This document shows positions 1-64,000 of a DNA stretch of 64,000 bases, piece after piece. The notes beneath the pieces are model-generated. The model was not told the origin of the DNA. It saw only the letters and a list, made by a program, of their open reading frames with translations, and did no database searches. The position numbers were made by a program, and so were the translations under genes. This DNA comes from Spirochaetota bacterium (GTDB taxonomy: Bacteria; Spirochaetota; UBA4802; UBA5550), in NCBI GenBank assembly GCA_022709405.1, contig JAKLIV010000004.1, positions 6,652 through 70,651 of the forward strand, written 5' to 3'. Position 1 is the first letter of the stretch; every line of letters begins with the position of its first letter.

Positions 1-1
1 T

Positions 2-247
2 ATAAACGGATCGGTTGAAGAATATCCCCAGGTTGATACTGTCGAGAAAATATCCAGGACTAAATGGTTTAAAAGCCTCTCCTCAAAACAGAAGTGGATG
101 GTGGCTGCCATCGCCGACGACTACATCGATGATGAAATACTGCGAGACCTTCAGCTCTATGCCGATTCGAGACTGAGGTTTAAAAGAACCATCAGCGAAG
201 ACTTGGCGAAAACCACCGACATGAAACAAAAGGGGGAAGCTGGGTAA
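2..247 (+). CDS. Hypothetical protein, C-terminal 81 codons of an ORF entering from upstream
   Basis: Frame 2 is open from the window edge to TAA 245-247 (…SKQKWMVAAIADDYIDDEILRDLQLYADSRLRFKRTISEDLAKT…). No family recognised. It competes with the antisense ORF 83-364. Confidence 0.3.
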   Translation: MNGSVEEYPQVDTVEKISRTKWFKSLSSKQKWMVAAIADDYIDDEILRDLQLYADSRLRFKRTISEDLAKTTDMKQKGEAG

Positions 248-339
248 GGTGAAATGGGAAATACTATCTATTATCGTTATCGGCTTAATAGAGCGATTTC
301 GTGTGACGTGAAAGGGATTTGCAATTATTGAAGGTATGT

Positions 340-762
340 ATGTCTGAGATATGGAATAAAACAACCCAAGAGATAGCGGAGATGTTTATCGACTTTATAG
401 ATAAAGGCACATCTTCGGAGATGGACGACCGGTTCTCGATTAAATATTATTTACCTTTTGAAAAAATTTCATCATCGACACCTTTTCAGTTAATCATCTT
501 TTCACAGAAACATGGGGTTCTCGCAGGGTGGAGATTTACCAAAGACAGTTTTAATGACAAGTTGCTCCATGAAGCTTTTAATATTATAAGGCCAGCGTTA
601 TTACGTCAATCAGCAGATGAGGCACAATTGGAAGTTGCTGTTTTATTTTTTTCTGATGGGAGGCTTCTCGGGGGCTATCCTTTCAGCCATGAATCGGCAA
701 TCATTATGTGTTCTCTTTTCCCGGTTTGTGATTTTTCTCCGCTTGCTCGGCCTTTGCTTTAA
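340..762 (+). CDS. Hypothetical protein (140 aa)
   Basis: ATG 340 is preceded by GAAGG. No recognisable motif. The 3' end overlaps the convergent ORF 704-955. Confidence 0.35.
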   Translation: MSEIWNKTTQEIAEMFIDFIDKGTSSEMDDRFSIKYYLPFEKISSSTPFQLIIFSQKHGVLAGWRFTKDSFNDKLLHEAFNIIRPALLRQSADEAQLEVAVLFFSDGRLLGGYPFSHESAIIMCSLFPVCDFSPLARPLL

Positions 763-955
763 GCTCTATATCGATCAGTATTACCCATTTGATAAGCTCC
801 TCGCTGAATATTTGTCGCTCAGGGCTTTTAATTTTCTTTTTTCGTTTTTGTATCAATTTTTCAACATACATCATCGCGTCTATCGCCTCAGCCATTGACG
901 AGAAGTTCCCGATGCGCCTCTGTATCATTTTCAGTTTACGATTTGTGAAAAACAT
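704..955 (-). CDS. Hypothetical small K/E-rich protein (83 aa)
   Basis: ATG at 955 lies 6 nt downstream of a strong AGGAGA site (complement of 962-967). The protein has a charged helical character. No family recognised. Confidence 0.4.
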   Translation of the reverse strand: MFFTNRKLKMIQRRIGNFSSMAEAIDAMMYVEKLIQKRKKKIKSPERQIFSEELIKWVILIDIELKAKAEQAEKNHKPGKENT

Positions 956-1001
956 AAGTTATCTCCTGATTTATTTCTTTTAGGCATATTATGCGTTGGT
1001 T

Positions 1002-1029
1002 GTCAATTAATTTACCAAAAGTAATTGAC
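1002..1029. promoter_or_regulatory. Inverted repeat GTCAATTA-N12-TAATTGAC between divergent genes
   Basis: Perfect 8-bp arms at 1002-1009 and 1022-1029, in the gap between ORF 704-955 (-) and the lipoprotein gene (+). Operator-like; function unknown. Confidence 0.3.
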
Positions 1030-1081
1030 GAGCGTTAAGAGCATCAGTACTTTATCTTCATCAATTACAGAGGAGGCTTGT

Positions 1082-1408
1082 ATGAAACGATTTTTTATGA
1101 TTATTATGGCTATGGCATTTTTGTTTTCGGCATCATGCTCCCAGGGAGATCACAAAAACCTGCTTAACGGGAAATGGCACAATGACCTGATGGATGTCGA
1201 ATATGACTTCAATAAAGGAACGACCACCGCAAAATTTTTTGGAAATGTTGAGAATAAAAAGCTCGAGTATGTGAAAAATACCGATAAGGGTGCAATTATC
1301 AAATCAGGCGACAGTACAATATTTGTCACGATTAAGGATGATCGACACATTTCAATAGTCAAAGAGGGCTCAGGGATTTCTCTTGATATGGAAAAAGTTT
1401 CTGATTGA
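1082..1408 (+). CDS. Putative lipoprotein (108 aa)
   Basis: ATG 1082 follows AGAGGAGG. The N-terminus MKRFFMIIMAMAFLFSASC has a signal peptide plus a lipobox-like FSASC. Confidence 0.6.
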   Translation: MKRFFMIIMAMAFLFSASCSQGDHKNLLNGKWHNDLMDVEYDFNKGTTTAKFFGNVENKKLEYVKNTDKGAIIKSGDSTIFVTIKDDRHISIVKEGSGISLDMEKVSD

Positions 1409-1439
1409 TTTTTCTTCGTGACAGAGAGAGACGAGTAAG

Positions 1440-1469
1440 AAGGCAGCCGTGGAGCTGCCTTGTTTATTT
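1440..1469. terminator. Hairpin terminator between convergent genes
   Basis: Stem AAGGCAGC (1440-1447) pairs with GCTGCCTT (1454-1461), loop 6 nt, followed by GTTTATTT. It lies between the + lipoprotein gene and the - gene 1464-2258. Confidence 0.5.
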
Positions 1470-2258
1470 GGAGATTAAATAAAATTGTATTAAATCATCA
1501 CCAGTTTTAGTAAAGTTATAAGCTTTTACATTTGATCCACGTGGACTATTTGGTAGATCTATCTCGATAAATCCATATTCTAATAATTTTTCTATAATAC
1601 TATCTGATGTGAGGAAACGTTCATTACTACGTATTCCAGTTATTATGATCCCAAATTTATCATATAAATTATCATTTTTTAAACTTGTTATAAATTTTTC
1701 AAATAACTTACTATTGGGAATGTTAATACTATGTGGTTGTTCTGCATCATTTTTATCTTCTTCCTTTTTTCGTTTTTTTAGAGTTAATTCGATAATTTTA
1801 TTTTGCAATTCATCCCGCATGGTACTCATTTTTTTTATATCATCATGCAATTCTTCATTTTTTTTATGTAAAATAAGATTTTCATTCTTGATTTGATCAA
1901 ATCTTTCACGAGTAACGATCGAATTTCTATCAGTTATTTGTTCTATTTGAGGATAGACTTTTCTGTTGATGAACAATAAAAAGAACTGGGATATGATAAT
2001 CATGAAATATAAAAAAATAAAAGCAATAAGTGAGCAGACAATGACATATAGTAATGAACATATGTTAAATGCCGCTTTTATCAATGGGGCCAGTGTTAGC
2101 AATCGAATTGTTAAATCAAATTTTTTATCAAGTGTAAATAACGAATAAAACAACTCCCAGTTTTTAATAATAAATACAAGCGTAAGGGTCCCCAAGAAAG
2201 GATTACGAATTCTATTTTTTATGTTACTCCGAAGTGCATTTAATATTTCAACGACCAT
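1464..2258 (-). CDS. Membrane/coiled-coil protein of unknown function (264 aa), strongly AT-rich
   Basis: Hydrophobic helices (…LLYVIVCSLIAFIFLYFMIIISQFFLLFI…) are followed by a K/E-rich heptad-like segment and a ~80-aa C-terminal globular part. The 60 nt 1681-1740 contain 14 G+C, against 41/60 in the sheath gene. Confidence 0.6.
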   Translation of the reverse strand: MVVEILNALRSNIKNRIRNPFLGTLTLVFIIKNWELFYSLFTLDKKFDLTIRLLTLAPLIKAAFNICSLLYVIVCSLIAFIFLYFMIIISQFFLLFINRKVYPQIEQITDRNSIVTRERFDQIKNENLILHKKNEELHDDIKKMSTMRDELQNKIIELTLKKRKKEEDKNDAEQPHSINIPNSKLFEKFITSLKNDNLYDKFGIIITGIRSNERFLTSDSIIEKLLEYGFIEIDLPNSPRGSNVKAYNFTKTGDDLIQFYLISK

Positions 2259-2362
2259 ATGGAACCTATCGAATTATTGTGGGATAAGATTGGAGATCGA
2301 TGAGAAAAAGGTCGAGTAGCTGCCTTTTTTAATGAACACCTGAATATCATGTAGTGTTGAAG

Positions 2363-2689
2363 TCACGAGCTTTCGTGATCAAACCAGTTAGCGAGGTTGT
2401 CAACAACAGTCGATAGTTCAGATTTCTCATCGCTCGTCATTCCTCGTGCTTTAACCGACCATTTCCCTTCGCCAGTAGGATCATCAACACCGTTCACGTC
2501 CATAATACCTTTCAGTGTCTCAATCCAATAGTGAGCATTATCATCAATATCATCATTATTTAAATTTCTCAGACCCAATGAGCATTCATGCAATGCCATC
2601 ATAATTGAAGTATGTTCGCCTTGTGTATGTGGCAGCATAAGACATCGGCGTGCCTGAGAGAATTTTTCTGCTGCATATAAATAATTCAT
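2363..2689 (-). CDS. Hypothetical acidic protein (108 aa)
   Basis: Intact ORF directly downstream of the DUF3606-like gene on the same strand. No motif recognised. Confidence 0.5.
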   Translation of the reverse strand: MNYLYAAEKFSQARRCLMLPHTQGEHTSIMMALHECSLGLRNLNNDDIDDNAHYWIETLKGIMDVNGVDDPTGEGKWSVKARGMTSDEKSELSTVVDNLANWFDHESS

Positions 2690-2711
2690 ATTGTTCCCAA
2701 TTGATAAGGTG

Positions 2712-2888
2712 TTATTGATTCAGATATTTTCTGACTTCAGTTGAAGATGTCCCAACTGCCTTGACTGCGGCTCTGAGTTTCGCTTCGGATACTCCAAAGA
2801 TTCTGCACCAGTTACGAATTTCTGAAGGATCATTGATATCGATTCGTTTTCCGTCATGGGGATGTCTTATAGTTTTATCGTCTGGCAT
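2712..2888 (-). CDS. DUF3606-like small protein (58 aa); absent from the supplied ORF track
   Basis: Hand translation gives MPDDKTIRHPHDGKRIDINDPSEIRNWCRIFGVSEAKLRAAVKAVGTSSTEVRKYLNQ. The pattern (RI..ND..E...W...GVS...L..AV..VG.S...V) matches my memory of DUF3606. AGGAGG lies upstream on the minus strand. Confidence 0.6.
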   Translation of the reverse strand: MPDDKTIRHPHDGKRIDINDPSEIRNWCRIFGVSEAKLRAAVKAVGTSSTEVRKYLNQ

Positions 2889-2975
2889 ATAGAGACCTCC
2901 TTTGATTATTTATAAAACTCTATAGGGGAAGCAATGATATTGTAAAGGAATATTCTGAAATTTGTATATTTTTTA

Positions 2976-2994
2976 ATAAGCTATTTTTGCTTAT
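2976..2994. promoter_or_regulatory. Operator-like palindrome O1 (ATAAGC-N7-GCTTAT)
   Basis: ATAAGC tattttt GCTTAT in the divergent intergenic region. A second copy lies at 3029-3047. Confidence 0.4.
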
Positions 2995-3021
2995 TTTTTT
3001 GCGACATAACGTGTTTTGGGC

Positions 3022-3050
3022 TTGACAATTAAGCCGAAATAGCTTATTAT
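3022..3050 (+). promoter_or_regulatory. Sigma70-type promoter of the XRE/ImmA operon, with embedded operator O2
   Basis: TTGACA (3022-3027), 17-bp spacer, TATTAT (3045-3050). The spacer and -10 contain TTAAGC cgaaata GCTTAT (3029-3047). The XRE start codon is 34 nt downstream. Confidence 0.55.
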
Positions 3051-3083
3051 GTTAATGACGTAAACCACAGTCAGGAGGTTACT

Positions 3084-3431
3084 ATGGTGACGCTGGGTGA
3101 TATGATTCACAAAGCCAGGGTCGACAGAGGGTTAAAACAGAGGGAAGTCGCCAATATCATCGGAACTTCAGTAATGTTTGTTTCCGAATTGGAGTCTGGA
3201 AAAAAGATTCCAGAGAAAGGAAAATCTTTGGAACGGATCGCAGAATTTCTCGGTAAAAAGTATGCCGATATTGTTGGTATCGCGATTGCATCAAAAGCGG
3301 CATTAAAATCATCACAGAAGGGAAATGAATTTGATGCTAAAATGGCTCTTGCACGGAAAATTATGAACAGTAAAAATCTGAATCAAAAGAGGGTAAAGGA
3401 CATTCTCGAAATACTTGAGGGAGGTGATTGA
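3084..3431 (+). CDS. XRE-family HTH repressor (ImmR-like)
   Basis: N-terminal …RGLKQREVANIIGTSVMFVSELESGKKIP… is a typical HTH_3/XRE motif. AGGAGG lies upstream. The stop overlaps the ImmA start by 1 nt. Confidence 0.85.
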   Translation: MVTLGDMIHKARVDRGLKQREVANIIGTSVMFVSELESGKKIPEKGKSLERIAEFLGKKYADIVGIAIASKAALKSSQKGNEFDAKMALARKIMNSKNLNQKRVKDILEILEGGD

Positions 3432-4084
3432 TGAGCAGCCTTGGCCAATTGCCGGTTGACCCAATGAGCAGGAACGATATTGAGTGTTCCATGCAAAATT
3501 ATCTGTATCAGGTGGACCCCGGTCATCTTCAAAGACCGGGGTGCCTTGATGTGGAGGCGATTCTCGATTTGCATATTTATAAAACCCATAAATTCAAAAA
3601 AATTATTAGCGAATTTATTGGTCCAAATATTGAAGCACTCACCCATCCTTTCGATAACGAAATTGAAATAACAACACAAGTACAGGATGGAATTGCATTC
3701 TGTGAACCAAGGCACCTCTTTACTGGATGCCATGAGATTTCGCATGTGATCATGCATGTACCACAATATCTTGCCTGGGGAGAGGAGCAATGGGTTTCTG
3801 CCGTAGCGCGATCTGGCTTTAAAATGCAGGTTTTCCGCGATCCTGAATGGCAAGCCGAACATGGTGCGGGGGTCTTGATGATGCCAGCCTCAACCTTTAT
3901 TCCCTTCGTCGATGCGCTGAATAAAAAAGGAGCATCATATGATACTGTAATTTATGAGATCACTCGAACATACGGGGTCTCGTTAGCAGCAGCAAAGGTG
4001 AGGCATAAAATATTTTATTCAATAACAAGTGCGAAAAAAAACCCTGGTTTCGTGGACCAGAGCTTTTTTCATAAATTGCGATAA
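3431..4084 (+). CDS. ImmA/IrrE-family zinc metallopeptidase
   Basis: HExxH motif in TGCHEISHVIMH. Size and position immediately after an XRE gene fit the family. GGAGGTG lies before ATG 3431. Confidence 0.8.
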   Translation: MSSLGQLPVDPMSRNDIECSMQNYLYQVDPGHLQRPGCLDVEAILDLHIYKTHKFKKIISEFIGPNIEALTHPFDNEIEITTQVQDGIAFCEPRHLFTGCHEISHVIMHVPQYLAWGEEQWVSAVARSGFKMQVFRDPEWQAEHGAGVLMMPASTFIPFVDALNKKGASYDTVIYEITRTYGVSLAAAKVRHKIFYSITSAKKNPGFVDQSFFHKLR

Positions 4085-4230
4085 TACTCTGCTACCCCAA
4101 AAGGTAGGTCGCAGAAGCTTTTGTTTTGTGTGTTTACAATATCGTCTGGGATGGCTGAAAAGTCAAGGAGATTACCCTTTCGAGTTGATAAAAAACTGAG
4201 CTTCTCGGAGACCATAGGAGGTGGAAGCCA

Positions 4231-4347
4231 ATGGCCAAGAGAAGAGGTTTTTACCGATTCACGAAGTACATCACTTTGCGCAATGGAGTTCGAATTTGGG
4301 CAAAGGATTACGGCAAAAAAGCATTCCGAATCTGGATAGCACTGTAA
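4231..4347 (+). CDS. Basic microprotein (38 aa); absent from the supplied ORF track
   Basis: Translation is MAKRRGFYRFTKYITLRNGVRIWAKDYGKKAFRIWIAL. ATG 4231 lies 7 nt after AGGAGG. The stop at 4345-4347 is followed 10 nt later by a strong terminator. Confidence 0.4.
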   Translation: MAKRRGFYRFTKYITLRNGVRIWAKDYGKKAFRIWIAL

Positions 4348-4356
4348 GTTAATGAA

Positions 4357-4394
4357 GCGGCCTCCTCCACGACCAAAGGAGGCCGCTTTGTTTT
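4357..4394 (+). terminator. Rho-independent terminator
   Basis: Stem GCGGCCTCCT (4357-4366) pairs with AGGAGGCCGC (4377-4386), followed by TTTGTTTT. Confidence 0.65.
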
Positions 4395-4398
4395 CCGC

Positions 4399-4427
4399 TT
4401 GACGATCACACTTTCATACCGTATTTT
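4399..4427 (+). promoter_or_regulatory. Putative promoter of the Xis-like gene
   Basis: TTGACG (4399-4404), 17-bp spacer, TATTTT (4422-4427). The first in-frame ATG (4435) would give a nearly leaderless mRNA. Confidence 0.35.
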
Positions 4428-4434
4428 AGTTTCC

Positions 4435-4647
4435 ATGCTGGATCACGAGCCGATGTACAAACCCTCAGAAGCCGAAGTGCTGACCGGACTGCACCCGCGC
4501 ACGATCCGTAGATACTGTCGTCTCGGCTTCATCGCCGCCGAAATTCTGCCAAGCGGACATTACCGCATCAGCGAAAGCGAGCTTGCGAACTTCAAGAAAA
4601 AAAACCGCGATCGTTTTTCGGATCAGCTTCAGCTCTCGCTTTTTTAA
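4435..4647 (+). CDS. Excisionase/MerR-type HTH DNA-binding protein
   Basis: …SEAEVLTGLHPRTIRRYCRLGFIAAEILPSGHYRISESELANF… matches the excisionase-family HTH_17 pattern. The start is uncertain (4435 or 4453). Confidence 0.55.
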   Translation: MLDHEPMYKPSEAEVLTGLHPRTIRRYCRLGFIAAEILPSGHYRISESELANFKKKNRDRFSDQLQLSLF

Positions 4648-4673
4648 ACTCATAATTTTTTTTCTTTTTTCCC

Positions 4674-4706
4674 GGACAAATCGGACAATCTGGACAAGCC
4701 GGACAA
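4674..4706. repeat. Four direct GGACAA repeats with 9-bp phasing
   Basis: GGACAA occurs at 4674, 4683, 4692 and 4701 (ggacaaatc ggacaatct ggacaagcc ggacaatgc), immediately downstream of the Xis-like gene. Confidence 0.8.
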
Positions 4707-4801
4707 TGCGGCCAAACGGGCATTGACCGATTTATTTTTTTCTGCTACATTCCACCCATCGGCTGTGAGGGCTTTGACGCATAACGCGGCATCGCCTCCC
4801 A

Positions 4802-4882
4802 GAGGGCGGTTGCTGGCCGCCCCTCGAACTCTTAAAAATAGTATTCTTCAGCCTCCAGGGGCCGGGCGCAAGCCCCTGGAGG
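4802..4882 (+). other. Two GC-rich hairpins in a non-coding leader
   Basis: Hairpin A pairs GAGGGCGG (4802-4809) with CCGCCCCTC (4817-4825). Hairpin B pairs CCTCCAGGGGC (4852-4862) with GCCCCTGGAGG (4872-4882). Confidence 0.5.
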
Positions 4883-4908
4883 GAGCGCAGGGATACAGAT
4901 GGGGTGCA

Positions 4909-5181
4909 GTGTATATCGCATGGGATGATCTGGCCAAGGCCGTATCGGTAATCATCGCCTGTGTCGGATTCATAGTCTGGCTGGTGCGTATCGACATGCG
5001 ATCGCGCTTTAATGAATCGAGCATCGTCAAGCTGAACATGGATATACGAAAACAGTCGGACGGCCTCGGAGCAAGCCTGGGAAAGTTCAACGATATCATT
5101 ATGACGCTGTCGGAAAGCATTTCAGAACTCAAAGGGATCATTTCGGAGATGAGACGGAAGAACCAGGAGACCGGGGAATGA
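4909..5181 (+). CDS. Small membrane-anchored coiled-coil protein (start uncertain)
   Basis: One TM helix (AVSVIIACVGFIVWLV) and a helical C-terminus. I placed the start at GTG 4909 because the upstream part of ORF 4723-5181 is P/R/A-rich and covered by hairpins. Confidence 0.4.
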   Translation: MYIAWDDLAKAVSVIIACVGFIVWLVRIDMRSRFNESSIVKLNMDIRKQSDGLGASLGKFNDIIMTLSESISELKGIISEMRRKNQETGE

Positions 5182-5185
5182 GCCT

Positions 5186-5431
5186 GTGTTCACAAAGAAG
5201 GATAAACCTAATAAGAAGCTTATCAATGTTATACACACATTATTTATATATTTCTATGAAACCGAAAGTTTTCCTTTTGAGGCAGGTAAAAAAATCGCAG
5301 CAGCGATCAAGGAAGCGTCATCATACCTACTGTCAGGAATCGGCCAATCCATGCTTGGGAAATGGCTGAGCGAGTTCAAAAAGGGCTTCGATGAGGAGTG
5401 GAATAATAATTCGTTCGAGGTGGAATCATGA
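5186..5431 (+). CDS. Hypothetical protein (81 aa)
   Basis: GTG start right after the preceding stop. The stop overlaps the next start (ATGA). Confidence 0.45.
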   Translation: MFTKKDKPNKKLINVIHTLFIYFYETESFPFEAGKKIAAAIKEASSYLLSGIGQSMLGKWLSEFKKGFDEEWNNNSFEVES

Positions 5432-5778
5432 CACGCAAGGTTTTAAAAAAAGAACAGCTCACCGCAGACCGGGTCCGCGAATCGGCAAAATCACTGCCCG
5501 CATATAACGAGCAGCCGAAAAGATATTTTCCGCGCATGGGTTTTCACCTTTCAGGATTGAAATTCCTGTACTGCGACGGCAACGGGAAACCGGGGAAGCG
5601 CGCTTTCTTCTTCTCCCTGTCGAGAATCGTGGCGCTGACATACATCGTGTACTGCATGGCAGTCCCTTTCTCGTTTAATGAGGCACTGGCATTGTTCATC
5701 ATCGGCGTCATCGGCGAGTCGGGACTGAACCATTATAAAAATGAACGATCTTTGAAAACACCAGATGGCGTACAGTGA
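5428..5778 (+). CDS. Small membrane protein (two predicted TM helices), holin-like by size and position only
   Basis: Hydrophobic stretches …FFFSLSRIVALTYIVYCMAV… and …ALALFIIGVIGESGL…. It lies just upstream of the terminase genes. Confidence 0.45.
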   Translation: MTRKVLKKEQLTADRVRESAKSLPAYNEQPKRYFPRMGFHLSGLKFLYCDGNGKPGKRAFFFSLSRIVALTYIVYCMAVPFSFNEALALFIIGVIGESGLNHYKNERSLKTPDGVQ

Positions 5779-6307
5779 TATCGTAAAAAACGAAGCTTTT
5801 CTGTATTACTGCCAGGGAATCCCCTCGCGGAAGATCGCGGAAATTCTGCGAAACAGGCCGGACTGTGAGAACATATCTCACAGCACAATCGATACCTGGG
5901 CGAAAGAAGCGGACCAGAAAGGCCGCACCTGGGACGACCGTAAGGCCGAATACCTTGCAGTCGTCGAGAAACACCAGGCCGGGGCCGTGGTGCGGCAGCA
6001 CCTGGACATCATTCAGGAGACTGAAAATCTCAAGGAGACCCTCCTGAATGACATTAAGGGCCGCCTCGATTTCAAGACCAAGGACGCGGCGGTGTATGCG
6101 TTTCTCGCGGTCGCGAAATACCAGGACCGCATCAAGGACAAGCGACAGCGTATCACCATCGAGGAACAGGTGACGTTGTTCATCGAGGCCATGAACGAAA
6201 TACCGACGGTGCGCGATGTTTTGTCGCAGTACTGGCAGGAGATCGATCATATATTCCAGGCCAAGGCGAACCAGCTGCAGCGGGAGAAGAAGCGTGACCG
6301 GGATTAA
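5765..6307 (+). CDS. Terminase small subunit (putative, N-terminal HTH)
   Basis: It overlaps the large-terminase start directly upstream. The N-terminal …QGIPSRKIAEILRNRP…STIDTWAKE… is HTH-like. The C-terminus is charged and helical. Confidence 0.6.
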   Translation: MAYSDIVKNEAFLYYCQGIPSRKIAEILRNRPDCENISHSTIDTWAKEADQKGRTWDDRKAEYLAVVEKHQAGAVVRQHLDIIQETENLKETLLNDIKGRLDFKTKDAAVYAFLAVAKYQDRIKDKRQRITIEEQVTLFIEAMNEIPTVRDVLSQYWQEIDHIFQAKANQLQREKKRDRD

Positions 6308-7928
6308 CATCTTCGACATCGCATCGCGCGAAGGGGCAAAACGCTTTGAGCGACTCGATTTTCTCGCCTGGTGCGAACGGTATATCAGGCTTGTCATCGG
6401 CGGCGAGCTCGCCGCCTTCTCACTCGACGGGCACCCCGATCTGTATGAGATGTACACCCTTCCCATGGCACCGCGCGAGACGCACCAGAAGGCGGCCCAG
6501 CGCGGGATCTCCACGTACTGCCTGCTCAGGGTGCTCTGGCTCCTTGATCGCATGGCGATGAAGGCGTCGTATTATTTCCCTACCGACGACGATGTTAAGG
6601 ATTTTTCCCAGGACCGGGCGAACCCGATCATCGATAATTCTGAATACCTGTCGGCGAAGATGCAATACGACAAGGCCGATAACCTCGGGTTAAAACAAAT
6701 CGGGCTGTCGTCTTTATATTTCAGGGGAGTATGGAGCAAGCGAAAGGTCAAATCAATCGATGCCGACATCATCATCAAGGACGAGCTGGACGAGGCCGAC
6801 CAGGAGAACATGATCTTCGCCGAGGACCGTCTGCTGCATTCGATTTTCAAGTACATCATCGAACTGTCGCAGCCGTCCCGGCCCGATTTCGGGATCAATA
6901 AAAGCTTCAAGAAATCGGACCAGCGGTATCTCATGATCAAGTGCCCGGCCTGCGGCCGCTGGAACAATGTGGTTGAGAGTTTTCCAAAGAACCTTTTTTC
7001 CTCGGGTAAAGGCGACCGGTTTAAAGCATGGATCGGGTGCACCAGGTGCAAGCGTGACCTCAATATGAAGACGCTCAGCCTGAAACGCATCGAATGGGTG
7101 CCGAAACATCCGGAACGCAGCAAAGACCACCGGGGATGGCAGGAATCACAGTTGTTCAGCTCGACGGTCGACGGGAAATTCATCTATGACAAGTTCACCG
7201 GCGCGGTGCTGACATCCGAAAAAAAGAATTTCTGGATTTCAATTGTCGGCGTTCCTTATCGTGACTCCGAGCTGTGCCCTATCACCGAATCGCTCATCGA
7301 ATCGATGCAGGGCGACCGGGGGTTTGAAAAAAGCGCCATGAGTTCATTCATGGGAATCGACGTCGGGGACATATGCCATGTGGTGGTTCTGGGCTGGACC
7401 GGGTACCGGCTGCGGGTGATCCACCTGGCCGAAGTGCTGGCCGACGACGAAAAGGGGTTTTGCGATCTCATCGAGACGTATAAAAGCTATTTTGTCATCG
7501 ACGCCATGCCGTACAAGAACCTGGCAAAACGGCTCGCACTCAGGTACCGCGGATGGGGAGCGATCCAGTATTTCAAGGGCGAGGCCCTGCGGGAGAAGAC
7601 CGAGGGTGAGGGAGAATACGAGGTCGCCGTGGTCATGCATGACCGCACCGAGTCGATCGATGAGATGGTCGACATGGCCAGGGAGGGGTTTTTCGTATTG
7701 CCCGACCCTAAAAAAATGAAACCACACGAGCTTGAGCTGTATGAACGGTTCGTCTTTCAACTCAAAAATCTTGAAAAAGAGAAGATCATGGATAAAAGCG
7801 GATACGAGAAAAGCATTTATAAAAAGAACGTGGCCAACCATTTCGGTATGGCGTTGAACTCGGCGTTCATCGCGTTCAGGACCGGCCGCGGACATTTCTG
7901 TCCAGACGTCGATCCAGTCGTGGTGTGA
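6294..7928 (+). CDS. Terminase large subunit, GpA-like
   Basis: Walker-A-like KAAQRGIST (compare the lambda gpA K-S-A-x-x-G-x-S/T motif). A zinc ribbon is present: CPACGRW…CTRCKRD. The GTG 6294 start follows GGGAGAAG, and the upstream in-frame extension is R/S-rich. Confidence 0.85.
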   Translation: MTGINIFDIASREGAKRFERLDFLAWCERYIRLVIGGELAAFSLDGHPDLYEMYTLPMAPRETHQKAAQRGISTYCLLRVLWLLDRMAMKASYYFPTDDDVKDFSQDRANPIIDNSEYLSAKMQYDKADNLGLKQIGLSSLYFRGVWSKRKVKSIDADIIIKDELDEADQENMIFAEDRLLHSIFKYIIELSQPSRPDFGINKSFKKSDQRYLMIKCPACGRWNNVVESFPKNLFSSGKGDRFKAWIGCTRCKRDLNMKTLSLKRIEWVPKHPERSKDHRGWQESQLFSSTVDGKFIYDKFTGAVLTSEKKNFWISIVGVPYRDSELCPITESLIESMQGDRGFEKSAMSSFMGIDVGDICHVVVLGWTGYRLRVIHLAEVLADDEKGFCDLIETYKSYFVIDAMPYKNLAKRLALRYRGWGAIQYFKGEALREKTEGEGEYEVAVVMHDRTESIDEMVDMAREGFFVLPDPKKMKPHELELYERFVFQLKNLEKEKIMDKSGYEKSIYKKNVANHFGMALNSAFIAFRTGRGHFCPDVDPVVV

Positions 7929-10555
7929 ATATGGGACTGATCAATAATATTCGGGGAATGTTCGGGCGAACGATGGTTGCACTGGGAGACGGTTACGTCC
8001 CTGCGCGTCGCGGGTCGCTGGCCGACGAACTGGGAACCCTTCAGAACACGATGGTGTTTTTTTCGAGCGAGTATTTTCGCTTTATGGACATCCTTTCGTG
8101 GCTGTCGGTGTACAACCGCGACGTGAGTCAGACCGTCAAGAAGATCGTGCACCTGGGCAACGTGGGGCATTCCCTGGAGTTTTCAGGGTCCGAGAGGGCA
8201 TGCGAGTCGGCGGCGGACGAGCTTTCTGAATTCGCCCGGTTGCGGTTTCCGAACAACGCCGGGGCCGACGGTTTCATCAACCAGCAGTTCAGGCAGATCA
8301 TCGTCAAAGGCGCGCTGTGCATGGAGGCGGCCCCGTCTCCGGGGTTGAACGAGATATCCGAGGTATACCTCGTAAAGAACAACACCATCAGGTTCAAATG
8401 GAACCGGGATGAACGAGCGTACAAACCGTTCCAGCTTTTCGGCGTTGAGGAAATCCCCCTGAATGAGGAAACATTCTCGTATATACCGCTGTACGCCGAT
8501 GATGAGAGCCCATACGCGATATTGCCGTTTGTGGCTGCGCTGCGGGACATCATCCGCCAGGAGAAACAGTGGCTCAGCATCGACGAGTTCACCGATCGGT
8601 GGGGAATCCTCGGGCTGGTGCACATGGTATTTGACCTGAAGAGAGGCATGAGCGAATCTGAAAATGAGTTCAGACAGCGGGCCGAATCGCAGATGCAAAA
8701 ACGGATTGCGGCGTTCACCGATAAAATGAAATACGGGGTAATCGGCACCGCGAAAGACACGGAGATAAAACACAGCAACGTGTCAAAAAATATCGGCCAG
8801 ATGAAGGAAATCATGCAGTCGACCCACCAGGGCATCACATCGGGCCTCGACATCGACCCGGCGATCCTCGGATACACATACTCGACGACCGAGACCTACG
8901 CCGAGATGGTGTACATGACACTGGTGAACCAGATTCAGAACATCTGGCGCATCATCAAGCGCGGCAATGAATTTGTGTACAACCGACACCTGGCGCTTCG
9001 GCGAATTCCGGTCACCTGTTCGATGCAGTCGAAGACTCCGCCGTCGCTCAGTAAAAAAGACGATGCAGAGGCGAAAAAAATAGACCAGGAACTGGTGCTC
9101 GAGCGAAAGCGTGAGGGGATCATCTCCCCCGACCAGGCCGCTATGGAGCTCGGGTATGACGGGGCTTACAACCAGGATGGATCACCGGCCGGAAGCGGCG
9201 GTTTTAACCGCCTTCGTTTCGACTATAACCGGGAACGGGGAAGGTATGAATTCACCAGGCCGTTTGTGTCCCTGGCGAAAAAAAAAAGCGATGACGCCGA
9301 CTATTCCCGTGTCGTTGAGATAGAAGACGCCTACGCGGCGGAGTTCTTTGAAATCTATAAAGTGAAATACGGCGAGTTTCTCGCCGGTATCGAGGCGCAT
9401 TTTTCCAGCGACGATGTCGCTGCAGCGATCATGGCGGCCATGGAAGAGACGATGGGAGCCAAGCTGCCGGCAGCGGCGAAAGAAACGATCGCGACATGGA
9501 CGAAGAAATCATATGAGATGGGTCTCGGCCAGAAGTGGGACGACGACAAGTGGAAGGTGACCGACAGGGCGGCCCTTGATTTTTTCAAACGGCACGATCA
9601 GCATTTCTTCGGCAAGCAGTTCGAGCATTATTCGGATGATATGCGCACGGTCGTCGAAGACGAGCTGAAGGGCATCAGCGCCTATACCCCGGAAGTGAAA
9701 GCGCGAATGAAGGAGAAGCTCGGCGACGCGTTTGAGCACCCGTATGTGAAAGACTACTATGACCTGTGCATCCGCAACGCGGTGAACAAGTCGAGGAATT
9801 ACGGCAGGACCTTCAAATATGAACGACTGGGGATCGCCGAGATCGAGGTTGTCGCGGTCCTTGACAAAAAGACTTCCCTGATATGCCGCACCATGAACGG
9901 GCGGCGGATCGAGGTCAAGATGCTGGCCGATTACGTGCGTGAGACGCTTGAAACGCCGATGGACGAACTGACCGAAAAATTCGCCTGGCCGACCGAGGCG
10001 GAAGCCAGGGATTACGCGGGGATGTCGACTGGCGATATCATGGGAAAAATCAAATGCAAGTTACCGCCATATCACGGGCGGTGCAGGACCACGACGATCA
10101 TTTCGAAAAAAGTAACGGTGAAGAAATCGAGAGGGGGAAACTTTTCAGGGACGCTGTCATTCAACAATAAAAATGAGCAGGCCAAGAAACGGGGACAGCA
10201 ATTGAAAAACCTGACCAGGGACGAGTTGCTCGGTAAAATGGATTCCCAGATCAGAACGAGCTGGTGGGATGAGACTGTTAAGGAATGGCCTGACGGAACG
10301 ACACAGTCAAGTTATAATTATCATAAAAAAAAGCATGACCGATTCTTCATCAAAAATGAAGGCGGTTTTGATAAGGCTCTAAAAAATATATTGTCTAATT
10401 ATGATAAAGTATATACCTTTGGTGAAACACCCGAGTGGATTTTTTATCGAAATGATTCAGCGGCGTATTTACATATTTCAAACAGAGGAACACGATTGAC
10501 TTTTCATAAGTATCGACGTTTTATACCAACGGAGTCGATGGTTGAAATAAAATGA
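7925..10555 (+). CDS. Portal protein fused to a MuF (SPP1 gp7-type) head-morphogenesis domain, plus a ~160-aa basic C-terminal extension
   Basis: The N-terminal ~460 aa is portal-like by size and position. The MuF hallmarks are …VLDKKTSLICRTMNGRRI… and …PPYHGRCRTT…. The extension runs from ~10070 and has low GC. Confidence 0.75.
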   Translation: MNMGLINNIRGMFGRTMVALGDGYVPARRGSLADELGTLQNTMVFFSSEYFRFMDILSWLSVYNRDVSQTVKKIVHLGNVGHSLEFSGSERACESAADELSEFARLRFPNNAGADGFINQQFRQIIVKGALCMEAAPSPGLNEISEVYLVKNNTIRFKWNRDERAYKPFQLFGVEEIPLNEETFSYIPLYADDESPYAILPFVAALRDIIRQEKQWLSIDEFTDRWGILGLVHMVFDLKRGMSESENEFRQRAESQMQKRIAAFTDKMKYGVIGTAKDTEIKHSNVSKNIGQMKEIMQSTHQGITSGLDIDPAILGYTYSTTETYAEMVYMTLVNQIQNIWRIIKRGNEFVYNRHLALRRIPVTCSMQSKTPPSLSKKDDAEAKKIDQELVLERKREGIISPDQAAMELGYDGAYNQDGSPAGSGGFNRLRFDYNRERGRYEFTRPFVSLAKKKSDDADYSRVVEIEDAYAAEFFEIYKVKYGEFLAGIEAHFSSDDVAAAIMAAMEETMGAKLPAAAKETIATWTKKSYEMGLGQKWDDDKWKVTDRAALDFFKRHDQHFFGKQFEHYSDDMRTVVEDELKGISAYTPEVKARMKEKLGDAFEHPYVKDYYDLCIRNAVNKSRNYGRTFKYERLGIAEIEVVAVLDKKTSLICRTMNGRRIEVKMLADYVRETLETPMDELTEKFAWPTEAEARDYAGMSTGDIMGKIKCKLPPYHGRCRTTTIISKKVTVKKSRGGNFSGTLSFNNKNEQAKKRGQQLKNLTRDELLGKMDSQIRTSWWDETVKEWPDGTTQSSYNYHKKKHDRFFIKNEGGFDKALKNILSNYDKVYTFGETPEWIFYRNDSAAYLHISNRGTRLTFHKYRRFIPTESMVEIK

Positions 10556-10893
10556 GCACTTACGGCAACAGCCCATATGATTACATTGATCTTTTCAAAG
10601 ATCGTTTACTCTATGTCGGCAAGCAATTTGATTCCGAAACCCAGCAAATTGCCGATGCCCGACATGACTTTAACGATGCGGGTTTTACTCTAATCGATGA
10701 GATTAAAAAGATCGATGAAGAAATAATCAAACGAGCTGGAGAATTAGGAAAATATATTCATGATGAAGACCATTATGATGATGAAATGAAATCGTTCTGG
10801 GCCTGGAACCCGGACAAGATCGCTGAAGGGAAGTTTCCCCTTGAAAAGATTCCGGACCACGTCCGTACTCTGGCGAAGGAGCTATATTATTGA
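10552..10893 (+). CDS. Acidic hypothetical protein (113 aa); candidate immunity partner of the MuF C-terminal module
   Basis: ATGA overlap with the upstream gene. It is D/E-rich (…YIHDEDHYDDEMKSFW…) and shares the same low-GC composition. Confidence 0.5.
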   Translation: MSTYGNSPYDYIDLFKDRLLYVGKQFDSETQQIADARHDFNDAGFTLIDEIKKIDEEIIKRAGELGKYIHDEDHYDDEMKSFWAWNPDKIAEGKFPLEKIPDHVRTLAKELYY

Positions 10894-10911
10894 CGCGATA
10901 AAAGGCCATTT

Positions 10912-10932
10912 TTCCGGGGCCGACCCCCGGAA
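10912..10932 (+). terminator. Hairpin after the low-GC cassette (no U-tract)
   Basis: TTCCGGGG (10912-10919) pairs with CCCCGGAA (10925-10932), 19 nt after the stop codon. Confidence 0.3.
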
Positions 10933-11159
10933 TGACACAACGGTAGCCAAAGGAGTTTTTAAACAGTTTTAAACACGTTTTATAAAGCCTGACGGCCCCC
11001 TCAGCAAGGGCCACGGAGTCGGGCAAGCATGACACAGCCGATATTCCTGAAATTCGACCTCCGGTGGGGCGGTTTTCAGGGATACCGGCTTTTTTTATGC
11101 CTGGATAACGGCCAGACCCCGGACATCCTGACAGGGGGATAAAACGCGAGGTGATTATA

Positions 11160-12392
11160 ATGACTGAACGGTTGAAACAGTTGTTCGCGCAACTCAAAGC
11201 ACAGGGACTCACCGTCGATGACAGACGGTGCATGGCGTCATTCAAATTGAAAGGCAGCTTCGAGGGCGCTTCGGCCCCCGGCGCGGAAGGGGCCGTTTCG
11301 ATGAACGAGGATGAAAATCACTTTTACGCCGATTTCAGGGCGCTGTCGGCAATCGTTATCACCGATTATTCAATCGACCTGACGAACAAGGACGTTCTGA
11401 AAAAATCATACAAGCTCCTGAAGGGGCAGACCATCTATAAAAACCATGAACTGGATGTAGATGAATGGGTCGGGGTCGTCGCAAAGACATGGTGGGACGA
11501 ATCGGAAGCAGTCCCTCCGGGAGTCAATTGCACCCTGAAGATCAACAAGAAGTGGAACGAGAAGACAATCGACGGCATCAGGGAAGGCGCGATCCATTCG
11601 GTTTCGACCACGATTTACTTCGAGTATAAAAAGTCCCATGAAATGCCCGACTTCTGGTTCAGGATGGGAGAGGATATAAACGGCCAGATTGTCCGGCTGA
11701 TTGTAACGAAAATCATTTCGTATGGCGAGATATCCCTGGTATGGCACGGGGCCGACGGGTACGCCAGACGATTGACTGCCGAAGGGAAAGGCGGCCAGGG
11801 CCGCGAACCCGGCATAGAGAAAGATATCAACGGAGGTAAAACCGTGAAACTGACACGAACAATCGCAACCATGTTTATGCTCAACCTCGCGTCATACGGA
11901 TTTAATGCCGGTGCTCAGGAAGTTGAACTTGATGACGCCGGGAGCGTTATGCTCATGGGAGACCTTGCAAGGGCTTTCCAGGAGTTGAGACAGAAAAACG
12001 AATCTCTCTCGGGTATCCTGACTGAAACGCTGGGCGCTGACGTAAAACCGGACGATTACCGGAACACTCTGGCGGCAATGTCGGCGCAGGCCAAACTCGG
12101 AAAAAAATATCTCGACGACGTGCGCGCCGAAGCGCTGTCCCTGGCGAAACTCGCCGAGGGCAAGACCGACGACGAGAAGTTCGGCGAGAGCGCCCTGGGT
12201 AAAATGATCCAGAACGCGGACATCGAGACGGCTGTGCAGCTCGGGGACGACTACCGCATCAAGGCTGAGGAGAAATATCCGCTGTCATGCCCGCAATGCG
12301 GGGTAAAGCTTACCCGCGCAAGCGCGAAAATGGATTCAGGCGCGGCCCATGACGAGAGCGGCGGCCTGAATGTCGATAACTACAAAATCTAA
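11160..12392 (+). CDS. Prohead protease (HK97/S78-like) fused to a scaffolding-like C-terminus
   Basis: Candidate catalytic His and Ser contexts are …YKNHELDVDEWVGVV… and …GAIHSVSTTIYFE…. The C-terminal half is a long helical region ending in CPQCG. It lies between the portal and capsid genes. Confidence 0.55.
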   Translation: MTERLKQLFAQLKAQGLTVDDRRCMASFKLKGSFEGASAPGAEGAVSMNEDENHFYADFRALSAIVITDYSIDLTNKDVLKKSYKLLKGQTIYKNHELDVDEWVGVVAKTWWDESEAVPPGVNCTLKINKKWNEKTIDGIREGAIHSVSTTIYFEYKKSHEMPDFWFRMGEDINGQIVRLIVTKIISYGEISLVWHGADGYARRLTAEGKGGQGREPGIEKDINGGKTVKLTRTIATMFMLNLASYGFNAGAQEVELDDAGSVMLMGDLARAFQELRQKNESLSGILTETLGADVKPDDYRNTLAAMSAQAKLGKKYLDDVRAEALSLAKLAEGKTDDEKFGESALGKMIQNADIETAVQLGDDYRIKAEEKYPLSCPQCGVKLTRASAKMDSGAAHDESGGLNVDNYKI

Positions 12393-12403
12393 GGAGGACG
12401 ATC

Positions 12404-12781
12404 ATGGCGTTTGAAGTATCATTCGAAGGCATAAAGGATTCGGCGACTTTCCTTCTTTCGGGCATCACGCGCGGAACTGACGAAGGGAAAGTGGTCAAGC
12501 TCAGCGCCGCAAAGACCGTGTCGCTGTGCGCGGCCGAGAACAAGTTTTTCGGCGTGATAAAAACCATCGAGCCGGGCAACCAGATCGGCGGCGTGGAAGA
12601 GGCCGGGTATCAGAGGGTCCCCTACAGCGGCGCCGCACCGTCGGTTGGCCAGGAGGTCGAGCTCGTCGCGAACGGGACCGGAGGGGTCAAGACACCGGCG
12701 ACTTCCGGGACCGGCCTGTTATATCGCGTGGTTGAAGTCGACACCTCGACCGGCACGCTGGTATTGAAACTGAGAGGATAA
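12404..12781 (+). CDS. Head decoration/DUF2190-like protein
   Basis: A 125-aa Gly-rich beta-type protein sitting between the protease and major capsid genes. AAGGAGGA lies upstream. Confidence 0.45.
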   Translation: MAFEVSFEGIKDSATFLLSGITRGTDEGKVVKLSAAKTVSLCAAENKFFGVIKTIEPGNQIGGVEEAGYQRVPYSGAAPSVGQEVELVANGTGGVKTPATSGTGLLYRVVEVDTSTGTLVLKLRG

Positions 12782-12792
12782 GGAGGAGCATA

Positions 12793-13809
12793 ATGCAGAT
12801 TCAAAGAATAGCGCTGGGACGGGAGATGTATGACGAGGCCAAATCGCGGGGCCTGTCGTTTACCCAGGTCCTTTTAGAAAAAGCGAAGAAAGAGGGGAAA
12901 TTCTCCGATGAGGCCGCGAAACAGGGTCTTGAGAATGTCGTCCTGCAGCAGCTCGCAGCTCGAGACCTGCGCCTTTCGGGTGCGAACGTTTCACTGGTCG
13001 ACGATTTTTACCGCACCGAGGACAACAAGGTCCTTTTCCCCGAATATATCAACACGGTCGTTCGGATCGGGATGATGGAAGACCTGCCGCTTTTCGCTGG
13101 CCTGGCAGACATAAAGGCGACCAGCACGGGGATTCAGGGCATATCATATCCGGGGGCCGAGGTGGACCTCGACACCTCGACCGGCAAGGCAAAACGAGTG
13201 GCCGAGGGAATGGAATTCCCCGTCGTCCTCATCAAGTTTAAAAACAAGGAGATCAAACTCCGCAAAATCGGATATAAAATCCAGGTGTCATACGAGGCCG
13301 ACCGCCGTATGCCGCTGAATGTTTTTAACGTGACCATGAAGGTCATCGGCAGAAACATCACCAGGGAGAAGATCAACGGGGCGGTCGACGTGCTTATCAA
13401 CGGTGATGGAAACACAAACCCCATCGGTTCGATCAACTCGAACACGTCAGGCACGCTGGCCTACCGCGACATTATCAAGCTTAAATACGCGTTCAGGGAC
13501 TTCCAGCCGACCGGCATGATCGCACCGTCGCTTATGGCCGAGGCGTATGAAAACCTTGACGAGTACAAATCGAAAACCGGCCCCACTATGTCGGCACCGC
13601 CCAAAGTGTGCGACGGGGTACCGGCGAACAAGATCATCGCCCTGGACAAAGGCGCGGCGCTTGAAGAAGTGTACGAACAGGGCGGGAGCCTGGTCGAGGT
13701 CGACAAGGTCATCCAGAAGCAGCTTCACGACGCGGTCGTGAGCGAGGTGTGCGGATGGAGCAAGCTTTTTATCGGAGCGTCGAAGATGCTCAACGTGACC
13801 TGGAGCTAA
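12793..13809 (+). CDS. Major capsid protein
   Basis: 338 aa, strong AGGAGGAG upstream, and the canonical position after protease and decoration genes. Confidence 0.7.
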   Translation: MQIQRIALGREMYDEAKSRGLSFTQVLLEKAKKEGKFSDEAAKQGLENVVLQQLAARDLRLSGANVSLVDDFYRTEDNKVLFPEYINTVVRIGMMEDLPLFAGLADIKATSTGIQGISYPGAEVDLDTSTGKAKRVAEGMEFPVVLIKFKNKEIKLRKIGYKIQVSYEADRRMPLNVFNVTMKVIGRNITREKINGAVDVLINGDGNTNPIGSINSNTSGTLAYRDIIKLKYAFRDFQPTGMIAPSLMAEAYENLDEYKSKTGPTMSAPPKVCDGVPANKIIALDKGAALEEVYEQGGSLVEVDKVIQKQLHDAVVSEVCGWSKLFIGASKMLNVTWS

Positions 13810-13818
13810 GGGGGGCGT

Positions 13819-14208
13819 ATGGTTGAGGTAAAATTACATCCCGGAATCGCCCGCAGGGGCGGCGGTTTTTGCGACATTGACGGGAGGCAGGACATCCTGC
13901 CTCCACGGGACAAGAGCGGTTTCCCAGTGGTGGACCATGTGTTCACCCTGGAAATGACGCCCTTTGTTTCCCAGAAGATATCCACGGGAGAGCTGATCCC
14001 CGTCGGTCTTGAAAAAGGCGGACTGAAGAAGCTTCCCGTGTATGTGAACGGAGAGATGGTGTCTGAGGTCGCCATTTCAGAGGGCATGGCCGATGAGGAT
14101 ATATCACAGGCCCTGCTTATGGACGAGAAAGTGACCGGCGCGTGCGGAGATCGTGAGATCAAAAAGTTCAGCGTCGGGAAGGACGGCGTTGACATCAGGG
14201 TGAAGTGA
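13819..14208 (+). CDS. Hypothetical head-associated protein
   Basis: Intact ORF with an RBS in the head module. The stop overlaps the next start. Confidence 0.45.
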   Translation: MVEVKLHPGIARRGGGFCDIDGRQDILPPRDKSGFPVVDHVFTLEMTPFVSQKISTGELIPVGLEKGGLKKLPVYVNGEMVSEVAISEGMADEDISQALLMDEKVTGACGDREIKKFSVGKDGVDIRVK

Positions 14209-14603
14209 TGTTGAACGCGCCGGGAACAGTGAAGGAATACTGGTCGGCCGACGTCTTCGGCCTGGACAGCGCCGTATTCGACAGTTTTTTACAGCGCGAA
14301 TGCGACAACGCGTTCAGACGGCTGACGCGGTGGGTCGGCAGGGCGGCGATCGATGACGCCGCCCTGGAAACCCCCGGCGATCCGGAACGGGCCGAAGCAA
14401 TCAAAGCGGCCGAGATCGAGCTCATTCACATCCAGATGATCAACCAGCTCTGGCGTGATAAATGCGCCGGACAGGAGCGGGACATCCAGTTCCCCTCCGG
14501 CATGAGGATCACGCTCCAGGCGTTTACCGCTGAAGACTGCACAGGTTTGATTTCAGACCATGTCACACGGGCTGAAAGCATGGTCCTGGAGTATCTGGTA
14601 TGA
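14205..14603 (+). CDS. Head-tail connector (gp6-like) candidate
   Basis: Size, helical character and position after the capsid gene. Coupled to neighbours by ATGA overlaps. Confidence 0.4.
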   Translation: MMLNAPGTVKEYWSADVFGLDSAVFDSFLQRECDNAFRRLTRWVGRAAIDDAALETPGDPERAEAIKAAEIELIHIQMINQLWRDKCAGQERDIQFPSGMRITLQAFTAEDCTGLISDHVTRAESMVLEYLV

Positions 14604-15001
14604 GAAGAAAATCATTTATTGAAAACAAGATACGAAGGCAGGTCGATTTGAACGAGACAGGGTCGTTTATATTTTGCAGATTCACCGGTCATTCGCCGGA
14701 CGGCCCGCTGAATTCGGTCAGGTCGAATTCATATGATTACAGTTTGGTCGAACATTGCGGAACAAATCACCGGCGCGAGACAAAAGACGGCGCAGCCGGG
14801 GCCGATTTCGATTTCGATATCGAGATCGACGTCCTGATCTCGAAGCTCCCGATCGACCCTGATGCGATTGATGAACGCGACATGATCGTAATCGGCGGCG
14901 TTCTGTCAGGTGGATCAATTACCGGCGGCCGCTGGCACCGGATCGTTCGTTTCAACGCCCCGGATATTTTTGTGAAGATATACCTCAAAGAGGACCAATG
15001 A
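14600..15001 (+). CDS. Hypothetical head-tail joining protein
   Basis: Translationally coupled ORF in the connector block. Confidence 0.4.
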   Translation: MRRKSFIENKIRRQVDLNETGSFIFCRFTGHSPDGPLNSVRSNSYDYSLVEHCGTNHRRETKDGAAGADFDFDIEIDVLISKLPIDPDAIDERDMIVIGGVLSGGSITGGRWHRIVRFNAPDIFVKIYLKEDQ

Positions 15002-15447
15002 TGGGCTGCGAACTGACAGGAGACTGGGACAAGTTCCTGAACCTGAAAAACATCGAGTCGGCCATGCGGGAGCACATGGGTGACGCGCTTGAGCGGGGCG
15101 CGGAGCTTCTCAGGGGGAACGTGGTGAAATACATCCGAGACCAGAAAGGGAACTGGCCATCGCTTGCAGAATCGACCGTAAAACAGAAGGCGGCGAAGAA
15201 CCAGTCAGATCTGATTCTGATCGCCGAAGGGGATTATGCTACAAGCTTCGCCACCGACCGTAAATCGTGGGACGAGGTGCAGATGGGATCGAACCATCCC
15301 CAGAGCCGGGCGCTTGAATTCGGATATGAACCCGGCGGTCTCCCGGCCAGGGCTCACTTCTGGCCAGCGGTTGAAGAAGGGATCGATGAATATCTGAATG
15401 AACTTCAACAGGGCCTGGCAACAATGTTCCAGTCACTGATGAGATAA
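14998..15447 (+). CDS. HK97 gp10-family tail-completion protein
   Basis: The C-terminal …GGLPARAHFWPAVEEG… resembles the conserved ARPF(L/M)xPA motif of the HK97 gp10 family. Confidence 0.55.
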   Translation: MMGCELTGDWDKFLNLKNIESAMREHMGDALERGAELLRGNVVKYIRDQKGNWPSLAESTVKQKAAKNQSDLILIAEGDYATSFATDRKSWDEVQMGSNHPQSRALEFGYEPGGLPARAHFWPAVEEGIDEYLNELQQGLATMFQSLMR

Positions 15448-15468
15448 CCTTACGGAGGGGAAAATACA

Positions 15469-15798
15469 ATGAGTCTTAAAAACAAGGTGATCGGTTTTTT
15501 CTCGAACAAGTTTCTACAGATGGGGGTCATGATCGCATGCGCGATAATCCTGACAATTACGGTCGGCCTCGCCATCGGCGCATTGAATACGGTGCCGAAT
15601 GAGTTTCTCCCGCTCATTCAGTCGCTCGTCGTTTTCATGGTGCTGGGAATGATCTCCCTGCTTTTCCTGGTGCTGATGTTCGTTGTTCTCAGCGGTAAAA
15701 TCAACACTGTCATCACCAAGACTGAACGCGCGGTGACTGCGGCCATCGATAAGGTTGAAGCCTCGGCCGAGAAAGTTGCAGAGGCGACGAAAGTGTAA
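15469..15798 (+). CDS. Small integral membrane protein (moron-like) in the structural operon
   Basis: Two or three TM helices (…VMIACAIILTITVGLAIGAL…, …LVVFMVLGMISLLFLVLMFVVL…). GGAGGGG lies upstream. A dedicated terminator follows. Confidence 0.55.
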   Translation: MSLKNKVIGFFSNKFLQMGVMIACAIILTITVGLAIGALNTVPNEFLPLIQSLVVFMVLGMISLLFLVLMFVVLSGKINTVITKTERAVTAAIDKVEASAEKVAEATKV

Positions 15799-15829
15799 TG
15801 TGATGTAATACAGATTAAAGGTGCTATGC

Positions 15830-15868
15830 AAAACCACCCCCGGGGCCTGGCTTTGCGGGTGGTTTTTT
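15830..15868 (+). terminator. Rho-independent terminator
   Basis: AAACCACCC (15831-15839) pairs with GGGTGGTTT (15857-15865), running into a T6 tract. Confidence 0.65.
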
Positions 15869-15889
15869 ACAGGGGCTTTAACCGTGATA

Positions 15890-16441
15890 ATGGATCACAT
15901 CAACTATCTGAAAACGATCATCGAGACAATGATCGTGGGACGCGACGGGACCGGGACCCCGCTGAACGGGAAGTTTCTTGAAGTGTATCCCAGACCGGCG
16001 GAGATCAAGCGGTCGTGCCCCTGCGCATGCCTGGGTCATCGTCCCGGCAAGACGACGGAAAACGGAACGTTCATCGATCGCAATCTCAATAAGGATGACG
16101 ACGAGATCGTTCTGACCAGGCGGCTCTATGACGCCGACGGCGTGTATCAGATAGACTTTTACAGCACCGATATTTATGACCTGATTGAAAAGGACAACAG
16201 CTATCGGGGATTTTTAAAACAGTTCATGTCGCTGATCGCCGAGAACAGCGTCTTCGCCGCGGCGTCAGATGCGAGGGCAATACGGGTCAAGCTCGGCCCT
16301 TTCGGGCTTATTGATACGAACATTGTCGTTGACGATGTATATAAAGCTTTTTGCCAGGTGGTGTTCAAGGACGGAGTCGATGAGGACACGACCGTCCCGC
16401 GGATCACCGGCGCTACAATAAACGATGGAGGAGTCTCATGA
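15890..16441 (+). CDS. Tail completion / sheath-terminator candidate
   Basis: 184-aa ORF immediately upstream of the sheath block. The start was moved to ATG 15890 because the upstream part overlaps the terminator. Confidence 0.4.
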   Translation: MDHINYLKTIIETMIVGRDGTGTPLNGKFLEVYPRPAEIKRSCPCACLGHRPGKTTENGTFIDRNLNKDDDEIVLTRRLYDADGVYQIDFYSTDIYDLIEKDNSYRGFLKQFMSLIAENSVFAAASDARAIRVKLGPFGLIDTNIVVDDVYKAFCQVVFKDGVDEDTTVPRITGATINDGGVS

Positions 16442-16689
16442 CAGACAAAGAAAAGGACAAAGGATTTTCGGTAATAAACGGAAACGGCGAGAAAAAAAAC
16501 GAAGCGTCAGTTTCTACAACAGCTTCGGACGGCAAGATCACCTTTGAGGGGCTTGTCAAAGCATACGGCCTTTCACGGGCGATCGCCGCCGGTGTGCGCG
16601 CGGCCATGAATGTTAAGGCCGACGGGACCGTCAGGGAAGCCGATTTTGTCGCCGCCTTGAAAAAATTCACCGGCGCAGTGCCGCAATAA
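16438..16689 (+). CDS. Hypothetical protein (83 aa)
   Basis: Coupled ORF (ATGA overlap) before the sheath gene. Confidence 0.4.
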   Translation: MTDKEKDKGFSVINGNGEKKNEASVSTTASDGKITFEGLVKAYGLSRAIAAGVRAAMNVKADGTVREADFVAALKKFTGAVPQ

Positions 16690-16707
16690 GCATAAGGAGG
16701 AACAAGC

Positions 16708-18081
16708 ATGGACAGTCCAGTAACGGTTAATCTTGCCGACGGGCGGCTGGGACAGGGCGATGAGTTCGCCGACGGGCTGCACGTTAAAATCGGTGTCGCA
16801 GAGGGCGGCAGCGCGAACACGGTCTACGCGATCGCCAGCAGACGTGAAACGATCGCGCGGTTCGGGGCCGGAGCCCTGGTTGACAGCCTTACCAGGCATT
16901 TTGAAGAAGGCGGAAAGGCCCTTTTCGCCATGCGGCCCACCAACAGTCTCGCCGGATCGATCGGATCGGTCACCCAATCGGGGACCGGCCCCTTGTTGAC
17001 CCCGACTGGAACGCCAACCGGCGCGAGGAGCTTCAAGGTCCAGATCGTCGCTGGCGGGGCCGCTGAAACGGCGACCTATCGCTATTCAAACGACGGCGGC
17101 GTCACCTGGTCGTCGATATACACCACTCCCGCACAGGGGTCTTCGATCGTGCTTACCGATGGGGTTACCATCTCCTTCGGCACCGGGACCTTCGCCGCCG
17201 GCGAGGAATACACCTTCGCCACAACGGCACCGAACGCGGCTGCGGCGGACTTCATCGACGCTATTGACGCCGTGCGCGCCGCATACAATCCGGCATCCTG
17301 CGCGTACACGTTTATTCATATCGTGGGCGGTTTCGCGCGGACATTCTGGGAGTCGGTGAAATCAACGCTGGCCGATTTCGAAACCGCGAGAATATTTGTG
17401 AACTTCATCCTGGAATATCCCGCGTATGCTTCGGGCGACGTCGACGCCTATCTTCAGACGATGCTCGATGAATACAGGCTCTTCCAGGAAAAACGCATTT
17501 CAGTCGTCGGCGGGTATATCAGGTACGGCGACGACTCCGTTTACCGGAGCGCTGCGATTTTACTGTGCGCGAACCTTTCCCGCTGCAGGACGAACATCCA
17601 TCCAGGATGGGTCAACGCGTTCAAATCGCTGACCGGGAAAGAGATACGTCACTGGACCGAAATCCAGGACTTCATCAATGATCTTGACGGCGCGAACGTG
17701 ATCCTTGCGGTGCAATACCCGAACTGGGACGGCATTTACATCAAGAAGGACCACCTGATGGGACCGAGCACGTCGGATTACCAGACCATCCATGATCTGC
17801 GCCCTGCAGACAAGGTGCGACGCCTGGCGTATTCGAAGATCATGCCGTTCGTCAACGCCGACGCCGAAGGCTCCGACAGCGGCGTCGATTCGCTCATCGC
17901 CGAAATCGATCTCGCGATTTCCCAGGCGATGGAGGACCCGGCGAAAAAGGAAATCAAGGGACACACGACGCGGCTGACTTTCAATGCCTCGACGAAAGCC
18001 GTGACCGGATCGATCGACATCCAGCCGAAAGGCACCATGGAGACGATCACGGTCGACGTCGGCTATACCAGAGAATCATAA
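16708..18081 (+). CDS. Tail sheath protein
   Basis: 457 aa, AAGGAGGA upstream, followed by tube, chaperone and tape-measure genes in the canonical contractile-tail order. Confidence 0.7.
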   Translation: MDSPVTVNLADGRLGQGDEFADGLHVKIGVAEGGSANTVYAIASRRETIARFGAGALVDSLTRHFEEGGKALFAMRPTNSLAGSIGSVTQSGTGPLLTPTGTPTGARSFKVQIVAGGAAETATYRYSNDGGVTWSSIYTTPAQGSSIVLTDGVTISFGTGTFAAGEEYTFATTAPNAAAADFIDAIDAVRAAYNPASCAYTFIHIVGGFARTFWESVKSTLADFETARIFVNFILEYPAYASGDVDAYLQTMLDEYRLFQEKRISVVGGYIRYGDDSVYRSAAILLCANLSRCRTNIHPGWVNAFKSLTGKEIRHWTEIQDFINDLDGANVILAVQYPNWDGIYIKKDHLMGPSTSDYQTIHDLRPADKVRRLAYSKIMPFVNADAEGSDSGVDSLIAEIDLAISQAMEDPAKKEIKGHTTRLTFNASTKAVTGSIDIQPKGTMETITVDVGYTRES

Positions 18082-18096
18082 GAGGAGGAGGATGAG

Positions 18097-18531
18097 ATGA
18101 GCGGAGAAAATCAAGTTTATTCCTGGAAGGATTACACCGCCACGGTCAATGGACGGACCCTTATCGGTATCGATTCAATTGATTGCGATATCGAAAAAAA
18201 GGTCGAGTCAGTATATGGCAAGGGCGACACGCCGATCGGATTCGGGACCGGCAATAAAAAATCTTCGGGTAAGCTGACCATCACCGAAGAGGAATACGCT
18301 GTATTACAGAAGGCCGCCGTCGACGCGGGGCTGAATGACCTGACCGACCTGCCGCCGTTCCCGATCGTGGGACTGCTCGAAAAGAAAAACGGGGAAAAAA
18401 TTAAAACGAAATACCCCGCGGTAAAGATCAAAAAGGTCGGCATGAAAAAGAAACAGGACGACACGAAGTTCACCAGGGACATCGACTTCGAGAACCTGGT
18501 CATGCCGGTCGAAACCCCAATAGGAGTGTAA
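18097..18531 (+). CDS. Tail tube protein
   Basis: 144 aa directly after the sheath gene. XkdM-like in size and position. Confidence 0.65.
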   Translation: MSGENQVYSWKDYTATVNGRTLIGIDSIDCDIEKKVESVYGKGDTPIGFGTGNKKSSGKLTITEEEYAVLQKAAVDAGLNDLTDLPPFPIVGLLEKKNGEKIKTKYPAVKIKKVGMKKKQDDTKFTRDIDFENLVMPVETPIGV

Positions 18532-18535
18532 GGAC

Positions 18536-18874
18536 ATGGAAAATCATCGTATTTCACCGGATCAACTTCTCGAAATGGCCGATCAGATCGCGAGGTGGAA
18601 AGAGGACCATAAAAACGTCATACTGGTCTCTCTCGCCGATGACCCGATCGACATCATCTGCAAGGTTCCGAACCAGGATGACGTGAAGGTGGCAAATCGA
18701 CTCGCGGACAACATGGATAAGAACAGGCAGCTGGTGCTGTCCTGTCTCCTGTATCCGAAGCTTGATGTGTTCAACGGAATTCTTGAGGAGAAGGCCGGGA
18801 TCGTCGTTCCTATCTCTGATCGGCTGATTAAAGAATATGGTGCGGCGCAGGACACGACGGCAAAAAAGTTGTAA
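18536..18874 (+). CDS. Tail assembly chaperone (gpG-like, short form)
   Basis: 112 aa between the tube and tape-measure genes. It ends …AKKL* across an A_AAA_AAG heptamer. Confidence 0.65.
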   Translation: MENHRISPDQLLEMADQIARWKEDHKNVILVSLADDPIDIICKVPNQDDVKVANRLADNMDKNRQLVLSCLLYPKLDVFNGILEEKAGIVVPISDRLIKEYGAAQDTTAKKL

Positions 18875-19065
18875 GCGAGCGGCGCAACGAGCTTGACCTG
18901 GGGGCCGGGGAGATCGCGCTGGCGAGGAAATATTTCCCGCTGGTTGATTACGACAACCTCTCCTTCGAAGACCAGGTCAGGCTCAGGGTCGACGCGGTGT
19001 ATCTCGAACATCGCGAGATGCAGAAAATTGCCGAGCTCATCGCGGCACTATTCGGAGGGAAGTGA
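18536..19065 (+). CDS. Tail assembly chaperone, predicted -1 frameshift product (gpGT-like)
   Basis: The -1 frame is open from 18832 to TGA 19063-19065. Slipping at 18862-18868 appends …KKVVSERRNELDLGAGEIALARKYFPLVDYDNLSFEDQVRLRVDAVYLEHREMQKIAELIAALFGGK. Confidence 0.55.
18862..18868 (+). promoter_or_regulatory. -1 programmed frameshift slippery heptamer A_AAA_AAG
   Basis: The zero-frame codons are gcA AAA AAG, the same heptamer as in E. coli dnaX. Confidence 0.6.
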
Positions 19066-21216
19066 TTGGACGCAGTATACAAACTTGGGACCGCCCTGAC
19101 GCTCAAAGACGCGATCACCGCGCCTTTTGACCGTATCACTTCGAACGCAGAAAAGCTGAAGTCAAAGTTCGGTGAACTTGACGGCGGCATGAAAAAGTTC
19201 GAGAACAGCATGAAATCGTTGAAAATCGGCGGTGGCATGATGGCGGCCGGGGCCGGGATGACGTATTTTACCAAGACCCTCCTTGATGCGAACCGGGAAA
19301 CGTCGAAAATGCAGGCCAATCTTCGGTCGCTTGACCTTGGCGATTCGGCTATCGCGTCTATCACAAAATCGGCGGTCAAGTCGAGCGAAACCTTCGGCGT
19401 GGCCCGTAACGAGTTTCTCGATGCGGCTTATGACATTAAATCGGGAATCGAGACGATCAATGACGCCGAAATCGGGAAGTTCACCGAGACCGTGGCGCAA
19501 ACGGCGGTCGCGACAAAAGGATCGACCAAACAGTTTGCATCTCTTTTCGGAACGATTTACAACCAGAATAAAAAATTTTATGAGGGAATGAGCGACAGTA
19601 ACTTCGGAGTCCTTATCGGGAATTCATTGTCCTTCGCGGTGAAGATGTACAAGACTGAAGGATCGAAAATGCAGCAGGCGATCGAAAGCATTTCAGGCGC
19701 TGCTGCCGCTGCCGGATACGACATGGCGGAGCAGTTCAATGTTCTCGGATCACTGCAGAACGTCATGCAGGCCGGAGAAGCCGGGACCGGTTTCAGGGCG
19801 TTTATCGGTAAAGCGACAGAAGCCTCTCAGAAGCTCAGGCTTTCCTTTCACAACCAGCAGGGCCAGCTTTTACCTGTCGCTGATATTCTTGATCGCCTTC
19901 GAGGAAAATTCGGAGACGTTCTGACCGCTTCTGAAAAACTCGATCTGGTGAAAGCTTTCGGCAGCGAAGAGGCCATGAAGCTCATCGACAACCTCTGGGA
20001 CAAATCGGGGAAACTGCGAACGAACATCGATGCGCTCAGAAACGCCAAGGGGTCTGAATTCCTGGAAAAGATGGCAGCCGCCAACCTCGCGAACCTTGAT
20101 ACACAACTGGTTAACCTGGGAAATTCATGGGACAATTTAAAATCGACTTTCGGCGGCGGAATGGGTGAAGGACTTATGCCTTTTTTTGATATTTTAAAAT
20201 CAGGGATCAGTCTCATCAATGAATTTGCCATGTCCCACCCAAAACTTACTAAATGGGTTGGAGTGTTGTTTGCAGTTGGTTCAGCAGTCGTTTTTGTAGG
20301 TGGTGGTTTGATGACACTTAAAGCAATCAATGGATTGTATACTCTTTCTCAGGTTGCCGCTGGCAATGCAACAAATGTAAGCGCCCTCTCACTTATAAGA
20401 CAACGCATTGCATTGATAGCTTCAGCAACGGCTACAAAACTTTCAGCAGCAGCGCACTGGGTTCATAACGCAGCACTCTCGACAACGGCCTGGGGGTCTC
20501 TTGCTGCGGGTGTTGCTAAATACACCATCGCATTGGGGGCACATCAAGTTGCAGTGCTTGCATCAGCGGGTGCCTCAAAAATCGCAGCAGCTGCTCAATG
20601 GCTTTGGAATGCCGCATTTATTGCCAGTCCAATCGGGTGGATTGTTGTTGGTGTTGCAGCTCTCGGTGCTGGCGCATATATGTTGATAAAACATTGGACT
20701 GCGGTAAAAACATTTTTTACCGGGTTCTGGAACTGGATAAGCAATATATTCGGAAATGCCTGGTCGAAATTTAAAAACTTCGGCGCGAAACTGATCTCGA
20801 CCTTTTTTGAGGGGATAAAAGAAAAGGCCCCCTGGCTGGCCTCGGCATTCGATAAACTCATGGGCGATGGGATCGGGAAAAAACTCCCGCATTCAGATGC
20901 CCAGGAAGGCCCATTCAGCAAGCTGTCATATTCAGGTCGTGCGCTTATAACGACATTCAATACCGGCATCGAACAGGAGGCGCGCCGAACACCGGCGGTC
21001 ACTCCATATATGAAAAACACCATGAACACTCTTTCTGGCCAGGGGAATGGTCCCGTAGCCGGAGGACCCCAGCGCGGAGGGCTCACCATCAGCGTCGCAA
21101 ACCTTATCGGGACACTTACCATGGGAGGCCAGACAAAAACAGGGACGATCGATGATCTCGCCAGGGTCATGGCGCGGGCGATACATAACGAACTTTTGAG
21201 GTATGGCAATGGTTAG
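19066..21216 (+). CDS. Tail tape measure protein
   Basis: 716 aa, helical, with an internal hydrophobic Ala/Gly-rich segment. It lies after the chaperone pair. The TTG start directly follows the frameshift-product stop. Confidence 0.85.
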   Translation: MDAVYKLGTALTLKDAITAPFDRITSNAEKLKSKFGELDGGMKKFENSMKSLKIGGGMMAAGAGMTYFTKTLLDANRETSKMQANLRSLDLGDSAIASITKSAVKSSETFGVARNEFLDAAYDIKSGIETINDAEIGKFTETVAQTAVATKGSTKQFASLFGTIYNQNKKFYEGMSDSNFGVLIGNSLSFAVKMYKTEGSKMQQAIESISGAAAAAGYDMAEQFNVLGSLQNVMQAGEAGTGFRAFIGKATEASQKLRLSFHNQQGQLLPVADILDRLRGKFGDVLTASEKLDLVKAFGSEEAMKLIDNLWDKSGKLRTNIDALRNAKGSEFLEKMAAANLANLDTQLVNLGNSWDNLKSTFGGGMGEGLMPFFDILKSGISLINEFAMSHPKLTKWVGVLFAVGSAVVFVGGGLMTLKAINGLYTLSQVAAGNATNVSALSLIRQRIALIASATATKLSAAAHWVHNAALSTTAWGSLAAGVAKYTIALGAHQVAVLASAGASKIAAAAQWLWNAAFIASPIGWIVVGVAALGAGAYMLIKHWTAVKTFFTGFWNWISNIFGNAWSKFKNFGAKLISTFFEGIKEKAPWLASAFDKLMGDGIGKKLPHSDAQEGPFSKLSYSGRALITTFNTGIEQEARRTPAVTPYMKNTMNTLSGQGNGPVAGGPQRGGLTISVANLIGTLTMGGQTKTGTIDDLARVMARAIHNELLRYGNG

Positions 21217-21628
21217 CGGCGGCATCATCCCCCAGCCAGCGGTTTCCCCGCTCGCTATCAACGGTTTTGTATTCCCTATCGAGCCGCTGGTCGACGTTCG
21301 CGGCGGGAAGAACATCGTCAAGACCACGGTCCCCGGACTCGACGGGACCGTGAAAGAATTCCTGGGATTTGATGATTACGTCATCATGGTCAACGTCATC
21401 ATCGAGGGAGCGACACGTAGCGACGTCCTCGCGCAGCTCGAGGCTGTCATTAAAATCTGGAAGATCGAAGAATCACTCGTGATCCTGTGTCCGAAGACCG
21501 CCGAATACGGAATCGACCGAGTCGTGTTTGAATCGTTCGATCATCCCGAGACCGAAGGGATGCCCAGCACCGAAAGATTGACCCTGCGGTTCGTGTCCGA
21601 CAAAGAATATGATTTCGAGGTTATATAA
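21203..21628 (+). CDS. Hypothetical distal tail protein
   Basis: 141-aa ORF overlapping the tape-measure 3' end. Confidence 0.4.
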   Translation: MAMVSGGIIPQPAVSPLAINGFVFPIEPLVDVRGGKNIVKTTVPGLDGTVKEFLGFDDYVIMVNVIIEGATRSDVLAQLEAVIKIWKIEESLVILCPKTAEYGIDRVVFESFDHPETEGMPSTERLTLRFVSDKEYDFEVI

Positions 21629-22032
21629 TGTACTGTTCGGTTATCCACACCTACACCACCACCGCGCAGGACACCCTTTATAAAATCACCTGTAAATTCT
21701 ACTGGCACTGGTGGCTGTGGAAAATCATCTACGACTACAACCGCGAGGCACTGGGAGCGGACTATCAAAATGTCATACCGCTGGTTCCGGCCGGGGTCAC
21801 GATCAGGATTCTCGATCTGAACACCGAACCGATATCTCATACGATCGTATCGGGAGATACATGGCAGTCCCTTTCAAAATATTACTGGGGCACCGAAAGT
21901 CACTGGATCAACATCGCGATCGAAAACGACTGGAAACACCTGGTCGAGGGTGAGACCTGCGTGATCCCCGCGCTGGTAACAAAAAAAGACCTGAAGCAGG
22001 CAGAGGAGCTACGACGCCGTGTTGGTGCTTGA
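21628..22032 (+). CDS. LysM-like tail protein (P2 gpX / XkdP-like)
   Basis: Two LysM-like segments: …YTTTAQDTLYKITCKFY… and …HTIVSGDTWQSLSKYYWG…. Confidence 0.55.
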   Translation: MYCSVIHTYTTTAQDTLYKITCKFYWHWWLWKIIYDYNREALGADYQNVIPLVPAGVTIRILDLNTEPISHTIVSGDTWQSLSKYYWGTESHWINIAIENDWKHLVEGETCVIPALVTKKDLKQAEELRRRVGA

Positions 22033-22954
22033 GCATTATCTTAAGATCGGGAATAAAATTTTTCCCGGCGTAAACGATGTGGTCATCGAATCGACCCGTG
22101 AATCGATTTCCGATATTTGCACCATCGACCTGCCGAAATACCGAAAGCTGCAACCTTCGGATGTCAAACAGGGCGACGTGGTGATTTTCCGCGCCGGGTA
22201 CCGACAATACGGTTTGCAAGACGAGTTCCATGGCGTTGTCAGCGAAGTGACCCCCACCCAGCCGCTGACCGTCAAGGCTGAGGACTATTTCTATTATCTC
22301 CGCGATATTGTTTCAACAACATACAAAAAAATGTACGCAGGGGACATTGTGAAACAGCTCTGCCAGGGAACTTCAATAGACACATCCAGAGTCCAGCAGG
22401 GAATTTTCATCACCTACAAGCCATATCAGAACGTTTCAAAGCGTTTCATCGTCCAGGACCTGGCGAAGAGATGCGGATTCGATGCTCACATGCTGGGGAA
22501 ATATTTGATTTTCAATAAACCTTTCGCCGACATGGGTTCAAAAATCCCGGTATTCAAATATGGGCTGAATATCATAGACGAGAGACTGACGTTCAGGACC
22601 GACTGCGATTATGACCGGGTCGTGGTGATTTCCGAACAGACTGATGGTTCAGGAAAAATATTCAAGGGTGTCGCCGGATCAGGGAAGAAGACCCTGACCG
22701 TATACCTGGACAATCTCGGGAAAGACACTGCGATCGAGCGTGCGAAGGAAATCTATGATGAAATATCATACATGGGTTTTACCGGAGATTTTACTACATT
22801 CGGATACCCTTCGGTGCATCATTCATCAGTGATAAAAGTCGAGGATGAGCGGTTCCCGCAGAAAAACGGTAATTACCAGGTTGATAAACTGACCAAGAAA
22901 TACGGCGGCGGGGGGTATCGCCAGGAGATAACTCTCGGGAAGAAGGTCGCATGA
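22019..22954 (+). CDS. Baseplate hub / late-control-D-like protein (XkdQ-like)
   Basis: 311 aa after the LysM protein, matching PBSX/P2-type gene order. GTG start. Confidence 0.5.
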   Translation: MLVLEHYLKIGNKIFPGVNDVVIESTRESISDICTIDLPKYRKLQPSDVKQGDVVIFRAGYRQYGLQDEFHGVVSEVTPTQPLTVKAEDYFYYLRDIVSTTYKKMYAGDIVKQLCQGTSIDTSRVQQGIFITYKPYQNVSKRFIVQDLAKRCGFDAHMLGKYLIFNKPFADMGSKIPVFKYGLNIIDERLTFRTDCDYDRVVVISEQTDGSGKIFKGVAGSGKKTLTVYLDNLGKDTAIERAKEIYDEISYMGFTGDFTTFGYPSVHHSSVIKVEDERFPQKNGNYQVDKLTKKYGGGGYRQEITLGKKVA

Positions 22955-23565
22955 TTCCAGGATCGGAAAATTTGATAAAAGAAATCCAACGGGCCGCGGC
23001 CGCCGGTCAAAATTACTATTTTCCGGTACGCTGCAAGGTCCAGTCGGTTGATGAAACGAATTATATGATCACCGCAATCAAGGTCGAGGACGAAAGCGAA
23101 TCAGCTGCGCCGGTTTACGACGCATATCTTCGCGCATCCACCGTCGGCGGCCTGGGGGTAATTCTGGTCCCGGAAAAAGACTCGATCGTGGTGATCGCGT
23201 TTCCTGGAAATAAAAACGAGCAGGCTGTGGTGATCCAGTATTCAAAAATTGAAAAGATAATTTTTAACGTGAAAACATCAATCGAATTCAAGATCGACGG
23301 AGCGGATGCTTCAGTTCTGACGATCGATTCAAACGGGATTGTACAGGGAAAAAGCGACAGTGCGGAACCGGCCCTTCTTGGCGATAAGATGAAAACCTGG
23401 GCAAAAAAAGTCGACCAGGCGTTGAATGCGATCGTCCAGTGGGGGGCAACCGGCGTAGCGGGAACAGGCGGCACATCCGATAGCGGAGGCATATCCCCTC
23501 TTGGCGGGGTGGAGCTCCCTTCGTTCGATGACGCGACATTATCAGAAACGAACAAGGTGTCATGA
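22951..23565 (+). CDS. Baseplate spike / gpV-like protein
   Basis: 204 aa in the baseplate block, with a Gly-rich C-terminal region. Confidence 0.45.
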   Translation: MIPGSENLIKEIQRAAAAGQNYYFPVRCKVQSVDETNYMITAIKVEDESESAAPVYDAYLRASTVGGLGVILVPEKDSIVVIAFPGNKNEQAVVIQYSKIEKIIFNVKTSIEFKIDGADASVLTIDSNGIVQGKSDSAEPALLGDKMKTWAKKVDQALNAIVQWGATGVAGTGGTSDSGGISPLGGVELPSFDDATLSETNKVS

Positions 23566-23966
23566 TGGCTGATTTTCTGGGAGACGATATTCTGATCAAT
23601 GACGATCTCGACGCGGTGATCGCCGTGGGCAGCGGCGATTTCAGCACCGTCAGCGGCGTCGACTGCGTGGTGCAGGACATTATCGAGGAATTATCTTTCC
23701 CCTATGGGGACGATCCATCGAATCCGGGCCGGGGCAATCGTCTCATGCAGTTCACCAACTGTGATGCCGACGATCAGCTTGCGGCCATAGAAATGGCGCA
23801 GGAGGTCAAGGCAGTTTTGTATCGTGACCCGCGGGTAAAAGCCGGGTCGGTACAAGTCACGGCAACACCGGGAGCGGAAGGATCGGTCGTAATATCGTTC
23901 ACGACAATTTCAGGCCAGGTTAAAGAAAACTTGGTCGTCCCGATATCCAGCGAGGTACGGTTATGA
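23562..23966 (+). CDS. Baseplate wedge protein, gpW/gp25-like
   Basis: 134 aa immediately before the baseplate J gene, in the XkdS/gp25 position. Confidence 0.55.
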   Translation: MMADFLGDDILINDDLDAVIAVGSGDFSTVSGVDCVVQDIIEELSFPYGDDPSNPGRGNRLMQFTNCDADDQLAAIEMAQEVKAVLYRDPRVKAGSVQVTATPGAEGSVVISFTTISGQVKENLVVPISSEVRL

Positions 23967-25093
23967 AAATTACCTATACACAGGACGAGGTTCAAGAATC
24001 CCTGCTTCAAAACATCAATGATGACGATGTGCTGAAAAAAGTCATGAAAGTGAATCTCAATGTCGTCGGGAAAATACGGGCGATCATGGGCTCGCTTGCA
24101 AGGGTGATCGTTGATTTTATTTTCACCCTGATGCTGTCTATTTACAATAACATTTTTATCTATTCAGCTGACCGGGAAGCTTTGATCTCCCACCTGGCTG
24201 ATCGCGGTCTTGAATCATGGAAACAGGCGCACAAGTCTTCGGGTACGGTCCGTATCGGCTCACAGTCGCAACCAACGGCAGCCATCCCGATTCCGGCCCT
24301 CGCGATTGTTTCAACTGAAGGCGATAACTCGGATGACATCAAGCAATTCATTCTGTTAAACGCCGGATCAATCAATGCCGCAACCCCTGCCGATTCGAAA
24401 GGTTTTTATACTGTTGAAATATCTATTGAATCGATCGCTGAAGGAGCAGACTGCAATGTCCCGGCTGATTCAATAACCAAATTCATCACGGATATCCCCG
24501 GTATTGACGTTGTGTACAATCCGGCACAGACGGCATACGGGCGCGATGAGGAGACCATCAGCGAAGTCCGCGAACGATGCGTCACTCGTGATAATGCGAT
24601 TTATCGGGGGATGCTGTCATGGTTCGTTTCTGAAACGCAAAACTTTTCATTTGTGACCGAAGCGATCGCCGTGCCGCGTTATGATGGACGAGGCACAATC
24701 GGGATCGCGTTTCTAACACCTTCGGGAATCCCGACTTCAGAGCAGATCTCGGAAGTTCAGGCGCATTTCAACGACGACGACATGGACCCGGCAGGCGCAT
24801 ATACGGTTATCGTTTTCACAATGTCGACAAAGATTTGGGACGCGTCGATTACTGTATACTATTCAGGGGACGAACCGACTGATGAGGACCTGAATGATGC
24901 CATCGCCCTTTATTTCGAACAACTCGAACGAGGGGAGGACATTATTTCAGACCAGATCGACACTACAATCATTGAAAATGTCGGCGGGATAAAATCCGTT
25001 GATATTACTTCTCATTCGGGATTTGCGGTCGGTGAGTATGAATATCCGGTTAAGGGCACGATAACATGGACCAAGGTTGCTTATGCTGAATAG
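23963..25093 (+). CDS. Baseplate J-like protein
   Basis: 376 aa in the canonical gpJ/XkdT position, coupled to its flanking genes. Confidence 0.65.
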   Translation: MKITYTQDEVQESLLQNINDDDVLKKVMKVNLNVVGKIRAIMGSLARVIVDFIFTLMLSIYNNIFIYSADREALISHLADRGLESWKQAHKSSGTVRIGSQSQPTAAIPIPALAIVSTEGDNSDDIKQFILLNAGSINAATPADSKGFYTVEISIESIAEGADCNVPADSITKFITDIPGIDVVYNPAQTAYGRDEETISEVRERCVTRDNAIYRGMLSWFVSETQNFSFVTEAIAVPRYDGRGTIGIAFLTPSGIPTSEQISEVQAHFNDDDMDPAGAYTVIVFTMSTKIWDASITVYYSGDEPTDEDLNDAIALYFEQLERGEDIISDQIDTTIIENVGGIKSVDITSHSGFAVGEYEYPVKGTITWTKVAYAE

Positions 25094-25670
25094 ATACTCT
25101 CTTAATTTCGATGATCAGGTGTGGAGGAATATCCGGATTACTTTCAGGAAAACCGGGTCAACGTCGATCTGGTATCGCTTTATCAAATCGCTGGTTACCT
25201 ATTTTTCCGGGACACTCATTGATATATCGAACTATGTCTACAGCCAGATATTCCTTGAGCACTGCAATTATGCATCGCTTAAAAAAGCGGGCCGTGGATA
25301 CAGGCTATACCCCAAGCCGGGGGAAACGGTAGAGACTTTCAGAAAAAGGATTCAACTGAAAAGAAGGTTATTGAGCCTGCCGCCTTCGACCGCCCTCATT
25401 AAAAGCATCTTTTCTATATACTGTGATTGTGATGCAGTAATTACAAAAACGAAACTGATGACTAATGTATTCACCATCGGAGTCACGCCGATCGGTGTCG
25501 GGAAAATTGTCAGCAGTAATTATTTACGCTTTTCGTATAGTGTTTTATTACCTGATTTAACAGGCCAGGAGATTGATCGTGATTATATCAAAAAGGTCAT
25601 TGATGAGTTCAACCCTAACAACGAAGCATTCATCTATGAGAATCGGCCCTTGGGGCTGTGGCAATGGTAG
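25077..25670 (+). CDS. gpI/XkdU-like baseplate protein
   Basis: ~195 aa after baseplate J. Alternative ATG at 25083. Confidence 0.45.
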   Translation: MLMLNRYSLNFDDQVWRNIRITFRKTGSTSIWYRFIKSLVTYFSGTLIDISNYVYSQIFLEHCNYASLKKAGRGYRLYPKPGETVETFRKRIQLKRRLLSLPPSTALIKSIFSIYCDCDAVITKTKLMTNVFTIGVTPIGVGKIVSSNYLRFSYSVLLPDLTGQEIDRDYIKKVIDEFNPNNEAFIYENRPLGLWQW

Positions 25671-25680
25671 GAGGTAAAAC

Positions 25681-26853
25681 GTGCAAAACTACGATCAGGA
25701 TTATAAAGGAATAGCCGGAGTCAATTATCCCGAGAATGGCATCCCGTTTTACCAGGAAGATTTTTCGAACGCAGAAGAAGATGTCGGCGCAGAGATAATT
25801 GACCGGGAGACGGATTTTTTTTCACGCGGGGTGATTTCCGGGTTTGTCGTCACAGCTTCAGCAACAGCGGGATGTGTCGATGTATCCGCCGGTATTGCAC
25901 GAGACGGTGACGGGCGGCGAATTCAGAAAAACGCGACATCTGCTTTTTTAATTCCAGACGGTCAAACCGTCAAGCTGGTCGTTCGGCATCTCTGGGTTTA
26001 TACTAATTATTTACCGGATGGAGCCGGAGAGCAAAAAATACGTCGCAGTCATTCAGCCGAGATCGCATATATTCCGGAATCCCAGTCAGTCACAGACCGA
26101 GAGGTTGCGCTTTATCTGGTCTCACGGTCCGGTTCGACTGTTACCGTTTCAACTGATTTGAGAAATATATCCAAGATGTCTGAATTGAACCTTCCTGATC
26201 ATGACTCCCATCATGATGATCGATTCGTTCGCCTGACCACGGCACAGACGATTGCAGGCGTTAAGACGTTCAGCAGCATTCCGGTACTTCCAGCAAGCGG
26301 TCCGACAGCAGACAATGAAGCGGTCAGGAAGGCGTATGTCGATAACCAAATCGCAAATCATGATTCACAGCACGACGATGAAATTAAAGCAATTGCCTAC
26401 CCGGTCGGTTCGTTCTATATTCAATTTCCGGATGCCAACAGTAATGATGACGCGACGGCATTCCCGACCAGCAAGAGACCCGCAACCCTGTTTGGCGGCA
26501 CCTGGGCTGAACAGTGGTCGACGGAAAACATTTTCTTCAAAACAAGAGGTACTGATGGACAGTCTCGATCAAATGGATTAAGTGCAGATCAAGTACAGGG
26601 GCATAGACATATCGCTGGCCCACAGGTTCCATACAATTCAGGAACACAAAATGTATATAGTTATTCAGAGGGAGGGGGCGCTGTAGGAATTACTGGAAAT
26701 GAAGCCTATTGTTCTGTCGGTGCTGGTTCGGTTGGCCTGTATGCAGGATATACTGGAAATCCGCTTTCTGATGGATCAAATGGTACACCGCGGATTGGCT
26801 CAATAACTGAACCAAGAAACAGACTAATTAAAGTTTGGAAAAGGACTGCATAA
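25681..26853 (+). CDS. Tail fibre protein
   Basis: …LTTAQTIAGVKTFSS… and …YPVGSFYIQFP…PATLFGGTWAEQW… are typical fibre-shaft and receptor-tip motifs. GTG start after GGAGG. Confidence 0.7.
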   Translation: MQNYDQDYKGIAGVNYPENGIPFYQEDFSNAEEDVGAEIIDRETDFFSRGVISGFVVTASATAGCVDVSAGIARDGDGRRIQKNATSAFLIPDGQTVKLVVRHLWVYTNYLPDGAGEQKIRRSHSAEIAYIPESQSVTDREVALYLVSRSGSTVTVSTDLRNISKMSELNLPDHDSHHDDRFVRLTTAQTIAGVKTFSSIPVLPASGPTADNEAVRKAYVDNQIANHDSQHDDEIKAIAYPVGSFYIQFPDANSNDDATAFPTSKRPATLFGGTWAEQWSTENIFFKTRGTDGQSRSNGLSADQVQGHRHIAGPQVPYNSGTQNVYSYSEGGGAVGITGNEAYCSVGAGSVGLYAGYTGNPLSDGSNGTPRIGSITEPRNRLIKVWKRTA

Positions 26854-26862
26854 GGAGGCATC

Positions 26863-27471
26863 ATGAAACTTCAAAGTTACTGTGTAATCAAGAATAATAA
26901 AATTATAAGAGTTTATGAAACAACTCAAGGTGTTGATGGCATAAAAGCAAGCCTAAAAGCAGAATCAATTGATGATTTCGATTCTATTACAGAAATACCG
27001 TCTGATACAGCCATACAACAAGGTGAGGATATTCGGTCTTATGACGAAAACCATCAACTCCGTCCTTTACAGGATCGCATAGACGACGAGATCATTGTTG
27101 TCGGGAATGATGAAAAAATCGTTGATGGTACGATTGTCAAAAAATCAATTTTCGAGCTTATTCGTGACGGTATTGAAAAATGTCCCGCAGGCATGAAGAT
27201 CGAGACTGTCGATGTCAGCGACCAATATCCCGATGGGCTTATGCTTCGCCTTAAAACTCTCGATGAACAGGTTCAAGACGGTGAAATATCCGCCGAGCAG
27301 GCGTATAATATAAAATTGAATGACTGCCATCAGAACAGGAAAACAGCCTACATCAATGAGAGCGACGGTCTCTTTTTTGACTGGCAACGAGATGAAGCCA
27401 CAAAAGAAGAGTGGCTCGCGAAAGTTGCTGAGATTAAAGAGCGCTTTCCAAAACCAGCTCTATTGACATAG
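26863..27471 (+). CDS. Tail fibre assembly/chaperone-like protein
   Basis: It follows the fibre gene. The C-terminal …RKTAYINESDGLFFDWQRDEATKEEWLAKVAEIKERFPKP resembles fibre-chaperone C-termini. It is AT-rich. Confidence 0.4.
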   Translation: MKLQSYCVIKNNKIIRVYETTQGVDGIKASLKAESIDDFDSITEIPSDTAIQQGEDIRSYDENHQLRPLQDRIDDEIIVVGNDEKIVDGTIVKKSIFELIRDGIEKCPAGMKIETVDVSDQYPDGLMLRLKTLDEQVQDGEISAEQAYNIKLNDCHQNRKTAYINESDGLFFDWQRDEATKEEWLAKVAEIKERFPKPALLT

Positions 27472-27488
27472 TTATCGAGATGCGAGCA

Positions 27489-27542
27489 GTCAGGGGTGTT
27501 CCCGCACCCCTGACGATCCACGAAACAGCGAGCGCGTGGATC
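27489..27542 (+). terminator. Two tandem hairpins after the late operon
   Basis: GTCAGGGGTG (27489-27498) pairs with CACCCCTGAC (27505-27514). GATCCACG (27515-27522) pairs with CGTGGATC (27535-27542). No clear U-tract. Confidence 0.4.
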
Positions 27543-27597
27543 ACAGATTAACTGCTACTCTATATAATAATCGGAATAAAATACCGGAGGCATTAAA

Positions 27598-28362
27598 ATG
27601 AATAGTCCGCTCGCTTATATTGGTGGGAAATCTCAGCTTTCTAAAAAAATTATTTCACTTATTCCCTCACATCGGTCTTATTGTGAAGTATTTGCTGGGG
27701 GGCTCTGGGTTTTTTTTCGTAAGGAGCCATCAGCATATGAAATAGTCAATGATCTCGACAGCGACCTTGTCGCTTTTTACAGGGTATTGCAAAACCACCT
27801 TGAGGAATTCCTTAAACAGTTTAAATGGCTATTATCCTCAAGAGAATGGTTTGAAGATTGGAAAGATCAACTCGATGGTAGGGGATTGACTGACATCCAG
27901 AAAGCTGCCCGATATTATTATTTACAGAGATTGTGCTTTGGCGGGAAAGTCTTCGGGAGGACCTTTGGTGTCGCACCAGATCGCCCACCCAGAATCAATC
28001 TTTTACGTCTCGAAGAAGAATTATCTGAGGTTCATTTGAGACTTGCCAGGGTTACTATAGAAAACCTTCCCTGGGATGAGTTTGTACAACGATATGACCG
28101 TCCGGACACATTATTATTTCTCGACCCACCTTATTATAAAAAGCCGGTTTATAAACATAATTTCAAAGGACTTGATGATTTTCAATATATGAAATCAGTC
28201 CTTGACCAAGTTAAGACAAAGTTCCTTCTTACTATCAATGATGATTCTGAGATCAGAAGGGTTTTTAAAGGATTTCAAATAATGCCAGTAAAATTGAGAT
28301 ATACTACCGGGAAAAACAACAATCTTGAGGCACACGAACTAATAATACGTAACTTTGATTGA
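27598..28362 (+). CDS. dam: DNA adenine methyltransferase, D12/Dam class (orphan)
   Basis: The N-terminal …AYIGGKSQL…EVFAGGLWVFF… is the AdoMet motif. The catalytic DPPY lies in LLFLDPPYY. Confidence 0.9.
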   Translation: MNSPLAYIGGKSQLSKKIISLIPSHRSYCEVFAGGLWVFFRKEPSAYEIVNDLDSDLVAFYRVLQNHLEEFLKQFKWLLSSREWFEDWKDQLDGRGLTDIQKAARYYYLQRLCFGGKVFGRTFGVAPDRPPRINLLRLEEELSEVHLRLARVTIENLPWDEFVQRYDRPDTLLFLDPPYYKKPVYKHNFKGLDDFQYMKSVLDQVKTKFLLTINDDSEIRRVFKGFQIMPVKLRYTTGKNNNLEAHELIIRNFD

Positions 28363-28415
28363 AAAGCGACAAATTGTTATTTACGTGTGCTCGATGAGGC
28401 TGTTTAATTGCATTA

Positions 28416-29096
28416 TTGTGGGTTTTTCAACTTTCAATTGCGCGCACAGATAGCATGAAACGAACCTCCTCGCAAAAAATAAGGGAGATCGAGGATTTCA
28501 CTGAACAATTCTTTTCTGAAGAATATCTGAAGAGGAACAATCTGGCCCTGGTGATGACCGGGATTGCGAACCTCATGCTCGTCGCCAACACTTTGATCGT
28601 CGACGGTCAGCTATGGAGTATAGCATCTTCTCTTCTGATAGTTTTCTGCTTGATATTTTTAACTTTCAGGAATTTCCTGCTGAGTTGCATCGCGATGATA
28701 CCGATCATTCTCTCGATAATGGTTAATTTCGGGTTCATGGGGTTCACCGGCATAACTCTTAACGGCGGCACTGCAATGGTTTCATCAGTCGCGGTCGGCA
28801 CCGGAATCGATTACGCCATACACTTCATTACCTGGTATCGCAACACCCTTCGCGAAAACAATTCTTTTTCTGCCGCAATAACGAACTCAATACTCGACAA
28901 GGGCCGCGGCATATTTTTCAATGTATTCTCTGTTGCAGCCGGATTTCTGGTGCTCGCTTTTTCCAGGTTCGTACCGCTCGTCCAATTCGGTTGTCTCATC
29001 TCTCTTGCAATGCTTATCACCGGCCTTGGCGCCGTGATCATCATACCGTCGCTTCTCATGCTGATCCACAGAAAGGACATGCACAAAGCGGCATAA
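28416..29096 (+). pseudogene. 5'-truncated MMPL/RND-superfamily exporter (C-terminal TM bundle only)
   Basis: …GTAMVSSVAVGTGIDYAIHFITWY… and about five TM helices match the last third of COG1033-type exporters of roughly 750-850 aa. Stops occur in all frames upstream, where the prophage Dam gene ends. Confidence 0.6.
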
Positions 29097-29118
29097 TTCA
29101 TAATATATGGAGGACACC

Positions 29119-29895
29119 ATGAAAAAGTTCATTATTTCACTATGCTTGGCGGCTCTGGCTCTGATCCCTTCATACGGACAGGATCTCGACGGGCGACAAA
29201 TCGCCGAAACCGCAGAAAAGAAGAATCATTCTTCAATCGGCTTAGTATCCAAAGGAACTATCTTACTGGAGGATATTAAATCTAACAAGTCTGAAACTAG
29301 ATCTTTTGCGCTTTTAGGCATATCGCAGAATGGACTGAGAAATTCAGTATTTCGTTTCACCGATTCCCGGTACAAGGACACGACTTTCCTGACCATCGAG
29401 ACAGGCGGCGGCGACAAGTTGCAGTATATCTTTCTTAAATCGGTCGGATCTCCCCGGCAGGTCGAAAGCTCGGACAAGGAAAAGAATTTTGTCGACACCG
29501 ACATGTCGTATGAGGACCTGGGAGGATCGAAGACAGCCGATTATGATTATAAAAGGCTCGACGACAGGCAGGTCAACGGACGCGATTGCTATGTGATTGA
29601 AAAGTATCCGAAGCGCAAGACTTCAAAATTCCAGAAACATCTGATCCTCATAGATAAGTCGACCTGGGTCCCCGTTGCCGCAAAGTATTTCAGCGTCGAT
29701 GGACGAGTTGTGAAAACGCTCTCCGCAGAGGATATTCGGACGGTCGGTTCAGGCATCAATGTCCCCTACTCCATCACGGTCACCGATCTTGCCGATCAGC
29801 ACAGGACGACCGTGACCCTGAAAAGCGCGGTGGAAAAACAGCTGAGCGCCGGTTATTTCAACAAGGGCCGAATGGACAAGTCCTGGTCCGAATAG
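29119..29895 (+). CDS. Outer-membrane lipoprotein-sorting (LolA-like) protein
   Basis: It has a signal peptide. …RSFALLGISQNGLRNSVFRFTDSRYKDTTFL…MSYEDLGG… is typical of the LolA-like partners of COG1033 exporters. GGAGGA lies before ATG 29119. Confidence 0.7.
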   Translation: MKKFIISLCLAALALIPSYGQDLDGRQIAETAEKKNHSSIGLVSKGTILLEDIKSNKSETRSFALLGISQNGLRNSVFRFTDSRYKDTTFLTIETGGGDKLQYIFLKSVGSPRQVESSDKEKNFVDTDMSYEDLGGSKTADYDYKRLDDRQVNGRDCYVIEKYPKRKTSKFQKHLILIDKSTWVPVAAKYFSVDGRVVKTLSAEDIRTVGSGINVPYSITVTDLADQHRTTVTLKSAVEKQLSAGYFNKGRMDKSWSE

Positions 29896-29912
29896 CGTTC
29901 CGGAGAGCCGTC

Positions 29913-31283
29913 ATGAATATCAAAACGATTATTATATGCGCTCTTGCACTGCTTCCAGCACAGGGCCTTATCGCAGCTCCCGAGATCGGGGGTTCTATTG
30001 AAGTAATCGGGGCGGCCGGGGTGAATGACGGCGATTTTTACCGCGGATTTGTCAGGGGGGATTTCGAATTCAGGACTGCGATCGAGGAGACCGAAATTTA
30101 CGCGAAAATCCGAGGGGAGGAAGACAGCATCCGCATCAACAATCCCGAAAAAAACAATCCCTATAAATCAAAGGACGGTGATGATTTTTTCAGCAGCGCA
30201 CGGTTTTACCTGCGCGAAGCGTACATCAGCCAGGATTTCTTCTTCGACAAGGGTATCTCCGGCATCAATTTCAAGCTCGGGAAACTGATTTACACATGGG
30301 GTAGCTGCGACGAGGTCAAACCGGTGGACATCCTGAATCCCCAGGATTTATCCTACCTGTTCATGAAGCCGCTCCAGGAGCGTAAATACGGTCTTTACAG
30401 CGGCATGGTGACGATCTCGATCACCGATTCGATATTTCTCGAAGGGGTTTTCATGCCTCAGTTCCAGGAGAACGAACTCAGCTCTCGTGTTTTTGTGCCG
30501 GAAGATATCCGCGATCTGGAAGATCTTCCTTCCGGCACGGCGCATCTGGTCAACACGAACTACCCGAAAAAAAACCTGTCCGAGATGAATTACGGCGCGC
30601 GATTCGGATTTTCAGTTTACGAGATCGACACGCATGTTAACTATTTCTGGGGATACGAACACATGCCGAACTACAGTTCCGAGCTCGATGGCCTTGATTA
30701 CTATACTCGCGCTCGTTACGCAAAAATACAGATGTTCGGGCTGGATTTCCAGCGCGCGGTGAAATGGGGCATCGCGGTCAGGGGAGAGTTCGCCTACTTC
30801 GAGCGCGGAAAGCATTTTCAACTGGATCGCGGCGCAGGATCGAGCGTTGCGTCCATGCTGTCAAGCCCGTTCGGCCGCGACCTTCTGTCAGGCGGAAACG
30901 GCCTTGTCGAAAAGGACCAGATACAATACACTGCGGGATTCGACGTGACCGACATGTTCACCGACGGCCTTTATTTCAACCTGCAGTTCAACCAGGAAAT
31001 CATCGTCGATTACAGCGAAAAAATCGCGAAGGACGAATTCTGCCATCTGATTATCTGGACGCTCGAATATTCCTTCTTGAGGGAAAAGGCCAGGGTCAAA
31101 CTGCGCGGATTCTACTACATCAACGATGGCGACGTGGCGCTGAATCCCGAGTTTAAATACAATATCGGATCGAATTACGAGATTGCAGCCGGAGTATGGG
31201 TCATAGAAGGCGCCAGACACGGCGCCTACGGCCAGTTCCGGGATAAAGACCTGGTCTACATTTCGGGTAAAGCGACATTCTGA
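29913..31283 (+). CDS. DUF1302-like outer-membrane beta-barrel protein
   Basis: It has a signal peptide. …LREAYISQDF…FKLGKLIYTWGSCDEVKPVDILNPQD… matches the DUF1302 signature (lrEaY…lGkQ..WGe.d…d.inP.D). Confidence 0.6.
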   Translation: MNIKTIIICALALLPAQGLIAAPEIGGSIEVIGAAGVNDGDFYRGFVRGDFEFRTAIEETEIYAKIRGEEDSIRINNPEKNNPYKSKDGDDFFSSARFYLREAYISQDFFFDKGISGINFKLGKLIYTWGSCDEVKPVDILNPQDLSYLFMKPLQERKYGLYSGMVTISITDSIFLEGVFMPQFQENELSSRVFVPEDIRDLEDLPSGTAHLVNTNYPKKNLSEMNYGARFGFSVYEIDTHVNYFWGYEHMPNYSSELDGLDYYTRARYAKIQMFGLDFQRAVKWGIAVRGEFAYFERGKHFQLDRGAGSSVASMLSSPFGRDLLSGGNGLVEKDQIQYTAGFDVTDMFTDGLYFNLQFNQEIIVDYSEKIAKDEFCHLIIWTLEYSFLREKARVKLRGFYYINDGDVALNPEFKYNIGSNYEIAAGVWVIEGARHGAYGQFRDKDLVYISGKATF

Positions 31284-31292
31284 AGATTGCTG

Positions 31293-32183
31293 CTATAAAT
31301 CTTCCCTGTTCACGACCTTGTTTAACGGATACTCGATTATTCCGTCAGCGCCGGCCTCGATTAGTTTCGGGATCAGCTCCCTGACGGTTCTTTCGGCTAT
31401 GATCGATTCGACGGAAAACCAGCCGGGATTGTAGAGCTTCGACACTGTCGGCGCATTGAGGCTTGGCAGCAGCTTGACCACGCTGTCCAGCCTGTTTTCG
31501 GGAACATTGAGCTTTATCCCGACAAGGCTGTTTGCGCTCAGCGCACCGCGCAGCAAGAGCGCGATCTCCTGTATCTTCGCCTTCTTGCATGGATCGTTCA
31601 TGCTTTTTTTATTCGCGATCAGCTTTGTGTTGGTCTCGAGCAGGGTGTGGATTATTTTCAGGCCATGCGCCCTGATCGTCGAACCGGTTTCGGTCACTTC
31701 GACGATGGCGTCCACGAGGCCCTCTACGACTTTGCCTTCAGTCGCGCCCCATGAAAATTCCACGTTCACCGGTATATTGCGCTCTGCGAAATACCTTTTC
31801 GTATAGTTGACGAGTTCGGAAGATATCGTTTTGCCCGCGCAGTCTTCGATCTTTTTTATAGGCGAATCGTCCATTACTGCGAGCACCCACTTCGCTTTCC
31901 GGGTGCTGACCTTGGAATAGATCAGGTCCGATATGATCTCGACATCCGCCTCGTTCTCGAGAATCCAGTCGAGACCGGTGAGCCCCAGATCGAGCACGCC
32001 GGTGTCTACATAACGGGCCATTTCCTGCGCCCTGACCAGGGAGCACTCGATTTCGTCGTCGTCGATGGCAGGGAAATAGTTTCTTGACGATACGCTTATC
32101 TTCCATCCCGCCCTGGCGAAAAGGTCTATTGTGGATTCTTCGAGGCTCCCCTTTGGTATGCCGAGTTTTATTTTCGAGGCCAT
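31293..32183 (-). CDS. hisG: ATP phosphoribosyltransferase, long form
   Basis: [22 protein letters not shown]…LTGLDW…[11 protein letters not shown]… plus a C-terminal regulatory domain. AAAGGAGA lies before ATG 32183. Confidence 0.9.
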
Positions 32184-32389
32184 TGATGTCTCCTTTCTGG
32201 TCGCAGCATGCCGGAATATCTGGTCCCGGCATTTTTTGAATAATGACTTTCTAATGAATGGTGCCAGAAGGTCAAGAAAATAATATTTTCCGGGCAATAG
32301 GCCCGCGTTTTATTTTAATAATCAATCGCGGCACCTTTTGCCCGGAAAAAAACCTTGAGGAGTTCTTGCAGTTTTATACTGGATTCTAT

Positions 32390-34051
32390 CTATAAATCTG
32401 TTTTCTCGTCCTTTTTCACTTTCGTTGAAGCCGTATCGGAGCCTAAAAATCGATAGGTGATCCCGATCCCGATCGAGAATATCTTTTCACCGAGCTCTTT
32501 CTCTATCGCATGGTAAACGACGGTGTCAGATGGAGAAACCGTTTTAACGACCGATTTTATCGTTTCCGGGTTGAATATGCAATAGTATCCGCCGACGCTT
32601 ATCGCAAGCCTGTCGTTGGCGACAAATCCGAATCCCAGTCCTATCGTGTGGCTTGTCAGCAAAGGATCGACCTCAGATCGGGCTGATTTCTTGATGCCAG
32701 GGTCGTTGTACGCGTAGCCGACGCTGATTTTCCAGCACTCGATTGGCGCGTATTCGAGGCACCCGCCCACCCTGTATCCGATATTGAAATCGTCTTCCCT
32801 GTTCGAGGATTCATATACTGGAACTGCTACCGGTCCACCGAGAATATAATCGACGACCTTGTAATTTTTATTCATCTTTACATAGGGCCTGAAATACATA
32901 TCGCCCGACACCTCGAACCTGAGCTGTTTGATGATATTGTATGAAAGACCGAATGAAAGCGACTGGGGATAGGTGAGTATCAATTTTTTGCTTCCCCTGG
33001 CGCCATAGTATACCCTGCCGTCCTCCATGGTGTTTCCGGAACCGTCTTTGAAAATATCGAGCTGCCCGCTGCCCTCGATATTCGTCGGGGCCATAAACTT
33101 GTTCGTTTTCTTTGTAGCGTTCATGGGCGCATAGTATTCATGCCGGAAAGCAATAAACAGCTTGTCGACTGGCCTGAAATCTATGCTTGTGATAATACCG
33201 AATCCATGCCCGCTATACTCGGTATTGATCTTCCAATCACTCATTCCAACAGAAGTATCATTATTCAAATTCGTTTCAAATGGGGTGTGGTTTGCCGTGG
33301 TAAAGTACGGATTTTTGACCGTTATGGACTGGGCCCCGGTTGCATAGATGTATCTGAGTCCCAGGCCTGCCGAAAGCCATTCAACAATCTTATATGCTGC
33401 GCCGATTGTCGCACCGACGAAGTACTCGGTTCTCACCGCGGTATTGACCTCATACATATAGCTCGCAATAGGATCGGTCGCACCGCTGAGATAGTAAAGT
33501 GTCTCGGCCACGGCCAAGTTACCCCAGTCAACGATCGCGAGGCCTTTGGGATATGTGAAATCAGGAGCGGCCTGCATTACACCCACATGCAGGTAGGTCG
33601 CCCATTCATGGCCCTTCGTGTTTCCGTGATATGCAACGCAAAGGTCCGGCAGTATTGGCGCCGTCACCTCGGCATAGTAGCTGTTGCTGCCATCTATACC
33701 GCCGGTAGCTCTGTTAGTCAAAAATCCGCCCTGACTGCTGAGCGTATGCTGAAATCCAGTTGTGTAACCTTCTACATTCAATCCAGTGTAATCCATTGAA
33801 TGAAGTCTCTTCTTGTAGTAGGTCTGACTGCTGAACATCACATAAAGCCCGGTCCTTTCTGTAAAGACAATCCCCGCAGGATTATAAAACGCGGCGTCTC
33901 CATCGGTGGAAGCGTTGCGGTTCAAGGTACGCACATATTCTGCGCTGTGGTTGTTGTATATGCCGTCTTCCTGGTGAAGCCGTGAAGCATAAGAACGCCC
34001 GCCTGTAAGAAAAAGAATGATTATCGGAAAAACATAGAAAATTTTTTTCAT
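32390..34051 (-). CDS. Outer-membrane transport protein, OMPP1/FadL/TodX-like
   Basis: It has a signal peptide, the motif …DAAFYNPAGI…, and alternating beta-strand character with a C-terminal aromatic residue pattern. Confidence 0.6.
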   Translation of the reverse strand: MKKIFYVFPIIILFLTGGRSYASRLHQEDGIYNNHSAEYVRTLNRNASTDGDAAFYNPAGIVFTERTGLYVMFSSQTYYKKRLHSMDYTGLNVEGYTTGFQHTLSSQGGFLTNRATGGIDGSNSYYAEVTAPILPDLCVAYHGNTKGHEWATYLHVGVMQAAPDFTYPKGLAIVDWGNLAVAETLYYLSGATDPIASYMYEVNTAVRTEYFVGATIGAAYKIVEWLSAGLGLRYIYATGAQSITVKNPYFTTANHTPFETNLNNDTSVGMSDWKINTEYSGHGFGIITSIDFRPVDKLFIAFRHEYYAPMNATKKTNKFMAPTNIEGSGQLDIFKDGSGNTMEDGRVYYGARGSKKLILTYPQSLSFGLSYNIIKQLRFEVSGDMYFRPYVKMNKNYKVVDYILGGPVAVPVYESSNREDDFNIGYRVGGCLEYAPIECWKISVGYAYNDPGIKKSARSEVDPLLTSHTIGLGFGFVANDRLAISVGGYYCIFNPETIKSVVKTVSPSDTVVYHAIEKELGEKIFSIGIGITYRFLGSDTASTKVKKDEKTDL

Positions 34052-34152
34052 GATATATCCTCTGATATGAAAATTTCAATTTCATCGTTTTATTTCGTCT
34101 TCCGGGGAGATGGTTTGTTCAAATCCCCGGAAGACAATACTGCCTGAATCGA

Positions 34153-37100
34153 TCACCACGAATATTCGCTGTATGCGCTATACGTGTGCTTAACGTTCTG
34201 TCTGTTCGTCGCGTCATTGGGCCAGAACCTGTTCACAACATATGATTCGGTATCAACCTTTATATCGCCGTTGTCGACGACATAGTGAATGTAGATCATA
34301 CCCATGAGAACTCCTTCGGCGTTGTAGCAGTTATAGATCCCTCTCTGTGTTCCGTCTTTTGCTAAAACATCGGTGATCCTTCCATTGGCATCGCCGCCAA
34401 CACTCATACCGCCTTCATTGCCCGGCGTATGCCAGTCTGCCGACCAAGACTGATCGTTCTGGGTGCCTGAATACGTGGTGTTGCCGTCGTTGTATGCGTT
34501 ATCGTCGCCGTCGTTCAAGTTCATCCAGTTCCAGGCTCCTGTCGCGGTTCCACAATACTGGCTGGCAGTATCGCTGGTACCCCAGTTGGCATTCAGCCAT
34601 GTTACTGCGTCATCCGCGAGCGTGTTGTTGCAATTGATCGTTCCCCACAGCGCGATATACCAACGCATATTAGCTGAAGAGTTCGTATTGCTGTCGATGT
34701 CTATATCCAGTCCGGTAGTTCTCTCTCCCGAAGGCACAATGGCGAACCACTTGTAGGTCTTTGACATCGTCATCACCCTCGCGTAGAGTCCGTAATACCA
34801 TTCCTCCTCGGTCATGAACTTGACCGTGATGGTATATGTGACCGAGTTGCCGCCGGCATTCGATGCATAGATCGTCAGCGCATTGTCCTGCTTGGGCGTG
34901 AACGTGAGCGTGTTGGTGGCGTTCGTGTACGTCGTGCCGTTGATGTTATAGGACGTCGGACCGTTGTTCGCCGCTATCACCACGGTCAACTGAGTGTTGC
35001 AGGCCAGGTAGGTGTACTGGCTGGTATCTGACGCATTGAACGTCGTCGAATACGTTCCGCTGTCCTTTCTCCATGCGGTCCACAGTTCCATCTGGGTGTT
35101 CGACGTGCTGTTGCCGCGGTACAGCCTGATGGAAGTGATAAGCGGCGGAGCCGGGTTCACCGTGAGCGATACCGAGTTGCTGTTCAGACCGCTGTACGAT
35201 GCCCTTATGTTCGTCGTGCCTCCGCTTCCCGATACACCGGTTGCTAGGCCGGTATTCGCTCCGATCGTGGCCGCAGACGTATTGGAAGAAGTCCATGTCG
35301 ATGTCGTGGTCACGTTCCCGGTGCTGCCGTTTTGATACGTTACAGTCGCCGTAAACTGAAGAGTGGCGCCGCCGTTTATCGCGGACGGGCTTGTCGGGGT
35401 GATGGCAAGCGAAACCGGATCGTTCGTGACTGTTAGCAATGAAGTGTCGCTCGTCAGGCTGCTATAGTTAGCAGTAATATTCGACGTTCCTATTGCTGAA
35501 CACGATGCGAGACCGCCCGAAGAACCATCGGTGATCGTTGCAACAGTGGTGTTCGACGATGACCAGTCTGCCGCGGTTGTCACGGTAGCCGTATCCCCGC
35601 TTGCATAACTGACGACTGCAGCATACTGCTGGGTCGTTCCGAGCACCTTGGTCGCTGAATTCGGGGAAATATCGAGTGAAACCGGCGGGTCTATGACCGT
35701 AAGCACCGCGGTGTTGCTCGAAATCCCGCTGTAAGCTGCGGTGATATTGGTCGTACCTCCGCTCACGTCGTTCACGCCAGTCGCAAGACCGCCTGACGCA
35801 CCATCGGTGATCGTCGCAACCCCTGTATTCGATGATGACCAGTCAACATTTGATGTCAGGTTCGCCGTATCGCTGCTTGCATATGTTCCGGTCGCCGTAA
35901 ACTGAAGCGTTTTCGGGGTAACGCTCAGATCGATGCTTCCCGTGGTCGGGGTTACCGCGATGCTTCTCAGGGGGTCATTGACCGTGAGAGTCGATGAATC
36001 GCTTGTTACTCCGCTGAGGCTTGCAGTGATCGTCGTAGTGCCGTTGTTGACTCCGTCGGCGAGTCCGCCTGATGCGCCGTCGCTGATCGTGGCGACGCCG
36101 GTGTTCGACGATGACCAGTCGACCGTCGTCGTGATCGTCGCAGTCGACGCATCCGCGTAAGTTCCTGTCGCGCTGTACTGCTGAGTCCCGTCCGCGTCTA
36201 TTGTCGCCGAATTCGGGGAAATATCGATGCTCCTGAGCGGATTCGTCACCGTGAGCGATGCCGAATTGCTGGTCAGGCCTGCGAATGTTGCGGTAATGGT
36301 CGTTGAGCCGGCCCCGCCGCCATCTGCAAGCCCGCTTGTATTGATTGTCGCAGCACTGGTATTCGACGAATGCCATTCTACTGAATCCGTCATGTCTGCA
36401 GTGCTCGAATCGTCATAAGTGACAAGCGCCGTATACTGCTGTGTTTCATCGGCAGCTATTGATGTGTTAGTCGGAGTTATTGCAACCGACTCCGGTTCCG
36501 CCGCTTCGTGATCAACGGTGAGCACCGCTGTATCGCTGTTTATCCCGCTCAGCGAAGCGCTGATATTCGTCGATCCTTCCAGAGAGTATGCGGTTGCGAG
36601 CCCGCCTGATGCTCCATCGATGATCGTCGCAATACCGGTATTCGACGATGTCCAGTCGACCGATGACGTCAGGTTGGCAATATCCCCGCTGGAATAGGTT
36701 CCGTTTGCGGTAAACTGCTGCGTCTCTCCATAATCAAGTGTCGCCGAGTTCGGGCTGATGTCTATGCTTCTCAGGGGGTCGTTGACCGTAAGAGCGGCGG
36801 TATCGCTTATTATCCCGCTGAAAGATGCCGTAATGTTCGTTGTTCCGTCATTAACAGCATCGGCCAGTCCGCTCGTGTTTATCGTCGCCACGGTTCCCGC
36901 CGAGGAGCTCCATGTTACGGATCCGGTAAGATCAGCCGTATCGCCGCTGGCATACACTCCCTGCGCCGCATACTGCCGGGTTTCATCCGCATTAATCGTT
37001 GCGCTGTCTGGCGAAATATCAATCGATCGCAAAGGATCGTTTACTGTAAGACTCGACGAATTGCTGTTTATCCCGCTGTATGTCGCCGTAATCGTTGTCG

Positions 37101-38757
37101 AGCCGTTATTTACCCCTTCAGCGAGTCCATCCGGGTCTATGGTCGCCACGGTCGGCTGAGATGATGTCCAGGTTACCGACGATGTCATGTCCATGTCGCT
37201 GCCGTCGTTGAAATGGACCGTGGCGCTGTATTGCCGCGAACCGTCTGCGTCTATCGTGGCGCTTGCAGGCGATATTGTCACGCTTTCGGGCTGTTCTGTC
37301 GCTCCGACAATTACCGACGCTTCGTTACTCGTCACTCCGTCAAGTGCAGCGGTTATGTACGCTGAGCCTTCATCCTCCGCGGTCGCAAGCCCGTTGCCGT
37401 CGATTGTTGCAATGGAATCGTTCGAAGAATCCCATACAACCGACGAAGTGATCGTCGCCGAATCGCCGCTGGCATACGTTCCCTGTGCGGAGAACTGCCC
37501 GGTTGTCGGTCCTGAATATATATCGAGATTAATCGTTGATGGCGCAACAACGATTGAGACCAGCGGATCATCCACCGATAGAGATATATCGTTGCTGGTT
37601 ACACCGTTATATGATGCCGTAATACTGCTCGTTCCGTTATTGACCCCTGTTGCAAGGCCGCTCGGGTCAATCGTCGCGACTCCTGTGTTTGATGAGTGCC
37701 ATGCGACTGCCCCTGTCATTACAGAACTACCGCCACCGATGAAATAGACCGTTGCCGTGAATTGGGTCGTATCACCGGCATCTATTTCATCATCTTCGGA
37801 GGAGATCGCTACGCTTTCAACGTTCGGTTCAACCACCGTGACTTCAGGAGAATTGTCGCTCGTAATGGTCGCTCCATCAATATCGACATCCGCATATATA
37901 TCGCATGTCCCTTCGATTGAAGGATTTGCTTCAGCGAGGCCTGATGAATCAATTTCGACAAGATCCTCATCGGTACTATACCAGTTGACGACCGCTGTTG
38001 CGTTACCGGTATCGCCGCTCGCATAGGTGGCGGTCGCAGTGAATTGCTGTGTTCCGCCGAATTGAATCGTCGCGCTTGCCGGCGATATGGCTAAAGATCT
38101 GATCGGGTCTTCAACGGTAAGGGTCGCTTCAGCGTTTATCCCCTGCATCGATGCCCTGATTGTCGTACTGCCGTCGTTAACACCGTCAGCCAGTCCGTCT
38201 TCATTGATCGTCGCCACTGCCGGGGCGCTTGAATACCAGGTTACCTGATCGGTAATGTCGACGCCGTTATTTCCGTCTGCAAAATCCCCGCGTGCGATGA
38301 ATTGGATTTCATCGTCAGCGTCAATGGTCCCTGTTTCCGGTTCAATAACGAGATCTACAAGAACATTTGAAGGGTCGAGAACATCAATAGACGCTGTTCC
38401 GGTGAAGGATTTATATTTAGCTTGTATAGTGACAGATCCTTCGGTCGCAGGGCTTGCGGTTACCAGACCGTCTGTGTCAACTGTTGCTACGTCTATATCT
38501 GAAGAATCCCATGCAACCTCGTCGCTGACATCGGTCGATGTGCTGTTGCTCCACTGTGCTGTCGCAGAAAGCTGTACGGTCTCATCGAAAGACAGTACTG
38601 CCGATACCGGTGTCACTGAAACACCTGTCAGGGTTGGATTATTGGGATTGTCTGAAAAATCAACCCCATCTCCGGTTGTTCCAGAGCATCCCTGGAATAG
38701 AAGGAATGCAGCATTACACAGAAACAAAATGATCATCATGGAAATTCTTCTTTTCAT
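34153..38757 (-). CDS. Giant surface lipoprotein with 13 Big_2 (bacterial Ig-like) repeats and a 328-aa non-repeat C-terminal domain
   Basis: MKRRISMMIILFLCNAAFLLFQGC has a lipobox. There are 13 repeat units of type …V.W.SSNT.VATI…GLA.GVN.GTT.ITAS..G..S….LTV.DP. GAGGAG lies before ATG 38757. Confidence 0.85.
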   Translation of the reverse strand: MKRRISMMIILFLCNAAFLLFQGCSGTTGDGVDFSDNPNNPTLTGVSVTPVSAVLSFDETVQLSATAQWSNSTSTDVSDEVAWDSSDIDVATVDTDGLVTASPATEGSVTIQAKYKSFTGTASIDVLDPSNVLVDLVIEPETGTIDADDEIQFIARGDFADGNNGVDITDQVTWYSSAPAVATINEDGLADGVNDGSTTIRASMQGINAEATLTVEDPIRSLAISPASATIQFGGTQQFTATATYASGDTGNATAVVNWYSTDEDLVEIDSSGLAEANPSIEGTCDIYADVDIDGATITSDNSPEVTVVEPNVESVAISSEDDEIDAGDTTQFTATVYFIGGGSSVMTGAVAWHSSNTGVATIDPSGLATGVNNGTSSITASYNGVTSNDISLSVDDPLVSIVVAPSTINLDIYSGPTTGQFSAQGTYASGDSATITSSVVWDSSNDSIATIDGNGLATAEDEGSAYITAALDGVTSNEASVIVGATEQPESVTISPASATIDADGSRQYSATVHFNDGSDMDMTSSVTWTSSQPTVATIDPDGLAEGVNNGSTTITATYSGINSNSSSLTVNDPLRSIDISPDSATINADETRQYAAQGVYASGDTADLTGSVTWSSSAGTVATINTSGLADAVNDGTTNITASFSGIISDTAALTVNDPLRSIDISPNSATLDYGETQQFTANGTYSSGDIANLTSSVDWTSSNTGIATIIDGASGGLATAYSLEGSTNISASLSGINSDTAVLTVDHEAAEPESVAITPTNTSIAADETQQYTALVTYDDSSTADMTDSVEWHSSNTSAATINTSGLADGGGAGSTTITATFAGLTSNSASLTVTNPLRSIDISPNSATIDADGTQQYSATGTYADASTATITTTVDWSSSNTGVATISDGASGGLADGVNNGTTTITASLSGVTSDSSTLTVNDPLRSIAVTPTTGSIDLSVTPKTLQFTATGTYASSDTANLTSNVDWSSSNTGVATITDGASGGLATGVNDVSGGTTNITAAYSGISSNTAVLTVIDPPVSLDISPNSATKVLGTTQQYAAVVSYASGDTATVTTAADWSSSNTTVATITDGSSGGLASCSAIGTSNITANYSSLTSDTSLLTVTNDPVSLAITPTSPSAINGGATLQFTATVTYQNGSTGNVTTTSTWTSSNTSAATIGANTGLATGVSGSGGTTNIRASYSGLNSNSVSLTVNPAPPLITSIRLYRGNSTSNTQMELWTAWRKDSGTYSTTFNASDTSQYTYLACNTQLTVVIAANNGPTSYNINGTTYTNATNTLTFTPKQDNALTIYASNAGGNSVTYTITVKFMTEEEWYYGLYARVMTMSKTYKWFAIVPSGERTTGLDIDIDSNTNSSANMRWYIALWGTINCNNTLADDAVTWLNANWGTSDTASQYCGTATGAWNWMNLNDGDDNAYNDGNTTYSGTQNDQSWSADWHTPGNEGGMSVGGDANGRITDVLAKDGTQRGIYNCYNAEGVLMGMIYIHYVVDNGDIKVDTESYVVNRFWPNDATNRQNVKHTYSAYSEYSW
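35140..38630 (-). repeat. Coding tandem repeat array (13 x ~85-95 codons, Big_2 units)
   Basis: I counted the units in the translation. Some unit junctions are identical at DNA level, e.g. the 17-mer atgcttctcagggggtc at 35960-35976 and 36764-36780. Confidence 0.8.
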
Positions 38758-39036
38758 AACACTCCTCGCACCCTCATTATAAATGGAAAAAATGAAGCCA
38801 TTACCGCTCAGCCTTTCAGACAAAAAATCCTCACATGAGCGCATGGATACACTCAAGCAGTCATGCTACTTGAATTAATTAATCCATGATCCATATGACT
38901 GAATTAAAATCCAACTGGACGGTCTGATTTTGAATTATATTACTGTTGCAGAGAATCCAAATCTACTGTAATCATGATTTTAGAATTCCAATATCATGAT
39001 TAACGTTTGAAAAAGGAGGGGCATGAATCAATAGAA

Positions 39037-40161
39037 CTAATTATTGAATTTCATGTTCTTTCTGAAAGCGACCGGCGACATGTTGTGCATTTTTGAAAAA
39101 GAATTGTAAAATGAAGAAATCGTGTTGAATCCGACGGCATAGGAGATACTCGTAACAGAACGCAGCGGATCTGCAATAAGCATTTTTTCCGCTTCCCGTA
39201 TTCTGAATTCATTGATATATGTATTGAAATTTTTACTGAGACGCTCGTTAAGTATCTGAGAAAGCTGATAGTGCGAAATCTCGAGTTTTCGAGCCAATCC
39301 GTTAAGACTGATGTCCTCGTCGCAATAAATTTTATCAACGTCCATCAGCTTGTTTAATTTTTCGAGTACATCATCAACATTGAGCCGGTCAATTCTGGAC
39401 GTTGCATACCGTATCCGCCTGCCTTCATCGCTGATCTGTTTGAAGTAGAACGGATATCTCGCCATAATCACCAGCACGAAGAATATTTGCGCCACCAGGA
39501 AAAGAGATATGATCTTTATTATTGAAATATAAAATACATCGGGAAAATTAAATAATTGGACCATGATCAGTCCTATCAGGTACAGAAAAACAAGAAAATA
39601 ATCAATGGCCAGATTGATGATCGTGACAACTGTCATTTTCCATATTGCCAGTTCTTTTTTTATTAAAAGCGGAAAGCTTCGAATTATGAAAGTTGAAGCA
39701 TATAGGCTTATTGTTACGATGAATATTAATATAATGAACGGATAGAACGGATATTTTAATGATTTATCGTATGGATTATTGATCAACGCGAGTTTTTCAT
39801 CGGCTGTTTGGAAATAGAAGGGAAGAAGAATGACGGTTAAAAGAATGAATGGAAGCATATGGAATACGGATTTTTTAGTTAACCTTATGCTGTCCCCGGC
39901 CAGTATTTTGAAGAAAAAATACAACAGGGGGGCGGTCAGGTAAAGAAACGGCACATGGGTGAGTGTGAGATGCGGATATTTATTCAGCAAGCCTATGGCC
40001 ATGCACCCGTGATATAACTGCCATATGCCTACAGTGACAAGCAATCCAATAACGATATAGTGTCCCGTCATCTTCTTGCGTTCAAAAAGCTGCACGGATG
40101 CTATAAAAATATACAATACGCCGCTGAAAAAAATAATATATTCATATAGTCCCATTATCAT
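39037..40161 (-). CDS. AraC-family transcriptional regulator with an N-terminal multi-pass membrane domain
   Basis: The C-terminal …LNGLARKLEISHYQLSQILN…SISYAVGFNTISSFYNSFSK… is an HTH_18 domain. About seven hydrophobic helices lie at the N-terminus. AGGGAG lies before ATG 40161. Confidence 0.75.
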   Translation of the reverse strand: MIMGLYEYIIFFSGVLYIFIASVQLFERKKMTGHYIVIGLLVTVGIWQLYHGCMAIGLLNKYPHLTLTHVPFLYLTAPLLYFFFKILAGDSIRLTKKSVFHMLPFILLTVILLPFYFQTADEKLALINNPYDKSLKYPFYPFIILIFIVTISLYASTFIIRSFPLLIKKELAIWKMTVVTIINLAIDYFLVFLYLIGLIMVQLFNFPDVFYISIIKIISLFLVAQIFFVLVIMARYPFYFKQISDEGRRIRYATSRIDRLNVDDVLEKLNKLMDVDKIYCDEDISLNGLARKLEISHYQLSQILNERLSKNFNTYINEFRIREAEKMLIADPLRSVTSISYAVGFNTISSFYNSFSKMHNMSPVAFRKNMKFNN

Positions 40162-40385
40162 GAAATGATGCTCCCTGAATTCAAGGTTCCTGCGTTCACC
40201 CCATAATTCCGTTTCCGCATAGTTACGTAAGTAGAACTTCCTCTCGATAAACAATTGATTCTTTTTTGTTCACGAATGGCAAAAAAATAATAAGCTTTTA
40301 TAAATACTATTGACATCAGTTTATTTTTATCAAAATCCGGACATAATCGTCTTCCGAATTCATGATTTTTGAATATTATAATCAT

Positions 40386-41084
40386 CTACCAGGTATAAAC
40401 CTTCATACGGTCCCCTATTCCGGGCCATCCCGGCATCTTGAAATCCATCTCTATCCTGAGATTCGAGAGCTCTATATGAAAGTCTTCATCGCCTGATGAC
40501 CGGGGATCGCCTATGTAAATGAGCCTGTGTCCGCCTGAATTTCTATATATACGGAGCGCGATTGCGGCCATCGGTGAATGGATTTCAGGCCATGCCATGA
40601 ACAGGGTCCAGGAGCCGTATCCGGCGAGCGTTCGTTCATCCCCCTCAATAATCGAGACCCATGAATCCTCGAACCAGCGATTACTCTCGTTCCACAGCAA
40701 TGGATCGTTCTCTCCCGGTGGCCGAGAATCGATTGCGTGTACCACGACGCCCATCTGGGTGAGACACCATGCCCAGTAACCGCTTCCGGCGCCGATCTCG
40801 ACGATCGGGGCAGAATCGGCGATAATTTTAAGCGCGGGATATACCGGGATGGAAAAGGCGTATTCAGATATCAGTTCGTTTCTGTATTTTAAAAGTTCGA
40901 GTCCCGGTTCAGCGCCTGATTGCTTTATCGTATCGACTATCTCCAGCACACGGTCGAGATACGGATTTTTCAGGATTCGGTCCCCGTCACAGGGAACATA
41001 TCGGGTTATATCAACATATCCATCCATAGGCGGTTCACCATGTCCAAGCATACCGGAATTCCCGATACAGTCAATGAAATTCAT
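40386..41084 (-). CDS. Class I SAM-dependent methyltransferase-like protein
   Basis: Motif I is …IVEIGAGSGYWAWCL…. Confidence 0.5.
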   Translation of the reverse strand: MNFIDCIGNSGMLGHGEPPMDGYVDITRYVPCDGDRILKNPYLDRVLEIVDTIKQSGAEPGLELLKYRNELISEYAFSIPVYPALKIIADSAPIVEIGAGSGYWAWCLTQMGVVVHAIDSRPPGENDPLLWNESNRWFEDSWVSIIEGDERTLAGYGSWTLFMAWPEIHSPMAAIALRIYRNSGGHRLIYIGDPRSSGDEDFHIELSNLRIEMDFKMPGWPGIGDRMKVYTW

Positions 41085-41188
41085 CAGGAAAACACCAGTA
41101 GTATGACAACATATGAATAATCTTTGACAAATTTTCTATATGGATTTATACGGAAAAGCGAGAACGTATTTGCCGTTACGGCTGTCCA

Positions 41189-41785
41189 ATGAACGATAGA
41201 CCGAATCAACCAGACACCCGGGAGGATGAGCGCGAACTGATAGAATCCTTCCGTAAAGGGAATATCAGGGCTTTCGACCGGCTTGTCGGCGCGCATCGTG
41301 ATCGCGTTTTCGGCCTGTGCCTGAGGATTCTGGGGGATTACGACGACGCGGATGAATGCGCACAGGAGACGTTTGTCAAGATGTATAACGGAATCGATTC
41401 TTTCAGGATGGAATCCTCGCTGTCGACATGGCTGTATCGAATCGCGGTGAACACGTGCAAAAACAGGATCGCGTCCCGAAAAGCGAGGAACAGGCACCTC
41501 GACAGCGGCGCTGATCCTGAGCCGGCTCCGGGGAATCCCGGATTGGGAGACCTGTCTTTCGAGCCGGCATGCCTTTTCGAACGCAGCGAGCGACAGCGAC
41601 GCATAACACAGGCGATCGCGCTTCTTCCCGAAAAAGAACGTATCGCGGTAGTGCTCAAGGATATCGAGGGGAAAACTTACGAAGAAATAGAAGAGATAAC
41701 TGGAATCAAGGAAGGAACAGTTAAGTCTTCACTTTCACGTGCGCGCAAGTTTCTGAGAAACGAATTGAAGGACGTGTTCCCATGA
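41189..41785 (+). CDS. ECF (RpoE-like) sigma-70 family factor
   Basis: Region 2 is …FDRLVGAHRDRVFGLCLRILGDYDDADECAQETFVKMY…. The region 4 HTH is …YEEIEEITGIKEGTVKSSLSRARKFL…. Confidence 0.9.
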   Translation: MNDRPNQPDTREDERELIESFRKGNIRAFDRLVGAHRDRVFGLCLRILGDYDDADECAQETFVKMYNGIDSFRMESSLSTWLYRIAVNTCKNRIASRKARNRHLDSGADPEPAPGNPGLGDLSFEPACLFERSERQRRITQAIALLPEKERIAVVLKDIEGKTYEEIEEITGIKEGTVKSSLSRARKFLRNELKDVFP

Positions 41786-42822
41786 AATGCCCAACCGTCC
41801 GGAACATCATCCCCGAGTACGCATCAGGCGACCTCGCCCCGTCGAAGGCCGCCCAGGTCGAGAAGCATCTAAAAGAATGCGCCTCCTGCACCAGTGAACT
41901 TTCTTTTTACCGTGCGTATCTCGGCGAAGCATCCGATATGAGGGCCATGCCCGCCCCTGATGATTTCACCAGGAAGCTTCATGAAAAAATCGGGATTGAA
42001 CCATTATGGCAAAGATTCTTTTCAGCCCTGTTTTTACCATTAAAACTGAAACTGCCGCTGGAGGCCGCCGGGGTGATGGCGCTTGCCATGATAGTGTTCT
42101 TCCTCTGGAGGCCTTTTGAGCCGCCGGCGCTTGATGTCGTTTCTGAGTCCGGTATTGAACTGTCAGATAAAACCTTTGTACAGGCCCCTGCCCCGGAAGA
42201 GAAAAAAGCTTTCAGGCAAAAGGCTCCTCGAAGAGCGGCCCAGGCGACACCGCAAAAGAAAAAACTCAGGGCCGCAAAGTCATCCCCGGTCATCACACAC
42301 CGTGAATCTTTGGCGCCGGCGGAGAAAGAATCCTCCGATGATTCCGCACCGTCCGAAATAAACCTCGCTGCAGATGCCGTTTCTTCGGCGCCGGCCCCCA
42401 TAAAGGGAGGAATCGTGCAACGCGAAGTGTTCTGGATTTCCATGTCTAAGGACTCGCTCGCTTTCCAGAAAGACGAATCTGCCCCTGCCGTACGGCCTGA
42501 ATCGGACTCGATGAAAAAAAGCGATGCGCAGGGCGCAACTGCCGCAGGCGCGGATGTGTCTGATATGCGCAAGGAACGCGCCGGGAGGCAATGGGTGGTT
42601 GACGAAAGGATCGCATCTCAGGTGATAGAGGCCCACGGCATGATCGTAAGCAGGACCCGAAGCACGAGCAGCGCATCGTACACGGTCGAGATTCCATTTT
42701 CGGCCCGCGACGGATTCATCCGGGGTATAAAAAAACTGGGCGCTTTCAGCGAGAAGAATCCGGCGGAAGGCGGTGAATCGAATGCTTTCCCGGTCAGGAT
42801 AATCCTGATAATGAAGCGCTGA
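41782..42822 (+). CDS. Anti-sigma factor (zf-HC2) with one TM helix
   Basis: The N-terminal …HLKECASCTSEL… is the H-x3-C-x2-C motif. It overlaps the sigma gene by ATGA. The TM helix is …AAGVMALAMIVFFLW…. Confidence 0.75.
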   Translation: MKCPTVRNIIPEYASGDLAPSKAAQVEKHLKECASCTSELSFYRAYLGEASDMRAMPAPDDFTRKLHEKIGIEPLWQRFFSALFLPLKLKLPLEAAGVMALAMIVFFLWRPFEPPALDVVSESGIELSDKTFVQAPAPEEKKAFRQKAPRRAAQATPQKKKLRAAKSSPVITHRESLAPAEKESSDDSAPSEINLAADAVSSAPAPIKGGIVQREVFWISMSKDSLAFQKDESAPAVRPESDSMKKSDAQGATAAGADVSDMRKERAGRQWVVDERIASQVIEAHGMIVSRTRSTSSASYTVEIPFSARDGFIRGIKKLGAFSEKNPAEGGESNAFPVRIILIMKR

Positions 42823-42823
42823 A

Positions 42824-43447
42824 TCAGCGGTTGTCCTTGGCTTCATCCTCCTCGAACAGGAGCTCGTACCCTTCCCTTCCCAGAAACCCGACAATGATTA
42901 ATCCCACGATCGGATCAGCTATCCAGAGGCCGAACAGGTAGTTCATCAGCAGCCCGAGAAGCAGAGCGAAAGACAGGAATGCGCACACAAGCGTCTCCTT
43001 TGCGTCGGCTTCGAGAGACTTCATTCCCATTCTGATTCCGAGCTGGTGCTTTTTGTAAGCGAGAATCGGCATTACTACAAGAGAAATGAGCGCGATCGCG
43101 ATCCCGGGAAGCGACGGAGATGCGCTTTCGGCGAAATATATTTTTTTTCCTGATTCGATTGCGATATAAATCGCGAGGATGATGAATGTCACTCCCACGA
43201 ATCGGACCGCTCTTCTTTCAATCGCTTCTTCGTCTTCGGATGAGCTCATGCCGTGTTTTCTGAGCCTCCATATCAGAACCATCCCGGACAATGATTCCAC
43301 TATGCTATCCATGCCGAAGCCTACGAGAGAGATGCTTCCTGAAAAACCGCCGGCTGCGATGGATACGGCTGCCTCGATGATGTTATATCCGACCGTAAAA
43401 TACTCGAGAACAAGTGCCTTCTTCTGGTTTTTCATACCGCCTCGCAT
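42824..43447 (-). CDS. Cation-efflux (CDF-type) membrane protein, short form
   Basis: …FTVGYNIIEAAVSIAAGGFSGSISLVGFGMDSIVESLSG… is typical of CDF TM1-2. There is no C-terminal cytoplasmic domain. Confidence 0.65.
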   Translation of the reverse strand: MRGGMKNQKKALVLEYFTVGYNIIEAAVSIAAGGFSGSISLVGFGMDSIVESLSGMVLIWRLRKHGMSSSEDEEAIERRAVRFVGVTFIILAIYIAIESGKKIYFAESASPSLPGIAIALISLVVMPILAYKKHQLGIRMGMKSLEADAKETLVCAFLSFALLLGLLMNYLFGLWIADPIVGLIIVGFLGREGYELLFEEDEAKDNR

Positions 43448-43572
43448 TAAAGATTATCTGACGACAACCGCGATAGCACATAGATATTGCAATTTTAATT
43501 GATATTCAAAAAAAAATCGAGAACGGAAAAATATTTTTTCCAGTCAATACTGCAAAAACAGGGAGAAAACAA

Positions 43573-44691
43573 ATGAAAGAAAAAATCGTATCACTGATAA
43601 TCGCTCTTGCCGCCGTCTTTTTAGTCACTATCGGGACATCCGCCGCAGAGACCGGAGACAGGATACAGCTCGCCATCCTGCTCGATACGAGCAACAGTAT
43701 GGACGGCCTCATCGATCAGGCGAAGTCCCAGATATGGAAAATAGTAAACGAGACTGCGCTGGCGAAAAAAAACGGGAAAGTCCCCGCACTTGAAGTCGCA
43801 TTATACGAATACGGCAAAGACTCCATTTCGGCCGGGGAAGGCCATCTGCGGATGATCACCCCTCTTACCACTGATCTCGACCGGGTTTCAGAAGGGCTTT
43901 TCGGCCTCACCACCAATGGCGGAAGCGAATACTGCGGGCGAGTGATACGCTCAGCGGTCAGGGGCCTTTCATGGAGCACCGGAAAAAACGACCTGAAGAT
44001 ACTGTATATCGCGGGCAATGAACCGTTCACCCAGGGCGATGTCGACTACAGGTCGGCCTGCAAGGAGGCGATCGGACGCGGCATCGTCGTCAATACCATA
44101 TTCTGCGGCGATTCGCGCGAGGGCGTCGATACCAGGTGGAAAGACGGAGCCAACCTCGCGGACGGCACATACATGGCCATAGACCAGAACATGGAGGTCG
44201 CCTACATCGCTGCACCGCAGGACGATGAGATATCCCGTCTCGGCCAGGAGCTCAATTCAACCTATATCGCATACGGTGCGGCGGGATTTGAAAAAAAATC
44301 GCGGTTTGAAGAACAGGACGCCAACGCAGCTGCGATGAGTCCCGAATCCTCCGTGCAGCGCTCTGTCGCGAAAGTATCTTCACAATATGACAGTTCAGGA
44401 TGGGACCTTGTCGACGCCGTCAAGAAAGACAAGATCGACGTTTCAAACGTCAAAGAAAATGAATTGCCTCCTGTAATGAGAAAAATGTCCCCGCTGCAAC
44501 GAAAAGAATACATCGCTGATACTATTAAAAAACGGGAAGCGATACAGAAGAAAATCCAGAAGCTCGATACGGAAAGAAGAAAATTCATCGAAGCAGAGCT
44601 TAAAAAAACTACAAATGACGGCACGCTCGATGCCGCGGTCATTAAAAGCCTGCACGATGCCGGTGCTAAAAAAGGCTACACGTTCAAATGA
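43573..44691 (+). CDS. Secreted vWA-domain protein
   Basis: It has a signal peptide and the MIDAS motif in …LAILLDTSNSMDG…. Confidence 0.8.
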   Translation: MKEKIVSLIIALAAVFLVTIGTSAAETGDRIQLAILLDTSNSMDGLIDQAKSQIWKIVNETALAKKNGKVPALEVALYEYGKDSISAGEGHLRMITPLTTDLDRVSEGLFGLTTNGGSEYCGRVIRSAVRGLSWSTGKNDLKILYIAGNEPFTQGDVDYRSACKEAIGRGIVVNTIFCGDSREGVDTRWKDGANLADGTYMAIDQNMEVAYIAAPQDDEISRLGQELNSTYIAYGAAGFEKKSRFEEQDANAAAMSPESSVQRSVAKVSSQYDSSGWDLVDAVKKDKIDVSNVKENELPPVMRKMSPLQRKEYIADTIKKREAIQKKIQKLDTERRKFIEAELKKTTNDGTLDAAVIKSLHDAGAKKGYTFK

Positions 44692-44746
44692 TTCCGAGAT
44701 TAAACTACAGGCCGCCCCAAGCGGGGCGGTCTGCAAGGAGAACACC

Positions 44747-46930
44747 ATGAAACGCACTATAACGATTCAAGTCATTGCAGCAGTGATAATTCTCATATAT
44801 TCTCACGCCTTCGCCGATGGATTCATCATTGTACCCAAACCGGGAAACACCGGATACCATTATCCTCTTGCGGTAACACGCCACGACGTAAAGATCGACA
44901 TCAACGACAGAGTCTGCCTGACCGAGATCGACCAGGAATTCTACAACCCGGGCAACTCAACAATAGAGGGGATATACCTTTTCCCCGTTCCTCGCGGGGC
45001 GGTCATAACACATTTCAGCATGTTGATCAACGGCATCGAAAAACAGGCAGAAACCCTCGACGCGGAAAAAGCGCGAGGGATTTACGAGAAAATCGTCAGC
45101 CAGATGCGCGACCCCGGGCTCATGGAGTACGCAGGCCAGGACCTTTTCAGGTTGAAAATATATCCGATAGAGCCTCACTCGAAAAAAAGAATTAAAATAT
45201 CATATCAGGAACCGACTGATTATCACGACGGCTACTGTTCATATATATATCCACTTGGAACCGAAAAATTCTCGTCACAGCCGATCGAGGAAATTTCAAT
45301 CTCTGCAACGATATCATCCGACAACGGAATCTCCAACGTCCTGTGCCCCGGATTCAACGCCGATATTGTCCGTAAAAATGATTCACAGATAAAGCTGAAT
45401 TACAAGGCCGGCAACATAAGACCGGATAGAGACTTCAGGCTGTACTATTCCCGCACCAAAGAACCTGTTGGAATCTCAATCATCGCAAACCCTGACGGGA
45501 CCGGCGGCGGGCATTTTCTTTTAAACATTTCTCCAGACGACACTCTGTACGGTATGGCGGCCATTCAAAAGGATGTTGTTTTCGTGGTAGATACTTCAGG
45601 CAGCATGATCGGAGAAAAGCTGGATCAGGTGAAACTCTCCCTTCGTAAATGTGTGAGCGCACTGAGACATGGCGATCATTTCCAGATCGTACGGTTCTCG
45701 ACCGAAGCTGAATCTCTTTTCAGCGGCCCTGTGGACAAGGCGAACATCCAGAAATCTTTTAAATTCATCGACAATTTCAATGCGGCGGGAGGAACCAATC
45801 TTGAGGAAGCATTGAAACTGGCCTCGGGTCAGTCCCAGTCAGGCCGTCCCCGATATATCGTTCTTCTTACCGACGGGATGCCGACAATCGGCGAGACCGA
45901 TGAGAGCATACTTATCAATAATTTCCTTTCATCATCGGGTAAATCCCGGATTTTCACCTTCGGTCTCGGCACCGGGCTGAACACGCACCTTCTCGAAGGG
46001 CTTTCCTCAAAAACAGGCGGAAGCGCGCGTTACATTACAGGGGGTGATTCTATCGAGTCGGTCATAGATAAATTTTTCAAGAAGATAAGCCTGCCGGTCA
46101 TGACGGATATTAAGGTTAAGTTCGCCGGATCTTCGAAAATTTCCGATATCGAGCCTTCATCGTTTCACGACATATTCGCGGGCGACATGATCCCGATCTA
46201 CGGTAAATACGACTCGGCAGGCAAGATCACGGTGGCCGTCGAAGGCGTTGTCGGCCAATCCAGGAAGAATTTCATCAGCACCTTCACTATCGGATACGCA
46301 GACAGAGGAGCCGACTTCGTGCCCAGAATGTGGGCGCGCACGAGAATAGCAAGTCTCATGGAAAAAATCAGGCTCGGCGGCGCCGATGAGAATTCTACAG
46401 CAGAGATCATCAAGCTCGCCCGCACCTACGGCATCATCACGCCGTATACCAGCTACCTCATACTGGAGGATGAAAATACTAAAACCGCTTCAAGCGATGG
46501 ATGGAACAATCACAGGACCCTGAGCGCAGCCCCTTCCGAAGCGATCGACATTATGAGAAAGAAAAGCCCCATTGCGCAGGGCCTCTACTCGAAGCAAGGG
46601 GATATGAGCGTTTCCTCAGCACGCGAAATCGACGAGCTCAAAGACGGTTATGCTGATCAATACGCCGTCACGTCCAGCTCATACGGGAAAAGCGATGAGA
46701 TCATTAAATCCGTTAAAATCGTCAACGGAAGGGCTTTTTATCGATCATCATGGGGATGGATTGAAGGGGTTCTTGCCGGGGAAAAACCGTTAACAACAAA
46801 AAAAATCGCATTTATGACTAAAGAGTACTTCCGCTTAATTGAAATCCATCCATGGATCGCCGGCGTGCTTTCACTGGGGAAAAATATCAGATTAAGGATC
46901 GAAAACCAGGTCCTGGAAATATATGAATAA
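44747..46930 (+). CDS. VIT + vWA domain protein
   Basis: It has a signal peptide. The VIT-like N-terminus is …VKIDINDRVCLTEIDQEFYNPGNSTIEGIYLFPVP…. The vWA MIDAS motif is in …VVFVVDTSGSMIGEKL…. AAGGAGA lies before ATG 44747. Confidence 0.8.
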   Translation: MKRTITIQVIAAVIILIYSHAFADGFIIVPKPGNTGYHYPLAVTRHDVKIDINDRVCLTEIDQEFYNPGNSTIEGIYLFPVPRGAVITHFSMLINGIEKQAETLDAEKARGIYEKIVSQMRDPGLMEYAGQDLFRLKIYPIEPHSKKRIKISYQEPTDYHDGYCSYIYPLGTEKFSSQPIEEISISATISSDNGISNVLCPGFNADIVRKNDSQIKLNYKAGNIRPDRDFRLYYSRTKEPVGISIIANPDGTGGGHFLLNISPDDTLYGMAAIQKDVVFVVDTSGSMIGEKLDQVKLSLRKCVSALRHGDHFQIVRFSTEAESLFSGPVDKANIQKSFKFIDNFNAAGGTNLEEALKLASGQSQSGRPRYIVLLTDGMPTIGETDESILINNFLSSSGKSRIFTFGLGTGLNTHLLEGLSSKTGGSARYITGGDSIESVIDKFFKKISLPVMTDIKVKFAGSSKISDIEPSSFHDIFAGDMIPIYGKYDSAGKITVAVEGVVGQSRKNFISTFTIGYADRGADFVPRMWARTRIASLMEKIRLGGADENSTAEIIKLARTYGIITPYTSYLILEDENTKTASSDGWNNHRTLSAAPSEAIDIMRKKSPIAQGLYSKQGDMSVSSAREIDELKDGYADQYAVTSSSYGKSDEIIKSVKIVNGRAFYRSSWGWIEGVLAGEKPLTTKKIAFMTKEYFRLIEIHPWIAGVLSLGKNIRLRIENQVLEIYE

Positions 46931-46985
46931 CGATTGAAATATAAAGCGCCGGTGAGGATACTGTCCCTGATACGAGGATTGAACA

Positions 46986-47693
46986 ATGATGATCGCCGAA
47001 GTAATAAAAAAAGAACTACGAATAATCGCAAGAAAAGATAAAGTTTCGGTGCTCAGCAAATTTTTCAAGACCGGCCCGGGCCAGTACGGAGAAGGAGACG
47101 TCTTCATCGGGGTGACGGTTCCCGAGCAGAGGACGATTGCGCGGAAGTTTGTTCATGCCGACATGAAAGACATCGCAACTCTTCTGGCAAGCGAAGTTCA
47201 TGAACACAGAATGACCGGGCTGCTGATTCTTGTAGAAAAATTCAAAAAATCCGACGACCTTATCCGTGGTAAAATCGTCGATTTTTACATGAGACGGGCA
47301 TCCAGAATCAACAACTGGGACCTCGTCGACCTGTCCGCCCCCAAAATCACCGGCCCATGGTTCCTTTCCAGGGATAAAACACCGTTGTACGAGTTTGCCA
47401 GATCCGGTTCGCTCTGGAAAGAACGTATCGCGATTGTATCAACCTATCACTTCATAAAAAACGGGAGTCTCGAACACACGTTCGCCATGGCCGATATTCT
47501 GATGGAGCATGAGCATGACCTTATCCACAAGGCCGTGGGCTGGATGCTCAGGGAAGCCGGAAAATCGGACCGCACCGCGCTTGAGGGATTCTTAAACGTA
47601 CGGTACAGAAAAATGCCCCGCACCATGCTCCGGTATTCAATTGAAAAATTCGAGCGCCGGGAACGTGATCTTTATCTTTCGGGAAAAGCATAA
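46986..47693 (+). CDS. DNA alkylation repair protein (AlkD/AlkC-like HEAT repeat)
   Basis: …FFKTGPGQYGEGDVFIGVTVP…NNWDLVDLSAPKI…HKAVGWMLRE… matches the DNA_alkylation family signature. Confidence 0.75.
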   Translation: MMIAEVIKKELRIIARKDKVSVLSKFFKTGPGQYGEGDVFIGVTVPEQRTIARKFVHADMKDIATLLASEVHEHRMTGLLILVEKFKKSDDLIRGKIVDFYMRRASRINNWDLVDLSAPKITGPWFLSRDKTPLYEFARSGSLWKERIAIVSTYHFIKNGSLEHTFAMADILMEHEHDLIHKAVGWMLREAGKSDRTALEGFLNVRYRKMPRTMLRYSIEKFERRERDLYLSGKA

Positions 47694-47848
47694 TACTGAT
47701 CAATACGCCTCCTTCGATTTCATGCACCCGTCATCCCCCATCGGGCCCTCTTTCGGATTATTGCTCATCCTGCAATAGCCTGTAGAAATAGAATTGACAA
47801 TCTTCGGCCCGGAAATATGTATAATCTGACCATGACCAGGTGATTAAC

Positions 47849-48616
47849 ATGAAAAAAACAGAAACTCGCCCTATTCATTCGATCGACAGGGCGATCGACC
47901 TGCTGATGCTTTTCAGCGATCGTGACACCGGACTGACCATCTCGGAGATGTCAGAAAGGCTTGGGGTTCCCAAAACTACGGTGAGAGGGATAGCCAATAC
48001 GCTCGCGAACAGAAACTTACTTGAACAGCGTGACGGTTCGGCGGAATACTCGCTTGGCGGGGCGATGTTCCTGCTCGGCATGAAGTACATGGCGATAAGC
48101 GACGTCATATCGAAATGCTCGACTTTCATGGAGCGTCTCGCTTTCAAATACCATGAATCGGTCAACGTCTGCCTCGCTGTCGGACGAACGATCATAATCG
48201 TGATGAGATACGCTCCTGACAGATCGCACATATCGCATCCGGCTGGAAGCGCGATAATCCCAACCCACGCATCGTGTTCGGGCAAGACGCTTCTGGCATT
48301 CATGAACGACGAACAGCGCGAATACATGCTTGAGAATTACAAATTTGAGGCTATCACGCCCAAAACGCTGACAACGAGGCAAGACTTTATTAAGGAAATC
48401 GATGAAGTCCGAAGGACCAGGATAAGCTTCGACAACGAAGAGTATATCCCCGGCATGGCCGGCATCGGCGGGCCGATATTCGGCGCCACCGGCTCAGCAA
48501 TAGCCGCTTTTTCGGTTTTCGGCACCGCTGAGAAGATTTATTCGTTGCAAAAGGACATTATCTCAGAAATTTTATTTACATCCGCCCAGCTTACCTCTAA
48601 ACTGAATATAGGGTAG
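47849..48616 (+). CDS. IclR-family transcriptional regulator
   Basis: The N-terminal wHTH is …SIDRAIDLLMLFSDRDTGLTISEMSERLGVPKTTVRGIANTL…. An IclR-type effector domain follows. Confidence 0.85.
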   Translation: MKKTETRPIHSIDRAIDLLMLFSDRDTGLTISEMSERLGVPKTTVRGIANTLANRNLLEQRDGSAEYSLGGAMFLLGMKYMAISDVISKCSTFMERLAFKYHESVNVCLAVGRTIIIVMRYAPDRSHISHPAGSAIIPTHASCSGKTLLAFMNDEQREYMLENYKFEAITPKTLTTRQDFIKEIDEVRRTRISFDNEEYIPGMAGIGGPIFGATGSAIAAFSVFGTAEKIYSLQKDIISEILFTSAQLTSKLNIG

Positions 48617-48622
48617 ACTGCC

Positions 48623-48808
48623 ATGGAAAAAATGAAGATCGGACAAATCCTCGTCAAGGGCGGCGTGATCAATGAAAAGCAGCTCAAGTTCGCCCTTGAA
48701 AAGCAGGAGCGCGAGGGAGGCAGGATCGGCGACATCCTGATTTCCCTGGGATTCATTACAGACAGGGAGGTCATCAAGGCGCTCACCGAGCAGGCTTCGG
48801 ATGAATAG
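48623..48808 (+). CDS. Stand-alone MshEN (T2SSE_N-type) domain protein, 61 aa
   Basis: Two 24-residue motifs, KIGQILVKGGVINEKQLKFALEKQ and RIGDILISLGFITDREVIKALTEQ, are separated by the 5 residues EREGG. This fits the published c-di-GMP-binding MshEN consensus RLGxx(L/V/I)(L/V/I)xxG(L/V/I)(L/V/I)xxxxLxxxLxxQ. Confidence 0.7.
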   Translation: MEKMKIGQILVKGGVINEKQLKFALEKQEREGGRIGDILISLGFITDREVIKALTEQASDE

Positions 48809-48856
48809 TTTTTCCTGTGCAATTAACATCATTTTCTGCCGCAAACCATTTTATTC

Positions 48857-48885
48857 TTGAAAAAATGACTCTGTCATTTTATATG
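48857..48885 (+). promoter_or_regulatory. Putative speA promoter with an embedded palindrome
   Basis: TTGAAA (48857-48862), 17-bp spacer, TATATG (48880-48885). The spacer contains ATGACtctGTCAT. Confidence 0.3.
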
Positions 48886-48972
48886 TCTCTTCCCGGAACC
48901 GGTCCCGCCCGGCCGTAATATCGAATGTCCCCTTCCTCTTCTCGGCAGGGAACATCGTGATCCTTACCTGCT

Positions 48973-50898
48973 ATGGGGGCATCCATGGTTAGAAAAGAGA
49001 TTCTTGACCGCTGGACCGTTGAAGACTCCATCGAATTGTACGGAATCAGAAACTGGGGCAAGGGATACTTCAACGTATCACCGGCCGGCGATGTGGTCAT
49101 AACCCCTTTTGACGACAAGTCGATTTCCGTAAGCATCCGGGACATTATCGACGGGATCAGAGAGCGCGGCATGGACATGCCGGTTCTGCTTCGTCTCCAG
49201 AACCTCCTCGACGCACAGATTTCCGAGCTCAACAAGGCTTTTCTCGAAGCCATCGATACCCTGAAATACAAATCGTACTACCGCGGCGTTTATCCGATAA
49301 AGGTAAACCAGCAGCAGCAGATCATCGACGAAATAACCAGATTCGGATCGAAATACCATCATGGACTCGAGGCCGGCAGCAAGGCGGAGCTGATTGCCGC
49401 AATTTCCATGCTCAAGGACCATGATTCCTACATCATATGCAACGGATACAAGGACGTCGAATTCATCGACCTGGGCCTTACCGCGGTTAAAATGGGAATC
49501 AAGTGCTTTTTCGTCATCGAAATGCCCAACGAGCTGTCACTCATCCTCGAGCGATCAGAGGAGATGAAGGTTACGCCGCTTATCGGCGTCAGGCTCAAGC
49601 TCTCTTCAAAGGCCGGTGGCCACTGGAGCGATTCGGGCGGCGACAGAAGCATTTTCGGATTGAACACCACGCAGCTCATACAGGTAATAGATACTCTGCG
49701 CGAAAAGGGCATGCTCGACTGCTTCAAGCTCCTCCACTACCATCTCGGGTCGCAGATACCGAATATACGCGACATACGCTCAGCGGTCATGGAGGCATGC
49801 CGTATTTACGTGGAGCTGGTCAAGGAAGGCGCGGCCATGGGCTATCTCGACCTCGGCGGCGGTCTTGCGGTCGACTATGACGGCTCCAAAACGAATTACA
49901 TGAACAGCATGAACTATTCGCTCATCGAATACTGCCACGACATCGTCGAGGTCATTCAGACCACCTGTGACGACAGCGGCGTCGACCATCCGGTAATCAT
50001 CACCGAATCCGGGCGCGCGACCGTCGCATACTATTCGGTCCTGCTCTTCAACTGCCTGGACAGCGCCCGCTTCGAGGCAATGCCACTGCCCGAAAACGTT
50101 GCTGAAATCGAGCACGAGCAGATCAAGAACCTTTTCGAGGTCCTGCGCTCCGTCAAACCCAAGAACGTGCAGGAGTGCTTCAACGACGCCCTTTACTACC
50201 GCGATGTAATCCACCAGCAGTTCCAGCACGGAGACATCACCCTGCGCGATCGCTCCCTCGCCGAAAAAATATTCTGGAACATCATCAACCTGATCGCCCT
50301 TGAGAAGAACAAGATGAAGCACATCCCGCCCGAACTCGAGGGAATAGACGCCGCCATAGCCGACATCTACTACTGCAATTTCAGCGTGTTCCAGTCTCTG
50401 CCCGATTCATGGGCGATAGGACAGATATTTCCCACCATGCCGGTGCACAGGCTCCACAAATATCCCTGCAGGAACGCAGTGCTGGCCGACATCACCTGCG
50501 ACTGCGACGGGAAGCTCGACCGTTTCTTCAGCGCCAACGAAATCCGCGAATGCATACCGCTGCACGAGCTGACCGATGAAGAATACTACGTAGGCGTTTT
50601 TCTCGTCGGCGCGTACCAGGAAACGCTCGGCGATCTTCACAACCTGATGGGCGACACGAACGTGGTAAGCATCAGGATCAACGAGAAGGGCGATTACGAT
50701 TTCGTCAGGGAAATCGAGGGCGACTCAGTGTCGGACGTGCTCACCTACGTCGAATATAACCCGAAACTGCTTCTCGAACAGTTCAGGGAGAAGGCCGAAA
50801 AGGCCGTTCGCGACGGACTCATCACGGTTTCTGAACGGCGCAGTATCATGAAACTCTTCGAGTCCGGTCTCAACGGTTATACGTATTTCGAAAAATAA
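48973..50898 (+). CDS. speA: Biosynthetic arginine decarboxylase
   Basis: …WTVEDSIELYGIRNWGKGYFNVSPAGDVVI…YRGVYPIKVNQQQ… is the hallmark SpeA N-terminus. Alternative start at ATG 48985. Confidence 0.9.
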   Translation: MGASMVRKEILDRWTVEDSIELYGIRNWGKGYFNVSPAGDVVITPFDDKSISVSIRDIIDGIRERGMDMPVLLRLQNLLDAQISELNKAFLEAIDTLKYKSYYRGVYPIKVNQQQQIIDEITRFGSKYHHGLEAGSKAELIAAISMLKDHDSYIICNGYKDVEFIDLGLTAVKMGIKCFFVIEMPNELSLILERSEEMKVTPLIGVRLKLSSKAGGHWSDSGGDRSIFGLNTTQLIQVIDTLREKGMLDCFKLLHYHLGSQIPNIRDIRSAVMEACRIYVELVKEGAAMGYLDLGGGLAVDYDGSKTNYMNSMNYSLIEYCHDIVEVIQTTCDDSGVDHPVIITESGRATVAYYSVLLFNCLDSARFEAMPLPENVAEIEHEQIKNLFEVLRSVKPKNVQECFNDALYYRDVIHQQFQHGDITLRDRSLAEKIFWNIINLIALEKNKMKHIPPELEGIDAAIADIYYCNFSVFQSLPDSWAIGQIFPTMPVHRLHKYPCRNAVLADITCDCDGKLDRFFSANEIRECIPLHELTDEEYYVGVFLVGAYQETLGDLHNLMGDTNVVSIRINEKGDYDFVREIEGDSVSDVLTYVEYNPKLLLEQFREKAEKAVRDGLITVSERRSIMKLFESGLNGYTYFEK

Positions 50899-50917
50899 TC
50901 ACCCGAGGGAGGTCATA

Positions 50918-52096
50918 ATGTCACGTGTATTGATAATCGGCGCCGGCGGCGTCGGACAGGTCGTTGCACACAAATGCGCTCAGGTCCCGGATGTTTTCAG
51001 CGAAATAATGCTCGCGAGCAGAACCAGGGAAAAATGCGACCGTATCGCGGCCCAGATCAAGCGGCCGATAAAGACCGCGAAGGTCGACGCCGACAACGTC
51101 AAGGAAACCGTCTCCCTCATCCAATCCTTCAAACCGAAACTCGTCATAAACGTCGCACTGCCCTACCAGGACCTGCCTATCATGGATGCATGCCTGGAAA
51201 CCGGGGTCGACTACCTCGACACAGCGAACTACGAGCCCCGCGACGAGGCCAAGTTCTGCTATAAGTGGCAGTGGGAATACCATGAGAGGTTCAAGAAAAA
51301 GGGGATCATGGCCCTTCTGGGAAGCGGATTCGATCCGGGCGTGACCAACGTGTACACCGCGTACGCGAAAAAGCACCACTTCGACGAAATCAGCGAGCTC
51401 GATATCATCGACTGCAACGCGGGAGACCACGGCAAGCCCTTCGCCACCAACTTCAATCCGGAAATAAACATCCGCGAGATAACCCAGCGCGGCAAATACT
51501 GGGAAAACGGAGCCTGGGTCGAAACCGATCCCCTGTCGGTTTCGAAAGTGTACAATTTCCCCGGCGGGATCGGAGACAAGAAAATCTACCTGCTCTACCA
51601 CGAGGAACTGGAATCGCTGGTCAAACATATCCCGACGATAAAGAGGGCGAGGTTCTGGATGACCTTCTCGGACAACTATCTGAAGCACCTCGAAGTGCTG
51701 CAGAACGTGGGGATGACCCGCATCGACCCGGTCATGTTCGAAGGCAAGGAAATCATACCGATACAGTTTCTCAAGGCGCTCCTTCCCGACCCGGCCTCCC
51801 TGGGCCCGCTGACCAGGGGCAAGACCTGCATCGGGTGCGTGGTAAAAGGCGCGAAATCCGGCAGGGAGCGTGAATACTACGTATACAACATCTGCGACCA
51901 CGAGGAGTGTTACCGGGAAGTTCAGTCTCAGGCCATTTCATACACCACCGGCGTTCCCGCCATGATCGGCGGCATGATGATACTCACCGGAGCGTGGAGG
52001 GGCGAAGGCGTGTTCAACATGGAGCAGTTCGATCCCGACCCGTTCATGGACAAACTGAACAAGCACGGACTGCCATGGCAGGAAACATTTTTCTAG
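50918..52096 (+). CDS. Carboxy(nor)spermidine dehydrogenase (saccharopine dehydrogenase family)
   Basis: …VLIIGAGGVGQVVAHK…GSGFDPGVTNVYTAYA…DCNAGDHGKPFATNFNPEINIREI…SQAISYTTGVPA… aligns by eye with Vibrio CASDH. Confidence 0.85.
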   Translation: MSRVLIIGAGGVGQVVAHKCAQVPDVFSEIMLASRTREKCDRIAAQIKRPIKTAKVDADNVKETVSLIQSFKPKLVINVALPYQDLPIMDACLETGVDYLDTANYEPRDEAKFCYKWQWEYHERFKKKGIMALLGSGFDPGVTNVYTAYAKKHHFDEISELDIIDCNAGDHGKPFATNFNPEINIREITQRGKYWENGAWVETDPLSVSKVYNFPGGIGDKKIYLLYHEELESLVKHIPTIKRARFWMTFSDNYLKHLEVLQNVGMTRIDPVMFEGKEIIPIQFLKALLPDPASLGPLTRGKTCIGCVVKGAKSGREREYYVYNICDHEECYREVQSQAISYTTGVPAMIGGMMILTGAWRGEGVFNMEQFDPDPFMDKLNKHGLPWQETFF

Positions 52097-53229
52097 GCCT
52101 TGACATCTCCCGGGTGAACACCCCCTGCTTCATCGTCGACGAGGACTCCCTGAGAAAAAACCTCGAGGTGCTCGCAGGCGTGAAGCGAAGGACCGGGTGC
52201 AGGATACTCCTCGCACTCAAGGCCTTTTCCATGTTCAGCCTGTTCCCCCTCATGCGCGATTACCTGGACGGCGTATGCGCGAGCTCGCCGCACGAGGCGC
52301 GCCTAGGCAGGGAAGAATTCGGGAAGGAAGTGCATTCCTTCGCTGCCGCGTACAGCGACGATGACTTCGCCCAAATTCTGCGCTGGTCCGATCACGTCGT
52401 GTTCAATTCCGGAAACCAGTACCGGCGCTTCAAATCCGATGTCATTTCATCGCCCAAAAAAAAATTCGGGCTGCGGGTGAACCCGGAGGTCTCCCAGGCG
52501 CCGGTTCCCATGTACGACCCATGCGGAAAACATTCACGCCTCGGCATCACCGCATCCGAGTTCGATCCTTCATGCCTTGAAGGCATATCGGGACTGCACT
52601 TTCACGCGCTGTGCGAGGAAAATTCTCCGGCGCTCGAAAAGACCCTGGCCGCGTTCGATCAGCTGTTCGGACGGCACCTTCACGGGCTCGAGTGGGTGAA
52701 TTTCGGAGGGGGCCACCATATCACCAGGGACGATTACGACATCGATCTTTTGTGCTCGCTCATAACCCGCACCGCCGAAAGATACGGCGTCGATGTCTAT
52801 ATCGAACCCGGAGAGGCGGTGGCCCTGAACGCAGGCGTGCTCGCGGCCACGGTTCTCGACGTGATCCGCAACGAGATCGACATTGCGGTCATGGACACGT
52901 CTGCGGCGGCGCACATGCCCGATGTTCTCGAAATGCCGTACCGGCCCGCTATCCCCGGCGCCGGCATGCCCGGAGAACTCCCCTACACGTACCGGCTTGC
53001 TGGGATCTCATGCCTCGCCGGAGACGTCATCGGCGATTATTCGTTCGATAAGCCGCTCAGGCCCGGAGACAGGCTGCTGTTTCTCGACATGGCGCACTAT
53101 TCCATGGTCAAGACAAACACATTCAACGGTATCGGTCTCCCCTCGATCGCGATATGCAGCACGTCAAAAAACGAAATCCGCCTCGTTCGGGAATTCGGCT
53201 ATGCGGATTTCAAGGGAAGGCTTTCATGA
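52075..53229 (+). CDS. nspC: Carboxy(nor)spermidine decarboxylase
   Basis: …TPCFIVDEDSLRKNLEVL…LLALKAFSMFSLFPLMRDYLDG…EPGEAV…SCLAGDVIG…YADFKGRLS matches the NspC pattern. The start overlaps the CASDH 3' end. Confidence 0.85.
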   Translation: MAGNIFLGLDISRVNTPCFIVDEDSLRKNLEVLAGVKRRTGCRILLALKAFSMFSLFPLMRDYLDGVCASSPHEARLGREEFGKEVHSFAAAYSDDDFAQILRWSDHVVFNSGNQYRRFKSDVISSPKKKFGLRVNPEVSQAPVPMYDPCGKHSRLGITASEFDPSCLEGISGLHFHALCEENSPALEKTLAAFDQLFGRHLHGLEWVNFGGGHHITRDDYDIDLLCSLITRTAERYGVDVYIEPGEAVALNAGVLAATVLDVIRNEIDIAVMDTSAAAHMPDVLEMPYRPAIPGAGMPGELPYTYRLAGISCLAGDVIGDYSFDKPLRPGDRLLFLDMAHYSMVKTNTFNGIGLPSIAICSTSKNEIRLVREFGYADFKGRLS

Positions 53230-54104
53230 ACATGATACGCGGCAAATATCCCCCTTTTCTGGGCTCCGAGACCGGCAACGGCCCTGCGGAATCATCGATG
53301 TTCCATGTGATTCCGGTGCCCCTCGAACGCAGCGTGTCGTACGGCGCCGGCGCCAAAAACGGACCGTCCGCCATACTCGCCGCTTCGCAGCAGCTCGAGG
53401 TGTACGACGGCCGCTCAGTTCCGGCTGAAAAGGGGATTCACACCAAAGCCCCGGTCCGGTGCGGCGGCTCCATACTTGAGATACTGGCCCGGATCACCGA
53501 ATCGGTCGCAGACAGCATCCGCAGCCGCGCCATACCGGTAGTACTCGGCGGCGAACACACGGTCACCTGCGGGGTGTTTCCGGCTTTCGCTTCCGTCTGC
53601 CGCGATTTCGGAGTGGTCCAGTTCGACGCCCACGCCGACCTGCGCGATTCTTACGAAGGCGACCCGTACAGCCACGCATCGGCCATGAAACGCGTCGTGG
53701 ATGCCGGCATCCCTCTCTTCCAGATCGGGATAAGAAGCCTTTCACCGCCCGAGGCGGATTACAGACTGAAACGGCGAATCCCCTCGCTCGATGCGGAATT
53801 GCTCGCCCGCCGCGGGATTCCCAGTAAAATTCTTCCGAAATCATTCCCTGAAAACGTCTATATCACGTTCGACATCGATGTGTTCAATCCCGCGCTCGTC
53901 CCTTCGACCGGCACCCCCGAGCCCGGGGGCATCGACTGGTACGCGGCGATGGAGCTGCTCGAAAAAATATGCGTTGAAAGGAATATCGTGGGATTCGACG
54001 TGGTGGAGCTGGCGCCGATAAATAAATTTCACGCGCCCGATTTCACTGCAGCGAGGCTGGTCTACAACCTTATGGGTTTCATCACCCGAAAACTTCGTCC
54101 CTGA
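53226..54104 (+). CDS. speB: Agmatinase (arginase family)
   Basis: Metal-ligand motifs …GGEHTVT…, …DAHADLR… and …ITFDIDVFNPA…GTPEPGG…. ATGA overlap with nspC. Confidence 0.9.
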   Translation: MNMIRGKYPPFLGSETGNGPAESSMFHVIPVPLERSVSYGAGAKNGPSAILAASQQLEVYDGRSVPAEKGIHTKAPVRCGGSILEILARITESVADSIRSRAIPVVLGGEHTVTCGVFPAFASVCRDFGVVQFDAHADLRDSYEGDPYSHASAMKRVVDAGIPLFQIGIRSLSPPEADYRLKRRIPSLDAELLARRGIPSKILPKSFPENVYITFDIDVFNPALVPSTGTPEPGGIDWYAAMELLEKICVERNIVGFDVVELAPINKFHAPDFTAARLVYNLMGFITRKLRP

Positions 54105-55545
54105 GCCGGCTGAAGCTGTTTTTCCCGCAGAGCATCATGCACGCCAGCGGTGCGGCATTTCTCGCCAGCGCGTTCATTTCGGCCGCCGTCTCCCTGATGT
54201 CCCACTGAGCGTGCTCGTCCTCCCTGAGCGAGACCAGGTGATAAAGCTCTCTCGCGTTCAGCTTGAGGACCACCCTCCTCCGGTGCGCGTTCGTGAGAAT
54301 ATAATTCTTTAAATCCGGATACGCTTCTTTTATTCTGGCATAAGTTTCGGCCGATCTGTCCATGGCCTCGCGAAACGGAACTTCCATGTTTACTTCGGTT
54401 ATCGACGGCGGCACCGTAAATCCCAGCGCGGGATCGTAATCCTGAACGATCTGCGTGCTCATCCGGTGCCTCTTCAGCTGTGCGTAATTGCTCGCGCTGA
54501 CCGTCAGCTCATAGGTGAAATCGATCGTTTCGAACGTGCGGTCGACGCTGTTGAAAAACTCCCGTTTCGAAAGAGCCGTCTTGATGATTCGTCTCTTTTC
54601 GCCGTCGTTCATGTTCATCACCGCATCGAGGCATTCCCTGTAGGATTGCCCTGAATACTGGAACACTACAGCCGCGCAGATAACCGCATCCGCATCCGGG
54701 GTGCACGATATCAGCGACACGCTATCGTTTCCGGCATGGCCGTCTCCGGCAGCCGCGAGGTTCAGCTCTCCCGACATTTCGCGGATATCGTCCCTGCGCA
54801 TCGTGTCATAAGCATTAGGCTCTGTAAACTGTATTATCGATGGAGTGAAATTCCCCACTATGCTGAATATGCCGTCCGCCAGCTCGCGCACCTCGGGCAG
54901 CCTGCTCGACCTGAATCGCCGCAGCATGTTTTCCAGAGTGCGGGCGTTTGCCGTCATCCCCATCTGCGACAGGGTCGCCAGGGAAACGACATACCGCGCG
55001 TCCTCCTTTGCCCATCCGTCCACGGTCCTCTCGCCGAGCGGCGTCTTCACCGTTTCGGCGTGCTTGACGAACAGGTGCTTCTTGAGCGCTTCATAGAGCG
55101 CGGAGTACGTTTTATTCTGGAATGCGACCGTTTCGCGGAATTCCCGTTCGATGGGCTCGCCCCTGAATTCTTCGGGCGTGAAATAATCCCCTTCGAGTGT
55201 TATATAGCGCTGCGATTTTTCGGTATAAGAGGCGAGCCTGGCGCGCTGCACCTCCTCCACCGCGAGGCGAGAGAGCCCGATTATATCGAGGTTAAAAACA
55301 GCATGCTCCGCGACCGAATGGTGGCCGAACCCGAATATGATGCGCTCGTTGGATTTTCTCGCGCCGTCGACTTCGGCGCTCGCCACCTGGCGCAGGACCG
55401 ATACGTCGCGCGGATCGCGTGAAATCCTCGCATATGACGCGCTGAGCGTTTCCGGTGTCACGTTGTCGCGGTCCCAGTCCGCCTTTTCCTTGAGTGTTTC
55501 TATGATGTCGGCGTCGACATTGTACCCGGCGAGCAAGACTTTCAT
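54082..55545 (-). CDS. thyX: FAD-dependent thymidylate synthase, tandem-domain ThyX-like (487 aa)
   Basis: First half: …[40 protein letters not shown]…, ThyX-motif-like with RAR in place of RHR. Second half: …[15 protein letters not shown]…. Confidence 0.7.
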
Positions 55546-57860
55546 ATGGCTCTTTTTTCCTCTTCAATTTTAGCGATCGTCGCGACCGTGCTGTTGTTGA
55601 TGGCGTCGGCGTTGGCGGAAATTTCCTCGATGCTTGCGGTCAGCTCCTCGGATGAGGCGGCTATTTTCTCGATCTCGCTCGAAGCGGTATCGGCGGAGTT
55701 GAAGACCTGCTCGGGCATCTTCGTTATCTCCCTCTGTATGGTCTCGAGCGCCTGAAGGACATTGCCGTTTATTTTTTTCAGGAGTTCGACCGTCGCCTTG
55801 TTTTTGTGGTACATCTCGTCGATCCCGGAACGCACCGATGCGTTGATGATGTTGATCTCCTTGACGCCGCTCTGCGATTTTTCGGCGAGCTTGCTCACCT
55901 CCTCTGCGACGACGGCGAATCCCTTGCCGTGCTCGCCCGCCCTTGCCGCTTCGATGCTCGCGTTCAGGCTCAAAAGGTTTATCTGGTCCGTTATATCGTT
56001 GAGCATGACCTGTGAATCAGAAATCTTTTCGGTCTCCAGCGTCATCCTTTTCGTTATCTCGTTGTTGATTTCGACTGCGCGGTATATCTCGGCGAACGAG
56101 CTGTTAACCTCGTCATTGAGCTTCTTGAGAAATCCCGCCGTCTGGATGTTCATCTCGCGCACCTGTTCGACCAGGTTGTGTATGATCACCTGGAGCTTCT
56201 CCTGCGCCTCCACGTTCGACTGGTTGGATTTCGAGAACTCGTCCAGCCCGGTGAGTATTTCCTCGGTAGAAACGGTGGTCTGCTTGATCTCCTCGATCAG
56301 CCTGTTGAAAATTTCCTGCGTCTTGGCGGCCCTGTCCACTGCGTACCCCCGCTCCTGATTCAGGCCTTTCAGGATGAAGTTTTCCCTGTCGCGGTAGTCG
56401 ACGATGTCCTCGCTCTTCAGTATCCCCACCCTCCGGATCAGGCCGCGATACAGATCCCTCGACAGTCCCAGGGCCATGCCTGCTGTAAAAAAGGCGAATA
56501 CGGCATTCTGAAGAAATCCGAGCCCCCCAGGTATCCAGAAAGAGGCTGCCGCCCCGATAATACACATCGGCAGTATATACCTGCGTCCGAAACGCCTGTA
56601 GCGCACCGCCTTGCGCAGCTCTTCCGTGTAATGCTTTTTGAGCATTTTTTTCAATTCCCGGAATTCCATCCGTAATGGATCTTTTCCCTGTTCGGCGATG
56701 ATCCGATTTCGCAGGTCCCTTGCAACCGAAACCTTGAATTTTTGCCACGGCATTATCATGTCATAATAAATGATAAAGCGGTTTTTGGGGGAATTCCATG
56801 CAACGATCTCCCGAATCCTGCTGTCGGCTGCCGCTTTTTTCTCGTCGAGACCGTAAATCACGCAGCCGGTTTCATCGAACGCAAAAAGCGCTTTTTCGGC
56901 AAAGTGGACCTTCTTCCCGAACGAATCGACCATTCTGGGGCCGCCCGGATCATTCACGTCGAAGAAAAATCCTTCGGAATCCATCCTGTATGACCTGCCA
57001 TCATGAAAGCGCCCCATCTGGTCCGGCAGCAGCGGGAGCTCCTTGTTTTCGACGCCCGAATTGAGATACAGACCCTTGAAATGGACGATGCCGAGAGTGT
57101 TCAGGGAATGAGATATTATTGAAAAATAGTCCGAGATTCCGGTGCGGTAAGCGGTCTCTTCCATCGGCTTGTATGCCTGTCCTTTGACGGTCAGTGTCTC
57201 AGGGCGGTTCAATTGCGGATGGAGACGCTTCGGAGTTTTTTCGTAGGAGAACTCGATCTCGAGGCGCTTTTTTTTCTGCCAGAAATACGACAGGGTTTTC
57301 GATGTACTTTTGGAAAGGGTGCTGTACTTTGACGAAACCTTCCCGACCAGCTTGCCCATCAGATGGAAGGGAATGATGAGAAACTGGAATGAGCCCTTTC
57401 TGTCATAGGTGAGCTGGAACGACGAGGTCCTCAGCGCGATGATCTCGCAGGCTTTTTTGACGAAATCGAAATCCAGGTTCTCGAAGCATGAAAGCACGTA
57501 ATACTGGATTGAATAATAGAATTCCTCGCCGCATTTGTCAAAGGGATGCTTCGCGATGTAATCGAGGTCCTCTTTAGTCAAGCCGATTTTACCGACGATC
57601 TCTTCATACATCTCATCGGTCTTGTCATTTTTCATGTATTGCAGATAATTTGAAATGTAACTCAGGGCCAGCCCGATGATTTTTTTGTCCTGGCGGTGCC
57701 TGTTCAGGTAAAGCTCCTTCTTGTACCCGCCCTTCCTTTCAACGGACTTTCTCAGGTAGTCGGCAAGCTTCGTATACTCGTTGATCGTGATAGTTTCCGC
57801 GATGTCCGTTGAGATGCCGCTCGCAGCTTTCCTGGCCATAGAATTGTCATTGGGGCCCAT
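55542..57860 (-). CDS. Methyl-accepting chemotaxis protein with a large N-terminal domain of unknown type
   Basis: The C-terminal …[31 protein letters not shown]… is the MCP signalling hairpin. A TM pair lies around …[38 protein letters not shown]…. I placed the start at the first ATG (57860) after GGTGGA. The ORF track uses TTG 57902. Confidence 0.8.
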
Positions 57861-57919
57861 GTTGTCCACCTGTCCCTGTTTTGTCGAGTTGATTGTCTGC
57901 AATAACCGAAATACGCTAT

Positions 57920-57947
57920 ATTATATTGCAGCGTATTTTTTTATCAA
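57920..57947 (-). promoter_or_regulatory. Sigma70-type promoter for the MCP-thyX unit
   Basis: On the minus strand: TTGATA (57947-57942), 16-bp spacer, TATAAT (57925-57920). Confidence 0.45.
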
Positions 57948-58083
57948 GCCTTTATTGATTACGCGAGATGCCGGCATATGCGATTTTTTATCAGATAATC
58001 GACATCGCCTCAATTTTTCAGATAGACAAGCGTGTAATAGAGAATGTTTTCTCGGTCATACTCACCGATTTTTTCGATCGGAT

Positions 58084-59040
58084 TTAAACTAACGGGCGGG
58101 GAAGTAGACCGCATTTATCGATAATTTCCGGAACCCTGTGTTCCCACTCGACGGCCATGACATGTATTCCGCTTATTCCGTCAGTCTCCCTCAGCTCGCT
58201 TATGATATCACAGCATATTTTAATTCCCTCGTCGCCCGCCTTGCCGCCGGGAGCTGAAGCAAGACAGCGAAAAAACGATTCCGGAATGACGATACCGGGA
58301 ACATTTTGCTGCATATAACGCGCCATCGCAAGGGATTTCAACGGCATGACACCGCCGATAATGAAGCATTTTTCATGAATTCCCAGATCCCTTACCCTGC
58401 GCATGTATTCCCTGAAAGCCTTGACATCATATATGCACTGGGTCTGGATGAACTGGGCTCCTGCATCGATTTTTTTTCTCAGCCGGTAAGGACGGTATTC
58501 AACCGGGTCCGAAAAAGGCGCATCGGCGGCCCCGATAAACAAATCCGGCGCTCCGTCGATTTTTTCGCCGGTATCGGGGAAAACACCCTCATCGCGCATC
58601 GTCCGCAGAATCGAAACAAGCTGTATCGAATCGATGTCATACACCCCTTTACAAAATGGATGGTTTCCGAACATCTGATGATCTCCGCTCAAGCAGAGTA
58701 CGTTTTTTATACCGAGTGCGGCGGCCCCGAGGATGTCGCTCTGCGCGGCGATCCTGTTCCTGTCGCGGGTCACCATCTGCATCACCGGCTCTATTCCCAT
58801 GCGCACGAGCAGCGCAGCCGTGGCGATGCTTGACATGCGGACGATCGCCGTCTGATTATCGGTGACGTTTACCGCATCGACGAACCCGGCAAGGTACGAG
58901 GCTTTTTTCTCGACAATAAGCGGATTATTCCCCTTCGGAGGTCCGAGTTCGGCGGTCACCACAAAGTCCCCGGATCGGCATAATCTCTGCAGTTTTCCGC
59001 TGTTTTCCCCGGCTGTAGAATGTTTCATGTATTCTTTCAT
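58084..59040 (-). CDS. metF: Methylenetetrahydrofolate reductase
   Basis: …FVVTAELGPPKG…VNVTDNQTAIVRMSS…GIKNVLCLSGDH…FIGAADAPF…AGAQFIQTQ… are MTHFR family signatures. Confidence 0.85.
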   Translation of the reverse strand: MKEYMKHSTAGENSGKLQRLCRSGDFVVTAELGPPKGNNPLIVEKKASYLAGFVDAVNVTDNQTAIVRMSSIATAALLVRMGIEPVMQMVTRDRNRIAAQSDILGAAALGIKNVLCLSGDHQMFGNHPFCKGVYDIDSIQLVSILRTMRDEGVFPDTGEKIDGAPDLFIGAADAPFSDPVEYRPYRLRKKIDAGAQFIQTQCIYDVKAFREYMRRVRDLGIHEKCFIIGGVMPLKSLAMARYMQQNVPGIVIPESFFRCLASAPGGKAGDEGIKICCDIISELRETDGISGIHVMAVEWEHRVPEIIDKCGLLPRPLV

Positions 59041-59058
59041 CCGATATTGATCCGCCGA

Positions 59059-59721
59059 TCACTGCTTTTTAAATCCTTTCTGGATCAAGATTCCGGGATT
59101 CTGGTTTTTCCATTGCATGGGCCTGCGTATGGCGTACATGTTTTCAATGCGGTTCTGTTTTTTCAGCCGTTCATAAATCTGGCACCATGCGCACGGGATA
59201 TCCGGATCGACTTCGCATCTGCCGTTTGTGGAGCCCCCGCACGGTCCGTTAAAGATGCCCTTTGCGCATCTTGTAACCGGGCAGATGCCTCCGGTATAAC
59301 CGAGCTGGCAATCGCCGCAGGATCTGCAGTTCTCCTCATACAGGCCGGTTTCCCTGCTGATTCCGACGAATATGGTGTCGAGCGCCGGGAATACCGGTAT
59401 GTCATCGAATTTTTCGGCGAGGAGCTGTGTTCCCGCACCGCAACCCATGGAAACAATGGCGTCGATATTTCTCATGCGCTCCACAAGCTCGAAAATAAAA
59501 ATCGGTTCGCATTGCCTTTCAACGGTATACCCCTTCAGTGCAGCTTCAGTTCCATGTTTCTTCATGTAAAGTGAAAGCTCTTCTTTAAATCGAACGACCT
59601 CCTGATGACCCCCCGCAAGACATACGGCGGTGCATCCGGCGCACCCGACGATCATTATTTTTTGATACGAAGAGGTCAGAGAATAAATATCTTCAAGTTT
59701 TTTTTCCCTGGCTATGATCAT
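59059..59721 (-). CDS. metV: MTHFR-associated Cys-rich subunit (MetV, MTHFR_C domain)
   Basis: …CRSCGDCQLGYTGGICPVTRCAKGIFNGPCGGSTNGRCEVDPDIPCAWCQIYERL… is the MetV signature. ATG 59721 overlaps the cytochrome stop (ATGA). Confidence 0.75.
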   Translation of the reverse strand: MIIAREKKLEDIYSLTSSYQKIMIVGCAGCTAVCLAGGHQEVVRFKEELSLYMKKHGTEAALKGYTVERQCEPIFIFELVERMRNIDAIVSMGCGAGTQLLAEKFDDIPVFPALDTIFVGISRETGLYEENCRSCGDCQLGYTGGICPVTRCAKGIFNGPCGGSTNGRCEVDPDIPCAWCQIYERLKKQNRIENMYAIRRPMQWKNQNPGILIQKGFKKQ

Positions 59722-60137
59722 TTTGTCGCTCCTCTTCTGGGATGGCATCCGGCGCAGAGCCGCGGGCCGGCACTCTTCTCCATCTTTTCATGGCAGCCGA
59801 TACATTGAAGATGATAGGCCTCGGTCAGATTGTATTTTGAATTGCCTGAAAACCCATGGCACGAGGGACACCGGATTGCGTGATTATTTGCAGCCAGATC
59901 ATCGGTATCAAGCGTGTTCCTGCCGTTCTCATAGCGATGGTGGCATTTCATGCAATCATCGACCGCGACCATGTGCTTCTGATGAGGGAAATTCACTCCT
60001 GAACGCTGTTTCGCCGCATAAAACGACCGGTTGTCGATAAACAGATGTTCTTCCTGCGCCGATAAATTTGTAATTATAAAGCCGATGAGTACGATAACAG
60101 CAGATGCCATAAACTTTTTTTTATCCATCAGCATCAT
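59718..60137 (-). CDS. Periplasmic tetrahaem cytochrome c3-type protein
   Basis: It has a signal peptide plus four CxxCH sites (CMKCH, CPSCH, CIGCH, CAGCH) with interspersed His residues. Confidence 0.85.
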   Translation of the reverse strand: MMLMDKKKFMASAVIVLIGFIITNLSAQEEHLFIDNRSFYAAKQRSGVNFPHQKHMVAVDDCMKCHHRYENGRNTLDTDDLAANNHAIRCPSCHGFSGNSKYNLTEAYHLQCIGCHEKMEKSAGPRLCAGCHPRRGATK

Positions 60138-60529
60138 GCCCCCATCGGACTGTCGGCGTAATTTTCACATACACCCTGCGACCTGCAAATCGCTCTTGCC
60201 CAGGCTATAATGGAAGGGATACTGACGCCTATCGGGCACCGGCACTGGCCGCACAGGACACATTTCCCCCATATCAGTGACTTCATTCGATCGAGATCTT
60301 TTGGGGATATTTTTCCCTTTTTTCTGAAAAGCAGTCCCATGGAATTCAGCGCTTTAAATGAAGGCGTCGATTCAGGGTCCTTTGTTTTTTTATAGTAAAA
60401 GCAGGTTCCTGAGCAGAGGCCGCAGGAAACGCAGTTGGACAGCAGAAGTTTTATCTCGATTTTTTCATCCAGCATTCTGTTTATCGCATCCGCGTCAATC
60501 GATATGCGATTTCCCATTACGTCATTCAT
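60134..60529 (-). CDS. 2x[4Fe-4S] ferredoxin-like protein (HdrC / DsrK-N-terminal-like, no CCG domain)
   Basis: Cluster motifs CVSCGLCSGTC and CVLCGQCRCP. GGAAGGAAA lies before ATG 60529. It overlaps both neighbours. Confidence 0.65.
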   Translation of the reverse strand: MNDVMGNRISIDADAINRMLDEKIEIKLLLSNCVSCGLCSGTCFYYKKTKDPESTPSFKALNSMGLLFRKKGKISPKDLDRMKSLIWGKCVLCGQCRCPIGVSIPSIIAWARAICRSQGVCENYADSPMGA

Positions 60530-61253
60530 TGAGTTTCCTTCCCCATTCTCGTGCGTTTCCTGATAAAGAGTGAGTTCCCCGGATGAATAATCGGGAAAAC
60601 ATAAAAAGGATTGCATGCCCCATTCTGGACCAACCGAGCATGACGACAAGAATCTGCGCGCATAGAATGTGCAGAACGATCATTATTTCATATTCCCCCC
60701 TCTGGAAGTAGCACATGAGTCCGGTAACGAAGGGAAGAGATACCGTAATCAAGAGCCCTATTTCTCTCCAGCCGGTTATCGCGCGGACACTGTCGAGCAT
60801 GAACCTTCTGGCAAGCATGATGACAATCATGCCCAGAACGATTAATGTCATAAGGATTATCAACCTATCGTTCAGCCATACAAAGCGGATTCCGAAATAC
60901 TGAAAAACCAATATCGCATGCGCCTGTATAAAAAATGGGACCAGTATCATAAGCAGATGGAAGATGACCGTCACCGCCATTATTGACGGATTTTTATAAA
61001 ACAGCGAATTCTTGAATCTCAGATATAATCGCTCGGTAATGGTGAATTGACGGGAAGCCCAGGCCGTAGATTCCGGACTCCAGCGTATTCTTGTAGAATT
61101 GTTTTCGCCATCCCGATGAGACAGAGCGTATCTCGACGATCGTATCATTCTTAAGCCTTTAAGGATCACGCCTGATCCGGCAATCACGAGCGAAGCGATC
61201 ATCATATATTTGACCAGAAAATCATATACTGAAATAATCGTTATGAAGGTCAT
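60522..61253 (-). CDS. Five-helix integral membrane protein, NarI/DsrM-like (putative dihaem cytochrome b)
   Basis: About five TM helices with His residues inside them (…VIFHLLMILVPFFIQAHAILV…, …VLHILCAQ…, …MGHAILF…). Family assignment is by topology and context only. Confidence 0.45.
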   Translation of the reverse strand: MTFITIISVYDFLVKYMMIASLVIAGSGVILKGLRMIRSSRYALSHRDGENNSTRIRWSPESTAWASRQFTITERLYLRFKNSLFYKNPSIMAVTVIFHLLMILVPFFIQAHAILVFQYFGIRFVWLNDRLIILMTLIVLGMIVIMLARRFMLDSVRAITGWREIGLLITVSLPFVTGLMCYFQRGEYEIMIVLHILCAQILVVMLGWSRMGHAILFMFSRLFIRGTHSLSGNAREWGRKLNE

Positions 61254-61255
61254 AT

Positions 61256-61381
61256 CCGGAAGAATTACGGGTCATCCTTTTAACATTGATTTGTTTGAGG
61301 ACAATGAAAAACGATGTAATTGTCAAGACTATTATTCAAATGGATGAGATATGAACCGGGGGTTATTAATAATTCTTCCGG
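61256..61381 (-). promoter_or_regulatory. 12-bp perfect inverted repeat enclosing the leader of the NarI-like/metFV operon
   Basis: CCGGAAGAATTA (61256-61267) and TAATTCTTCCGG (61370-61381) are 102 nt apart. The proximal arm ends 2 nt before the start codon at 61253. Confidence 0.35.
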
Positions 61382-61500
61382 TCAATCTTTACCGGAAATT
61401 ATGGGATTAAGCGATTAGTGCAAAATCCCATCTATTCCTCGATATTATTGATTGTTAAACGTTTTGTCTGCGGCGAAAAAGCATACAAACAAACAAGGCA

Positions 61501-61671
61501 TTATCTACTGCCCATATGGAGCTTTCTTTCCTGTCTTTTAAGCTCTGATAATTCAGCCAGCAGGTTTCTCAATGTGGAATGCATTCCTTTTTCTTTTGCT
61601 TCCTGGGCTTCTTTCTGTTTCTTTTTAATTTTCACTTCAATCTCGGCGAGATTTTCGTTTTTTGGATTCAT
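61501..61671 (-). CDS. Small K/E-rich coiled-coil protein (56 aa)
   Basis: GGAGG lies 6 nt before ATG 61671. Translation is MNPKNENLAEIEVKIKKKQKEAQEAKEKGMHSTLRNLLAELSELKRQERKLHMGSR. Confidence 0.4.
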   Translation of the reverse strand: MNPKNENLAEIEVKIKKKQKEAQEAKEKGMHSTLRNLLAELSELKRQERKLHMGSR

Positions 61672-61947
61672 CATGAACCTCCAAATTTTTGAAATCATTA
61701 ATTATACATAATAATTTAAAAAACGACAAGCATTTTTTCAATTTTCGTCTCGCTTTTGGGATATTATTATACAAAAATTCAACTAAACCATGAGGATTGG
61801 GGATGATTATAAAAATCCCCGCTGGATGTGCCTGCTGAACAGGATGTTCGAATGGCATTTTTTTCAAGCCATCCCAACTTAACTTGCAGGATTGCATCCT
61901 GCAAGCTCTCGAAGCCGTACAGTATGTGCATAAGGCTTCGACCACAT

Positions 61948-61981
61948 GGGAACATCTATAATGTAATTTATAGATGTTCCC
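61948..61981. terminator. 13-bp-stem hairpin abutting the TRAP permease stop codon
   Basis: GGGAACATCTATA (61948-61960) pairs with TATAGATGTTCCC (61969-61981). The T-rich run is on the + side only. Confidence 0.4.
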
Positions 61982-63877
61982 TTATTTCAATATTTCGAGC
62001 AGACCGGTTGAGAACCAGGGAACATAGGTGATTATTATTACGGATATGACCAGAACGAGCAAAAAGGGAAGAGTATATCTGTATATCGTCGATAAACTTT
62101 CCTCGAACCGGTAGGATGCGAGAAACAAATTCAAACCGACTGGCGGAGTCAAATAACCCAGTTCGAGGTTTGCCAGGAAAATAATCCCCAGGTGGACCGG
62201 ATGAATCCCGAAAACCTCTCCCAGGGGGATTATCAGGGGAACGACAACCATAATAGCAGAAAAAATATCCATGAGACACCCTGTCACCAGGAGCGCCAGG
62301 TTCAGGAGCAGCAGAAATAACACCCGCGAATGTATATGGTCCTTTACCCACATGCTGAGGTTCATTGGAATTTCAGCGTCGACAATGTAATAGGACAGGC
62401 CCCTCGAGAGTGCCAGTATCACCAGAACCCCGCCGATGATCGGCATGCACTTCAGCATGAGATCCGGTATTTTTTTGACGGTGATATCCCGGTGAACGAT
62501 CATCGTGATTATCAGGGAATACAAAACCGCAACTCCACCCGTCTCGACGATTGTGGTGAAACCCCCGAAATAGCCGAGAAAGATTATGAAAGGAAGCAGC
62601 AGCTCCCAGATCGATTCACGGATCGAGAACAGTGCGTCCCTCGGATTGAAGGGGATTCTTTCAACCTTTTTGTTGACTGCGGTAAATATGCCATATGCCG
62701 AGAGTACCACCACCATGATGCACCCGGGTATGAGGCCGCCGAGGAACATGTCCTTGATGCTGATCTGCGCAACAACGCCGTAGAGGATGACCGGCAGGCT
62801 CGGAGGAAACAAGAGGCCAATGCTTCCCGATGCGGTCAATAATCCCGTGCTGAAGCTTTTTGAATACTTGACGCTCTCGACGAGTATGTACGATAAAAGC
62901 CCGCCCAGTGCAAGTATCGTTACGCCGGAAGCCCCGGTAAAAGTCGTGAAAAACGTGCACACGAGTATCGCCATTATCGCCATGCCGCCCGGAAGCCATC
63001 CGAACCATGCCTTGAAAAGGTTCACCAGTCGTTCGCCCGCCTTGCTTTCCGAGAGTATGAATCCGGCGAGGGTAAAAAGCGGGATGGCCGGAATCGAGTG
63101 GCTGATGAGCATTACATAGGCCTCATTGGGTATCACTTCAAGGGACCCGCCGGATCTCGCAAAAAGATAATAGGCTATGCCTCCCAGTGTTATGAAAATC
63201 GGCATGCCGAAAAATGCCGCAATTATAATAAGAACGACGACAGGCGCGGCAATATGCGGAAGGAAAGAACCGATTGCGATGGCTGCGCTGTCGAAAAACT
63301 GCGGAATCCGGCAATCAAACGCCATGATAAGATTGATGATTGACTGAATCGAGAAGACGGTTCCCACTAAAATACCGGTCGCGGATACATATTGTATCGC
63401 TTTTTCCTCGATCCTGGTTATAAACCTTATTGCTATAATGAGATAGCCAATCGGCATTATTATCGTGATCAGGCGTATCGGAAAGATCCCGACATTGATC
63501 TCAGGATCAAAGCCCATAAAAACCATGGAGAGGGTACACCATGCGATGCTGACCATCGTGCTTGAAGCGATGAAGGCCGTAACCGCGCTTGCGATATTTT
63601 TGGGAATGCCTCTTAGAGAGTCGATGCCGATCGAGACCGAGAGGTGCTTTCCTTCACGGGACGTGATCATGCCGCCGACGAAGGTGATCCAGAGCACGAT
63701 ATGCTGAATATACTCGGTGGATGAAGGCACTCCGGTCCTGAAAAAGGAACGCGCGATGATTTCCATCACGGGAAACAGCGCGAGAAGGAAGAGGAGAACG
63801 AACGAAAAGTAATTTTCCAGACGATGAAAAGCATTTCTACAAAAACCGGGTATCTTTGACATCTCTATCTTTATCAT
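61982..63877 (-). CDS. TRAP transporter fused small/large permease (DctQ-DctM fusion)
   Basis: The N-terminal ~170 aa is DctQ-like with four TM helices (…FPVMEIIARSFFRTGVPSSTEYIQHIVLWITFVGG…). A DctM-like 12-TM body follows. Confidence 0.8.
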   Translation of the reverse strand: MIKIEMSKIPGFCRNAFHRLENYFSFVLLFLLALFPVMEIIARSFFRTGVPSSTEYIQHIVLWITFVGGMITSREGKHLSVSIGIDSLRGIPKNIASAVTAFIASSTMVSIAWCTLSMVFMGFDPEINVGIFPIRLITIIMPIGYLIIAIRFITRIEEKAIQYVSATGILVGTVFSIQSIINLIMAFDCRIPQFFDSAAIAIGSFLPHIAAPVVVLIIIAAFFGMPIFITLGGIAYYLFARSGGSLEVIPNEAYVMLISHSIPAIPLFTLAGFILSESKAGERLVNLFKAWFGWLPGGMAIMAILVCTFFTTFTGASGVTILALGGLLSYILVESVKYSKSFSTGLLTASGSIGLLFPPSLPVILYGVVAQISIKDMFLGGLIPGCIMVVVLSAYGIFTAVNKKVERIPFNPRDALFSIRESIWELLLPFIIFLGYFGGFTTIVETGGVAVLYSLIITMIVHRDITVKKIPDLMLKCMPIIGGVLVILALSRGLSYYIVDAEIPMNLSMWVKDHIHSRVLFLLLLNLALLVTGCLMDIFSAIMVVVPLIIPLGEVFGIHPVHLGIIFLANLELGYLTPPVGLNLFLASYRFEESLSTIYRYTLPFLLVLVISVIIITYVPWFSTGLLEILK

Positions 63878-63886
63878 TTCTTTAAT

Positions 63887-64000
63887 CTATTTCTTTTTGC
63901 TTCGATAATCGGCGATATATGCTTTCAGTTCGTCATAGAAACTTCTGGGAAATGTTTTACCGATGAACACCTTGTATCCTATCTCTGACTCCTTTCTCCA
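63887..64000 (-). CDS. 3' end of an upstream gene (37 codons), probably the TRAP solute-binding protein
   Basis: The frame is open to the window edge: WRKESEIGYKVFIGKTFPRSFYDELKAYIADYRSKKK*. Assignment is by operon context only. Confidence 0.35.
   Translation of the reverse strand, partial: WRKESEIGYKVFIGKTFPRSFYDELKAYIADYRSKKK

Follow-up and report, generated by a model that had tools for sequence, protein, structure and literature searches.

A variable basic tail domain and an acidic partner gene exchanged as one cassette at the end of a spirochaete prophage portal-MuF protein: a candidate RNase effector and its inhibitor

Analysis of a 64,000-nucleotide stretch of Spirochaetota DNA (the window) reveals that, in a prophage of this spirochaete genome, the C-terminal end of a portal-MuF head protein carries a variable basic tail domain which, together with the whole small acidic ORF that follows it, was exchanged between related phages as one cassette. 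The best reading of the pair, which we consider fairly probable, is that of a capsid-borne RNase effector and a co-translated cognate inhibitor; the pair would then be a new family within the known MuF-toxin/PBECR class. Temperate phages are known to encode MuF polymorphic toxins accompanied by small neighbouring immunity genes, an established class found mainly in Firmicutes (Jamet et al. 2017, PMC5576092). Two members have been tested, Apk2 (together with its immunity proteins) and Bxa (together with Bsi/BAH); according to the same 2024 account, experimental tests had not yet included an RNase-type MuF toxin (PMC11699363).

The coordinates of the features are collected in Table 1. In the window, MuF is fused to the portal within a packaging/head module that has the terminase gene upstream and the scaffold and capsid genes downstream. 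Residues 51–419 of the window protein match the portal family phrog_3753 (3e-62) and residues 475–833 the MuF-type minor head protein family phrog_9907 (6e-46), while residues 581–665 correspond to TIGR01641 (SPP1 gp7); the 876-residue fusion has no match in Pfam, PF04233 included. The representative of the corresponding database cluster starts at ATG 7931 and comprises 874 residues. The initial annotation had described an extension of about 160 residues, rich in K, R and H, from about residue 716 onwards. The tail indeed comprises 153 residues (724–876) after PPYHGRCRTT, contains the peptides quoted at that time, and has 19 K, 10 R and 4 H for 8 D and 9 E (pI 9.9, net charge +12). The D/E-rich ORF that overlaps it by ATGA is likewise as described (15 D and 10 E; pI 4.7, charge −10), and the G+C counts given for the region are exact, with 17 of 60 nucleotides at 10381–10440 and 32 of 60 at 9841–9900. 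Over the whole of 10132–10890 the GC content is 0.402, compared with 0.546 in the left and 0.517 in the right flank, a value at about the lowest 5% of segments of the same size in the late operon and thus low there without being unique. Both ORFs are real genes, since tail and partner homologues recur side by side in over 20 independent contigs and their AF2 models are confident (pLDDT 82 for the tail and 90 for the partner). The window's own genome contains a single pair, with no second or orphan copy. Searches of GenBank phages by tblastn found nothing with the tail or the partner, and distant portal or MuF pieces only with the whole 876-residue protein. Scans for promoters and terminators around the cassette, right flank included, gave no signal above chance and, as a separate promoter signal is absent, expression of the partner in lysogens is not supported.

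Table 1. Features of the portal-MuF-tail gene, the exchanged cassette and its surroundings (window coordinates)
Feature	Position	Strand	Remarks
Portal-MuF-tail fusion gene	7925..10555	+	876 aa from GTG 7925; PHROG matches
MuF signature PPYHGRCRTT, aa 714-723, end of conserved carrier	10064..10093	+	invariant in aligned relatives
Constant start of linker, TIISKKVTVKKS, up to left recombination breakpoint	10094..10131	+	92.5% nt identical to contig L027
Exchangeable cassette: variable tail domain and whole small ORF	10132..10890	+	759 bp, GC 0.40
Most conserved tail helix, aa 762-777, NLTRDELLGKMDSQIR	10208..10255	+	AF2 model helix 42-54
BECR-like core, aa 796-876	10310..10552	+	two helices then five strands in AF2 model
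Histidine pair H800-x3-H804 (YHKKKHDRFF), helix before sheet	10322..10336	+	alignment conservation
T859, strand 4	10499..10501	+	an alcoholic residue, as anticipated for many RNases of the BECR fold
Acidic all-helical partner, 113 aa, candidate inhibitor/immunity protein	10552..10893	+	start/upstream-stop overlap ATGA 10552-10555
Conserved C-terminal motif of partner, G-x-[YF]-P-x-[ED]-x-[IL]-P-[DE]-H-V-[RK]-x-[LI]-A-x-x-L-Y-Y	10828..10890	+	alignment A6
Conserved non-coding right flank of cassette	10891..11150	.	reaches scaffold/protease gene at 11151; 94.8% nt identical to L027

Comparison of the window with a metagenome contig (L027) places exact breakpoints at 10131/10132 and 10890/10891, which bears out the swapped-in cassette suggested in the initial annotation. 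The two sequences are 92.5% identical at 9919–10131 and 94.8% identical at 10891–11506, whereas across 10132–10890 no nucleotide similarity is found and the sequences cannot be aligned. Flanks of 92–95% identity around an unalignable middle indicate that tail and small ORF were swapped as a single unit, and the level of identity from 10891 on leaves the right flank outside it. The contig carries instead 963 bp in which different alleles of tail and small ORF are joined by a Zn-ribbon ORF. Accordingly, identity between the two at the protein level amounts to 98.6% for MuF and 97.5% for the scaffold, compared with 28% for the tail and 43% for the small ORF; in a second comparison (L028), MuF is 82% identical to that of the window and the tail just 30%. 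The tip is polymorphic on a conserved carrier by allelic replacement, all tips belonging to one superfamily.

The two exchanged elements also diverge together. Mean pairwise identity is 62% in the MuF core, 36% in the tail and 31% in the variable part of the small ORF. Identity in this variable part correlates with that of the tail (r 0.88; partial r 0.81 given MuF) and, once the tail is accounted for, shows no correlation with that of MuF (−0.07), these correlations being drawn from related, non-independent sequences. Of 16 distinct pairs, 15 have a basic tail (pI 8.6–9.9) and all 16 an acidic partner (pI 4.2–5.0), and a start/stop overlap joins the two genes in every case. Every relative of the MuF lineage that was found carries the same tail family followed by the same partner family. 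The initial annotation had named conservation of the extension in all relatives, as a structural capsid domain, as a finding that would speak against a toxin; the conservation among the relatives found comes near to this, although nothing shows the tail to be structural.

Neither tail nor partner gave a meaningful match in Pfam, NCBIfam or PADLOC, and for the tail no Pfam family, PBECR models included, was returned at E<=10 with any of 12 members. Sequence and profile searches of the PDB yielded noise only, the polyubiquitin rows being without a passing stretch, and Pfam, PDB profiles and NCBIfam provide no link at the sequence level between the tail and any RNase. The AF2 model of the tail (pTM 0.77) contains helices 73–89 and 92–101 and strands 105–109, 115–119, 124–128, 133–139 and 149–152 (tail-model numbering). 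In a Foldseek comparison of this model with the PDB, as proposed in the initial annotation, six of the nine best matches are colicin E5, colicin D or CdiA-CT RNases of the BECR fold (3ao9, 1v74, 8ey4, 1tfk, 5znm and 1tfo), each of them individually non-significant (E 0.13–1, prob 0.30–0.63, TM 0.43–0.57 on target); the same comparison returned no fold match for the partner. The BFVD gave weak matches only for the tail, including a minor capsid protein and a ParB-type polyvalent protein. Since the best structural matches are BECR RNase toxins, the tail domain is probably not a new fold, contrary to the new toxin fold initially envisaged. An equation of the tail with the MuF-C domain of phage Mu, based on a product name shared via phrog_9907, was dropped: Mu gp30 is a member of phrog_220, and its hhalign comparison with the tail profile gave a probability of 0.02.

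In 18 diverse tails L763 and E767 are the only invariant residues of the helix 762–777, K771 being nearly so, and this helix is a possible constant docking surface. The pair H800/H804, which we propose as the catalytic site, is invariant in a 12-sequence alignment (A5), each histidine being found in 15 of the 18 sequences of the wider set. The column of T859 contains S/T in 8 of the 12 sequences of this alignment and Arg in the remaining four, which are close relatives. A Leptospira branch lacks the histidine pair (e.g. LKTSWKKRV), with Arg at the second position, and still keeps the partner. The window protein displays a histidine in a helix and an S/T residue in strand 4, the configuration given in section 19 of Iyer, Burroughs, Anand, de Souza and Aravind (2017, PMC5512222), and the His pair and the strand-4 Thr fit the BECR active-site pattern presented there. 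For PBECR and other BECR-fold RNases (Iyer et al. 2017; Zhang et al. 2012) the helix position may be His or Arg, and the activity typical of them is that of a metal-independent endoribonuclease.

The partner matches phrog_9741 (1e-9), as do all 12 aligned members. Its C-terminal motif has a mean pairwise identity of 65%, compared with 31% elsewhere in the protein, and P96, P101, H103, V104, A108, L111 and Y113 are invariant (alignment A6). Protein G of phage Mu, considered as a relative, is unrelated. Moreover, the partner occurs alone. In a Leptospiraceae-family genome (G325; 99% complete) without tail homologue, a solo partner gene lies inside a type II-B CRISPR array, flanked by its repeats 40 and 41; another adjoins cydAB (G056), and a third genome (G403) contains a frameshifted remnant. 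Solo copies in genomes where no tail homologue was found are as expected for an immunity gene.

The pair may be compared with three kinds of known systems. With MuF toxins it shares a MuF carrier beside or fused to the portal, a C-terminal extension past the conserved end of MuF, an ORF of less than 150 residues directly downstream, the prophage setting, and the joint exchange of tip and small ORF. It differs from them in that the tip is an unannotated family without Pfam toxin domain, that all relatives carry alleles of one family where classic polymorphic toxins carry unrelated tips, that the hosts are Spirochaetota, and that the carrier in the window is a covalent portal-MuF fusion. The combination of portal, MuF and PBECR (phage BECR-fold RNase domain) has been described as the 'simplest architecture' of polyvalent proteins (PMC5512222). 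The window protein has in common with it the association of portal, MuF and a BECR-like domain, the histidine placed in the helix that precedes a sheet of four to five strands, S/T being found in strand 4, and predicted packaging and injection with the DNA. In contrast, no Pfam PBECR model recognizes the tail, and a dedicated, co-varying partner gene is constant here, where none is described in the account of PBECR proteins in PMC5512222. The best structural matches of the tail belong to colicin D/ImmD, colicin E5/ImmE5 and CdiA-CT/CdiI of E. coli O32:H37 (1v74, 3ao9 and 8ey4, respectively). Much like the candidate pair described here, these systems associate a basic RNase domain with an acidic, tightly linked inhibitor gene in a modular cassette after a conserved delivery region, but there is no sequence similarity and the TM-scores reach only the values given above. 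Delivery would here be by the phage capsid instead of receptor-mediated import or contact-dependent secretion, and the partner fold is without match and carries a conserved C-terminal motif.

In the favored reading, the last ~150 residues of the portal-MuF protein would constitute a basic effector domain of predicted RNase activity, its fold being of the BECR type and resembling those of colicin D, colicin E5 and CdiA-CT. The capsid protein would bring this domain into the virion and, being carried there, the effector would probably pass into the next host cell together with the DNA. The overlapping acidic gene would encode its cognate inhibitor, presumably acting by binding; coupled translation of the two would keep the RNase silent during particle assembly, and a cell provided with the inhibitor alone would be shielded from the incoming effector. 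Exchange of both genes as one cassette among related phages generates the alleles. As for the toxin/immunity pair of the initial annotation, what stands is that the two genes travel and diverge together, that solo partners exist and that the architecture is that of MuF toxins; the extension, however, is no sporadic add-on. Some features argue against an effector. With a covalent portal fusion, the tail would have to be cleaved before it could exit the capsid, and the individually non-significant fold matches, the lack of a link to any RNase in the sequence searches, the presence of one tail family in all relatives found, the absence of the histidines in Leptospira and the strand-4 Arg in four sequences point in the same direction. 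The strong conservation of the partner's C-terminal motif, uncommon among immunity proteins, argues against an inhibitor.

An unlikely alternative is that the tail has no catalytic role and is a part of the MuF head protein peculiar to this lineage, for example an RNA/DNA-binding or portal-docking domain, the partner being an assembly chaperone or head accessory and the exchange a case of ordinary head-gene mosaicism. The position of the pair between MuF and scaffold genes in every member of the lineage would be in line with such a role, as would the C-terminal motif of the partner, the retention of the partner by Leptospira members devoid of the His pair, the inactive PBECR (MuF-C) domain proposed for phage Mu gp30, and the assignment of the region to a 'minor head protein' family in PHROG. 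But solo partners in non-phage contexts, in genomes without tail homologue, do not fit a head accessory, nor do exchange borders drawn exactly around just two elements whose divergence is far above that of the flanking head genes; a non-catalytic tail also agrees poorly with a His pair kept in most members and with RNase toxins as best fold matches.

It is very unlikely, in our view, that the acidic partner is the real cargo, a DNA mimic or other anti-defence protein, and that the basic tail serves as the tether by which this cargo is packed into the capsid and co-injected. The strong complementarity of charge seen in 15 of the 16 pairs, coupled translation and a capsid-protein carrier, which suits the packaged-effector logic of polyvalent proteins, are all consistent with this arrangement, and co-divergence would follow from tether-cargo binding. 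However, a solo anti-defence gene has no obvious use in a bacterial chromosome or CRISPR array, the partner model resembles neither known DNA mimics nor any solved fold, and neither the BECR-like core of the tail nor its conserved His pair is accounted for. Distinctly unlikely, finally, is the proposal that bacteria capture the partner gene as a stand-alone defence against RNase effectors that phage capsids deliver. With it goes a possible two-part recognition, in which the constant C-terminal motif may dock on the constant tail helix and the variable part may set allele specificity. If the stand-alone defence reading were true, CRISPR arrays could be landing sites for anti-effector immunity genes.

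As an effector with its inhibitor, the pair would add two unannotated families to the MuF-toxin/PBECR class, the BECR-like tail and its partner (PHROG 9741), and would extend this class to spirochaete prophages, those of Leptospira included. The two natural alleles on near-identical backbones constitute a ready test of allele-specific neutralisation, and the solo partner genes make it possible to examine whether captured immunity genes serve bacteria against phage-injected effectors.

The 876-residue portal-MuF protein is encoded in the late operon of a myovirus-type prophage contained in the window (see the table). Residues 51–419 are matched by a portal PHROG and residues 475–833 by a PHROG of MuF-type minor head proteins; the MuF signature PPYHGRCRTT occupies residues 714–723 and is followed by 153 residues, referred to here as the tail. 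The initial annotation had quoted peptides from this extension and described it as basic, the 113-residue product downstream (the partner) as acidic and the two genes as overlapping by ATGA. All of the quoted peptides are present in the translated sequence, the tail has a pI of 9.9 and a charge of +12, the partner a pI of 4.7 and a charge of −10, and the overlap is found at 10552–10555. The G+C counts that had been cited (17/60 vs. 32/60) are both correct, and the low-GC patch, with a GC content of 0.40 between flanks of 0.55 and 0.52, ranks in the lowest ~5% of late-operon windows. Portal and MuF form a single fused ORF in the window and in three relatives (L001, L006, L020) and are separate neighbouring genes in most relatives, for instance L028 (481 aa + 367 aa); L009, L012 and L022 were also compared.

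Coordinates of the genes of the late operon, of Zn-ribbon ORFs and of solo partner genes
Feature	Sequence	Coordinates	Remarks
Terminase, GpA_ATPase	window	6216–7928	first of the listed late-operon genes
Portal-MuF gene, 876 aa	window	7925–10555	next after terminase
Small ORF (partner), 113 aa	window	10552–10893 (+)	next after portal-MuF gene
Scaffold-like gene	window	11151–12392	beyond 258-bp gap after small ORF
Decoration-like, major capsid and tail genes	window		downstream of scaffold-like gene
Zn-ribbon ORF	L027	944–1189	inside exchanged segment
Zn-ribbon ORF	L022	2422–2697	third gene, directly after partner
Zn-ribbon ORF	L019	3508–3843	third gene, directly after partner
Solo partner ORF	L045 (G325:C4:24000-39000)	7456–7749	CRISPR-locus region 4474–8089; repeat ATCATGTTCAGTCTTGAGATTCGATCAACTGAAAC
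Solo partner, 97 aa, PDYVR variant	L046 (G056:C138)	702–995	between 80-aa HicB-like ORF and cydA/cydB
Partner remnant	L042 (G403:C13)	about 1390–1725	…YPLEDLPE… in one frame, …RELAKALYY in another; adjoins M23 peptidase gene and malate-dehydrogenase-like gene

That the low-GC segment is a swapped-in cassette, as had been proposed, is demonstrated by comparison with L027, the 1791-bp contig of a protein from the representative search (P0008) whose MuF end is nearly identical to that of the window and whose tail is only ~35% identical. L027 aligns with window positions 9919–10131 at 92.5% and with 10891–11506 at 94.8% identity, and nothing aligns in between. Base-level inspection places the left junction directly after ...GAAGAAATCGAG at position 10131 (protein ...KKVTVKKS) and the right one at the small-ORF stop codon (10891), so that 759 bp (window 10132–10890) are swapped for 963 bp encoding different alleles of tail and partner and, in addition, a Zn-ribbon ORF of 81 aa. 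Across the junctions, protein identity is 98.6% for MuF, 28% for the tail, 43% for the partner and 97.5% for the scaffold. The closest full MuF core, that of L028 (82%), is likewise joined to a tail only 30% identical to that of the window. The unit of exchange is the tail together with the partner. The 258-bp non-coding gap that follows (10891–11150) is conserved, being ~95% identical in L027, and is thus not part of what is exchanged; scans of it for promoters and terminators gave nothing above chance. In some cassettes a Zn-ribbon ORF (CxxC...CxxC, 81–111 aa), absent from the window, directly follows the acidic partner as a third gene; its product could be a regulator or a further immunity protein.

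Pairwise identities averaged over 15 pairs amount to 62% for the MuF core, 36% for the tail, 31% for the variable part of the partner and 65% for its last 22 residues. Identity in the partner's variable part tracks that of the tail (r 0.88, or partial r 0.81 with MuF controlled for) and, with the tail taken into account, does not track that of MuF (−0.07); these correlations are descriptive and no significance test, because the sequences are related. The co-divergence agrees with the breakpoint evidence. The partner ends in a motif of ~21 residues that is strongly conserved, G-x-[YF]-P-x-[ED]-x-[IL]-P-[DE]-H-V-[RK]-x-[LI]-A-x-x-L-Y-Y; in the tail, conservation is highest in a helix, NL(T/S)xxELxxK(I/V), of which only L and E are invariant among 18 diverse members. 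We infer that the constant motif may contact this helix and that specificity may be determined by the variable parts.

Tail and partner are both without a Pfam, NCBIfam or PADLOC family and without sequence relatives among PDB entries; when 1.84 billion representative proteins were searched in full with HMMER, the tail had only three true relatives. The tail corresponds to the end of phrog_9907 (matched by the tail alone in 5/12 members), the small ORF to phrog_9741, of unknown function (12/12). More than 20 distinct loci were recovered by whole-genome searches and by pattern scans of contigs from viruses, genomes and metagenomes; their hosts, where identifiable, are all Spirochaetota (MAG titles; a Leptospira weilii plasmid); the partner profile matches 13/401 genomes sampled from this phylum. 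Wherever a locus contains a MuF gene of this lineage, that gene ends in a tail homologue, which makes the tail a constant of the lineage and not an occasional add-on, and a small-ORF homologue comes next, with start and stop overlapping or abutting. Among the relatives found there was neither a short MuF without tail nor an unrelated toxin domain at the tail position. Each of 16 distinct pairs has an acidic partner, and all but one have a basic tail (15/16). Leptospira prophages and plasmids (L037/L043 = G144:C1 and C2, L038, L059–L068; plasmid NZ_CP092208 of Leptospira weilii) carry the MuF-tail-partner module with a tail that lacks the HxxxH pair; in G144, identical copies occur on two replicons.

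The AlphaFold2 model of the tail, computed from a 12-sequence alignment (pLDDT 82, pTM 0.77), comprises a disordered linker, helices 28–38 and 42–54, a small hairpin, helices 73–89 and 92–101 and five strands. H800 and H804 (HxxxH, usually then xxEF), invariant in the alignment, are located on the helix preceding the sheet, and T859 in strand 4. Foldseek against the PDB gave no significant match for this model (best E 0.13); six of the top nine matches, individually non-significant, are RNase toxins of the BECR fold (colicin E5 C-domain 3ao9; colicin D 1v74/1tfk/1tfo/5znm; CdiA-CT 8ey4), with probabilities of 0.30–0.63 and TM-scores on target of 0.43–0.57. Such toxins account for a tiny fraction of PDB entries. 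The model-based evidence for an RNase in the tail is weak. PBECR, the phage domains of this fold, fused to MuF and portal represent the simplest architecture described by Iyer et al. (PMC5512222); the window protein fits that description in predicted fold and motif. None of the PBECR models match by sequence. The partner is modelled as all-helical (pLDDT 90), and no structural match to it was found.

We consider it reasonably probable that the tail is a capsid-carried BECR-type RNase effector and the partner its co-translated cognate inhibitor, the two forming a cassette exchanged among related spirochaete phages. Counted against a toxin are, besides the weakness of the structural evidence, the universality of the module in the lineage, the Leptospira prophage versions, in which the histidine pair is lost (LKTSWKKRV, LSSQWKKRQ; Arg at the second position) and the partner nevertheless kept, and the replacement of the strand-4 S/T by Arg in four close relatives. 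Alternatively, the tail might be a non-catalytic domain of the head protein and the partner its chaperone, which we regard as unlikely; a purely head-assembly role is hard to reconcile with the partner homologues that occur without a MuF-tail gene in 3/13 partner-positive genomes. In G325 (99% complete), where a search at E<=0.01 gave no homologue of the tail, an intact solo partner of 97 aa resides in a 772-bp insert inside a CRISPR array adjoining cas9 (II-B type), cas1, cas2 and cas4; the insert has repeat 40 (two mismatches) on one side and a perfect repeat 41 on the other. G056 (73% complete) carries an intact copy on a 6.4-kb contig free of phage genes, with a small HicB-like ORF on one side and cydAB on the other, and G403 a frameshifted remnant. 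Polymorphic toxin systems typically include orphan immunity genes. That tail and partner act as a tether-plus-cargo pair appears quite improbable.

Two further points weigh against a toxin: no promoter signal of the cassette's own was found, which leaves partner expression in lysogens, needed by a kin-protection model, unsupported, and release of the tail from the covalent portal fusion in the window would require proteolysis. If the pair is indeed a capsid-carried BECR-type RNase and its inhibitor, it would represent a new family in the MuF-toxin/PBECR class, which is already known (PMC5576092, PMC5512222, PMC11699363).

Follow-up and report, generated by a model that had tools for sequence, protein, structure and literature searches.

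The DNA analysed here is a 64-kb window of a Spirochaetota MAG from digester-type metagenomes. From position 61253 to 58084 it carries five genes, all on the minus strand, which encode in order a membrane cytochrome b, an FeS protein, a tetrahaem cytochrome c3, MetV and MetF (Table 1). The cytochrome b and FeS genes overlap by 8 nt at the junction ATGAATGA, the FeS/c3 and c3/MetV junctions are each a 4-nt overlap with the sequence ATGA, and metV precedes metF with a spacing of 18 nt. An earlier note on this DNA had proposed these five ORFs with this strand and spacing, and reading the ORFs from the window sequence confirmed them. Overlaps of this kind suggest that translation of the genes may be coupled.

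Table 1. Features of the operon and of the region upstream of it, numbered from the first letter of the window.
Feature	Position	Strand	Length	Basis or remark
Dihaem cytochrome b, NarI/TmcC/HmcE family, five TM helices	60522..61253	-	243 aa	NCBIfam, profile, fold
2x[4Fe-4S] helical ferredoxin	60134..60529	-	131 aa	Pfam Fer4_8/Fer4_17
Tetrahaem cytochrome c3, Sec signal peptide	59718..60137	-	139 aa	PF02085, TmcA/HmcA-like (type II)
MetV, FeS subunit of MetVF-type methylene-THF reductase	59059..59721	-	220 aa	PF12225
MetF, catalytic flavoprotein subunit of methylene-THF reductase	58084..59040	-	318 aa	PF02219
Small Lys/Glu-rich ORF	61501..61698	-	65 aa	~250 nt upstream of operon, conserved
Promoter-like site TTGTCG-17-TATAAT	61701..61729	-		Consensus match only, 10/12; no functional evidence

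The interior of the operon contains no Rfam element, no convincing terminator and no additional overlapping ORF. Together with the gene overlaps and the conserved synteny described below, the absence of an internal Rfam element or convincing terminator supports the earlier proposal that the five genes form a single, coupled unit, for which there are no transcript data. A Rfam search of the operon leader and of the whole window found no riboswitch or other RNA, so that a SAM- or THF-riboswitch, which would be a sign of a biosynthetic role, is absent. The small upstream ORF, for which a shorter alternative start would give 56-59 aa, had no match in a Pfam search, and no role can be assigned to it. 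It is annotated as a gene in loci L001-L004, L006 and L008, and it remains 75% identical in L009, L016 and L017, where identity falls to 39% for the cytochrome b and to 57% for the FeS protein. It may be co-transcribed with the operon, and the promoter-like site lies immediately upstream of it. A neighbouring TRAP transporter was rejected as a part of the system, since its adjacency is kept only in close spirochaete relatives and is missing in L018 and L021.

As a single sequence the cytochrome b had no match in Pfam, and among the NCBIfam models it scored 114.8 bits with TmcC (NF045723; cut-off 240) and 92 bits with HmcE, both under the equivalog cut-offs. A profile search retrieved 54 homologues, and a profile of 37 sequences matched Escherichia coli NarI at E=1.2e-7. 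In this alignment H99, H112, H195 and H213, which are invariant in the 37 sequences, fall on the haem ligands H56, H66, H187 and H205 of NarI; helices 2 and 5 each contribute two of them, so the criterion for the NarI family (PF02665 clan) is met. By this correspondence H99 and H213 are the predicted ligands of the cytoplasmic-side haem and H112 and H195 those of the periplasmic-side haem, the cofactors themselves being inferred. When an AF2 model of the protein (pLDDT 80.6) was searched with Foldseek, the best eight matches were NarI chains (probability 0.85-1.0), with modest TM scores of 0.36-0.42. The protein had been described previously as a NarI/DsrM-like five-TM protein with intramembrane histidines, a description that fits a NarI/TmcC-like protein with all four haem ligands aligned.

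The FeS protein carries the motifs C33-x2-C-x2-C-x3-C43 and C90-x2-C-x2-C-x-C98-P, whose eight cysteines, in two clusters, are invariant in 35 sequences. It matched only positions 23-138 of the 430 in the TmcB model (70.2 bits; cut-off 735), positions 35-152 of the 457 in the HmcF model and the N-terminal portion of the DsrK model (32.8 bits; cut-off 400), and a search for the CCG domain (PF02754) gave no match. The claim that this is a 2x[4Fe-4S] protein lacking the CCG domain is thus borne out, the TmcB and HmcF models matching only over their first ~150 positions; on these partial matches we take the protein to be the equivalent of the N-terminal ferredoxin domain of TmcB, HmcF and DsrK without the CCG domain. 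A fold search gave HdrC (7bkb_C) as its best match, a weak one (probability 0.87, E 0.42). We also considered whether the FeS protein and MetV could together be a split TmcB, and rejected this, as hhalign found no homology between MetV and a full-length TmcB-like protein (probability 0.6%). Among longer proteins containing the FeS domain no fusion to MetV was found, only b::FeS fusions, CCG-containing proteins and unrelated architectures. The b::FeS fusions, with the FeS domain at the C-terminus of the cytochrome, occur in two lineages that are 42% identical to each other. A single-sequence search had returned only 4 matches to the FeS protein, but the apparent rarity of the family was a limitation of the word index, and a profile search recovered 1039 clusters at E<=1e-10.

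The third protein of the operon had been read as a tetrahaem c3 with a signal peptide, and this reading stands. It matches PF02085 with 39.7 bits (cut-off 22.9) and the NCBIfam TmcA model (NF045722) with 86.6 bits, under the equivalog cut-off of 114. Its four CxxCH motifs and the distal histidines H52, H55, H67 and H109 are all invariant, which meets the criterion for a class III cytochrome c. Compared with known structures, the c3 profile matched HmcA (1h29) at E=1.7e-28 and acidic c3 (3cao) at 1.3e-15, with type I c3 behind both. The identification of the last two genes as metV and metF was likewise upheld: MetV matches PF12225, the Cys-rich MTHFR_C family, with 122.3 bits (cut-off 23), and MetF matches the TIM barrel family PF02219 with 127.5 bits (cut-off 24) over profile positions 1-287 of 287. 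An alignment of MetV proteins contains 13 invariant cysteines; no relative of solved structure was found for MetV.

The FeS module family occurs on 286 metagenome stretches, and synteny was surveyed, as the earlier note had advised, in 80 metagenome loci that were recruited by the FeS protein alone and fall into 51 FeS clusters when grouped at 90% identity, or 17 when grouped at 70%. The five-gene synteny proved to be conserved. Cytochrome b lies upstream of the FeS gene in all 70 testable loci and MetV lies within 1.5 kb downstream of it in all 53, while c3 is found between the two in 47 of those 53, and MetF directly upstream of cytochrome b in 31 of 37. ACS, CdhD or AcsE was seen upstream in 11 of 26 loci, a count limited by the length of the flanks. 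The order b-FeS-c3-metV-metF recurs in another Spirochaetota MAG (L009), which was the sole match when GTDB representatives were scanned with strict FeS motifs. In Desulfobacterota MAGs (L010, L013 and L014) the order is acs-cdhD-acsE-metF-b-FeS-c3-metV, so that within these acetyl-CoA synthase clusters the trio of b, FeS and c3 is flanked by metF on one side and metV on the other. The linkage of b, FeS and c3 to metVF is therefore not a local accident, and the arrangement is far beyond chance, as the same set recurs at every testable related locus. The c3 gene is missing from the FeS-to-MetV stretch in ten loci (L022, L025, L030, L057, L060, L061, L062, L069, L079 and L093), six of which belong to the 53 scored for MetV, so c3 is not obligatory; every spirochaete-type locus has it.

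These data bear on the alternative that the trio is a decayed or independent Tmc/DsrMK-like remnant lying beside an ordinary soluble, biosynthetic MetVF, with no functional link between them. The FeS protein does resemble a truncated TmcB, in one relative (L005) an ArsC/LMWP-like gene comes after b-FeS-c3 and the 11-kb contig has no metVF, and the window has no Wood-Ljungdahl genes. Against this stand the unbroken association with MetV and cytochrome b across 17 deep FeS lineages, at least two phyla and varied gene orders, the size of the family of short FeS proteins (more than 1000 clusters), and the gene overlaps, which suggest translational coupling; the invariant haem and cluster ligands in 35-39 homologues also indicate purifying selection rather than decay. 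The earlier note had listed decay of a dsrMK/hdrDE locus as a possible refutation, but the synteny survey and the invariant ligands contradict it, and we regard a remnant as very improbable.

MetV and MetF of the window are orthologous, across phyla, to the copies linked to the trio and not to their paralogues. Window MetV has a mean identity of 51% to the module-linked MetV proteins of Desulfobacterota versus 40% to the second MetV paralogue there, and window MetF has a mean identity of 57% to the Desulfobacterota MetF directly upstream of cytochrome b versus 34% to the downstream MetF2. That the window enzyme reduces methylene-THF or oxidises methyl-THF is only inferred; its orthologues adjoin acsE, cdhD and acs in Desulfobacterota. 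In a further spirochaete locus (L021) an extra canonical MetF adjoins the operon, which speaks against a purely biosynthetic role for the enzyme linked to the module. The occurrence of MetV at every testable locus, the metF-trio-metV order in Desulfobacterota and the orthology all favour the earlier suggestion that MetVF is the cytoplasmic partner of the trio, although a physical association has not been shown.

The Tmc complex (TmcABCD) of Desulfovibrio vulgaris and the Hmc complex have the same layers of periplasmic c3, NarI-like cytochrome b and cytoplasmic FeS protein, and the best NCBIfam matches of the window b, FeS and c3 proteins are TmcC, TmcB and TmcA, all under the equivalog cut-offs. 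The presumed role, electron transfer linking the pool of periplasmic cytochromes to the cytoplasm, would be common to these systems and the window module. However, TmcB joins its ferredoxin half to CCG domains forming a catalytic thiol/disulfide site, whereas the window protein is the ferredoxin half only; there is no TmcD, and the only other conserved ORF encodes the 65-aa peptide upstream, which is unrelated; the genes run C-B-A rather than A-B-C-D; and the operon encodes MetVF where Tmc is associated with a DsrC-type substrate. DsrMK, HdrDE and NarGHI share with the module a dihaem cytochrome b with four histidines in helices 2 and 5 and a docked cytoplasmic dicluster ferredoxin domain, and the c3-less, b::FeS-fused variants resemble a minimal DsrMK. 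Nevertheless, the module lacks the CCG domain of DsrK and HdrD and the molybdoenzyme of NarGH, its catalytic module being a folate reductase, and no dsr genes were found near the operon, so the criteria for DsrMK(JOP), a CCG-containing DsrK with dsrJOP/dsrC context, are not met. A conduit in the style of Tmc, Hmc and DsrMK, as first suggested, is thus supported, within the limits of sequence evidence, by a NarI/TmcC-like b, the ferredoxin half of TmcB/HmcF/DsrK and an HmcA/type II-like c3. Tmc2 of D. multivorans was considered as an instance of the same module and rejected, because its TmcB is full-length (50 kDa).

What the sequences show directly is which genes are present, their motifs and topology signals, their co-inheritance and the fusion of b to FeS, and in the absence of biochemical or transcript data we consider it probable that the five genes encode one membrane-bound methylene-THF reductase/methyl-THF dehydrogenase. 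Weighing against this, the window carries no Wood-Ljungdahl genes and none for a hydrogenase, a formate dehydrogenase, quinones or the maturation of cytochrome c, so that it gives no pathway context for this spirochaete. The c3 is placed outside and the FeS protein inside by three signals: the signal peptide, the loops, which are positive-inside, and the fusions that carry FeS at the C-terminus of b. Electrons would then pass from the four bis-His haems c of the periplasmic c3 to the two haems b that span the membrane in the NarI-type subunit, and from there to the cytoplasmic 2x[4Fe-4S] subunit, the FeS clusters of MetV, the flavin of MetF and the CH2-THF/CH3-THF couple (textbook E0' about -200 mV). 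The cofactors and the docking of the FeS protein on MetV are inferences only. In such a complex MetVF would replace the catalytic, disulfide-reducing CCG module of TmcB, DsrK and HdrD that is missing from the FeS subunit. Because electrons would traverse the membrane while protons were released and consumed at its opposite sides, we propose that the step is electrogenic, but the coupling to proton-motive force and the direction of flow are likewise only inferred. If flow is reductive, periplasmic oxidation of H2 or formate would feed c3 and reduce CH2-THF, and this redox loop would generate proton-motive force. If it is oxidative, electrons from methyl-THF could be driven by the membrane potential to low-potential periplasmic cytochromes and on to a hydrogenase or formate dehydrogenase, a requirement of syntrophic acetate or methyl oxidation, or they could equally well enter the pool of periplasmic cytochromes in sulfate reducers.

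Members of the NarI family classically oxidise quinols, and NarI and DsrM oxidise or reduce menaquinol. It is conceivable, if unlikely, that the same complex has the quinone pool as its true membrane partner, with menaquinol reacting at the NarI-type b and c3 serving only as an accessory entry or exit point. The homology of b to NarI in both the profile alignment and the fold search fits this, as does the core of b, FeS, MetV and MetF that persists in the roughly ten c3-less loci, b::FeS fusions included. On the other hand, c3 is retained in most loci scored for MetV and in all spirochaete-type loci, and the Q-site lysine of NarI (K86) has no counterpart in the b profile alignment. By textbook potentials, moreover, the transfer from menaquinol (-74 mV) to CH2-THF (-200 mV) would be uphill and, in the NarI geometry, against the membrane potential, and the opposite direction, from CH3-THF to menaquinone, would be wasteful of energy.

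The physiological electron partner of MetVF-type enzymes is still debated. In the acetogens Clostridium ljungdahlii, Acetobacterium woodii and Moorella, metF (PF02219) and metV (PF12225) lie side by side as they do in the window, and the pair found in the relatives of the window sits in Wood-Ljungdahl clusters, as is the case for the acetogen type. The MetVF types described so far are soluble, with ferredoxin, NADH/RnfC2 or Hdr-MvhD as partners (PMC8760232, PMC8578096). MetVF of C. ljungdahlii, RnfC2-MetVF of A. woodii and HdrABC-MvhD-MetVF of Moorella have no TM or haem subunit, whereas the window operon encodes cytochromes of both kinds, a b type integral to the membrane and a c type in the periplasm. 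Closest in concept is the H2:methylene-THF chain of Sporomusa ovata, which conserves energy chemiosmotically: oxidation takes place in the periplasm, a cytochrome b lies in the membrane, and MetVF accepts the electrons at the end (Kremp, Roth and Muller 2022, PMC9430772). There the link is inferred to run through HdrCBA-MvhD, in which no subunit has a TM helix and for which no dedicated membrane anchor gene is known (PMC9430772); in the window, by contrast, the anchor and the cytochromes lie within the metVF operon itself.

What serves as second acceptor for HdrABC-MvhD-MetFV in Moorella is unknown (PMC8578096), and this leaves room for another reading, in which the module is not part of a linear chain to MetVF but the missing second redox partner of an enzyme of the MetFV-HdrABC type with flavin-based bifurcation or confurcation. 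HdrC-like, HdrB-like (CCG) and giant HdrA-like genes are indeed present 1.5-3.5 kb downstream of metV in Desulfobacterota loci. They are parted from metV by a histidine kinase and often also by a second metF, they occur among the relatives in Desulfobacterota only, and no hdrA, hdrB (CCG), hdrC or mvhD was found in the operon, the 64-kb window or the spirochaete loci L009, L017, L018 and L021. We consider bifurcation improbable and continue to prefer the linear chain.

The earlier note knew of no such characterised complex, and we found no description of a membrane b-FeS-c3-MetVF complex in the searchable full-text literature. According to reviews, a membrane-bound MTHFR has never had support from biochemistry or from genomes (PMC8578096, PMC9430772). 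The paper on D. autotrophicum HRM2 names 'MetF-ABC' and two 'TmcBCA' clusters without explaining them, and neither its text nor its supplements decide whether they are identical with the module. The conserved operon suggests that a key Wood-Ljungdahl step has a membrane-bound form not yet described, and provides a concrete, purifiable molecular candidate for the membrane-bound MTHFR hypothesis. We lean, with some reserve, towards a fifth, respiratory class of MTHFR, an integral-membrane complex of b- and c-type cytochromes, FeS protein and MetVF, with a wide distribution among uncultured Desulfobacterota and members among the Spirochaetota of digesters. If such a class exists, the CH2-THF/CH3-THF step would be a site of chemiosmotic coupling or reverse electron transport, and the membrane link of MTHFR that has been sought for decades in the bioenergetics of acetogens, sulfate reducers and syntrophic acetate oxidisers would be supplied. 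It would also predict the energy balance of this step in sulfate reducers that oxidise completely, in syntrophs that oxidise acetate or methyl groups and in some acetogen-like spirochaetes. For genome annotators, the combination of a short TmcB-like FeS protein, a NarI-like b, c3 and MetV offers a marker set. Current annotations give such proteins the names 'nitrate reductase gamma subunit', 'Fe-S oxidoreductase' or 'HdrC'.

The five minus-strand open reading frames claimed in the earlier note, for a NarI-like membrane cytochrome (b), a short iron-sulfur protein (FeS), a cytochrome c3, MetV and MetF, were all confirmed exactly where it had placed them. The end of b and the start of FeS overlap by 8 nt, sharing ATGAATGA (read on the minus strand), the FeS/c3 and c3/MetV junctions each share ATGA, and 18 nt separate the metV stop from the metF start. 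Consensus scans gave no convincing terminator within the operon, and no Rfam family matched in the operon or its leader. The best-supported reading is that the five genes encode a membrane-bound methylene-THF reductase (MTHFR), although its function and direction of electron flow are inferred, and 64 kb cannot settle the direction in this digester spirochaete.

Features of the window and of related loci (L-numbers), with the matches or remarks that belong to each
Feature	Location	Strand	Match or remark
Membrane protein b	60522-61253	-	sole Pfam/NCBIfam matches TmcC (114.8 bits) and HmcE (92 bits)
FeS, dicluster protein	60134-60529	-	Fer4_8/Fer4_17; TmcB, HmcF and DsrK models over first ~150 positions only
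c3, class III cytochrome c	59718-60137	-	PF02085, 39.7 bits; best NCBIfam match TmcA, 86.6 bits
MetV	59059-59721	-	PF12225, 122.3 bits (Pfam)
MetF	58084-59040	-	PF02219, 127.5 bits (Pfam)
Small Lys/Glu-rich ORF	61501-61698	-	upstream of operon; no Pfam match
Perfect 14-bp inverted repeat	61948-61981		GGGAACATCTATAA...TTATAGATGTTCCC; immediately past TRAP DctQM stop
ThyX, flavin-dependent thymidylate synthase	54082-55545	-	487 aa, two Thy1 stretches
Polyamine cluster	48973-54104
Biosynthetic arginine decarboxylase	48973-50898
Carboxynorspermidine-decarboxylase-like PLP enzyme	51907-53229
Agmatinase-like ORF	53154-54104
Big_2 protein	34153-38856	-	1567 aa, 11 immunoglobulin-like repeats
FadL/TodX-type outer-membrane channel	32390-34051		adjoins Big_2 gene
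DUF1302 protein	29913-31283		adjoins Big_2 gene
Myovirus-like prophage or phage-derived region	6216-26853	+	probably ~3000-28400
Dam-type N6-adenine methyltransferase	27598-28362		after prophage structural genes
b::FeS fusion	L022, 3180-4298
c3-like/Fer4_11 protein	L025, 6145-8853		902 aa
Canonical MetF	L021, 7966-8835	-	289 aa; PF02219, 312 bits
b-FeS-c3 trio without metV	L005, 8964-10857		cNMP-binding metallo-beta-lactamase protein encoded divergently upstream

Because its TmcB, HmcF and DsrK matches are confined to the N-terminal part of those models, FeS lacks CCG, the disulfide-reducing domain of TmcB, DsrK and HdrD, as had been claimed. Scores for all Tmc and Hmc models lie below the equivalog cut-offs, which makes the window proteins relatives of Tmc rather than members. 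The proposed likeness to a Tmc/Hmc/DsrMK-style conduit holds for the inferred mode of working, but membership of Tmc also fails on the missing CCG domain and TmcD.

The order b-FeS-c3-metV(-metF) is kept in three close or mid-distance relatives (L006, L007 and L008; FeS identity 56-96%) and in a separate Spirochaetota MAG (L009). A search with the b profile reached Desulfobacterota MAGs in which the trio b-FeS-c3 is inserted between metF and metV; genes for acetyl-CoA synthase, CdhD and a methyltransferase directly precede this stretch, and a second metF, a histidine kinase and HdrC/B/A-like genes lie past metV. It is possible that in Desulfobacterota the module is a partner of Hdr-type bifurcation, a role for which the window gives no support. 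A metagenome scan seeded with the FeS motifs alone returned 286 relatives, from which 80 loci were kept for synteny (51 FeS clusters at 90% identity and 17 at 70%, in a family of 1039 clusters at 90%). In every testable case b lay upstream of FeS (70/70) and MetV within 1.5 kb downstream of it (53/53); c3 stood between FeS and MetV in 47 of the 53 scored loci, and MetF was directly upstream of b in 31 of 37. The absence of synteny beyond this genome, which the earlier note had named as grounds for refutation, is thus not met, and the linkage to MetVF stands. Its conservation also excludes chance adjacency and decay, including the decayed-remnant origin that had been raised, as the source of the gene set. 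The single exception is L005, where an ArsC/LMWP-like gene follows the trio in place of metV; this may reflect a rearranged locus or a trio that serves a different cytoplasmic acceptor.

The window MetV is 51% identical to the module-linked Desulfobacterota MetVs versus 40% to their second paralogue, and MetF is 57% identical to the MetF immediately upstream of b versus 34% to the downstream MetF2, indicating that the five genes were co-inherited as one orthologous set. In spirochaetes, metF has moved from the front of this set to its back. In one spirochaete (L021, which encodes FlaA), a canonical MetF gene is convergent with the module-linked metF, so that this host encodes MTHFRs of two kinds at adjoining sites, which suggests that the enzyme linked to the module is something other than just the biosynthetic reductase. 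In Desulfobacterota the two MetF genes flanking the module (L010, L013, L014 and many of L026-L095) are only ~38% identical to each other, the histidine kinase is of the PAS type, and the HdrA-like gene after HdrC/HdrB is giant; L028, L032 and L048 have an extra metV-metF pair upstream.

Four histidines of b (H99, H112, H195 and H213) are invariant in an alignment of 37 homologues, in which cytoplasmic Arg residues are also conserved, the Arg-rich loops and C-tail bearing R149, R150, R157, R235 and W237. The b profile matches E. coli NarI (E=1.2e-7), and these histidines align with the NarI haem ligands H56, H66, H187 and H205. The AlphaFold2 model of b (pLDDT 80.6) has NarI chains as its best eight Foldseek matches (probability 0.85-1.0), with low TM-scores of 0.36-0.42. 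Arg/Lys-rich loops and the C-terminal tail predict the topology of NarI, N-terminus out and C-terminus in. In FeS, eight cysteines are invariant as CxxCxxCxxxC and CxxCxxCxCP, while the ninth (C115) is not essential, as L013 has Leu at that site; the model (pLDDT 82.6) shows weak likeness to HdrC. The c3 protein carries a signal peptide of the Sec type, and besides its four CxxCH motifs another four His are invariant. Its profile matches HmcA (E=1.7e-28) and 3cao, an acidic type II c3 (1.3e-15), better than it does soluble c3 of type I.

In the proposed complex, electrons would pass between periplasmic c3 and the CH2-THF/CH3-THF couple through the membrane dihaem b, the 2x[4Fe-4S] subunit, the MetV clusters and the MetF flavin, a topology that would make the reaction electrogenic. 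Textbook potentials are about -200 mV for CH2-/CH3-THF, -414 mV for H2 and -74 mV for menaquinone. In the reductive direction, electrons from periplasmic H2 or formate would reach CH2-THF through c3 in a redox loop that conserves energy. In the oxidative direction, membrane potential would be spent on driving electrons from methyl-THF out to periplasmic carriers of low potential, exactly as required both in syntrophic acetate oxidisers and in complete-oxidising sulfate reducers.

The main rival is a quinol-linked mode, on which variants of the module bear. Two lineages only 42% identical to each other (L022 and protein P0236) have b and FeS fused into single polypeptides of 372 and 375 aa, in which FeS extends the C-terminal, cytoplasmic end of b. 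L022 has no c3 gene, and acsE and metV directly flank its fusion gene. Altogether c3 is absent between FeS and MetV in ten loci (L022, L025, L030, L057, L060, L061, L062, L069, L079 and L093), six of them among the 53 scored; in four (L025, L057, L060 and L062) a cytochrome-c3-like sequence follows metV instead. That of L025 is the N-terminus (tblastn) of a protein with a Fer4_11 domain, reminiscent of HmcA plus HmcB or DsrJ/O. These loci leave b, FeS, MetV and MetF as the invariant core, with a periplasmic cytochrome that can be exchanged, as between DsrMK and DsrMKJOP. A quinol-linked mode may be the rule among c3-less variants.

The membrane-bound MTHFR proposed here is rated a new composite complex assembled from known modules. 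Its bona fide MetVF differs from all described types, all of which are soluble, with ferredoxin, RnfC2 or HdrABC-MvhD as partners. An H2-fed redox loop has been proposed for Sporomusa ovata with no membrane anchor gene known (PMC9430772), and a 2021 review stated that genomes gave no evidence of membrane localisation of MTHFR (PMC8578096). We found no description of the module in the full-text literature, most subscription journals being outside coverage, in agreement with the note, which knew of no characterised complex of this composition. However, the paper on the D. autotrophicum HRM2 genome names two TmcBCA clusters and has a label, 'MetF-ABC', that it leaves unexplained, so an earlier informal notice cannot be excluded. 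Interest is high, as an old bioenergetic hypothesis becomes a testable complex.

Identical or near-identical copies of the window proteins occur in a 'Spirochaetota bacterium' MAG and on JGI contigs of up to 116.8 kb. The 64-kb window lacks genes of the Wood-Ljungdahl pathway and genes for hydrogenase, for formate dehydrogenase and for cytochrome maturation; its remaining content includes a myovirus-like prophage, hisG, a polyamine cluster, a double-domain ThyX, an MCP and a TRAP transporter. The small Lys/Glu-rich ORF is 75% identical in L009, L016 and L017, of another Spirochaetota lineage, versus only 39% for b and 57% for FeS; it could be a regulator, an assembly factor or a member of the operon. 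The inverted repeat is terminator-like on the plus strand only, where no gene ends; it might be an operator, or a terminator acting in both directions. ThyX, apparently a tandem-domain fusion, consumes methylene-THF; its gene is on the metF strand and stands second downstream of metF, after the MCP gene. The PLP enzyme and agmatinase-like ORFs overlap by 76 nt as listed, their start codons being provisional. The prophage carries genes for a terminase large subunit, a portal plus minor head fusion, head maturation protease, major head, tail sheath, tape measure, baseplate wedge and tail fibre, and GC is lower at its left edge (36-39% in 1-4000).
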